48,585 nucleotides of DNA from Catajapyx aquilonaris (GCA_000934665.2 JYFJ02002941.1:1-48585), one strand, 5' to 3'; shown: positions 1 to 48,585, counted from the first letter of the stretch. The notes: generated by a model not told the origin, from the sequence alone. Program-made: numbers and translations.

Positions 1-1756
1 TACTCACAGGTCAATTCATCCACGAGGTTCTGACCAACCGAAGTGTAATCACAGAGAAGTTGACAGAGGGCAAGAAGGTCCTTTACATCGAGCTGGCGTA
101 TTACGACTTGACACATTACATGAACTTTGAATTTTCCATCAAAGGAATGGACGACGATGCAGCAGCCGTTGAGGCAAAGATGGATGACGGTACGTGGATT
201 GGTATAGTTGGTTCAGTACTGTATGGAGAAGTGGACATTGGTGCTGGGTCGTTGTCCTTGACCGGTCCTCTAGAGGTGTCAGACTACGGTCGTGTCTGCT
301 ACCATTCATACTTCACATTCATGACTCGCAAGCCGCGTGTGATTAACTCGTGGAATGTCATAATCCGACCGTACACCAAAGCAATGTGGCTTCTCATCGC
401 TCTGTCTTGCGTAGTCGGCAGCGTTTTCTTCTGGTCAGTGCTTGTTATCATCACCAAGAGAATTGAAAGCCCGTTTAGAAAGCAGCCTCCTCCTCTGTAC
501 CCATATTCGCTGACCTATGTCCTCCTGGCCCTCATTGAGGAGAATCCGAACCTTGTTCCAAAATCTGATTCTGCCCGGATGTTCCTGTCTCTCTGGTGGA
601 TCTTTGCTGTCGTCATAACCTGCGGATACACGGCCAAGCTCATCGGGTTTCTCGCAAATCCTGAGTACGAAACACTTCCTAGGTAAGCATACGCAATAAA
701 TATCCAGAATATTGTGATTCTAAATATTACCCGTCAAACGGGGTGATACTGTGCCAGGTGGTGTGAGATTGTGCCAGCGCATTTTTTTGGACAACAGTGC
801 GCCCTACTGGCACAATTTAGCATGTTTTACTACATTGAGAGATAGTCAAGGTTGGCAATAATGACGAGTAAAATTCCCGGTAGGGCGCACTGTTGTCCCC
901 CAAAAAAATGAGCTGGCACAATCTCACCCCACCTAGTACAATCTCACCCCAATAATTCTGCCGTCAGTTGTAAGAAGACCGTAACTCAAAAACTAGTAAG
1001 GGCGAAAGTCGCATGCATGCCGTGCACTAATCCACCCTGGCTCAGAGGGGATTAGTGCAGGGCGTGCATGCGACTTTCGCCCTTAGTGGTTTTCGAGTTA
1101 CGGTCTTCTTACATCTGACGGCAGAATTGACGGTACTCCACATATGTTTGTAAAATATCTGAATTTACAGAGGCATTAAAGACCTGACAACTCGCCCCGG
1201 ATGGAAATGGGGCAGCTTGACTATTCATGGTCTGTTTGCCCAGGTGTTGATGACCGAATCGGATGTGGAACACCACCGAAAACTGTCCGAATTGATAGAA
1301 ATGAGGGACACCCTAGAGGAGTGTCTCATATCCACCTTCACAGAGGACTATGCCTGTTTCAGCAACACTTACTTCATACTAGAGTCAGCCTACGAGTTTC
1401 TCGATATGACAGGGGAGATGCCCTTCTCTCGAATGGACGACAAGTCCACCACATTCTTGATCAACATGCTCTTTGCCAAGCATGACATTCTCCTCCCCAG
1501 ATTTGACTGCATTATCCTCAGGATGGAAGCGGCTGGTTTGCTGGCTTATTATGACAAGTATCCGCTCAGCACGCTTTTCCGAGAGAAAGTGAACGAAGCC
1601 AGGAAAAGGCAACACATATTGAAACCTCCGTCCATGGCCCTTAATTTTAGGCAAATGGAAGGGTTGTTTTATGGCGTGCTTATTTGTCACGGTTTTGCTC
1701 TCTTGTTGTTTGTCACAGAAGTTGTTGTGAACTTGTGCAACTGGCAAAGACGTTAG
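1..1756 (+). CDS. Divergent ionotropic receptor (IR, variant iGluR family), 5'-partial; exons <1-682 and 1171-1756
   Basis: S1 lobe DGTWIGIVGSVLYGEVDIG, TM1, M3 motif RMFLSLWWIFAVVITCGYTAKLIGFL, C-terminal LRMEAAGLL and final TM. Donor AG|GTAAGC at 682/683 and acceptor TTTACAG at 1170 join in phase 2 (PR|GIKDL). The frame is open from the window start and aligns with the paralog at 3800-4630. Confidence 0.9.
728..1135. mobile_element. Tc1/pogo-type MITE in the IR intron, interrupted near its right end by a second element
   Basis: TA-CCCGTCAAACGGGGTGA at left and TCACCCC..[insert]..TGACGG-TA at right. Internal inverted repeats GACAACAGTGCGCCCTAC / GTAGGGCGCACTGTTGTC and GAGATTGTGCCAGC / GCTGGCACAATCTC. 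Confidence 0.75.
954..1128. mobile_element. Near-perfect 175-bp foldback MITE nested in the 728-1135 element
   Basis: AATTCTGCCGTCAG(T)TGTAAGAAGACCGTAACTC ... GAGTTACGGTCTTCTTACA(T)CTGACGGCAGAATT. The arms pair over almost the whole length. Confidence 0.8.
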
Positions 1757-3180
1757 ATTGTCTCGCTCTGGTTTACGAGACACGCTGTATAATAAATAAC
1801 TATATAGTCAATAAACTGCAACTTTTTAAATCATTACTAGTGATACCCAATTTTCAAACTGTAATATGGACTATCTAAAGTGTTACAAGCTGCCAATAGC
1901 ACACCTTAGAAATAAACTCGTTTAGGATGTTATCTTTCGGATGTTTTTTTACGGACTATCCAAATATTGTCTGTTGCTGTCATGATGAATGGAAATACAC
2001 TATCCTCATCCTGGCAATGAATTTCATGAATGAATGGGCTATTAAAAATTAATAATGTCTTTCATCGCAAGAAGGTGACAGACTGTCTTACAAAAAACAC
2101 AAATAATTTTTCTTGTCAGTCCGCAATGAATCGCTTGAATCAAATTATATATTTATGTGTACAGTACAAATAAAAAAGGCAGATCAGTACTGTTATTTTC
2201 ACTCCCATACAGGAATTCGTCTAAAAACTTTCTGGCTTAAGCCTACCAAACTAATTGTGAAACCAATTACCGTATACTTTTTCAATAGAATATCAACGTC
2301 TATATATTAATATCGATATTACTGATGTCCTTCTTAAAAATCAGAGCACATTAAATTTTCCGCATAATCTTAATCACAAGGAGTAGTGGACATGCTATGA
2401 CATTTCATACATACCAAACGAGTGTGCTGCCAATCCTGATATGATCGTCAAAAGTTTCTATTAGCGAGGCTTCAATATTATTAAGTTATTAATGGCATTG
2501 GCTCTGCGCGTGTCAGTCAGGATATTCATAACTGACTTCTATGGGTTGCATAATCCTATACCAGCTTAAAATAATGACACCATAAAAATAATGCCAGATT
2601 GGATTAATGTGCTCAAATACAATCAGCTGTATTTTAACGCCTTTTAAAGACTGGTGCACAGTAGGCTAATTATTCACCGTCCTATAAACCTCTGGAGAAA
2701 AACAAAATGCAACTGAGAAATTACACCTCTATAAATTATAATCTCTGACGCCCAAAATAATATGTTACTGCCTTAGTCATAGTGAAACTTCATATAAGCC
2801 TACTATATACTGTATTATACAAAAATTCACATATACATTAAACCCCCCATATTGAATTTTGCCTATTTCAATATTAAAACTGTAGGGGTTATTATGGATA
2901 TGCCATTTCTTATTATGAAACTGACGGGTCCTGCCACATTCCTGGTCAGTTAATGCATATGCCACGTCGCTTTAAGCTGTGATTAGGATTTTATTGAGTG
3001 GCAGTCCTATTATTTATTATTTTAAAAAATATTGAATTCTGGGAGATACAATTCTCCGTCTTCCTCCGTATATATATTTTGAATTTCTGGTCTGATGGAG
3101 TGTGCTGCTCGCATCATTCTCTGCACTAGAAACGCCGCGCCGGTTTAAAGTGAAGAATATTTCGCTAAAATAAGTACAAA

Positions 3181-5299
3181 ATGGAGGTTTATGTGAGACT
3201 ATTGTTGTTAATTACATACATTCAACTTACTCTATCACAAAACCTGTATTTACGTGAATCAGATAACATAACTATTTCTGACGAGATTAACTTGCTAGAA
3301 AAGATCAAACCGCAGTTGGACACTTCCTGTCTCTGGGTCATCTCTCATGACTATCCGACACTGCCCATTGACCTCGTAAAATTACTGGACGGACAATCCA
3401 GCACGAACCACATGACTTTACATATCCAGTTACCAAACCATGAAGAACCAGGAGCCACAGACATTCCTCCTGATGATTCCATCAACGTCAACTACACCTC
3501 ACCAGTGTCGTACTGGTTCGACTGGTTGCATCGTCCTCAAGCCAGGCACCTGTCCCACTGCACATTGTTTGTGTTTTTTCTGCTTAGAGAAAATTTTGAA
3601 CTTTTGATGGAAGCCACTGCTGCCACTGTCCTGCTCAACACTCGACTGCACCGGTTCCTATTTTTCGTCAGGAATGGCCAAGCTGAAGAGATTCTTTTTC
3701 ACGAACGATCGCAACTGCTTAGGTAAGCTTAGTATAACCTTAGTTTTATATTAAAATAAGTTTATAACTTACAAGTAAAATTATGATTTTTTTTTCCAGG
3801 TACAAGCTGGTGGTTGACATGAAAACTTCATCGCGTTGGTCAGTTTGCTTTTTCTGCAACCTTGGAGAACCACTTGCTGTAGAAATGAACCCAGACGCTT
3901 CAACTCTTTCCGAATTATTCCCCGACTTCACCCTTGACCTCCACCAGAAATTCATGGTCGGATTGTGCCCCATTGAATTTATAACAGATCAAAAAATCCT
4001 CAAGAACAATCTAGAACTCCGGTTGCCTTTACGATACGTGGAGTTGGTCTACTTCGATCTGATGCGATACGTCAATTTTGAGCTCAAGTCGCAAACGATA
4101 GAAAACGCGGTGGCCATCGAAGCCAAAATGGACGATGGCACTTGGATTGGAATAATCGGAGCCATTCTGTATGGGCAGTATGATATGGGTGCAATATCCA
4201 TCGCATACTCACCGCCTCTTGAGGTAGTCGACTATGGTTACGCTTTCTTTGTCTCAAACGGGGCTTACGTCACACGCAAACCTCGTCTTGCTGACTCATG
4301 GGACGTGATAATCCGTCCTTACACTAGCAACATGTGGCTTCTTATTGGATTGTCATGCATCCTAGGCAGCTTGTTCTTCTGGATCCTACTCTTAGTAATC
4401 ACTCACAAAATTGAAACCCCGTTCAGAAAAACACCTCCACCTTTGTACCCCTACTCTCTGACCTATGTCCTTCTGACCCTGATCGAGGAGAACCCAAACC
4501 TTGTCCCCAGGTCACACTCTGCCAGGATGTTCCTCTCTCTCTGGTGGACATTCGCAGTGGTCATCACCTGTGGATACACAGCCAAGTTGATCGGGTTTCT
4601 GGCCAATCCGGATCATGAAACACTTCCCAGGTGAGTCAATTCCTTACAATATTATGTGTGTGTGTGAGAGACAATTCCAAATTTTCTTCTTACAGAGACA
4701 TGCGGGATATGTTAAACCGAGAGGGTTGGAGATGGGGGAGCTTGGCTATTCATGCCATCTTTGTTCGAGTTCTGCTGAGCGAATCGGACTTTGAGTTTCA
4801 GCGAGAGTTCAGCGATCTGATTGAACTCAGAGACTCGTTTGATGACTGCCTGGAGTCAGCCCTGAACGAGGAGTACACCTGCGGAGGGTCAAGGGATTAC
4901 CTGATTCAAGCTGCATACAAATATTTGGACATGGCCGGAAACTGGCCTTTCTCAGATGTGATAGATGACTTTTCGACCAAATATTATGCCAACATGGTGT
5001 TTCCAAAGCATGATGTTCGTATCCCGCGATTCGATTGCATATTGCTTCGAATGGAGGCATCCGGGATGATGTCTTATTACAACAAGTATTTTCTAGCCAC
5101 CATTTATGTTCAGGAGGTCAACAAGGCCAGGACCAAACTTCACCTACTTCCAACACTGTCTCTGGCGTTAAATTTTAACAGACTGAAAGGACTCTTTTAT
5201 GGCATGTTTATTAGTTACGCCTGTGGAGCATTGGTGTTTCTTTTGGAACACGTCACAATTCGATGTAAATCGAAGACAGCTTCGAATACTAATATCTGA
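3181..5299 (+). CDS. Divergent ionotropic receptor, complete 3-exon gene, 658 aa; exons 3181-3722, 3800-4630, 4696-5299
   Basis: Signal peptide (MEVYVRLLLLITYIQLTLS), IR S1/TM/M3/S2 motifs paralogous to the upstream gene. GT-AG introns 3723-3799 and 4631-4695 are both phase 2 and keep the frame; the second intron position is shared with the upstream IR. Confidence 0.92.
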
Positions 5300-5574
5300 G
5301 AGGAAATGGGATAATGGGCTTCTAATGTAAGGTGCGTTCAATATTGAACCATTTTTGTTTGTTTGTGTTTGCAGGCATATTTAATCGTTTAATGTAACTG
5401 ATACTGTTTGTTCTTTCGTTCGTATTGCACGGTACATGTGTACGAGTTTCTTGTATACTGAATGAATTGAGAAGTCCATCAGACATAAACCATTTACAAG
5501 AAACTGTAGCAGCGGAACCCGCTCTTCGCACACTGACTGTTTCCATGGAAAAATTAAACAACAACAACAACTTT

Positions 5575-5904
5575 TAGTTGGTTATTCTATGAAATAAACA
5601 ACTTTATATTATAATAAAAGCAACCCCCCCCCCCCCATCGATTGCCTTGGGGCATTCAATGATATTCAATGATGGAATTCATGACTTATCGACAGGAAAA
5701 TAATTATCATGCTACCCTTTTAATATTGTATTATACAGTGTACTCCAGATTATCCGGGCTAATGACTGCACGGGTGTTGCGCTGTTGCCGGATAACCAGG
5801 AAAACACGGATAATGGGAAAATAGTAACAAACACCGAAAAATTCAGCTATTCACAAGTTTTTAATGTGCTACTGTATGTAGTCATAGTGTAGGCTGTTTT
5901 AACT
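5575..5904 (+). repeat. Segment duplicated at ~12025-12319, including the left end of a Tigger-like MITE (TACAGTGTACTCCAGATTATCCGG at ~5734)
   Basis: Shared strings ATTATAATAAAAGCA-CCCC, GATGGAATTCATGACTTATCGACA and GATTATCCGGGCTAATGACTGCA at both loci. Confidence 0.75.
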
Positions 5905-6070
5905 CACGTTGCAGTTGTACCCTCTCGAAAACGACGCTAAAGAAAAGTAGAAGTATTTGTGGCCATTAGTGACGCCACGAGAGGACAAACTACTTGCACG
6001 TCAACATCCGAAGGATAAACAAGTTCACTGGGAATTTCATCCCGTCAAAATGACCCGACCGGGCCACAAG

Positions 6071-6511
6071 CAGGGAGCATATACTACATAAGAGGCGCAA
6101 ACTTCTGTCGGCGCCTTTGATGTTAGCGTCTCTCTGTTTGGCACGTTGCCAAGGCTGGCGGCCATTTTGAAGTGTGTGGAACGCCAACGAGGTATAAATA
6201 GGGTACAGGCAAAAATAGGGTCCGCCATCTTTGATGGTTTTGGCGGCCATGGCAACTACACGGCAAGAACGCGCGCGAATTTGAATTCGATATTGGAAAA
6301 TGGGTAAGTAAATTGTTATTGCCGTGTATTGCCATGGCAGCCAAAACCATCAAAGATGGCGGACCCCCGCGGACCTTGACGGCCTGCCTGTACCCTATTT
6401 ATACCTCGTTGGCGTTCCACACACTTCAAAATGGCCGCTAGCCTTGGCAACGCCTAACACAGAGAGACGCAAAAATCGAAATGTTTGCGCCTCTTATCCT
6501 CTTATGTAGTA
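6071..6511. mobile_element. Long foldback (large-TIR) non-autonomous DNA element
   Basis: Left arm starts CAGGGAGCATATACTACATAAGAGGCGCAAAC. Arms of ~180 bp are inverted (GGAACGCCAACGAGGTATAAATAGGGTACAGGC / GCCTGTACCCTATTTATACCTCGTTGGCGTTCC). A second copy lies at 21551-21800. Confidence 0.8.
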
Positions 6512-7232
6512 GGGTAGCCAATCAGATTTATTATTTTTTGATCAGATAAATATTTTTACATATATTTTTTTTTAGCAACCGGCAGCAAAATTAACACGTT
6601 CGTTTGTGGCGTGATCTGGAGGTAGGTTATCTGCAGAGTAGTCGGGTGCGACATTTTTTGTGAGCGATATAATTGGATTTAATGTCTAATGAAGATTTGC
6701 ATGATTTTGAGTGTACGTGTATGTCAGATTTTTTTTTGTTTTGTTTTGAAGCGTACTGAAGCATAATAATCAGAGTCACTGTTATACAAAAACCTTCATA
6801 ATTTAATGGTACATGCGTAGAATGGTTGAGAAAAAGAAGACACTGCCAAGTACGGACACCCAGAGAAAGAAAAAAAAACGGTCCGAATAGAAACTTAGTT
6901 CCGCCGCATTTTTTTATTCGGGCTATGTTCATCACAATGAGTAATTAATTTTCAATAACTGGCTTTCTGTACAGTAACCATACTGTGCGATATGGTCCCT
7001 GTAGATAGCATCTCCCATCCTCAGACTATTACTATCAATCAAACAAATCACCCTTATTTAATCAGGGAACACCGCACCGCCTATTTTGGTGTAATAAACA
7101 TTACAAGACAATGTCTGATGCACTCTTTACACATAGACGTCAGCAGTACAAAAATCATACCCTTGAGGGACATTCCTTCTATGGAACCGCAACGACAATG
7201 AACGGGTTACAATCATTGAATCTGTGGCCCTC

Positions 7233-7245
7233 GTTTCTAAGCAAC
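7233..7245 (+). promoter_or_regulatory. Candidate RFX X-box (GTTTCTAAGCAAC) upstream of the MATH-BTB gene at 7582
   Basis: Matches the palindromic X-box pattern GTTNCY-N-RGYAAC. Conserved in the paralog promoter (41120). Lies ~166 nt upstream of the putative 5'UTR donor AG|GTAAGT at 7411. Confidence 0.5.
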
Positions 7246-7581
7246 AGAACAATAATGATGGACAACTAGAACATGAAGACAGGATGTACAAACACATTTT
7301 ACAAGATTAAAATTACCAGTGACAATATTTCAGCGTGCCTGCCTGCTTGCACTTGAATGAAACTTGAGCATAACTGCAGCTATAATAACAACTTTGGAAA
7401 GAGCTCAGAGGTAAGTGTCATATCCCCAATATCCGTTACCTGAAACGTATCACCTTATACTAATGGGATAATGGGAACGGACTAAATACTTATAAATTGT
7501 GATTCCGCTCTAATAATTATCACTCATAATAAATGAATACCCATCTTCAGACGGAATTTGGTCGTTGCAGAGATCAGAGGC

Positions 7582-8643
7582 ATGACCAGCAGCAAGTTAT
7601 ATTCCTCCACCCGAATAAAGTCAAATCATTTTCACTTCGAGTGGACAATCAGTGACTTCAGCATCCTGAAGGAAGCGGGATTTCTGAAGCACTTGAGGTC
7701 TGAACCATTCCACGTGAAAATTGGCGATGACAATACCACATGGAGGATCGAGATTTGCTATCCCGGTCGATCAGCTAATTACACTGCTCCTGATCACCTT
7801 TCGTTCTACTTGAAGTACTACCGGTCTGACAAAGGCGAGAAACGATACGTCATCAAGAAAGACTCCTACATATTGAAAAGCCAATTAGGAAACGACGACT
7901 GCGCTAAGCATTCTACAAAGGCCACCATATATGAAAAGCGCGGATTGGGATACCCCAGGTTCATCACGATGGAAAAACTGGAGTCGGAAAGGAGTGACTT
8001 TTTGCCCAACGATACCATGACTCTCATCTGCAAAGGAGACGTCATGATGGGGGTCGAAACTGGCCAGGCCATACCAACAGTGGCCGTAAAGGAGTCCAGG
8101 TTATCATCGGATTATCAGCACTTGTTGGATTCTGGCGAAGGAAAGGACGCAACGTTGATTGCTGAAGGAAAGGAGGTACCGGTTCACAGGCTGGTCCTTC
8201 AAGCTCGAAGCCCAGTGTTTGCAGCCATGTTTACTCACGACACACTGGAGAAACACACGGGCAAGGTTGTCCTAAACGACGTCGATTCGACGGTCCTGGA
8301 AGCGATGGTTCACTTCCTGTACACGGACCAGGAACCTCCGAACCTCCCAGAAGTAGCCACAGAACTGATGGTGGCAGCGGACAAGTACGACCTGACCAGA
8401 CTCAACACCATGTGCGAGAGCCACCTGGCCGGTACCCTGAACCTGGACAACGTGATGTCTCGACTGAACTCGGCCATTTTGCACAACTGCCCCAAACTGA
8501 TGGAAGTTTGCCTGATATTCGCGAAGCATCACTTGGAGAAACTGCGCAGGAGCCCCTCTTGGCCGAAAATGTTTTTATTAGAAAGCTCTGAAGCCATGCT
8601 TGCCCTGTTGAAGCCAGAGTGCGGCACCACTGTATCAACTTAA
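7582..8643 (+). CDS. SPOP-like MATH-BTB(-BACK) protein, single module, intronless CDS, 353 aa
   Basis: MATH: FEWTISDFS...HLSFYLKY...GYPRFI...LPNDTMTLIC. BTB: VHRLVLQARSPVFAAMF...AMVHFLYTD...AADKYDLTRLNTMCE. First ATG at 7582 follows an acceptor (TTGCAG 7570). Confidence 0.92.
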   Translation: MTSSKLYSSTRIKSNHFHFEWTISDFSILKEAGFLKHLRSEPFHVKIGDDNTTWRIEICYPGRSANYTAPDHLSFYLKYYRSDKGEKRYVIKKDSYILKSQLGNDDCAKHSTKATIYEKRGLGYPRFITMEKLESERSDFLPNDTMTLICKGDVMMGVETGQAIPTVAVKESRLSSDYQHLLDSGEGKDATLIAEGKEVPVHRLVLQARSPVFAAMFTHDTLEKHTGKVVLNDVDSTVLEAMVHFLYTDQEPPNLPEVATELMVAADKYDLTRLNTMCESHLAGTLNLDNVMSRLNSAILHNCPKLMEVCLIFAKHHLEKLRRSPSWPKMFLLESSEAMLALLKPECGTTVST

Positions 8644-9310
8644 ACTATTGTACACGTACTGAATTTTTGTATCAAATTAAAGACACTAATATTGACCCAG
8701 ATACGCGTATATTTCGGAGCCACCGCCCGGTCTCTTTATTTCCGAGAATGGTGACCAGGGATTTCCCTTCGATGACTTCAAAGGAAGGCGCAGGCGTGGC
8801 AATGAGAAACATGCGACATGCAGAAAGGAAAGCAAGCCACTGTCCAAAAACCAATAAGTGAAATAAGTGACTTCAAAATGAACAGCTGCATGCCCTTTCC
8901 CATTCTTTCCTTTCCCATTCTTCCCGCCCATCAGTTTGTCTCACGTACTTTTATACGCCATCGCTAGATGGCTATGTGACCTCACTTGGCCTTCGTTCCC
9001 CTCCTCCTGCTTCGAGTGCTTACTAGTCCTGCTGGCTGCTACCAACTGCTACTCAATCTGCCAACAGTCAGAGATTAAAGCAGAAATGCATCAACACCCT
9101 GGGAATTCCTCCCGATGACTTGAAAGCAAGGCGTGGCAAAGTGAGACTTGCGACAAACAAAAAGGAGAGCAAACATATTGTGTAAGCAGTTGTACTAGTA
9201 GTGTGTCTGATTCAGGTCCTTTCGAGTGACCACCACTGTTGCTCCTGTTTATAGGATCGTCGTGGCATCGTCGTTGTACCGAAGTTGGTGTAGAGGTAAG
9301 TGCTGAGGTA
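8641..9310 (+). repeat. Duplicated promoter/5'UTR-exon block of the paired MATH-BTB genes (copies at ~16357-16640 and partial ~22520-22590)
   Basis: Shared TACACGTACTGAATTTTTGT, GTCTC(T/C)TTATTTCCGAGA, GATGACTTCAAAG and GGATCGTCGT...AG|GTAAGTGCTGAG (donors at 9296 and 16626). Confidence 0.75.
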
Positions 9311-9804
9311 TTTCGAGAGCTATTCAGTTTTATACGCGAGATGAGTGGCGTTACATTCCATCTGATCTGACACGCATGACTCTCTATTAAATATTTATAT
9401 TGTGAAGCTGCAGTGGGCGGTGTTAGCCTGTGTGACGTACGTCGCGGGACCTCCCACTGCTTTGCTCTCAACCCGCTAATACATACGGGAAATGCACATG
9501 GTCATCGACTACTAAGGTCTGGACACTCCCACCTACCCCACTGCCGGGGCGTTTTGCAGGAGGTGCTCACCTGAGAGCGCCATGAGACCTGTCACGGAGC
9601 TATCATGTGGAGACCCTATACCGGACTACGCTAAACTTTATAGGTACAAAAGGGAAGCGCGACATTGGGGGACCCAACATCCCTTTTGTACCTATCAAGT
9701 TCAGACAGACTCACAAACGCGTCTTTATAGTGATGGGCATAATTCATTTTAAAATGAATTAATTCAATTCGACTCCATCAAGAACTTGCGGCTTGCGGAT
9801 TGGA

Positions 9805-10060
9805 ATCAATTCATTTCCTTTCGACTTCAATTCTCACAATTCAATTCAATTCAATTCAATTCAATTCAGATTCAAGTCGTTACTTTTCAATTCAATTCAG
9901 TACCATTTTCAATTCCAATTCCAATACCATTTTCAATTCCATTTTCAATTCCAATTCCATTTTCAATGCCAATGCCAATTCCAATTCCAATTCAATTCCA
10001 AATCCAAATCCAATCCAATTCAATTCATCATTCAATTCAATTCATCATTCAGTTCAATTT
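9805..10060. repeat. Low-complexity (AATTC)n/(CCAATT)n repeat
   Basis: Directly visible 5-6 bp units; it explains the three spurious QFQFQ/NSIQ ORFs. Confidence 0.9.
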
Positions 10061-10196
10061 GGCGTTTAGCACAATTTGTTAAGTACACAAGTATACAATT
10101 CCCATGGTGCATTGGCAGATTTTGATTCGATCACGTGAGACAGTGGCAGTGTGTCTTTGTTTGGGACGGTCCGTCAGAAAGACAGTCAGAATGATT

Positions 10197-10385
10197 ATGG
10201 AAGCAACGAACATTGAGCAGCTGGCAGTAATCCGTTTTTGAATCGCAGAAGGTGTCGAGAGTACTGAGAGAAATCAATCGCGGCATCAGTACGACTGATG
10301 TAAAGAAAACTGCATGTCTTTGGCACGTGTTGAAGCCTGGAGTACGCGGTTACATACGAGATGGGCGGTCATCATTGACTGGTGA
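10197..10385 (+). pseudogene. Degenerate mariner transposase N-terminal HTH fragment
   Basis: Translates MEATNIEQLAVIRF*IAEGVESTE...ENCMSLARVEAWSTRL...GRSSLT, the mariner N-terminal pattern (EQRAVIRF..EG..EI...MS..RV..W..RF..GR.SL.D), with a stop and frameshifts. Confidence 0.7.
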
Positions 10386-11389
10386 TTCCAGATTAGAGAA
10401 GGCAAACCGCTTATTCTAGGATTTAACACCTGACAAAGTCCTGCAGTTTTCATTTGAATGACGCAACTTATATTATATGGATCACAATTTTTCGTACTCC
10501 AGACTACAACTACATCATATCTACAGAGAATTTCTCATTATATCTGTTAATATTGTTGGTTAACATTGTTGCAGACAATATACCCTGATAATAATCTTTG
10601 GGTCGGTGTGCCGGGTTGCACCAGCAATGAAGATTTTATGGGAGATTATTTTTATCGATGGTATTAATCATTGGTGAGTATGCAAACGTCAGCGTTAGCA
10701 GCAAGGAGGAAACCTTAGCCATTCATAGAGCATGGCTCAACCTGCCATGAAAATATGCTGCACATTCAAAAATGAAATGTAAATGTAGAGAATAATGATC
10801 TTGTTCAAAATTATTTGCGTTGTTTATGCATGAAAAATACGGTAGGCCTATACAGTAGGCTAATGTGCACAGACAACTACTTTCCTAACACATTCCATAT
10901 AACATAGTTTAACTCACGGAGCCATCATTATTTTCTTTAGATGGCACCTATTGAGGCGCCTTGAGGGGAGACAGAGAATGACTGGGTGGGAGGTGGGAGA
11001 TGGGCAAGTGGAAAAGGTCGGCTTTGCAAAGAATGTTTCGTGTGGCCTCTGGGGTAAACCATTGCTTTCCCCACCTGTCCCCTAAATTATTGTGCAGTTG
11101 TCATGCAATAACAGTGACTGTCAATTATCCATGCAGAAAAATAGCATTTGAAATAGCTGATGAAACTAATAAGGTGAAGAGTACTTTTAATCATGCAGGG
11201 ATGTCCGCACCAAAGTAAAACTGCGGCAGAGACCCAGAGACTGTTTCCATAAGCTGTGCCTAAACTAGAACTCGAATGCCACACACCAGTATACATTAAT
11301 GTTCCACACATCCCTAATAAACCACTACACTCTCTTGAGAGTTATGAGCCTCCAACTGTTCGTCAATTCCACATTGAAACCAATTCCTT

Positions 11390-11575
11390 CGATTCTGAAT
11401 TAGACTCGATTCGATTCCGAATTGGACTCGAGTCCGAATTGGACTCGATTCCGAATTGGACTCGAGTCCGAATTGGACTCGAGTCCGAATTGGATTCACG
11501 TCCGAATTGTTGGACTCGATTCCGAATTGGATTCGACTCCTTCAATTCCGATTTGGACTCAATTCCGAATTGAGA
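11390..11575. repeat. Tandem 17-bp minisatellite GAATTGGACTCGA(G/T)TCC, about 10 copies
   Basis: Directly visible. The unit contains the 12-bp palindrome GGACTCGAGTCC, and there are no unique spacers. Confidence 0.9.
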
Positions 11576-12162
11576 TCTGTCCGCAATTCAAGTCAATTCT
11601 AAAGGTCGAAAATTTGAATTCGATTCAATTCGATTCAATTCCTACTAGGCCGGCAAAAATTGCCTGCAAGTCAAATTCATTCAAGTAGGAATCTTACCAA
11701 CTACAATTCATTCAATTCAATTCATCAGTTTGGAATTAACTCCGAATTAATTCAAATCCGAATTGAATTGTGCCCATCACGTTATTGATATAGATTAGAA
11801 GGCCGGGAGAGGTTGGAGGTGTTGCAGATGGACCACAGATGGCAGGCAAATGACGGTTGGGGTTATACAGGCGGGAGAAGGACCGCATCCAGGTGGCATT
11901 GGTGGGCGGACAGACAGACAGAGAGAAAGACAGACAGACTCACAAACGTCTTTATTGATATAGATTAGAGATTTGTTGTATTTTTTTTGGTAAGCCTATG
12001 GCGGTCAGGAATTAGGTAAACTACTTTTCCTTTGTTGTTATGTGAAATAAGCAATTTTAAATTATAATAAAAGCACCCCCCCATTGATTGCATTCAGATT
12101 CAACGATGGAATTCATGACTTATCGACATGCAAATATCACGTTACCTTTTTGATGTTATATT

Positions 12163-12499
12163 ACTCTCTGCACTCCCGATTATCCGGGCTAATGACTGCA
12201 AGGGTGTCGACGGATAATCCGAAAGTGGTCCTAGACTCCTAGATACCGTAAAATTGAGCCATTCGCAGGTTTTTTAATGCACTACTATACGTACAAAGCA
12301 TAATTATGCTGCTTTAACTAAGGTTTAATCAAAATAATGAAACTTCCATAGATTTTTAGTTGGTATTCTAGGAAAAGGCTGTTATATTTCTTAGTTTGCG
12401 AGACATATTGGCATTTTCTCATACTTTTATTTTTTAAATTTAATTTTTTGGCGACGCACGGATAATCCGCACCCTTATAATCGGTATTATACAGTGTAT
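12163..12499. mobile_element. Degenerate Tigger-like MITE
   Basis: Left end CACTCCCGATTATCCGG..CGGATAATCC and right end CGGATAATCCG..ATAATCGG..TACAGTGTA. The left part is homologous to 5734-5900. Confidence 0.5.
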
Positions 12500-12677
12500 A
12501 CATGTGAGCTCGTTTACCTTGGTTAGCTCTTCGCAACCCTGCAATTCCTGCTAATTTATTTAAAAATCATAACATTGTCCGAATATTAAATTTTCACATA
12601 GACATTAAAACGGCTCGTATGGTTATTCACTGTTCATCAATCGCCTAATACGTAATTTTCACTCGTATTTTTATAGA

Positions 12678-15392
12678 ATGATGGAAGTTGCTGCCCATAG
12701 GGGATGCTCTGTGAGATATGTGCAGACACAGACGTTACGCTTTGTTTGGACCATCGAAGACTTTCAAGAAAAGATGTCGAATGAGCGGCAGGGCAGCACT
12801 GAGAAGGGAATAAGTCTGACATCCCCAGTTCAACGAGTCGCCTTTCAAACTCAAAGTGTCGTATTCAGATTGAAAGCTCGTTTTCCCTGCCTAAGAAATG
12901 GTGGATATCTGGAGCACGACAGCCTCTCATTATACCTCGACTTGGACCGTGATGACTATAGCCCAGAGGAGAGCCCAGAGCATTTCGACCTTCATTTCCA
13001 CCTCTCTGTGACAATCATAAGCTTAAGCGGCCACCATCACACCAAGGAACAAGATCTTCCTCCAGTTGAGTACTTTGTACGTGATACAACAACAATGCCA
13101 TCTTCCGACTTCATCGCCATGAATGAATTGATGTCACGGAGGGTTGACCTGATTCCAAATGACACAATGACCATCATCTGCCAAGGGACACTTTTCCTAG
13201 ATCTCAGACGGTTAAAAATCCTTGAACTCAATTTCATGAGCAATTTTGAAGGATTATGGCAGTCCTGCACTGGTAGCGATGCTGTTCTGGTAGCTCAAGG
13301 GAAGGAGTTCCAGGTGCACAGGGTGGTCCTCCAGGCCAGAAGCCCTGTGTTTGAAGACATGCTCAACCAAAACTCCACTGAGAAGAGGACAGGAAGGGTC
13401 GTCATCGAAGACATAGATCCACCAATTGTGGAAGCCATGATACGGTTCATCTACACCGATGAGGAACCATCTAACCTTCCAGAGATAGCCATCGACCTGA
13501 TAGTGGCTGCGAGGAAGTACAGCTTGGAAAGACTCCAGAACATGTGCGAGCGCCATCTGGCCAGCATCCTCAGCCTGGACAACATAATGCTTTTCCTGGA
13601 TTTATCAATCCGCCATAGTTTCCTTCGACTGAAAAGAGCCTGCTCCACATTTGCTGTGCTCAATTACTCCGCACTGAGGAAAGTTCCGTACTGGGAAAGT
13701 ACCACGGCCCAGGAGTATCCGGATGCTTTGTTGGAGTGCATCATGCTGATGATGGGGGAGAGCAATATAGACACCCATGCAGATAGAAACAGGTGAGTGA
13801 AGGTGCTATGCCCATGTTGGAATATATTATCTTAGGTGTCAAGACGAGGTGAGGGACAATGATGGGATTAATTTTCTTCACTTATTATTTTGGGCATAAC
13901 TAGACAACTAGTCATATACATTACTTGACTGCCCGGCTTCCAACGAAGGACTATTTGGCAGAATTTTTGCATGGGCACTTTTAATAGTTAAGTATTATTA
14001 TTTATTACCCCTTTACTTATAGGTACATACCTATATCTCGGGGGAGGAGTTGCCCCAGCAGTTAAGTATTAGCTCCCAATATTAGGTTTCTCTTGCCCAT
14101 CCTTTTTATCCTGCAAAGAGGATCTGGCCTGCACACAGTGCACAAAGGTTATTCTGTCACTGACATGAGATGCCAATTGTTCCAATGGGCCATTGTTAAT
14201 TAACGGTCGAAGCTCACATTCATTGTTCAGAAGATTAGTCATTTTATACTGAATTTTTATTTGCATTTTTAGAACGATTGACGAAGAGGATTCTTTGGTG
14301 CGATACGAGCAGAGAGAGAAATTCGCATTGGTTTGGAAAATTAAACACTTCAAGGAGAAGTTGTCCAATCATCGGCAGGGGAGAAATACGAAGGAAAACA
14401 CTCTGACGTCCCCGGTTCACCAGGTCACCTTTGGAACTCATGCAATAAGATGTCACTTGAAAGCGAAGATTTATAGTTATTCCAAAAATTATGTCAATAT
14501 GGATTATAAGAGGTTCAGTCTGTCCCTCTACTACTACCTTGATGATGAAGCCCACGATGTGACTTCTCACTGCTGCTCAGTGACAATCAAAAGTGCAAGC
14601 GGTCGTGACTACACCAAGCACCTGACTGCTGATGAAGGTTTTCACACTGCAAATAACTTCGGACGGGCATGGGAAAGTGACCGATTTATCTCCATGATTG
14701 AACTAAAGTCGACAAGGGGTGACCTGCTTCCAAATGACACAATGACCATCGTCTGCGAAGGGGAATTTGGCATGGATGTCAGAGTGTTAAAAATCCACGA
14801 GCCCGATTTTAGGAGCCATTTTGAAGGAATATTTCAGTCTGGTTCGGGTAGTGATGCTGTTCTGGTAGCTGAAGGGAAGGAGTTCCTGGTGCACAGGGTG
14901 GTCCTTCAGGCCAGAAGCCCAGTGTTTGAAGCCATGTTCAACCACGACACCACTGAGAAGAGGACAGGAAGGGTCGTCATTGAAGACATGGATCCGCCAG
15001 TTGTGGAAGCCATTATACGGTTCATCTACACCGATGAGGAACCTCCTAACCTTCCAGAGATAGCCCCCGATCTGATGGTGGCTGCAGGCAGGTATGGACT
15101 GGAGAGACTCCAGAACATGTGCGAGAATCAACTGGCCAAATCAATCAACTTGGATAACATCATGTTTCTCCTGAATATATCAGCCTGCTACAGTTGTCCT
15201 GGACTGAAAAGGGCCTGCTGCACATTCGCTAAGCTCAATTCCAAAGAAATGAGGAAGGCTTCCTATTGGGGAAAGAACTTGGTCCGGGAGTATCCGGATG
15301 CCGTGATGGAGCTGTTAGAGTGCATGAAGATTACACCTGACCTTCATTATCCTACACCATCATTACACCTTCATCATCCTAATTTGGTTTGA
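12678..15392 (+). CDS. Tandem MATH-BTB-MATH-BTB protein (pair 1), exons 12678-13792 and 14273-15392, 744 aa; unspliced A module 12678-13796 gives 372 aa
   Basis: Two full MATH-BTB modules. A ends AAC AG|GTGAGT and B begins TTTTTAG|A ACG ATT GAC in matching phase 2. B has no start ATG. Domain calls are high confidence; the splice join is inferred. Confidence 0.82.
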
Positions 15393-15919
15393 AGTTAAAT
15401 TTGTATCCATTTCATACACTTGTATTTTCCATAACTTTGTAAAATGCGTATAACCTTGCATGGGAAAGGTTTGCAATTCGTAAGATTTTGAATAATGTTC
15501 CTCCAATTTTTGCATTAAGAAAAATGTCATGTATTTCAATCTCCTATTGCATTCCCATCAAATCAATGCGATATTCTTAAGAGCATTTCAAATCATAGTC
15601 CACTGTGTCTGAATACTCAGATGTACGATAATAATTATGGTATTAAAGTTCCTTTTCTGGTTCTCATTTTGTGCATTTCTGCGACCATTTCAGTTTGACC
15701 AGTCACTTTTTTTTTCTTGTTACAGTCTGAAGACAAGTACTCATGATCACAATAATCAGCAGTGAATCTCAACATAGGTCTACTGTATACTGGTGCAAAT
15801 GAACCCAGACAGTATTTTGGGGTCCTCGCAACTCGAAGTTAACTTAAATTTGTAATTATTGCTTCAATATTATTCAAATTGAAATTTCCGTAATTTATTA
15901 GGATCTGACATATATAGCA

Positions 15920-15968
15920 TCTATACTTTAATCTCAGTGGGTTTGTGCAACACCATAGTAGTTAAAAC

Positions 15969-16053
<85 letters not shown>

Positions 16054-16322
16054 GGTTTGAACTCTGAGCCACGTGACCCACTGTCAGAGCCATCTCACCG
16101 GTACCGTATTTCACACAGAGGGCGGGAGGGTGGGCGTGTGGAAGGGATTTTGCGAATTTATTGTTGTTGGATCCATGGGACTCATCAGTCCAAAGCGATT
16201 TTAAACAATATTGTCTGCACCAGCGCAGGCCGCAGAAAAAAGGGAGCGAAGCGAGTGACTTTCTAGGCCTGCGCCGTATAAAAATGCAAGCGAAGCAAGG
16301 GGTTTGCTACGCGGTTTGCTAG
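15920..16322 (+). mobile_element. Candidate non-autonomous Helitron-like element
   Basis: A|TCTATACT at the 5' side, internal (AAT)n, GCGAAGC motifs, inverted repeat GCGCAGGCC/GGCCTGCGC, short hairpin AGCAA..TTGCT, then CTAG|T. The 5' boundary is uncertain. Confidence 0.4.
15970..16053. repeat. (AAT)n microsatellite, about 28 units
   Basis: Perfect trinucleotide run. Confidence 0.98.
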
Positions 16323-17608
16323 TACAACCGAGTACAACTAAAGTCTTGCCAAAGTCTTAAACTATAGTAGCTACACGTACTGAATTTTTGTGTTAAGACA
16401 CTTAAATTGATGATGATATTGGGAGCCATCGCATCGGTCTCCTTATTTCCGAGACTGGTGGCCATGAAATTCACCACGGTTCGATGACTTCAAAGCAAAG
16501 CGAGGCATGTGACATACAGAAGAATTTGTGCAAGCAGTGCACGTGGGTGCTCGTGGTCTTACGACCACTGCGGCTTTTATTAAGCGGCTTGAAAGGATCG
16601 TCGTTGTGTCGACGTGGGTGTCCAGGTAAGTGCTGAGCTTTATTCAGTTAAATTTGCAAGATGCGGGTTGCGTTATACATTTTACATGGGTGTGGCACCG
16701 TATGGTGCTCAATTTTTATGAAGCAGCAGGGGGTTTTAGCACTGGTTTTAGTCTGGAGGATCCACCAATATTGGCATAATAATGGACGTCCTTTAATTTT
16801 CACTACTTTAAAAAATTATTACTCCCTACTAACCTACTTATTAGATCTTGCACTTATCTAAGTTAATTTTCCATCGTCCACTTCACGTGCAGTGCCTATT
16901 GAACAATGTTGGCAGGCAATGTTATGATTCCAACTTTTTTAAAAAAAATTGTATCACCTTAATAATAATTGCGCCGAAAAAAAAGCGTGGAGCATATTTT
17001 AAATTCCCTGATTGATTAACTTGTTTGAGTAAGTTTTAAACATTTCCATGTGGCCCAAGGTTATTTTTTTTTAATCCTGGGGTAGTGCTTTCACCCCCAA
17101 ATGGGGGTATATCACACAGACCTTCATTTTTGAACTATTATACAATTGGAACCTATTATAGTTGAAGCGCCCGGGCCCACGGGCAGGATGACAGGAGGGG
17201 ATGTGTCCAAGGTTAATTAAAAGCTATGAGCTTCCTTGTGGGCGTGTTTGTGTGCTTAGCACAACCACCTTTTGCAACCTTGCAATTCCTCCTAATAATA
17301 AAAAAAATGTTTTGTAAAACAGGTAACTCTTTTGAACTGGCCTTCTAGACAGCACTATTTCGTGACACGGTGAAAATATTTTTATGGGCAATTATATTGG
17401 CTAAAAGACTGACTGGTAGACTGGAACATCAGAAAATAAAGAGTTATAGCGTATAATATGTAGACTGTTCACATGCCTATATGCTAAGACACTTTGAAAT
17501 GAGAGTCCGATTATTGCGAATTTCAAATGTTCACATTTTAAATGAAGTGGTGGTTATTCACCGTTTATCAATCGCCTAAAACGCGTAATTTTGTACTTAT
17601 ATAGAACT

Positions 17609-20600
17609 ATGGAAGTTGCTGCCAGCAGGAATTCATCTGTGAGATATACGCAGGCACAGAAATTAAACTTTGTTTGGACCATCAAACACTTCCTAGAGAA
17701 GGTGGTGTCGAATGAGCAGCAGGACAGCAATGATAATGAAATAATTCTGACATCCCCAGTTAAACAAGTCGATTTTGAAACTCGCACAATCGCTTTCAGA
17801 TTGGAAGCTCATATGCCCTTGATGAGAAATGGTGGCTATGCAGAGAATGACAGTCTCTCATTATGCATCGTCTTGGACTCGGATGACCACGACCCAGAAG
17901 AGATGAAATTCCACGTCTCAGCGATTATCAGAAGCGCAAGCGGCCACTACACCACCGATCGCAAACTCATTTTTCCACATAGGTACGGTGTAGATTATGG
18001 ACCGCCATTGGCATGGAAACCTGACACATTCATCTCCATGAGACAACTGATGTCGTATAGAGATGATCTGCTTCAAAACGATCCAGTGACCATCATCTGT
18101 CGAGGGACAATTTATTTGGATCTCAGATGGATAAAAATCATTGAACCCAATTTTATGAGCAATTTTGAAGGAATATGGCTGTCTGGTAGTGGTAGCGACG
18201 CTGTTCTGGTAGCTGAAGGGAAGGAGTTCCTGGTGCACAGGGTGGTCCTCCAGGCCCGAAGCCCTGTGTTTGAAGCCATGTTCAACAACGACACCACTGA
18301 GAAGAGGACAGGAAGGGTCGTCATCGAAGACATGGATCCGCCACTTTTGGAAACCATGATACGGTTCATCTACACCGATGAGGAACCATCTAACCTTCCA
18401 GAGATAGGCCTAGCCGCCGATCTTATGGTGGCTGCAGGCAGGTACGGCCTGGAGAGACTTCAGAGCATGTGCGAGTGTTACCTGGCCAGCACTCTCAACT
18501 TGGATAATGTAATGCCCCTCCTGAAGATATCAATCAGCCACAGTTGCCATCGACTGAAAAGGGATTGCTGCACATTCGTAAAACTCAACCATTCATCACT
18601 GAGGAAGGATCCACACTGGGAGAGAGCAGTGTCCCAGGAGTATCAGCATGCTTTGAAGGAATTATTGGAGTACATGCTGGGACAGCACACAATCGACACC
18701 GATTCAGATGGAAAGAGGTGAGTGACGGTGGGAATAGAGATAAGAAAATGAGGTGAGTATAACAATAGGACTAATCTCTTCACACATATTTAGTACAAAT
18801 AAATTGTCCTATGCAATACACGACTGCTGTCCCCAAAGGTCAATTTGTTTTTCTGCTATAAGCCAGAGACATACAGCAGGTTAGGACTGTAGCATTTTGT
18901 CCCCGCCTGCTACTACTAAAGCTGATGATCTCTGCGATGAAAATAATTAATTTTGTTAATTTCAATGCAACCATTAATGCAGCAGGATTAAAAGAAGAAA
19001 GTCCTCGAATATGAATTATGTTTGCTTTCCTCTGCTAATAAAATATGGCGAGAAGTCGCGAGAATACTAACAGGTTCGGACAGAGGCGTACAAAATAATA
19101 GTATGTTGTTGCAATTTTTAAAAAAAAAAAATACACTCCGCACTGTCTGAAAAAGTATATGCAGCATTCAATATACTGTATTATAAATGTAACTATACAG
19201 TATATGTTAATATACTGCATGACAGGGTGATCCAAAATACTTTTTCTACTAAATTCACTATTTTAAAAGTTTACAAAGCTGCTTATTATGATTTTAGCAG
19301 TCCATTTGCATAAGTACTGTTAACAGTTACCAAACGTATTATCTACAAATATTAGGTTGCTTGTAGCTACTAACTTGTACCATTCAAAGCATGCAAGCGG
19401 GTTCTGGCGTGCGGGGTCTGTCACTGAATGGAGTGGAGATGCCAATTATTGGTCCAATTCGTTACTCGGAAACACTTTGTAGTTCAGATTTTGAATGTCC
19501 GATTCAGCTCGGCCTATAATAATAGCAGATAATACTTTTAAAAGGCAACTCTGCATAGTAACTGCTAAAAATAAGCAGCTCAGTTACAACAGTTAAGCAT
19601 TACTCGGACAAGTGTTTCGGATCAATTTGTATCGGCCGTCATGAGAAAAAGTCTACTATAATCACGTTCACGTGATTTGCCAGCCTTGTTTATTTGCTTT
19701 TACAGAACGATGGAAGTTGCTGGGGAAGAGGATTCTTTGGTGCGATACGAGCAGAGAGAGAAGTTCCACTTCGTTTGGACAATTGAACACTTCGAAGAGA
19801 AGTTGTCCAATCATCGGCAGGACAGCAATGAGGAGGAAAACACTCTGACGTCCCCTGTTCACCAAGTCGCCTTTGGAACTGATGGAATGAGGTTTCACTT
19901 GAAAGCGACGATTCCGTGCTTAAAAAATGATGCCTCTTTGGAACGTCAGAACTTCGGCCTGTCCCTCTACTACGAACTTGATGTTCAAGCCCACGATGTG
20001 ACTTCTCATTCCTGCTCAGCAGTGACAATCAAAAGTGCAAGCGGTTGTGACTACACCAGGTGCGTGACTACTGATCAAGAAGTTCTCACTGCAAGTAACT
20101 CGGGACTGGTATGGGAATATAAAGCATTTATCTCCATGAATGAATTGATGTCACGGAGGGATGACCTGCTGCCAAAAGACACAATGACCATCATCTGCCA
20201 AGGGAAATTTGACGTGAATGTCAGATTGTTAAAAAGCATTGAACCCAATTTCATGAGAAATTTTTCAAGAATAATGAAGTCAGGTAGTGGTAGCGACGCT
20301 GTTCTGGTAGCTCAAGAGAAGGGGTTCCTGGTGCACAGGGTGGTCCTCCAGGCCCGAAGCCCTGTGTTTGAAGCCATGTTCAACCACGACACCACTGAGA
20401 AGAGGACAGGAAGGGTTGTCATTGAAGACATGGATCCGCCAGTTCTGCAAGCCATGATACTGTTCATCTACACAGACCAGAGACCACGTAACCTTCCAGA
20501 GATAGCCACCAATCTGATGGTGGCTGCAAGCAGGTATGGACTGGAGAGACTCCAGAACATGTGCGAGAATCAACTGGCCAAATCAATCAACTTGGAAAAC

Positions 20601-20801
20601 ATCATGTCTCTCCTGAATATATCAGCCTGTTACAGTTGCCCCAAACTGAAAAGAGCCTGCTGCACATTTGCGACTCTCAATTCCAACGAAATGAGGAAGG
20701 CTTCCTATTGGGGAAGGAACTTGGTCCAGGAGTATCCGGATGCCGTGATGGAGCTGTTAGATATCATGAAGATTACCCCTAACACTGGTGCTTCATCATA
20801 G
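17609..20801 (+). CDS. Tandem MATH-BTB-MATH-BTB protein (pair 2), exons 17609-18717 and 19706-20801, 734 aa
   Basis: A ends AAG AG|GTGAGT (TGA 18719-18721). B acceptor TTTTACAG|A ACG ATG is in phase 2. Both modules are intact; B also has its own ATG at 19710. Confidence 0.8.
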
Positions 20802-21043
20802 TGTAACGTGTGAGAGGATAGCAAGAAAAAGACTGCCGGGTCGAGTGTGGTTTTAAAACTTTAAGTCCCCCACCCTACCACCCCGTCCCCTATGCTTATC
20901 CTGGAGGAAAGGTACGACAATTGCCATGTCGGGATTTTCTTTTTCCGTGTGGATAATTATAGTGTATTCCGGGTTCCCTTTGTGTCTGGCAAATCTTCTT
21001 CAAAATCCCCCAGAAACCCCATGAAGTCCTTTTCTTGACAGAC
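20801..21043. mobile_element. Small decayed TIR insertion at the stop codon of pair-2 module B
   Basis: Paralog 3' ends read TCATCAT..TAATT..GTTTGAAGTT; here ~240 bp is inserted in that string. Subterminal CAAGAAAAAGACT / AGTCCTTTTCTTG are inverted, with (A)TA on both sides. Confidence 0.55.
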
Positions 21044-21550
21044 TATAATTCAGTTTGAAGTTGTTGTTTTTTTCATTTTATAATGTTGTACTTTCCAGAA
21101 ATTTGTAAGCTTGTGTATGATAAACTGATTCTTAATATTTTCAATAATCTTCCTCCATATTTTGCATTCAAAACCATGACGTCAATGCCCATGTAAGCTC
21201 AGGTAAGAGCATGGTTCGTCATTGGAAAAGAATCGACTCGAAAGGAATGAGTGCTATTTTGAGTGGAGAAAAGGGTGGTTATAATTTCCACACTAAAGCG
21301 GAAAATAGCCCTTCTGGGCCCCAGACCACGCAAATTGAAACATGATCGTTATACTGAACAGTTATCAGGAAAAAATGTCCTTGAAAAACAAACATCCCTT
21401 ATCATAATTATGCGCATAAAATATGCTGAGCTTAGCCTTCCCAAATTGTGCGGCACAAAATCGCTTCTACGCTATGGCAAAAAATTTGGGTTCGTGTGCA
21501 GGACAAATATTGTGGCCCATTTCAAGTGACGTTGGTATGATACCATTCCG

Positions 21551-21800
21551 GTGGGGAACGCCAACGAGGTATAAATAGGGTACAGTCAAAAATAGGGTCC
21601 CCATCTTTGATTCGCGCGTGTTCTTGCCGTGTAGTTGCCATGGCCGCCAAAACCATCAAAGATGGCGGACCCTATTTTTGCCTGTACCCTATTTATACCT
21701 CGTTGGCGTTCCCCACACTTCAAGATGGCCGCCAGCCTTGGCAACGGCCCCAAACAGAGAGATCCAAAGTTTGTGCCTCTTATGTAGTATATGCTCCCTG
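21551..21800. mobile_element. Partial second copy of the 6071-6511 foldback element
   Basis: Near-identical arm ending CCTCTTATGTAGTATATGCTCCCTG, the reverse complement of the 6071 terminus. Confidence 0.85.
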
Positions 21801-22722
21801 ACAGTAGTAAGAAACATGAAAGGACCTTTTAATAATTTCGTCATGTTAAAATAGTGACAATCGTAATTGCCTAAGCCATAAACGATAAATAAGCTCAAAT
21901 ATGCGGTATATCACAACCAGAACGTCATTCATTGATTCATCCCGGAAATGGCTTGTCTTAGTACTTGGAATGGCCTTGTCCTTGATAGACTGAGGTCAAC
22001 ATTGTTAAGTATAGGCCTAATGACTCAAAATGGTAAGTTATACGAGTTAGTGTATTTTTCTAAATATAAATCATAAGGAATTCCGTCTCCATCAATCGTT
22101 ATTAATCGTCGGCCCTATGTCATATCCTCACTATTAACAGCACAGGTCATCTTGAGCTTGCCCATGTTGCCAAGCCTGTGCCATCGTCAGCACATTCACC
22201 AAGGTCATACTTTGCTTCACACGATCATGATGGCCCAGCTCAGCGCCTGCAAAAGCATTGCAGCCATTAAGTTCAAAGTTCATCGAGCTGACACAAAGAC
22301 AAGCTCCAATTCCGGTGTAATGAGATCATGAAGTATTTTGTCACAGATTACGTGAACTACTTGACTGACCTTCCGACGCCAGTGATCGGCCTGGATGGCA
22401 ACAACCGTGAATATGTCCCACCAAAACTATCTGCATATAATTATGAAAAAGGAACCCCGAACCACCAGAAACCATTTTTAAAAAATAATGGAAACCTGTG
22501 CAAAATTAACCATGATTTATTAGGAGCCATCCGTCTCCTTATTTCCGAGATTGGGGTGTCCAGGGAATGACTTTGATGACCTCAAAGTTCAAAGCAATGG
22601 CGATGACTGCAAATAGCATCAGAAAATACCTGTCATGTTGTATAGAATATTGACAGTGCGTCAGTGCCTATAAATAAGACCCGCTGAAATTTGATTATGA
22701 TTATTCTGAATTTCAAATCTTA

Positions 22723-23368
22723 TTAACCCCTTGAGCCCCAGCTATACCCGCCATCTTATAGCTTTCCGCTTACGAGTACTCTGAAGATACGGACAAGATA
22801 TTTTGCACAAAATAACAGCTACATACTTACCCGATCAGGGAAAACACTATGAATGTGTCTGGAACAATTTTCCTCGTCTGGAAGTCTCTAAATTAATCAG
22901 TTTCCAAAAAATATCGCTGTAAAACTCGAAATTCGAGTACTTCCATGATTTAATAATTATGAAACACGTTAAAATACACGGAATAACAATATTGAGAGTA
23001 GTGCCAGACGAATTTGCTGAAATCGTCGTCCTAGTTGTGAGAAATTAAATAAATTATTTCTGATATGCACCTTCCATGTTACTTCGGAAATCTCCCCAAA
23101 TAATTTATTTCTGGCGAAGTACGATGATTTCAGCAACTTCGTCTGGCAATGTTCTCAAGGTTAATATTCCATACATTTTAACGTATTTCATAATGAAATC
23201 GGCATCACAGTTGACCGGCAGTTCTCGAATTTCGTGTTTTTTTTACAGCGGTCTTTTCGGAATTTAATTTGGGAACTTCTAGAGGAGGAAAATGGTCCCA
23301 AACACATTCATATCATTTTCAAGGAACATGTAAGTACGATATATAGCTGTGGCCTAAAGAGTGTGTAA
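22723..23368. mobile_element. Old ~645 bp foldback MITE with TTAA-CCC terminus (piggyBac-like)
   Basis: Left TTAACCCCTTGAGCCCCAGCTATA, decayed right TATAGCTGTGGCCTAAAGAG. Internal arms are inverted (TGCCAGACGAATTTGCTGAAATC / GATTTCAGCAACTTCGTCTGGCA; TATGAATGTGT / ACACATTCATA). Confidence 0.7.
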
Positions 23369-23859
23369 CGGTAAATAGTCGTGGGGTTCATTCAGTGTGG
23401 GTATGCACATATCATCATAATGTTAAACTACTGATGCAGCGTATGCTATAGATAGATAGATAGCTCGCCAAAAGGACTTACAAAACAATGTCACACAGTT
23501 GCAGTTTTTTAACTAGGCCTACTAGCAAAAAATTATACAAAGAGTAAACCTTAATTGTTGGCGGATATTAACGTTCCTTTTCTGGTTCTCATTTGTTGCA
23601 TTTCTGTTTGACCAGTCTCATTTTTTTCTTTGTCACAGTCTGAAGGTTCTCTTAGTATTAGTCCTTAGTGGTGCAAGTAGAAGCTACAATTTTCAATTTG
23701 ATTTAAAATTGGAGGGTGTTATGCCTTTAGTGATATCTCACATAGAATTGCCCTATGTAGTATCATGTGGATTTGAATGAAAAGGTATGTGCTTCACCTT
23801 CTAATTAGACCACTTTGTTTTTTGTTTTTTTCTTTCCGACAATACCTTTGGTGCAAGAT

Positions 23860-24175
23860 TGGCAAAGAGAGTATATATCACACTTCATTATTTTGAGAGA
23901 GCAAGACCTGACAGGAACTATTGCATCTTGCACCTATATGCCTCATTACATTTTCTGAATTAAATTACAATAAATTATTGGTGGAGGAGAACATGAAGGT
24001 GCTTTCTCAGAACCAGCAACTCTGGCTGAATGGTGAGCTGATGGAAGACGGGAGGACACTCGCAGACTACGTACAACCTGAACCCAAGCAGGCACCTCCA
24101 GGAAACCAACCCACCAATCATGATCATTCTGGCTATACGAAACGAGCAAGAAGAGTATTTTGTATTCCTTTATAA
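23860..24175 (+). pseudogene. Degenerate ubiquitin-like (UBL) domain exon
   Basis: ITFSEL..LLVEENMKVLSQNQQLWLNGELMEDGRTLADY matches the UBL pattern (ubiquitin [20 protein letters not shown]). There is no in-frame start ATG for the N-terminal strands, which appear frameshifted, and no C-terminal GG. Confidence 0.65.
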
Positions 24176-25301
24176 TGAAGAAAATATTATTCGGCATTTA
24201 ATAACTGAGGCCATTGAATCTGCATGAGCTACGTTTAGTTTTGATTTCATGAATACCTTGAGAGAATAAGTAGTAGTCACTTATGATATTTTCATATTAT
24301 TTTCCAGTCTGAAGGTAAGAAGTAGGCCTACATATTTTCATTAATCACCAGTGAATCATAATGCACTGTAATGTAACAATGAATGCATATTTTGTGATCC
24401 GCGCACTTCAACATTCACTGGAGTATTATTGCTTAAATGTCGTTCAAATTCAATGTCGAAATTAATTTTGGATGTGACATATTGTGCTCTAGAAAAATCT
24501 GACTCATTTGCCAAGGAAACCTTGCTGTGAAGCTGTAATGATTTTTTACATTGTGTTCAGCCTTGTAATGGCAAGTAGTAGCCTACTAGTAAGCGAGATC
24601 CAGGACCCGGTCTGAAAGAGGTCAACCTTTGAAACTAGGATACCAGTAGTTAGGGTCACATCATCCGCAGATATATGGGCACAGTTTTGACCTTGAAACA
24701 GCTCTCTTAACGATGGTTTCTTGTGAATAAATATGATTGAATGGCAATAGGAATGGTTTCTGCAAAAGAAATTGCATATAATTTATTGCAATAGTGACGT
24801 ATGTACCGGAATATTCTCTAACACTTACTGATAAGGCGGTAGATATATCTGGATATCTTTCCTTGCGATTCCGGTGGCCATCGGAACCTGGTGTAGCAAA
24901 CACTGATTGTCACTTTGATAATTCTGGCCTGCCAATGTGATGGTCCCCTGATTTCACGTATAAAAAGTGTGGGAACGGAGTGGCAACAAACTGAGCTGTG
25001 CAAGGGACGAAGGCGGTTTGGTTGGCCGCTTACTCCGAAGTTTAACTCGAAGGTGTGATGCCCCACGTGAGTATTTTCTGTCTGTCTTTGCGTTTTTCTA
25101 AGAATACGTAATAATATGCTGCTCATACTTGAGCCTTAAACCTATATATATATAAGTGACATGCAATCGAGTAGGCACGAAAAAATGAGAGATAAGGGAG
25201 GCGGCAAATCTTCATATCTCAAAGTATTGTGATTCATTCTTAGTAATTCATTGCTTCTCTGTTGCCTTATCCATTAACTTCAATTGAATTTGTAGGGAAC
25301 C

Positions 25302-27792
25302 ATGGAAGTTGCTGCCAGTGTGGCTTCCTCTGCGTCATATGTGCAGCAACAGGGATTTTTATTTCGTTGGACCATCGAACACTTCCAAGAGATGTTGTGG
25401 AGTGAGCAGCACCAGAGCACTGAGCCGAAAGAGATTCTGACATCCGAAGTTCAGCAAGTCGTCTTTGAATCTCAAGGAATCGAATACCAATTGAAAGCTC
25501 GTTTTCCCTGCATCAGATATGGTGGAATATATTGGGACGAAGACAGGCTCTCCATGCGTTTCGACTTCGACCTTGATGACAATGGGGCAGAAGTGACTTG
25601 TAATTTTGTGTCGGTGACAATCAAAAGCTCAATGGGCCAGGACTACACCAGGGCCATACGCAATGGTCCAATTTCGGAAGTGGTAGATATTGGAGCAGGG
25701 GAATTTACCGATATTATCGACATGAAAAAATTGATGTCGCGGAGGGATGACCTGCTGCCAAACGACAAACTGACCCTCATCTGCCAAGGGGATTTTGAAA
25801 TGGATCTCAGACAGTTCAAAATCCCTGAACCTAACTTATTGAGCAATTTTGAAGGAATATTGCAGTCTGGTAGTGGTAGCGACGCTGTTCTGGTAGCTCA
25901 AAGGAAGGAGTTCCTGGTCCACAGGGTGGTCCTTCAGGCCAAAAGCCCTGTGTTTGAAGCCATGTTCAACCACGACACCACAGAGAAGAGGACAGGAAGG
26001 GTCGTAATCGAAGACATAGATGCGCCAGTTGTGGAAGCAATGATACGGTTCATCTACACTGACGAGGAACCTCCCAACCTGCCAGAGGTAGCCATCGATC
26101 TGATGGTGGCTGCAGGCATGTATGACCTGGAGAGACTCCAGAGCATGTGCGAGAGACAACTGGCCATCACTCTCAACTTGGGTAACGTCATGTCCCTCCT
26201 GGATTTATCAATCCACCACAGTTGCCCCAGACTGAAAGGAGCTTGCTCCACATTTGCTGTGCTCAACTACCCTGCACTGAGGAATGCTCCACACTGGGAG
26301 AGGACCATGGCCCAGGAGTACCCGGATGCTTTGGACGAAGTCTTGGAGTGCATGCTAGGGCCACACAAAATTGACACCCAAGAAGATGGAGAGAGGTGAG
26401 TGTTGGTGCTGGGCTCCAGTGGGAATTAAGGTGGGAATTCGTATAGGTAACAAGGTGAGGTGAGTGATAAGTTTAATGTCAATGGGACTAATCTCTTGGT
26501 CAATACTCGACTCCCCCCAAAGGTCAATAATTACGATGTCCAGATTAGGAAGTTTGCATTTTGCTTTATCGATATGAGAGAAATCTTTCATTTTTCCGTC
26601 AATTAGTACACTATAGTTCCATAATATTATTGAGGGGGGAGGGTAGGAGAGATGCTGAATTTTTGGATTGAATTTTAATAAACATTTTAGAATAAGTCAC
26701 CTCATGCTATAGGATTTTTTTCTTTGCATTTTTAGAATGATGGTTTCTGCCAAAAAGGATTCTTTGGTGCGATATGAGCAGAGACAGAAATTACGCTTCG
26801 TTTGGACAATTGATCACTTCAAAGAAAAGATGTCGAATGGTCAGAAGGGCAAAAAGCTCACAACTCTGACATCCCCAGTTTACCTATTCACCTTTGGAAC
26901 TAATGTAATGAAGTTTCACTTGAAAGCTAAGATTCCTTGTGACAGCAACGATGGCTTTCAGGAATATGAGAGCTTCGGCCTGTACCTCTACTACGACCCT
27001 GATGATCAAGGCCACGATTTGACTCCTCACTCCTGCTCAGTGGCAATGAAAAGCGCAAATTACTTTGACATCAACCAGCACATGCCTCCTGGTCAAGTTT
27101 TTCATGCTGCCAGTGACTCTGTACCGGCATGGCGATTTTACTCACTTAACTCCATGAAACAACTGATGTCATCGAGGAGGAAGGACATGTTTCCGAACAA
27201 CACAATGACCATCACTTGCCAAGGGAAATTTGGCATGGATCTCAGAAAGTTCCAAGTCAACGAGTCCAAATTCATGATCAATTTTGAAGGGATACTGCAG
27301 TCTGGTAGTGGTAGCGACGCTGTTCTGGTAGCTCAAAGGAAGGAGTTTCGGGTGCACAGGGTGGTCCTCCAGGCCAGAAGCCCTGTGTTTGAAGACATGC
27401 TCAACCACGACACCACTGAGAAGAAGACAGGAAGGGTCGTCATTGAAAACATAGATCCTCCAGTTGTGGAAGCCATGATACGGTTCATCTACACCGATGA
27501 GGAACCCTCTAACCTGCCAGAGATAGCCACCGATCTGATGGTGGCGGCAGGTAGGTATGGCCTGGAGAGACTCCAGAGCATGTGCGAGCGTCACTTGGCC
27601 AGCACCATCAACATGGGTAACATCGTGAATCTTCTGGATTTATCAATCCGTAACAATTGCCCTCGACTGAGAAGGGCCTGCAGCACATTCGCAAAGCTAA
27701 ATTCCAGCAAAATGAAGAATGCTTCCAATTGGGGAAGGAAGATGGTCCAGAAGTTTCCACATGCCATGGAGGAACTGTTATGGACTACATGA
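25302..27792 (+). CDS. Tandem MATH-BTB-MATH-BTB protein (pair 3), exons 25302-26395 and 26736-27792, 716 aa
   Basis: A ends GAG AG|GTGAGT and B acceptor TTTTTAG|A ATG is in phase 2. Putative 5'UTR donor at 25067. The last ~10 codons of B are frameshifted relative to paralogs. Confidence 0.8.
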
Positions 27793-29462
27793 AGATTAAG
27801 CCTGATGCTGATTACCCATCATCGTAATTCGGCTCGAAGTTATATTTTGCTCCATTTCATGCTGTTGTACTGTAGGCTACTCTCCCGAATTTTGGTGTGG
27901 GAAAACCTAGTTCTTAATATTATAATAATTAATGTTACGCCATTTTTCTGTATTCAAAAAGAAAGCACAGCCTTTACTTTAATCGTTTTCTTGAATCCTT
28001 TATCAAAATGAGATTTTTTTACAGCAACTGAAATCAAAACCGATTCTGCCTTAATACACAGATGAAGATGATGCCCTCTATGTTGTTCTGTTGTGCTGTT
28101 GTTGTTCATTATTGACAAGTTTTTCATTCTCGATCAGTTTCATTTTTACTATCCAGGTTGAAGGTTAGGTATACGTATATTCTCACTGATCATCAGTAAA
28201 TAATCTCAATGCACTGTAGCCTATACTGTATACCAATGAAAGCGGAGTCCTCGCAATTTGGCCCTGACTTACATAAAAGTGCACTCTGCTCATAGAAAAA
28301 TTGCCTTGGAAGGGACCTGTTTGATCACTGATTGTGACTTACTTAGATAATTCTGGCCAGCCAATGTGAGGGACCACTGATTTCACGTTCAAAAAGTCTG
28401 GGAAAGGAGTGGAAACAGACTGAGACGTGCAACGGACGAAGTCGGTTTGTTGGTCGAGTCAGCTGACTCCTGCTCCGTTTGTCTCTATATAGGTGAGTGT
28501 TGCTTTTGTGTGTATTGTACTTCAGAGAGATAAAGGTATAGCCTATACTATAATAGGCTACAAAAAGTTTAGGCGAGAACGGACCCGATTCTTCAATTCA
28601 TCCGGGATTGATGGAATCTGAAGTACAGGTCTGTGTTTGTCTGATGGATTTTTACTCCTTTCCTTAATCTTTCGCCCTCTTCCGTGTTTAATAATACTGC
28701 AGAACTATTACATTGATGCACATGTGAACGGAATCAATGTATCAACCACAGATAGAAAAGTAAATAGTAATATGCTGCGCCATATACTTTAGCCTTGCAC
28801 CCAGCAGATCAGTTGCATTGACAAATAACTTAATCGAGCAGGGAAGAAAAGACGAGATAAAGGTATATGAGCAAGGGACAAACAGATAAACACACACATA
28901 TACACACTCACGCATAACATTGGGCCTGTGCTGTGGATTGCATCATGTCAGCATGAACGAAAGAGTCAGGTCTGGTCTGTCCAAAAATTTTGGACCAGAT
29001 ACTACTGTACTCTCCGATGAATTCGATGCGACTGTCCAAAAAAGAATGCCAATTAGCACCTAGGCTATACAAGCCTATACATACATTTGGTCACGGCAGA
29101 TTAGTCACAATCTACATTATTGATTGAAAGGTTAAACTTAAAATTTATTATATACCTTTCTAGAGCCTCCAGTTGCAATTACTGTACGTATAAAGTGTAA
29201 AATTAAATATTTGAAATGTGGTTTTTCGCAATACCCGATTTTTAAAAACCTGAGTTTCGTGATTTCGCCGACCATTATTAGCAACACCTTCCACAGAAAA
29301 GTATAGCGCTGAAAGGAAAAAAAATCCGACCTTTAAAAGTGACACTATTATCGTGCTGAATATTCAATCTTCATATTTTCATGATCATAATTATGATGAA
29401 ATCGTAGTAAATTAATGGTAATTTATTTTATGCGTAATTTTCTCTTGTATTTAAATAAAACT

Positions 29463-32021
29463 ATGGAGGTTGCTCCCAGTGGGATTTCATCTGCGACGTA
29501 TATGCAGAAACATGAATTTTTCTTTCGTTGGACCATTGAACACTTCCAACAGAAGATGTTGAATGAGCAGCAGGACAACAATGCGCAGGAAATTATTCTG
29601 ACATCCCCATTTCACCAAGTCGCCTTTGAAGCCCATCCAATCACATGTCAATTGAAAGCTCGTTTCCCCTGTATCAGATATGGTGAATTTCGTAAGGATG
29701 ACTGCCTCTCCCTGTGCCTATACTTCAACCTTCATGACCGTGGCCAAGATGTGACTTGTAATTCAGCTCATATGGCCACGACTACGAATACACCAGGGGT
29801 CGTGAACCAGTAGGCAATGGTCCAATTTCCGACATTGTAGGTGTTGGAGGATGGGGATTTTCCGACTTCATCACCATGACACAATTACTGTTACGGAGGG
29901 CTCACCTGCTTCCAAATGACACCATGACCATCATCTGCAAAGGGGAATTTGGCATGGATCTCAGACATATTAAAATCTCTAAATCCATTTTCATTCGCAA
30001 TTTTGAAGGGATATTGCAGTCTGGAATGGGTAGCGACGCTGTTCTGGTATCTCAAGGGAAGGAGTTCCAGGTGCACAGGGTGGTCGTCCTTCAGGCCAGA
30101 TTCCCTGTGTTTGAAGCCATGTTCAAACACGACACCACAGAGAAGAGGACAGGAAGGGTCGTCATTGATGAAGACATAGATCAACAAGTTGTGGAAGCCA
30201 TGATACGGTTCATCTACACAGACGAGGAACCACCCAACATGTCAGAGATAGCCACAGATCTGATAGTGGCTGCGGGAAGGTATGGCCTGGAGAGACTCCA
30301 GAACATGTGCGAGCATCACCTGGCCAACACCCTCAACAAGGATACTGTAATGCCTCTCCTAGATTTATCAATCCGCCACAGATTCCCCAGGCTGAAAGGG
30401 GCTTGTTCCACATTTGCTGTGCTCAACTACCGTGCAATGAGGAAGGCTCCCTACTGGGAGAAGACCATGTTCCTGGAGTATCCGGATGCTTTGGACGAAG
30501 TGTTGGAGTGCATGCTGGGACAGGGTAAAATTGACACCCATGCAGATATAAACAGGTGAGTGAAGATGCTGGACCCAAGTGGGAATAGAGATAAGAAGAT
30601 AGATGAGTGATAAGGTTATTCACAATGGCACTAATCACTTCACTCATAATAATATATTATGCACATCGTTTGCATTTCAAGCAAATACCGTACTTAACTG
30701 CCCCCAGAGGTCAATTTGTCTGACTTTATATAATGTTTTCTGTCGCAGGCCATCCTATATTATCGACTGGAACTAATGATAAGCAATGATTAAGCAACTC
30801 TGAGCATTTTCCTGTCAATTAGTTTTTCCATCTTTGAGGCCCAGGAAAGATTGTGTATTTCGTGAGAGTCATTGTATTTTTTTCATAGTTCAGAAGTCAC
30901 TTAAATTTTTTGTACCTATTTATAGAGGAACGATAGTTTCTGCCGAAAAGGATGCCGTGGTGCGATACGAGCAGAGACAGAGATTCCACTTCGTTTGGAC
31001 AATTGAAGACTTTGAAAGGACGATATCGAATGACCGGAAGGACGACAAGAATCGGCACAAAATTCTGACATCCCCGGTTCACCAAGTCGCCTTTGGACCA
31101 CATGTAGTTAGGTTTTACTTGAAAGCTCAGATTCCATGTTTCAAACATGGTGGCTATCAGGGGCAGGAGACCTTCCGCCTGTACCTTTACTACCAGCCTG
31201 ACGACCAAGGCCACGATGTGACTTCTTACTACGGCTCAATGGTAATAAAAAGCGCAAGTCGCCGCGACATCATCCAGTACGTGCCTCACGGTAGAATTTT
31301 TTACGCCTCAAATGACTGTGTAGCGGCATGGGGATGTTACTCATTCATGTTGATGAGTGAATTGATGGCATATAAAGGTGACCTGCTGCCGAACGACACA
31401 ATGACCATTGTATGCCAAGGGGAATTAGGCATGGATCTCAGAAAGTTCCAAGTCAACGAGTCCAATTTAATGAGCCGTTTCGAAGGGATACTGCAGTCTG
31501 GTAGTGGTAGCGACGCTGTTCTGGTAGCTCAAGAGAAGGAGTTCCGTGTGCACAGGGTGGTCCTTCAGGCCCGAAGCCCTGTGTTTGAAGCCATGTTCAA
31601 CCACGACACCACTGAGAAGAGGACAGGAAGGGTCGTTATCGAAGACATGGATCCGCCAGTTGTGGAAGCCATGATACGCTTCATCTACACAGACAAGGAA
31701 CCCTCTAACCTCCCAGAGGTGGCCACCGATCTGATGGTGGCTGCAGGCAGGTACAACCTGGAGAGACTCCAGAGCATGTGCGAGAGAGAATTGGCCAGTA
31801 CCCTCAACGTGGAGAACTGCATGATTCTCCTGAGTTTAGCAATCTGCAACAGTTGCCCTCAACTGAAAAGAGCCTGCTGCACATTCGCAATGCTCAATTT
31901 CAAGGAAATGAGGAAGGCTTCCTACTGGGGAAGGAATCTGATCCAGGAGTTCCCAGATGCCCTGATGGAGCTGTTAGACTTCATGAAGATTAGGCCTACT
32001 GCTGATTCTTCTTCATCATAA
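29463..32021 (+). pseudogene. Tandem MATH-BTB-MATH-BTB (pair 4), probable pseudogene: module A 29463-30555 disrupted, module B 30926-32021 intact
   Basis: A frameshifting deletion near 29765 in MATH gives a stop at 29813, while homology continues in another frame (GHDYEYTRG..GNGPISDIV). The upstream acceptor is mutated (TATAGAACTATG to AATAAAAACTATG). The AG|GTGAGT donor and in-phase B acceptor TTTATAG|A GGA ACG ATA remain; B lacks a start ATG. Confidence 0.8.
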
Positions 32022-34055
32022 TCATGTCATGTTAAATATTTTCCTCCATACTACAGTATCATGTACTTTCCCGCACTTCGTACAATACGAACATAAGTAC
32101 TTAAAACAGAATATTATTATTTTAATTATTATTATTAGCAATTATATGTAATTACATTCTCACTTATGTTATATCAGCAGTGAATCTCAATGCACTATAG
32201 GCCTGCTCTACCACTACCACTGAATGCATATTTTGGGGTACACGTGATTCGACCTTCACTTAATTATTGCTTTTAAATATATCACACTCAATTTTCCCAA
32301 ATCTTTCAGATCTTATGTGTTGTGATCTAGAAAATTGTCACTCATTCGCTCCAGAAATATGAGGTGAACCCCACTGCTCATTTAGTCATGTAGCATGGCC
32401 CCTATTCCTTACTGAAATTGCCGAAATCGTGTATAGAGCAAGGTCACATGAGAAATTACAAGAAATCCCTAGCCCGAGAAGGTAAGGCGTTGCCCAAAAA
32501 TCTGTCATATCTTTAGCGGTCACGGTCAATGCGGTAAAGGCCAGAAGGATGTCCCATTACCGCATTCATGTGAATCACAAAAAATAAAAGTACTCCTCTA
32601 AGTAAGAGTCTAGGTAAATCAATAATTTACCAACACAAAAAGTCACTGAATTACATTATCTGACGTCTTGTTCTCATGGAATCTTTTTCATTGTTTGGGC
32701 AGCAGCCATAAGCATAGTTCTGCTCTAAGTTATATTACATCAGAAAGTAACTAGAAAATTCCATCCAATGACATTAATTTTGACCTCGTTTTGAAAAATC
32801 TGTTACAAAATAGGCAGGAATGAAAATTATTCCAAATTTACATTGGCCATAAATCATACACAATTAGCATCTACCCCAAATAGTACTGTACACTTTCACA
32901 CAAAACTATATCATAAGTCAAACAGTAATGGCGGGGTGCTAGCCTTGGTCTGGGATTTGGGTACTTTGTACACAAATAGGGCTCAACCATACATATAAAC
33001 CTACATTCCACCACTTTTTGGCACCAAGATGTCATTCCTCGATTAATTATCGGGGGTTTAAAAGTCACTCGCGAATTGGTGGGGAAAGCAGGGGCATTGC
33101 TTATTGTCCATTACATACATAAATACTTTTATTCACGCTTCGGACACACAACTAGGGCACATTTACATAATTACATTTGGGTGGAGGGTGACCTCATCCT
33201 CTGTTTTATTATAGTGTATTTCTACACATCTAACTTACATTTTGAAGGAGTCCCTGCAACTCGAACTCGAATAGTGATTATAATCACTCATTGAGTATGT
33301 TGTGATCAACCACTTTAATAATTAATAGAAGCCTTTAAAACTGAAGTGTGTAAACGGCACATAATACTGTAATGTGAAGATATAATTTCCATGAGAAAAA
33401 TACAACTCTTGAGATTATATCATTAAGAAAGGCGGGACATGAAAGGAAGAGCCAAAAAATCCCACACCACATGCAATCTAACTATTATGGAATTCGGACT
33501 TCCAAAGCCTATAAGGCCCTGCAGCCCCTCACTTCCAATTTATTAAAACATAGATTGAACAATGCAACAATGACATGCCATCAGGTGACACCCCCCAATT
33601 AGGTCTCCTCAAGAGATATCGGGGGCCGATTCTCTCCGTTGTAGCCAATCCTTCCTGGCGTTCAGCAACAACAGCACCCCATCTGCCACCAGGCAGAAGG
33701 CACAACCTATTAAATTCAGCCATCAGGTCCATCACTAAGGCCCTCTTGGTGCAGCACCATCCGATGGCGCACACAGCAAGGTGAGTCTGGCAGGACCGGA
33801 CCGACGTCCCACGGTCACCTGTGGCGCTTGCTTGATCTCCTGGTCGGCGAGCTCACATATAATCTAACTGGATCACAATATGAGTAAAGAAGGAAGTGGA
33901 CAAAAATTACAGAAATTCAACCATGACCAGTTGTACCATTTTGAACAGGTGCAGTCATGGGTGACAAAACTGAAGTAATACCTATTCTAGAACATCCTTT
34001 CACAGGACACGTAAAATTAGATGCCAGCACAGAATGTAAACATGAAGCTGAGCAT

Positions 34056-35096
34056 TTACTTCAAGTACACCATAACAGCGGCAGTGGCCTCTGGGTACTC
34101 TTTTACCATGGGCAGCCCCCAATACGCAGCTTTCTTCATTTCATCTAGGTTGTACTTGGCATAAGCACAACATACATCTTGAAGTTGAGCACAGTTGTGA
34201 TGGATAGCGATGTTTAAGAGCGGTATGACATTATCCGCATTTATGGTGTAGGCCAGGTGATGCTCACACATTGTCTTCAAGCGCTGCAAGTCATACCTCT
34301 CCGCAGCTATCATCAGGTTTGTGGCTACTTCTGGCAGGTTTGGAGGTTCCTGATCAGTGTAAATATATCGAATCATGGCTTCCAATTCTAGTGGTTCTAT
34401 ATCATCAAAGACAACCCTGCCACTTGCACTCTCTTTTGTGTCGTGGCTAAACATTGCTGCAAACACAGGGCTTCCGGCCTTCAGGATCAGCCTGTGCACC
34501 TTGAACTCCTTACCTCCTTGAGCAACCAAGGTTGTGTCACTCTCTGCTCCAGATTCTAGTAGACGCAAGAAATTTGAGCTCAAGACTGGTCGATCAATGG
34601 CTACTGCCCTGATGTCCATGCTGAACAGCCCTTTGCAGATGATAGTCAAGGTGTCATTCGGCAGCAGGTCAATCATCCTGGTCAGCAAATAGTTGACTGA
34701 GATGAACTGGGACAATCCGCATGTGGTCCCAACACCTGTACTGGAAAAGTGCGTCCCAGGTGTGAAGTTCTTAGTGAAGTCGTTGTTGGTTGCGCTTTTA
34801 AGAGAGAGTGAACAGGAGTGAGTGGTCTTCTGCTGTCCGAGTTTATCAGGCAGGTGGTTGAGATACAGGGTGAGGTGCTCATTGTTGATGGATGCCACAT
34901 TTTCAACGCTGGAAACCTTTAGCTCCAGTGTCCACTCTGTCGGATGAGTTCCAAATGTGATTGTAAATTTCTCAGATGTCATACTTTTGGACCCACCACT
35001 CAGCATCCTGGCTTGGAAGCTCTCGATCTTCCAGCTGAACAGGAAACTGGCCCTGTGTTCACATATCCAAGGAAGTTTCTGCCCTGTGACTGCCAT
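34056..35096 (-). CDS. SPOP-like MATH-BTB protein, single module, 346 aa; the only inverted copy
   Basis: FSWKIESF...HLTLYL...LLPNDTLTIICKG; VHRLILKAGSPVFAAMF...AMIRYIYTD...AAERYDLQRLKTMCE. An acceptor TTTTGCAG lies just upstream of the ATG. Confidence 0.92.
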   Translation of the reverse strand: MAVTGQKLPWICEHRASFLFSWKIESFQARMLSGGSKSMTSEKFTITFGTHPTEWTLELKVSSVENVASINNEHLTLYLNHLPDKLGQQKTTHSCSLSLKSATNNDFTKNFTPGTHFSSTGVGTTCGLSQFISVNYLLTRMIDLLPNDTLTIICKGLFSMDIRAVAIDRPVLSSNFLRLLESGAESDTTLVAQGGKEFKVHRLILKAGSPVFAAMFSHDTKESASGRVVFDDIEPLELEAMIRYIYTDQEPPNLPEVATNLMIAAERYDLQRLKTMCEHHLAYTINADNVIPLLNIAIHHNCAQLQDVCCAYAKYNLDEMKKAAYWGLPMVKEYPEATAAVMVYLK

Positions 35097-35584
35097 TATT
35101 CTGCAAAAATAATTATTTTGTACATTATTGCACTAATATAAAAAATAGCAATCACAGTTCATTTTGTTACATTTAACAGCCTGCTCAGGGTTAACCAAAC
35201 TTACAGCCACATTAGTGAATACAAGGAGATAGCCGAGATCTTTCCACATGTAAAACCACTATTAAAAGGCTTATTTATCATTCATGGGGAATAAGTGAAT
35301 TTTATGCTCTACCGTACGTAACCAATGAGTGAATTTGTGTACTGCAATAAAAATCCTGGGATCCCATTATGCATATACAGTATGTAAACATTCAAAAATA
35401 GTGTTGCCTACTTTCAAGGTTGAAGAAGCATTAGGTTCTCTCAGCCAGTAAGGTATTTAGTTTTTGAAGCAGGTGAAGTGAATCGTACATTTACAATTCA
35501 GCTAAAAAGCCTAAGAGTTTCTGAAAATACTTAACTGTCTGCATGAAATTTTGTTAAAAAAATCCAGAATTAATTGTGGCTTCT

Positions 35585-36422
35585 TTAACTCTTAACTACG
35601 TAGGTGGGACCTGAGCGGCCCCAACCACTATTGAAACGTGTGTAACTTTTTCATTAATTTTTTTTCCTCCCTGTCCTTCAGGGAATTTGTCACAAAAACC
35701 TTCCTAAGCATGAACAGCAGAAGAAAATTTTTTTAGACACTATTCTTTGGCTTTAAAAAAATTCGTAACAAGGAACAGGCCCCACCGCTCAGTGCTGCGG
35801 TGAGTGGCTGACAGGAGTCAGCCCACCCGTGACTGCAAGACCATTTTATTTTTTTATTTTTTTATTTTTTTATTGTACCCCATTCTCCGACCTTGGGCCC
35901 TTATTGGGGGAGTGGGATACCACCATTTGTTTGGAACCATACACCGGATGTGTTTAGTTGTTCCAAGGGTAAGTAGGAGGGGATGTGCAAAGTGCAAGTG
36001 CAATGTCGTATATTGGTCATTTTGTGAACTCCCCCGGGTGGATTAGTCTAGCGGAAATTTCCACCCGAGGCGAAGCCAGAGATGGCCCAACTCTGCACGA
36101 GATGAAGGGGGGAACCCCGGGCTGGGAGCGAACCTGGGACCTTAACATCCGTGGGCGCATGCGTTACCCCAGCACCACTCCGCCTCCCCATCAGTGACTG
36201 TAAGACCATAAACAAGGCCCATTTTTCTGTTGGAATATGCTGTCTCAGCATGTGATTTTTACATTTTCGGAAGCCTAGTGATCTGAACTGCACTTTCTGT
36301 ATGTGAAAAGTCCAATATAACAATTGAACTGATAAGTAGAGATTTAAATCTACCGTTGGAGCCTCTCAGGCTCCACCTATGCAGTTAAAAGTGTTTCGGC
36401 CACCTACGTAGTTAGGAGTTAA
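35585..36422. mobile_element. piggyBac-like MITE with TTAA target duplication
   Basis: TTAA-CTCTTAACTACGTAGGTGG ... CCACCTACGTAGTTAGGAG-TTAA (19-bp TIR, 1 mismatch). An extra decayed right TIR lies at ~36373-36392. Confidence 0.85.
35845..36193 (-). mobile_element. tRNA-derived SINE inserted in the piggyBac-like MITE
   Basis: On the minus strand: A box TGGTGCTGGGG, B box GGTTCGCTCCC, A-rich tail. 16-bp TSD GTGACTG(C/T)AAGACCAT at 35829-35844 and 36194-36209. Confidence 0.88.
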
Positions 36423-37006
36423 CAACACTAAAAAGTATGCCGCAGCACCTACACTGCAGTCATCTTCTAAATTGTGGCAAAAAATAAGCAACTGCCTCCA
36501 TTCTTTGTCAGGACTGTCCCTGTTCTCTTTCACTTATTGTTAGTCAAAACTCTAGTGACAATACACTCTAATAAAATTATGGATTGGTCAGGCCCTAAAT
36601 TAAATTTAAAACCAGTAAGATATACACATATGTTGCATGTGTTTTTTGTTTTTTTGCACTAGTAGGCCTATATAAATTACATGATTCGTTATTGCTCATT
36701 TTGCAAATGGCTCACTTGCTTTTCATCCTTTTAAAATGCAAATATTTGTGGGCACACCATAGAAATTCACTAAGTCCAAACAAAAATCAAGTTTCGAGAT
36801 AACCCAAAGCAAATATTTGACTGCAAGCACTTTCTTACATGCCACAGTGCGGAACACGAAACGACCATCTGACGCCATCATTTTGTTCTCACGCAACAAT
36901 AGGGGTAAACAATGATCTTTTTGTTGACACTGTTTACTCATACTGTTGTGTGACGATGACGTCAGATCGTCGGTTCGTTTTCCGCAGTTTAGAGGGAAAA
37001 TCCTGG

Positions 37007-37119
37007 CTTGTTGGCTCGTCATCAACTATTAAAGAACTGAATATTCAGTTCTTTAATAGTTGATGACGAGCCAACAAGAATTGGCCGGTGAAGTGCATTA
37101 ATGCCCTTCACCGGCCAAT
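37007..37119. repeat. 72-bp perfect palindrome (37007-37078) followed by a 40-bp near-perfect palindrome (37080-37119)
   Basis: CTTGTTGGCTCGTCATCAACTATTAAAGAACTGAAT|ATTCAGTTCTTTAATAGTTGATGACGAGCCAACAAG; ATTGGCCGGTGAAG(T)GCATTAATGC(C)CTTCACCGGCCAAT. Confidence 0.95.
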
Positions 37120-38353
37120 GGAAAATGTGAAATGTGACTTAGACTACAGTATTAGTAGTAAGGTATTTATAATTTAAGTAAGTATGTAACCCTTGTAAGC
37201 ACATTGATATGAAATACCTTGGAAATACTGAATTATATTGTGGTAATAACAACGTAAACTATATTTTCATAATCGCATTCAATCACAATGCGGCTTCAAT
37301 AGCACGTTACGGGCCTACAATAGTTGGTATTTCATCCCATATAATTATATGAGGGCCATTACATAACGTTCACCTTGCTAATTATTATTACAGGTTGAAA
37401 ATAATGACCTGTAAGCGGAGCAATGGCAGTACTGCAAACACTCAGTGTCTGCAATAAACAAAACGAGAAGTGATACCCCAGTGATACATTAGAGACGCCA
37501 AAAGTGGGTCCTGGACAAATCCACAACAAGGGCAAACCCACAGGTGGTTCCTCCAGTTGCTCCTTATTTCCAGATGATGCTTCCAGTAGTTCCAGTCATG
37601 GAGAATAACTATTGATTCGATACCATCCAGAGGCAGTCAGAGAAACCTCGTTGATCCACCACTGAAAATAGCAAAAGTTGAAATATTTTTCCGGTTGAAA
37701 TTTTTGCTATTTGCCAGCCAATTGCACGATTAAAATTTAGCAATTTACTGTCTTTTTTTTTTGTTAGAACTTATTACCTATTTAAAAGTTCCCATTTAAA
37801 AAGCTGTGCATGGAGTAGCAGGAATTCTCCTTATTTCTCTGACTGCCTCCCACGAGATGGTATCGAAACAATCATTCTCCAGTACACGTCTGGTGAATGT
37901 TCTAATTTGTCCAGGACTTAAAATTGGTTTAATATTAATTCCAGGTTTCTTTGCAGGCGCAGTGACCCCAGCAAGTATTACAACCAGTCCTAATTATTAC
38001 TCTGCTTGCTTCGTAGTGGGATGTTGGATAAATCAGGTTGTTGATTTCATTGCGCTCATGCAACCGCATGGGTATGAGACTGTAGCATATGAGCACTGAG
38101 TCTGCCGTATGATTATTATGTTAATAATATTGGGGTTGCCTCTCTATTTCACAAACCTTTAAAAATATCAAAAATTCAGTGTGAGTTGACAGGACATGCA
38201 CTATGACTATGTTGGTCATTCTAGTTTTGGGCTCTTTATTCGCATTAAAATCATTTCCAGTTTTAACACATTCGCAATTTTCCTTACAGCACCAGTGGAA
38301 GGACACAAGAAGTTACAAGGACCACCAAAGTCGTAGCAGTTGTACCTCGCAAA

Positions 38354-40267
38354 ATGGCCCCAAAGCGCAAAAGTATTGATGTCGGCAATTCCGCCAAGCC
38401 GAAGAGAAGCCGTGAAGTACTTCCTTTAAGTGAGAAGATGAAGATCCTTGATTTAATATTGAAAGAAAAAAAGTCGCATGGTGAAGTTGCCAGAATGTAC
38501 AAAAAGAACGAGTCATCTATTCGCGAAGTGTTGAAAAAGGAAAAAGAAATTCGTGCCAGTTTTGCATGTGCTCCTAAAACTGCTAAAGTTACGTCCGTAG
38601 TGCGGGATAAGTATTTAGTGGAGACTGAAAAGGCATTAAATTTGTGGCTGACAGACATGAACAGAAAGAGTTCTCAGGTGGACGGTTACATGTTGCGTCA
38701 GAAGGCACTGAGCCTGTACCAAGACTTTAGCAAAGGATCCACTGAAAATAGGCACACCAAGGCATTTACCGCAAGTAAGGGATGGTTGTATAGATTCAGA
38801 AATCGGAATGAACTTCAGAATCCAAAAATTACTGAGGATGCCCCGTCTACCGAGGAAGAGTCTGCTGCCAGATTTTCAGCAGAATTGAAGAAGTTAATTG
38901 AAGAAAAGGGGTACCTTCCGGAGCAAGTCTTTAATTGCGATGAAACCATGTTGTTCTGGAACAAGGTGCCGAATCAAACATGTCTCAAAAGTGCAAAGGA
39001 GGCGAAAGGGTTTAAGGCATGTAATGACATGTTAACGTTGGTACTTTGCGGCAATGCTGCAGGGCATATGATCAAGCCAGGCATCGTTTACAGAGCCAAG
39101 AATCCTCGCTCACTCAAGAACAAAAATAAAAATCATCTACCTGTGTTCTGGCAGCACAATAAGGGAGCATCGGTAACAGACACTCTGTTTTTGGAATGGT
39201 TCCGCCAATGTTTCATCCTCGAAGTGAAGAAATACTTGACCATGGCAGGGTTAGGATTTAAAGTTTTGCTGTTAATAGATGATGCAACTGGACATCCTAA
39301 ATTTATTTGCTCTGAAGATGAAAATGTTCACATTTTATTTATACCTACCAACATTACGTCATTGCTGCAGCCTCTTGACCAGGGTATAATTAGGTGGGTC
39401 AAGGCCATGTACACCCGCAAAGTGTTTGATCACATGCGGACAGCCATTGATGCTGACCCAAATGTTGACATAATGAAATGCTGGAAATCGTTCACTATTG
39501 CAGATGCAATAACATTTATAAAAGCAGCAATGGATGAATTAAAACCAGAAATTGTTAATGCATGTTGGAAGCCTATATGGAGTGAAGTTGTTAATGACTT
39601 CAACGAGCGTCCGGAGATTGATGAAGAGGTTGAGAAAATTCTTCAGGTAACAAGAGAATTCCGTGGAGGAAGAGTCGTCGATATGAGTGATGAAGAAGTG
39701 GAAGTACATATTGAAGGCCGTAAAGAAGTGTTGACAAGTGAAGAATTGGTAGAAGTTGTTATATCAGCATCGGAGGACGAGGGAGAAAATGAAGCGGAAG
39801 AAGAACCAGCAACGTGGACATTGCAGAAATTTGGTGAAGTTTTTCAGATGGCGCAGAATCTAAAGGACAAAATTATGGAATACGATCCTTGGATGGAACG
39901 CAGCATACAAGTTAGCCGTATGATCACAGAAGCTTTACGACCCCTGCAACAACATTTTGACGAATTAAAAGGTAGGAGCACCAACTTCCTATTACAGCGT
40001 TTTTCAAAAAGGAACAAACACCATCAACTTTGTCTTCTCTGGCCATTCCAGGTTCTCCTTCATCTTTCGTCGCTCCAAGATCACCTGAAGCAGATGACCC
40101 TTCTGGTGTATTGTCAGGAGATACATAGCCTGATACTCTCTGTACCAATCTATGTCATTCACTTCCCTTCATCGTACCAGGACATCGTGTCTCCCGCATT
40201 TCATCATTGTGATCAAGTTTCATCACAAGATGAACGAAGAAGCTGGATGGTGAGTAGTGTTAGATAA
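38354..40267 (+). CDS. pogo/Tigger-family transposase (TIGD/CENP-B-like HTH domains plus DDE_1 domain); C-terminus after ~39970 frameshifted
   Basis: LSEKMKILD..EVARMYKKNESSIREV (HTH), FTASKGWLYRFRNR, VFNCDET, LLLIDDATGH, LLQPLDQGII. A splice acceptor TTTCCTTACAG at 38289 lies upstream; I found no flanking TIRs. Confidence 0.9.
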   Translation: MAPKRKSIDVGNSAKPKRSREVLPLSEKMKILDLILKEKKSHGEVARMYKKNESSIREVLKKEKEIRASFACAPKTAKVTSVVRDKYLVETEKALNLWLTDMNRKSSQVDGYMLRQKALSLYQDFSKGSTENRHTKAFTASKGWLYRFRNRNELQNPKITEDAPSTEEESAARFSAELKKLIEEKGYLPEQVFNCDETMLFWNKVPNQTCLKSAKEAKGFKACNDMLTLVLCGNAAGHMIKPGIVYRAKNPRSLKNKNKNHLPVFWQHNKGASVTDTLFLEWFRQCFILEVKKYLTMAGLGFKVLLLIDDATGHPKFICSEDENVHILFIPTNITSLLQPLDQGIIRWVKAMYTRKVFDHMRTAIDADPNVDIMKCWKSFTIADAITFIKAAMDELKPEIVNACWKPIWSEVVNDFNERPEIDEEVEKILQVTREFRGGRVVDMSDEEVEVHIEGRKEVLTSEELVEVVISASEDEGENEAEEEPATWTLQKFGEVFQMAQNLKDKIMEYDPWMERSIQVSRMITEALRPLQQHFDELKGRSTNFLLQRFSKRNKHHQLCLLWPFQVLLHLSSLQDHLKQMTLLVYCQEIHSLILSVPIYVIHFPSSYQDIVSPAFHHCDQVSSQDERRSWMVSSVR

Positions 40268-41119
40268 TTTTTGAAAGAGACAGCACATTTACAAACATGT
40301 TTTAATTACAGGACAGCGCTGTCTTATTGTAACTATTCTGCTTCGTTGCGCACCAGAGCCAGTTTCCTATACACTTGCAAGATCAGCCGCTTCCAAGCCA
40401 GGACCAAAAGTATTACGCCTGAGAAATGTACAACCGCATGTGTGGAACTCATCCGAAGTTTCCAACTCGGAAAATGTGGCATCCGTCATCAGTGACCAAC
40501 TCTCCCTGTGTCTCATCTGTTTATTCTCGCTGCAAAATGCGATCAACAATGAGCAGAGTAAGAACTTTAATGCAGAGATGGACTTTTTCAGAGCAACGTT
40601 AAGGAATTTTTGTAATTCTTTGTGATAAACAACTTAATAATGACGATGAATGACCTCATATAAAGCGAGACAAAGTGTGCAATTGTGCATGGACATTAGG
40701 GCAGTAGCTGTCGATGGGCCAGTTTTATGCTGAAATTTTTACAACTCGTAGCAGAAAATAAAATGATAAAAATTAATTAGCGTTTGCATTATTTATCCAC
40801 TGCTCTGGATTTTTTTAAATGAATATTTTCTTCACACTAATTAACTTTTACGGTATGTATGCTCCCAATTAATGATAAATCAGTCACCAGATGTGCATTT
40901 TCACCCCCATTTTAACTAGCATGCCACTATTTCCAGGGTAATACATGTTATAATTATTAAAGATATTATTCGGCATGTTGTGAATACAGTTTAATATATT
41001 GTAGACTCAGACGACTGAGGCATATTAAGCAGCACATAAGGTCACATACTGCTGTATTCATAGTAGACACCTGTCCTTCAGTTTCCAATCACTTCAACGC
41101 CTGTCCCCATACCATTTTT

Positions 41120-41132
41120 GTTTCTAAGCGAC
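41120..41132 (+). promoter_or_regulatory. Candidate RFX X-box (GTTTCTAAGCGAC)
   Basis: 12/13 identical to 7233-7245; ~180 nt upstream of the donor CAG|GTAAAT at 41312. Confidence 0.45.
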
Positions 41133-41667
41133 GAAACAATCATCAAATCAGTTTACTGTGAAGGAAGAATGTCCGTAGCACATTTTTAAGGTGCTAAAAC
41201 ATTACTGCTTGAGAGGCAGGATATACAAATGCTAAGCGAGTGGACCTGATTTTTGAAAGGATTCCAGCCATTATCTGGCAGCCAAAGAAAATATTGGAAA
41301 GACCTCCTCAGGTAAATATTTCATGGTAAAACATGTCATATGTCCAGTGTTAGAGTAAACAATTAAATATACTATTGCTGAGCTGCAATTTGTGAGTTTG
41401 TAGTTGCAATACACTCACCCAAAAAATAATAATAAGGCGTTAATATCGTTTATTAAATCATGCACAGAAATTAAATGTCAACATTTTTACATAATAGGAA
41501 AGTTTAACGCAAATCTAGTTCTGCAGCCATTCTTTAGGGACAAAGTAATATTTCAAGACCCAACAAATTTGCATCATTTAATTTGGTTAATAAGTGGTAG
41601 TGACTCGAGAATTTTTCTCCACAGAATAACGTAATGACAACAATGATTCACTTTCAGATATTAGCAA

Positions 41668-42717
41668 ATGGCCAACAAGCAATATTCCTTGACCTACACA
41701 GACCTGCTGCCGTATCACTTCGAGTGGAGAATCAGAGACTTCAGTGCCCGAAGGGATGCGGGACTTCTGAAGGACTTGCATTCAGAACCATTCCAAGTGA
41801 AAATCGGTGATGACATTGCCAATTGGAAGATAGAGATTCACTATCCCACCGTGTCATTGCGCTTCAACAGGCACACCGACTACCTTTCCTTTTTCTTGAA
41901 GTACTATGCAGCTCCAAACGGAAGGAAACAGTATCTGATTAGGAACGACTCGTACCGACTGAAGAGCTGTAGTGGGGAGGACTACGCCATGCATTCGCAT
42001 GGCACCACCGTTTACCAAAAAGACGGAATGGGGTACCCCTTGTTCATCAGGATGGCAGAACTGGAGCCTAGGAAACACGACCTCTTGCCCAACGACACCA
42101 TGACCCTCATCTGCAGAGGTGACATTCTGTTGGGGGTCGAAGTTAAGTACACGACACCAGCTCTAGCCATCAAGGCATCCACAATATCCGTTGATTACCA
42201 AGAGCTACTGGAATCTGGTGTAGGGAGTGACGTGACTCTGGTAAGCCAAGGAAAGGAGATAGCGGTTCACAGGGTGGTTCTTCAAGACCGCAGCCCAGTG
42301 TTTGCAGCCATGTTCACTCACGACACACTGGAGAAACACACGGGCAAGATTGTCATAAAAGACTTGGATCCTGCAGTGCTGCAAGCGATGGTTTATTTCC
42401 TGTACACGGACCAGGAACCTCCGAACCTCCCAGTAGTAGCCATGGACCTGTTCATGGCAGCAGACAAGTACGACCTGACCAGACTCAAGACCATGTGCGA
42501 GAAACACCTTGCCGACACCCTGAACTTGTTGAATGTGATACCTCGACTGCAATATGCCATTGTACGGAACTGCAACCAGCTGGCGGACATTTGCTTGTGC
42601 TACGCAAAGAGTCACATGAACATACTAGTTAACAGCCCTTCTTGGGCTAATGTGTTTTTATCAGAGTATTCTGAAGCCAGACTTGCCTTGTCCAATCTGG
42701 AAGGCATTCAAGTGTGA
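41668..42717 (+). CDS. SPOP-like MATH-BTB protein, single module, 349 aa (close to the 7582 and 45717 genes)
   Basis: FEWRIRDFS...YLSFFLKY...GMGYPLFI...LPNDTMTLIC; BTB VHRVVLQDRSPVFAAMF...AADKYDLTRLKTMCE. Confidence 0.92.
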   Translation: MANKQYSLTYTDLLPYHFEWRIRDFSARRDAGLLKDLHSEPFQVKIGDDIANWKIEIHYPTVSLRFNRHTDYLSFFLKYYAAPNGRKQYLIRNDSYRLKSCSGEDYAMHSHGTTVYQKDGMGYPLFIRMAELEPRKHDLLPNDTMTLICRGDILLGVEVKYTTPALAIKASTISVDYQELLESGVGSDVTLVSQGKEIAVHRVVLQDRSPVFAAMFTHDTLEKHTGKIVIKDLDPAVLQAMVYFLYTDQEPPNLPVVAMDLFMAADKYDLTRLKTMCEKHLADTLNLLNVIPRLQYAIVRNCNQLADICLCYAKSHMNILVNSPSWANVFLSEYSEARLALSNLEGIQV

Positions 42718-43168
42718 ACAGGACTCCACGGTGCGAAGGGAAACAGAAAATATGCCTAATACTAACTTGGGCAATAGAATATCGCTGTACAGAACAATGG
42801 TGAATCCTGTCGCGACTTGCAATAAATTTTTTTATTGAGACTAATTCCTGCACACTGTGACTGTGTATTCATCTATTCCTCTATCTCGAACCTGCTGAAG
42901 TTTCTGTGTATAATTCTGCTACACTGCAAATGGATATTCATTCAGCTCATTACACTTTGCTCTTTCAGTCGTTGACATTGGATTGATTTTATCAGAGCGA
43001 GATATTCTGCAAAAAAAAATCTAATTTACAACGTTGGACATTTGGGCCTCGTTAAGCTTGATGACAAGAATTTTAAAAGTGTGTCCATCTACACACTGGA
43101 CCACGCAGGGATTCTGCAAATTAAATTTCATATTACACTGTAATACTCTTGGACATTATTGCGGAAGT

Positions 43169-43181
43169 GTTGCTAAGAAAT
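43169..43181. promoter_or_regulatory. Candidate RFX X-box (GTTGCTAAGAAAT)
   Basis: Perfect GTTGCT half-site plus a degenerate second half, ~106 nt upstream of the donor AA|GTGAGT at 43287. Confidence 0.35.
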
Positions 43182-43404
43182 AATAATTTGTTTACAAAAT
43201 TATTTGACCTTCCTGCTCATGTCAGCAGCTTCCAAATCTCAGTAGTTTCTACAAGCGTGTTAGAGAAGATTAGTCATTATGCCAAAGTGAGTATAGGCTG
43301 ATTTTATGTAGTAAACAGTGTGAAGTGCCAAGAGCCGAGTTTAATAAGCATAATATTATGATTACCACCAATTCATTTTTTATTTTTTTTTCAGGACAGT
43401 GAAA

Positions 43405-44491
43405 ATGATCAGACAAGATGCTCCTGAGTTATGCGAGCACTTGCAGACACTCCAGTTCACCTGGTCGATTGAGCACTTTGAAGACTTAATGGTAAACATC
43501 CCTGTGAAGAGCTTCAGGTCCTCAAAATTCTCAGTCACATTCGGATCCGTCCCAACCCAGTGGCAACTGAAGCTTAATTTTCATGGCCCAAGAAACTGCT
43601 ATTTCCTTCTCTCCAACTCCATATCCCTGTACCTCATCCAGCTTCGCAGCCAACACTGTCCTAAAGCAACTGCTCATTCCTGTTCACTGATCATCAAAAG
43701 CTCAACCAACTTCGAATACACTAAGGATATCAGAGTAGGAGCAGACCTGTACGACTCAGAAGATGAGACACAATGGGGTGTTGCCAGGTTCGTATCATGT
43801 CCATTTGTACGCTTTGCAGTTTGAGTAATTTAAATAATTTTTTAGGTTCATCTCATTGGCGTACTTGAGCGCAAGGAAGCTGGATCTAGTGCCAAGCGGC
43901 ACCTTGACAATCGTCTGCAAAGGAGAGTTCGGCATGGTTCTACCTGAGGATCATCACAAGGAGTCGACCATATCTACACATTTCCTGCAGCTTTTGGAGT
44001 CCAGTGAAGGAAGCGATGCCTTGTTGGTTTCTGCAGGGAAGGAGATACCGGTGCATCGTCTGGTCCTGCAGGCTCGCAGCCCTGTGTTTGCAGCCATGTT
44101 CGGTCACGACACGACCGAAAAGAGCACAGGAATAGTCCTAATTTCAGACGTGGATCCGACTGTCCTGGAAGCAATGGTAAGGTTTCTGTACACGGACCAG
44201 GAACCACCTAACATGTCCGAAGTGGCTGAAGACCTGCTGGTAGCAGCGGACAAGTACGACCTGAGCAGACTCAAGACCATGTGCGAGAGACACCTGTCTG
44301 ACACCCTGGACGTGGGCAATGTGATTCCTCGACTACAGTTCGCCATCAGCCACAACTGCGAGTGGTTGAAAGAGGCTTCCTGCTCATTCACTCTGTCCAA
44401 CTTGACTCTGATGAAGAAATCTGTTGTCTGGGGGAAGAACTTGGTGGAAAAGTATCCGGATGCTGTGGGAGAGATGTTGGAGCACATGTAG
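43405..44491 (+). CDS. SPOP-like MATH-BTB protein, 2 coding exons (43405-43787, 43846-44491), 342 aa
   Basis: A 58-nt GT-AG intron (43788-43845) restores QWGVAR|FISLAYL, matching the family WG..FI motif. The BTB domain is intact. Confidence 0.9.
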
Positions 44492-45716
44492 TATATAAAT
44501 TGGAAGGGGCGCTCCTGGATTCTGAATTAACCTGCATGGGTTTTATGATCACGCTCAAGTGTTTGGAATAATCACTAATTGGGAAAACCATATTTGCCCT
44601 ATTAGACTATTTATTTGAATGCACTAATAATAATGTGCAACTGGAAATTGTACTTGTCATTTCCAAATTAAACTGAGGCCAACAATTAGTAGCATTCGCT
44701 ACACAAATGCTTCATCGGCTAACTGTTTGTACACGACTCATTACAATTACATACTGCATATAAAATAATTGTAAAAATTAAATTCAAATATTTCGTTCTG
44801 TATTAGCCAATAAGGTGTCAATAAAATTGTCTGAAATCTACGTTTATTTTTGCAGTAGCACAATTTGTGTATGGCAGCCTACTCTAATTAATTTTGAGCA
44901 CATTTCCGGTTAATCAGTGAAACATGGAATGATAATTGAAATTTGTCCTATGTCGAAATCTTTTTAAATAAGTACTATGCTACTTATGTTGGGGACTTTC
45001 TTTTTCAACCAATGTTGCATAAAACATGCTTCTTGAGGCCATTTTAAATTGCATGGAATTATTACTGCTGATCTCATTTTATTCACCTATACAGTTCTGT
45101 CACGCATGGCTACTATTTTCCGCAGCTGTATAGGTCAGGTTGAACAGCCCCCAGAAAACATTTTCAGCCAGAAAACTGCCAGAAAAGTTTGTCATTCATT
45201 ATTGACAGCATAATGTCGACAACAATGAACATAACAAACTTTGGCTCTTTTCCAGCTCAAAAAAAAAGTTTTTTGGAGAATGTTATACATATTGTTGGGT
45301 GGGACAGTTAATGTATGATCATTTAGCGTGAAAAGGCAATTATGCTTCTCTTCACTATTTACCTAATGATATGCGCCTGCATTAGCCATATATGTAGAGG
45401 CTTTCTAGCCCAGTCATAGATCAATGGCAGTGTTTACTATTGACTATTGTATCCTGGTAATGCCAGAATGACAATATTATGCATGAAAGCTCATGAAATC
45501 CATTTTTTTGGAACGTTAAAAATTGCTGGTAAAAAAGCCACAGTCATAGTGTACAGTACCAGTACACAAGAGTCCGGCCAACAACAAGCGTGCGATACAA
45601 GAAAATTTGTAAACAGACAAGTCATTCTCGTAAGTATTGTGCAATGTTCCATAATAATTCTATAGGTTTCACTCTTCTATAAAATAATCTACTGTCACTT
45701 TTTTCAGACAAACAAA

Positions 45717-46751
45717 ATGGCCAAGAAGCAATGTGCCTTTACTCACATCAAGCTGCAGCCGTTTCACTTCGAGTGGACAATCAAAGGGTTCAGCACTCTC
45801 AAGACTTCTGGGCTTCTCAAGAGCTTGACATCAGAACCATTCCACGTAAAACTCGGAACGGAAACATCCACTTGGAAGATCGATGTATGCTATCCTGGCA
45901 TATCGGAAGAAGGTCCAGCCCCTGACCACATCTCGCTCTACCTTAAATACTGCCCATCGGAAAATTCAGCAAGAGACTGTCGCATCACCAACGACTCCTA
46001 CATACTTAAAAGCTTGTCAGGTAACGACCATGTAAAGCACTCATCTAGTGTCACAAAGCATCGGAAGATAGGAGTGGGATACCCAGAGTTCATCACGATA
46101 GAAAAACTGGAGTCGGAGAAGAGTGATCTTGTGCCCAACGACACCATGACACTCATATGCAGAGGTGACATTATTGTGGGGCCCAAAAGCGACAATGGAG
46201 TCCCGACTATACAAGTCAAGAAGTCCACGATGTCCGCGGATTATCACCAACTACTGGAGTCTGGTGTAGGAACTGATGTGATTCTGGTAAGCCAAGGAAA
46301 GGAGGTGCCGGTTCACAAGCTGGTTCTTCAAGCTCGAAGCCCTGTGTTTGATGCCATGTTCACTCACGACACAATGGAGAAACACACAGGGAAGGTTGTC
46401 CTAAAAGATGTGGATCCTCCAGTTCTGGAAGCGATGGTACGATACATCTACACGGACCAGGAACCTCCGAACCTTCCAGAAGTAGCCACAGAACTACTGG
46501 TAGCAGCGGACAAATACGACCTGATCAGACTCAGAACCATGTGTGAGAAACACATGGCCGGTACACTGAACGTGGACAACGTGATGCCTCGATTGCACCG
46601 TGCAATTTTACACAACTGTACCGGACTGACGGAAGTTTGCTTGGACTTTGCAAAGTACAACATGGACGAACTGATAAGAAGTCCTTCGTGGCCCAAGTTA
46701 TTTCATGCAGATTGCACCGAGGCCATGCTTGCAGTGTTAAACTTTCTTTGA
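45717..46751 (+). CDS. SPOP-like MATH-BTB protein, single module, 344 aa
   Basis: FEWTIKGFS...DHISLYLKY...GVGYPEFI; BTB VHKLVLQARSPVF. Acceptor TTTTTCAG at 45707 and putative UTR donor at 45630. Confidence 0.92.
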   Translation: MAKKQCAFTHIKLQPFHFEWTIKGFSTLKTSGLLKSLTSEPFHVKLGTETSTWKIDVCYPGISEEGPAPDHISLYLKYCPSENSARDCRITNDSYILKSLSGNDHVKHSSSVTKHRKIGVGYPEFITIEKLESEKSDLVPNDTMTLICRGDIIVGPKSDNGVPTIQVKKSTMSADYHQLLESGVGTDVILVSQGKEVPVHKLVLQARSPVFDAMFTHDTMEKHTGKVVLKDVDPPVLEAMVRYIYTDQEPPNLPEVATELLVAADKYDLIRLRTMCEKHMAGTLNVDNVMPRLHRAILHNCTGLTEVCLDFAKYNMDELIRSPSWPKLFHADCTEAMLAVLNFL

Positions 46752-47899
46752 AACACACAGTGTTACATATCAAAAATAAAGTGTATCCTGCTTACATGTA
46801 TTTTGCCTTTTTCATTATCACGTGTAGCCTACTATAACACGCACTGTATTCGTGTGGTGTCTACAGTACATTTTTGCGTGTTATAGTACTAGTATTTTGC
46901 CCATTTTATATAAAAAAATAGAATTCATACAATAATTGTCACCAGATTTAGTCTCCTTGATCTTTTGGAGCCACATTGCGGAAATTAAAGTTGCATATAT
47001 AATTTTTATTGCACTAAACACGACAAACAGAGGCATATTGAGCCTTGCAAAAGTGGAGCAAGGGTTTCTGATATACACAAAAATTCACTTTCATGTCCCG
47101 AGTCATAATTTTCTAAACATTGCTTGTACATGTCACTAATCCGGTTTCTGGCCATCATTCCGACACGAAAAGACAGTGAATAAGGTGTGAGAGTGAAAAT
47201 ACCTTCGACCATACCAGTTCGATGCGATCCGGTCTTTTTATAGCCCCCCTCTATATGCCCGGGAAATGATTGAATAGTCACCGATACTCCAAATCAAGGC
47301 TCTTGATCTCCACTAATGAGACTTGGAGGTCCTTGAAAACGATCCAATCAGGAAGCGCTGGGTGTCATTGAATCGTATACACAACCAGCCTCCATTCAAC
47401 TTTCACACGTGTCCGGATCATTTCTCTCGTCTGTTCCATTGTCGGGTTGAGTACCCCCCCCCCCTAAAAAAAAGATCGGACGGTTAAATTTTCACCCCAT
47501 TTGCTGAAGCTTCTGCATTGTTGAAAGTAGGTCATGGGCTATGACGGTCATTCGTCAGTCACGGGGCCCAAAAAAGGAAGATGTCAAAGCTAAACAAAGA
47601 CGGGCAACTCTGGCCCAAATTTTTCTGGAATGAGATTGGGGGACATGTGGAAACAAGGAAAATTGCATGTCATCCGAAGCTTTTCCACTGGTTTTGTCGT
47701 ACCGGCAGCTGAACATTCGGAGGGAGAATTTATCGGGAAAATAAATTAAATCGTGTGCCATTTAATTCTGTAATCTGTGTGTCTTAATATGTTCCATCAA
47801 CATATGAACACAATTGGCTAAATATGAGACAATATAATAAGAAGCGCATTTACTGAACATATTTAAAATTTAAACACAAAAATTAAATCAAATAAAAAT

Positions 47900-47954
47900 T
47901 AGGGGGTGGATTCATCAAATTTTCAACATTTGTAATTGATGAATCCACCCCTAG
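47900..47954. repeat. Hairpin with ~17-19 bp arms
   Basis: GGGGTGGATTCATCAA ... TTGATGAATCCACCCC. Confidence 0.85.
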
Positions 47955-48049
47955 GAATTAAAATAATTAAAAGAGCCATAATAAAAATATGCAATTAAAA
48001 ACGTCATTTAGAAGAATTTTAAATTATTTTTAAATTGGCAATTAAATGA

Positions 48050-48285
48050 ATCTTAATGACAATATTACGGAAGGTAATCTAATAAAAATTGACAATTACG
48101 AATATTTTAATGAAATTTGACAATTACAAAATGTAATAAAAATTGACAATTACAAATTGTAATAAAATATATTGACAATTGCAAATTGTAATAAAATTGG
48201 CAATTACCAAATGTAATCAAAATGGACAATTGCAAATTTGAATAAAAATTCACAATTGCAAAATTTGGCAATTTCAAATGAAAAT
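48050..48285. repeat. AT-rich ~23-25 bp degenerate minisatellite (TAATAAAAATTGACAATTACAAATTG-like)
   Basis: Recurring TTG(A/G)CAATT(A/G)CAAA units, about 9 copies. Confidence 0.8.
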
Positions 48286-48585
48286 TAAAAGACACGTACA
48301 TGCCTCTGAGTTCTTAAATCCTACTCATACACTGTGATATATCTACGTAAATATGTAAATACCCTTGTAGTAATCTCAAATATGAAATATATTTAAGTGA
48401 CAGAAAACGTGTGAACTGAACGTTTAGGGCTTTCGCATTACATAATAATTTAACTGTCAATTTTGATATTGACACACTTGGAAAGGGTCTGTTGTGTATT
48501 GGGCTAACACAATAATAACACGTCTGCTCTGAGCTGACACTCGCTTTAATCTGCTCTCTTTACACAGACCTCCGCTAGGAGGCAG

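Follow-up and report, generated by a model that had tools for sequence, protein, structure and literature searches.

Paired MATH-BTB modules in a tandem array of Catajapyx aquilonaris probably represent two-module genes

The window analysed in this study, a stretch of 48,585 nt from Catajapyx aquilonaris (JYFJ02002941.1), revealed 13 MATH-BTB modules, organized as four A-B pairs and five single genes. Each pair probably forms one transcription unit coding for MATH-BTB-BACK twice, and for pairs 1–3 the sequence best supports A and B being exons of a single gene with two modules. The proposed units would consist of a promoter with a short non-coding 5' exon, an intron, the A exon, an intron of 340–988 nt, and the B exon. 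Based on coordinate arithmetic, the predicted spliced lengths of pairs 1–3 are 744, 734, and 716 codons. A preliminary description had expected chains of 716–744 aa from all four pairs; these are possible in pairs 1–3, in which both modules are intact, but not in pair 4, where A4 is frameshifted. The following features were assigned (a slash marks a proposed splice junction):

9240..9295 (start approximate), + strand: candidate non-coding 5' exon of unit 1, putative donor AG/GTAAGT at 9295/9296
12677..13792, + strand: A1 coding exon (MATH-BTB-BACK), ATG at 12678, phase-2 donor CAG/GTGAGT at its end
13793..14272, + strand: proposed A1-B1 intron, 480 nt, AATAAA and ATTAAA absent
14273..15392, + strand: B1 coding exon (MATH-BTB-BACK), ATT and no start ATG, stop TGA at 15390–15392
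16597..16625 (start approximate), + strand: candidate non-coding 5' exon of unit 2, putative donor AG/GTAAGT at 16625/16626
17605..18717, + strand: A2 coding exon, ATG at 17609, donor GAG/GTGAGT
18718..19705, + strand: proposed A2-B2 intron, 988 nt, second GAG/GTGAGT at 18751–18758, three polyA-type hexamers
19706..20801, + strand: B2 coding exon, ATG kept at 19710, stop TAG
24901..25066, + strand: candidate promoter (TATAAAAAG) and 5' exon of unit 3, putative donor CAC/GTGAGT near 25066/25067
25296..26395, + strand: A3 coding exon, ATG at 25302, donor GAG/GTGAGT
26396..26735, + strand: proposed A3-B3 intron, 340 nt, second GAG/GTGAGT at 26458–26465
26736..27792, + strand: B3 coding exon, ATG ATG kept at 26737, stop TGA
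28326..28492, + strand: candidate promoter and 5' exon of unit 4, putative donor TAG/GTGAGT at 28492/28493
29463..30555, + strand: A4 module, disabled by a frameshift, AG of the upstream acceptor lost, donor CAG/GTGAGT intact
30556..30925, + strand: A4-B4 spacer, 370 nt, AATAAA and ATTAAA absent
30926..32021, + strand: B4 module, open ORF, ATA and no start ATG, stop TAA

All four A reading frames end in AG/GTGAGTG, which confirmed the exon ends described before (13792, 18717, 26395, and 30555). Compared with MAG/GTRAGT, 8–9 of nine positions agree in each of the four pairs, and a four-way alignment of the A ends revealed nine invariant donor columns (AGGTGAGTG). With a background column invariance of about 52–55% around the donor, nine invariant donor columns have a P of c. 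0.003–0.005, while a run of at least nine invariant columns anywhere in 300 columns has a P of c. 0.47 at the coding rate. Since the four pairs copy one ancestral pair and their divergence is modest (dS among pairs of 0.19–0.42), conservation of the splice signals across pairs is only mildly significant. The motif AGGTRAGT occurred 12 times in the window versus 2.62 expected, each time on the + strand. As stated in the preliminary description, none of the five single genes ends this way, their stop codons not being overlapped by a GT donor, and the same was true for the four B modules. The idea that a stop inside the donor is a special device, however, was refuted, as it arises automatically with any phase-2 GT(A/G)AG intron. 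Two IR-type (glutamate-receptor) genes in the same window also display a stop in the donor at internal exon ends (CCTAG/GTAAGC and CCCAG/GTGAGT), and their use of the same kind of donor in a bona fide intron supports A-B splicing. In terminal exons with a strong unpaired 5' splice site, 3'-end formation tends to be inhibited, so that a consensus donor is unlikely to persist at the end of a stand-alone gene. Against the fusion reading, the disabled A4 has kept its donor equally intact; an intact donor is therefore no proof of use.

At the B side, a T-rich tract and an AG precede positions 14273, 19706, 26736, and 30926, so that the B modules do open at an acceptor, though this is not B-specific. 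An acceptor 1–12 nt 5' of the ATG position was identified in 12 of the 13 modules (B1–B4, A1, A2, A3, and the five single genes) and is ancestral, stemming from a 5'-UTR intron. This bears on the alternative that A and B are separate genes, B being expressed from its own promoter with a short 5' exon in the spacer or via a trans-spliced leader, which we regard as rather unlikely: because the same acceptor is present before the ATG in A and single modules, the B acceptor is silent on fusion. Joining A to B would preserve phase 2 in all four pairs, with AG+A encoding Arg across the junction. In spacers 1–3, the B acceptor is the only AG with a phase-2 continuation open for at least 350 codons, while all others open at most 49 codons, which argues against separate genes; it also tops the pyrimidine-count ranking in pairs 2 and 3.

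The start codons speak against separate genes as well. In agreement with the earlier observation, two B modules lack an ATG, B1 revealing ATT and B4 ATA in contrast to ATG in B2 and B3. In B1, the loss is due to a 9-nt in-frame deletion, and no in-frame ATG was found between the preceding stop and the acceptor. The ATG was lost twice independently, in B1 and B4, with the sisters B2 and B3 retaining it, and no such loss was detected among A modules or single genes. Both ATG-less ORFs are free of stops over 364–372 codons (probability of no stop on a neutral terminal branch 0.14 for B1 and 0.037 for B4). In B2 and B3, the ATG lies directly 3' of the acceptor, so that these modules could be expressed on their own, as separate genes would be.

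Further points for separate genes come from the spacers. In pairs 2 and 3, a second consensus donor, GAG/GTGAGT, follows 35–65 nt after the spacer start and could serve as an alternative donor or belong to a separate 5' exon of B, but pair 1 has only a weaker version of it and pair 4 has lost it. Polyadenylation-type hexamers, three in the spacer of pair 2 and one in that of pair 3, likewise count against fusion. An acceptor-like motif, CCCCAAAG/GTCAAT, is alignable in all four pairs at about 110–170 nt into the spacer. If A were a separate gene, its terminal donor would either be unused or excise a short 3'-UTR intron ending, e.g., at this motif, which is just as unlikely; the phase-2 tails following this motif are unrelated in sequence and length.

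Upstream of the A modules, paralogue-conserved blocks with consensus donors were identified in all four pairs, and also in front of the single gene S1. Positions 9267–9307 ahead of A1, where AGGTAAGT matches at 9294, share 85% identity with 16597–16637 ahead of A2, and 24901–25028 ahead of A3 share 83% with 28326–28456 ahead of A4, the latter two displaying a TATA-like box. We consider these stretches candidate promoters with non-coding 5' exons, confined to the A side of the pairs. No comparable paralogue-conserved block was found ahead of the B modules, spacers included, unlike upstream of A, which again argues against a B promoter, and with candidate cis 5' exons and their consensus donors located ahead of S1, A1, A2, and A4, there is no need to invoke trans-splicing.

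A regulated splice switch, in which use of the A donor alternates with intron retention or intronic polyadenylation to yield a two- or a one-specificity adaptor, is in our estimation quite unlikely. An unspliced transcript would end translation at the donor and encode a complete A module, the polyA-type hexamers in spacers 2 and 3 would fit such an outcome, and in pairs 2 and 3, splicing from the second donor, located 3' of the stop, would leave an A-only frame on the mRNA. However, the sequence displays no sign of regulation, the stop in the donor is the generic phase-2 outcome, the first c. 150 nt of the spacers are conserved at a neutral level only, and no known RNA family matched within the window.

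Turning back to the two-module reading, the trees of the modules are congruent, namely (A1,A2),(A3,A4) and (B1,B2),(B3,B4), and A and B were therefore duplicated together, as one unit. In the proposed course of events, an ancestral SPOP-like gene with a single coding exon would have been duplicated in tandem, the B copy retaining the inherited acceptor of the 5'-UTR intron and the upstream copy A displaying a consensus 5' splice site exactly at its ORF end. We infer that transcripts from the A promoter would then read through and be spliced in frame from A to B. The four pairs are tandem copies of this duplicated unit. In pairwise comparisons, dN/dS was about 1 in the MATH domains and 0.3–0.7 in BTB-BACK; on terminal branches, it ranged between 0.67 and 1.14, so that some copies may be drifting.

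These ratios touch on another alternative, which we hold to be very doubtful, namely that the array mostly consists of decaying young duplicates with donor, acceptor, and frames as relics never selected as a two-module protein. The MATH and terminal-branch ratios are in line with it, as are the missing ATGs of B1 and B4, the perfect donor of A4, already a pseudogene, and the alignable spacer columns, which are as invariant as coding ones (52% vs. 55%). Nevertheless, seven of the eight modules are free of stops and frameshifts, the product of the neutral no-stop probabilities across the eight terminal branches being c. 1e-9, and BTB-BACK remains constrained at the pairwise ratios given above. 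In addition, high dN/dS in MATH together with a constrained BTB has been reported from nematodes and grasses for their expanded MATH-BTB families.

Pair 4 itself is a decaying copy. Compared with A3, A4 carries a frameshifting 13-nt deletion near 29760–29780, so that a full two-module chain is impossible from this pair. Its frame from the ATG at 29463 stops at 29811–29813, the remainder of the module being in another frame; furthermore, its BTB harbors two in-frame insertions, and the AG is gone from its upstream acceptor. That one promoter per unit offers a three-way choice, with the 5' exon joined to the A acceptor and A then spliced to B, B alone where its ATG survives (B2 and B3) by splicing the 5' exon straight to the B acceptor and skipping A, or A alone from a transcript stopping or left unspliced after A, appears very improbable to us.

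With regard to domain content, every module is built of MATH and BTB, and most revealed a BACK match in Pfam. Among 12 MATH-BTB segments scanned, BTB (PF00651) was matched in all (E of 8e-19 to 4e-25) and MATH_2 in nine at E<=0.01. Considering the A and B modules, MATH_2 matched five of eight, covering the full domain in A1, B1, B2, and B4 and the C-terminal end only in A4; A1 and B1 just reached the Pfam cut-off, B2 and B4 staying below it. A2, A3, and B3 gave no MATH match alone, yet they align with the other modules across the whole domain. Matches to the SPOP-type BACK (PF24570) were below cut-off (17–23.5 vs. 27.4 bits). Alignment of A2 and B2 to human SPOP by phmmer extended from the C-terminus of MATH through BTB and in BACK to about residue 350, and positions 186, 190, 193, and 217, which we take to be contacts of the SPOP BTB dimer, are hydrophobic in both.

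In SPOP-type adaptors, a BTB dimer presents a pair of identical MATH domains to Cul3. The predicted product of units 1–3, of 716–744 aa, would instead combine two different MATH substrate-binding domains with two BTB-BACK modules, nearly identical to each other, that would serve dimerization and the binding of Cul3, its halves being joined by a polar linker of c. 20 residues. Complex prediction for the BTB-BACK parts of A2 and B2 scored 0.35 versus 0.14 for the best control and passed a mark also reached by 51 of the 78 complexes with solved structure and by 2 of the 108 mismatched pairs; at least 56% of the contacts agreed between runs, and the pLDDT of the partner was at least 76. This lends weak support to binding between the two parts, though the pass may reflect mere likeness to solved SPOP BTB dimers. 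Given this support and the hydrophobic residues at the dimer positions, the 'hard-wired pseudo-heterodimer' proposed earlier for the tethered chain is plausible. The BTB domains of A and B are nearly identical in sequence, however, so that the tether alone would favour A:B over A:A or B:B.

The search for a MATH-BTB-MATH-BTB architecture suggested in the preliminary description revealed precedents: of 51 profile hits with at least 600 aa, 14 had at least two MATH_2 and at least two BTB stretches. These included many models of Cordylochernes scorpioides as well as RefSeq models of Planococcus citri and Copidosoma floridanum, and in four of six multi-module sequences inspected, the second module does not start with Met. 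MATH-BTB proteins of two or three modules have previously been predicted from grasses as well as from a pseudoscorpion, a mealybug, and a wasp, a 2M2B class of rice being named in PMC4923191, and the Catajapyx pairs would join an under-studied but already known kind of protein. In domain order and total length, A-B resembles Os2M2B1, Cordylochernes SPOPL (680–725 aa), XP_065209892.1, and XP_023246686.1, and in C. scorpioides the two-module architecture occurs in many paralogues, as in the Catajapyx array. These multi-module models are no close kin, however, the best whole-protein score being 361 bits (to a six-BTB protein) and the best single-module score c. 160 bits; all of them are gene predictions that could be fusion artefacts of tandem arrays. 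No functional studies of these predicted proteins were found in the literature.

Like adaptors of the SPOP/Roadkill/BPM type, the Catajapyx modules comprise MATH, BTB, and a putative partial SPOP-type BACK according to Pfam. Unlike these, the predicted chain holds two complete modules, and MATH is highly divergent, most A and B modules scoring at or below cut-off for MATH_2. The Cul3 adaptors LZTR1 and RhoBTB are known to carry two BTB or BTB-BACK modules per chain. While their two BTB domains have diverged and share a single substrate-binding region, the predicted A-B chain has the entire adaptor doubled, including the substrate-binding domain, with nearly identical BTBs. In general, BTB is typically present in a single copy per protein, as described by Stogios et al. 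2005 (PMC1257465). Regarding its origin, A-B resembles the conjoined (read-through fusion) genes described in PMC2953495, where same-strand neighbours are transcribed through the first gene and the intergenic part is spliced out, as proposed here. Conjoined transcripts typically occur as minor isoforms, the two genes being independent, while the A-B pair was copied as a unit, which together with the missing start ATG of two B copies suggests a fixed fusion.

If the A-B splice is unused, the locus is an ordinary, fast-evolving MATH-BTB tandem array. If it is used, the two different tethered MATH domains would fix a heterodimer, and recognition of two substrates or two degrons could be demanded or allowed. 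Were the three-way choice true, the locus would generate Cul3 adaptor dimers combinatorially, with MATH domains in defined pairings, the tether forcing a heterodimer that free near-identical BTBs could not select. With three intact units, independent losses of the downstream ATG, and a decaying unit as internal control, the locus would offer a natural example, illustrating how an upstream neighbour may capture a tandem duplicate that possesses a 5'-UTR intron.

Within the window (G+C content of about 42%), 13 MATH-BTB modules were identified, eight of which form four A-B pairs from 12678 to 32021, with A1–A4 and B1–B4 denoting the upstream and downstream modules of pairs 1–4, while five are unpaired genes (S1–S5).

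Genes of the window outside the four A-B pairs
3–1756 and 3169–5299, plus strand, tandem pair of paralogous genes of the ionotropic-receptor type (match to Lig_chan)
7582–8643, S1, unpaired MATH-BTB gene
34056–35096, minus strand, S2, unpaired MATH-BTB gene
38267–40267, plus strand, pogo/Tigger-type DDE transposase ORF of 666 codons, apparently intact (CENP-B_N, HTH_Tnp_Tc5, and DDE_1 domains)
41668–42717, S3, unpaired MATH-BTB gene
43405–44491, plus strand, S4, unpaired MATH-BTB gene
45717–46751, S5, unpaired MATH-BTB gene

The MATH domain of S4 holds a 58-nt phase-2 intron (43788–43845, CCAG/GTTCGT to TTTTTTAG/G, the slash marking the exon boundary), so that S4 is no frameshifted pseudogene, despite having its halves in different frames. 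The intergenic parts of the array contain dispersed repeat copies with 87% identity, in part inverted (21551–21800 and 6071–6497), a cluster of local inverted repeats (11389–11572), and a trinucleotide microsatellite (15970–16053); these are probably transposon fragments and the source of the differences in spacer length. A search of the whole window against Rfam gave no match, and the conserved first c. 150 nt of the spacers (the proposed A-B introns) correspond to no known RNA.

The splice signals on which the preliminary description had based its two-module genes were all found in place. All four A ORFs end in CAG/GTGAGTG or GAG/GTGAGTG (at 13792, 18717, 26395, and 30555), the TGA being made by the first intron bases, and the B ORFs start directly after a T-rich tract and AG (14273, 19706, 26736, and 30926) in a fitting phase (AG+A = Arg). 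B1 (ATT) and B4 (ATA) lack a start ATG, which is present in B2 and B3, and none of the five single genes and none of the four B modules has a donor lying over its stop codon. The observation is real, but less special than claimed. A stop within the donor is no particular device, since any phase-2 intron starting with GTGAG or GTAAG looks like this to an ORF finder; in the ionotropic-receptor-type genes, internal exons end in CCTAG/GTAAGC and CCCAG/GTGAGT and resume at TTTACAG/A and TTCTTACAG/A. These two paralogs have the intron position in common, and their exon end also shows an in-donor stop codon as in the A modules. Likewise, the acceptor is not confined to B, since the same acceptor lies 1–12 nt before the ATG in A1–A3 and in each of the five single genes; it is the inherited acceptor of a 5'-UTR intron of the whole family and was not made for B.

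Of the four proposed chains of 716–744 aa, those of pairs 1–3 (744, 734, and 716 aa, with predicted introns at 13793–14272, 18718–19705, and 26396–26735) are possible, while that of pair 4 fails because A4 is broken. Compared to A3, 13 nt are deleted near 29760–29780, and translation from the ATG at 29463 runs into a stop codon at 29811–29813, leaving the remainder of the module in another frame. Furthermore, the AG of its upstream acceptor is mutated, and its BTB domain carries two in-frame insertions. Unit 4 is decaying, and we consider it moderately probable, judging from the sequence, that three intact units, not four, encode spliced chains with two successive MATH-BTB-BACK modules.

The motif AGGTRAGT occurs 12 times in the window against 2.62 expected (both strands), in all cases on the plus strand: at the four A ends, in one ionotropic-receptor intron, upstream of S1, A1, A2, and A4, in spacers 2 and 3, and once at 33779. 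The latter (33779–33786, plus strand) is a consensus AGGTGAGT donor without an obvious exon. In the four-way alignment of the pairs, all nine donor columns are invariant, compared to a background invariance of 55% for the coding columns before them and 52% for spacer columns without gaps. This corresponds to a probability of about 0.003–0.005 for these columns, though among 300 columns such a run would not be unusual. Since, in addition, the donor is still intact in the dead A4, signal conservation among the copies is only mild evidence. A stronger argument can be drawn from the presumed ancestral state, namely a perfect donor at the last codon followed by an ORF at a strong acceptor in compatible phase. 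In spacers 1–3, the only AG with a long open continuation is that of the B acceptor (at least 350 codons), all others reaching at most 49 codons.

Whether each pair forms one transcription unit or two was judged from the flanking and spacer sequences. Upstream of the A modules, 9267–9307 and 16597–16637 are 85% identical and end in AG/GTAAGT, and 24901–25028 and 28326–28456 are 83% identical, with TATAAAAAG in the copy of A3 and GTGAGT donors coming next. We infer that these paralog-conserved blocks are candidate promoters and non-coding 5' exons, the putative exons of units 1–3 lying at c. 9240–9295, 16597–16625, and 24990–25066; no comparable block was found ahead of the B modules in the window, where the alignable parts of the spacers are confined to the first c. 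150 nt, conserved at the neutral level, and the surroundings of the acceptor. Moreover, the start ATG of B1 and B4 was lost in two independent events, one of them a 9-nt in-frame deletion. Because conserved blocks lie upstream of A only and the ATG was lost twice independently in B, one unit per pair is favored.

Against this stand the ATG kept in B2 and B3, polyA-type hexamers in spacers 2 and 3, and a second GAG/GTGAGT 35–65 nt past the A donor in still alignable spacer sequence (18751–18758 and 26458–26465), which is weaker or degraded in pair 1 (c. 13853) and lost in pair 4 (c. 30600). No hexamer was detected in spacers 1 and 4 or within 1 kb downstream of B2 and B3; the hexamers are uninformative. 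The second donor could belong to a separate 5' exon of B, or its use as an alternative 5' splice site could leave the stop codon of A in the mRNA and give an A-only frame. An ATG before the second donor as the start of B was dismissed, as it occurs in pair 2 only. The conserved CCCCAAAG/G motif was also rejected as the site of a short, coding last exon, the translated tails being unrelated in sequence and length, and so was an origin of the pairs by deletion, for which 20 comparisons of the A tail and donor region with the candidate 5' exons revealed similarity only at the level of the donor motif and no signal that was consistent among them.

With one unit per pair, the two modules would be joined by a polar, acidic linker of roughly 20 residues made up of the tail of A and the N-terminus of B. 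Both A2 and B2 can be aligned with human SPOP from the end of MATH across BTB and BACK, as far as c. residue 350, and carry Phe, Phe, Ile, and Val at SPOP positions 186, 190, 193, and 217, which we take to be the contacts of the SPOP BTB dimer. As the BTB domains of A and B are nearly identical, A:B pairing would be favored by the tether alone and not by the interface. In a complex test of the BTB-BACK parts of A2 and B2, the score was 0.35 compared to 0.14 for the best control, a mark that 51 of the 78 solved complexes and 2 of the 108 mismatched pairs attained; contact agreement between runs was at least 56% and partner pLDDT at least 76. The predicted complex weakly suggests that the two parts may bind, and its score may only mirror likeness to SPOP BTB dimers, since those are solved. 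For P0010, a two-module protein of a pseudoscorpion, AlphaFold2 folded the domains from an alignment of 14 rows (mean pLDDT 72.4), but with a pTM of 0.40 and a disordered inter-module linker (residues 338–364), the model is uninformative on module packing or an intramolecular BTB-BTB contact.

In a maximum likelihood tree of the 12 full modules (supports 88–100), the A modules grouped as ((A1,A2),(A3,A4)) and the B modules as ((B1,B2),(B3,B4)), each set forming its own clade. The matching topologies imply one ancestral A-B pair whose halves were duplicated together three times. Pairwise dS ranged from 0.19 to 0.42, and dN/dS was about 1 in the MATH domains compared to c. 0.3–0.7 in BTB-BACK. 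A fast substrate domain on a constrained scaffold is a pattern reported for expanded MATH-BTB families. On terminal branches, dN/dS was 0.67–1.14 (small counts), and attempts to single out A4, B1, or B4 by branch-specific values gave no clear contrast, the counts being too small. Nevertheless, seven of the eight modules contain neither a stop nor a frameshift; for each terminal branch, the probability of remaining without a stop under neutrality is 0.03–0.15. The BTB domains of A and B (dS 0.32–0.46) are as alike as the A modules are among themselves, and A3 and B3 have the pair-specific variant AQRKEF in common (BTB regions, e.g., 25860–25900 and 27290–27330); this similarity and such variants common to both halves hint at gene conversion between the halves of a unit.

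The nearest library proteins were arthropod sequences with low scores, single modules matching with up to c. 160 bits (e.g., a Glossina roadkill-like protein and a Tigriopus model), and no close relative was present in the collections searched. Word-indexed protein searches with B1 returned one longer protein (995 aa, Oryza punctata) and, in a search for near sequences, two from grasses, none of them a close relative. Among metagenome contigs, the module profile identified 20 loci, the strongest of which did not exceed c. 41% identity apart from very short segments with up to 50%, and no usable orthologous A-B pair. For the MATH-BTB-MATH-BTB architecture, a search for which the preliminary description had proposed, 1.84 billion representatives were searched with a profile built from the eight modules, and many multi-module proteins were returned. 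By Pfam domain counts, 49 of the 51 matches of at least 600 aa had at least two BTB stretches, and 14 had at least two each of MATH_2 and BTB, two of these with three of each. These counts replaced those with our own profile at 70% coverage, which gave no two-module match because MATH is too divergent. Named examples come from the pseudoscorpion Cordylochernes scorpioides (about a dozen 'SPOPL' models, 668–725 aa), Planococcus citri (XP_065209892.1), Copidosoma floridanum (XP_023246686.1), and grasses. In four of six multi-module sequences inspected, the second module starts without Met.

Stogios et al. (2005, PMC1257465) give BTB as typically single copy, and read-through 'conjoined' genes have been described as a class (PMC2953495). 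Our literature search revealed only a rice/Arabidopsis catalogue and no work on the function of two-module MATH-BTB proteins. A regulated splice switch is speculation; as the two-module architecture is already known from other predicted proteomes, the units of Catajapyx aquilonaris would belong to a known but unstudied kind.
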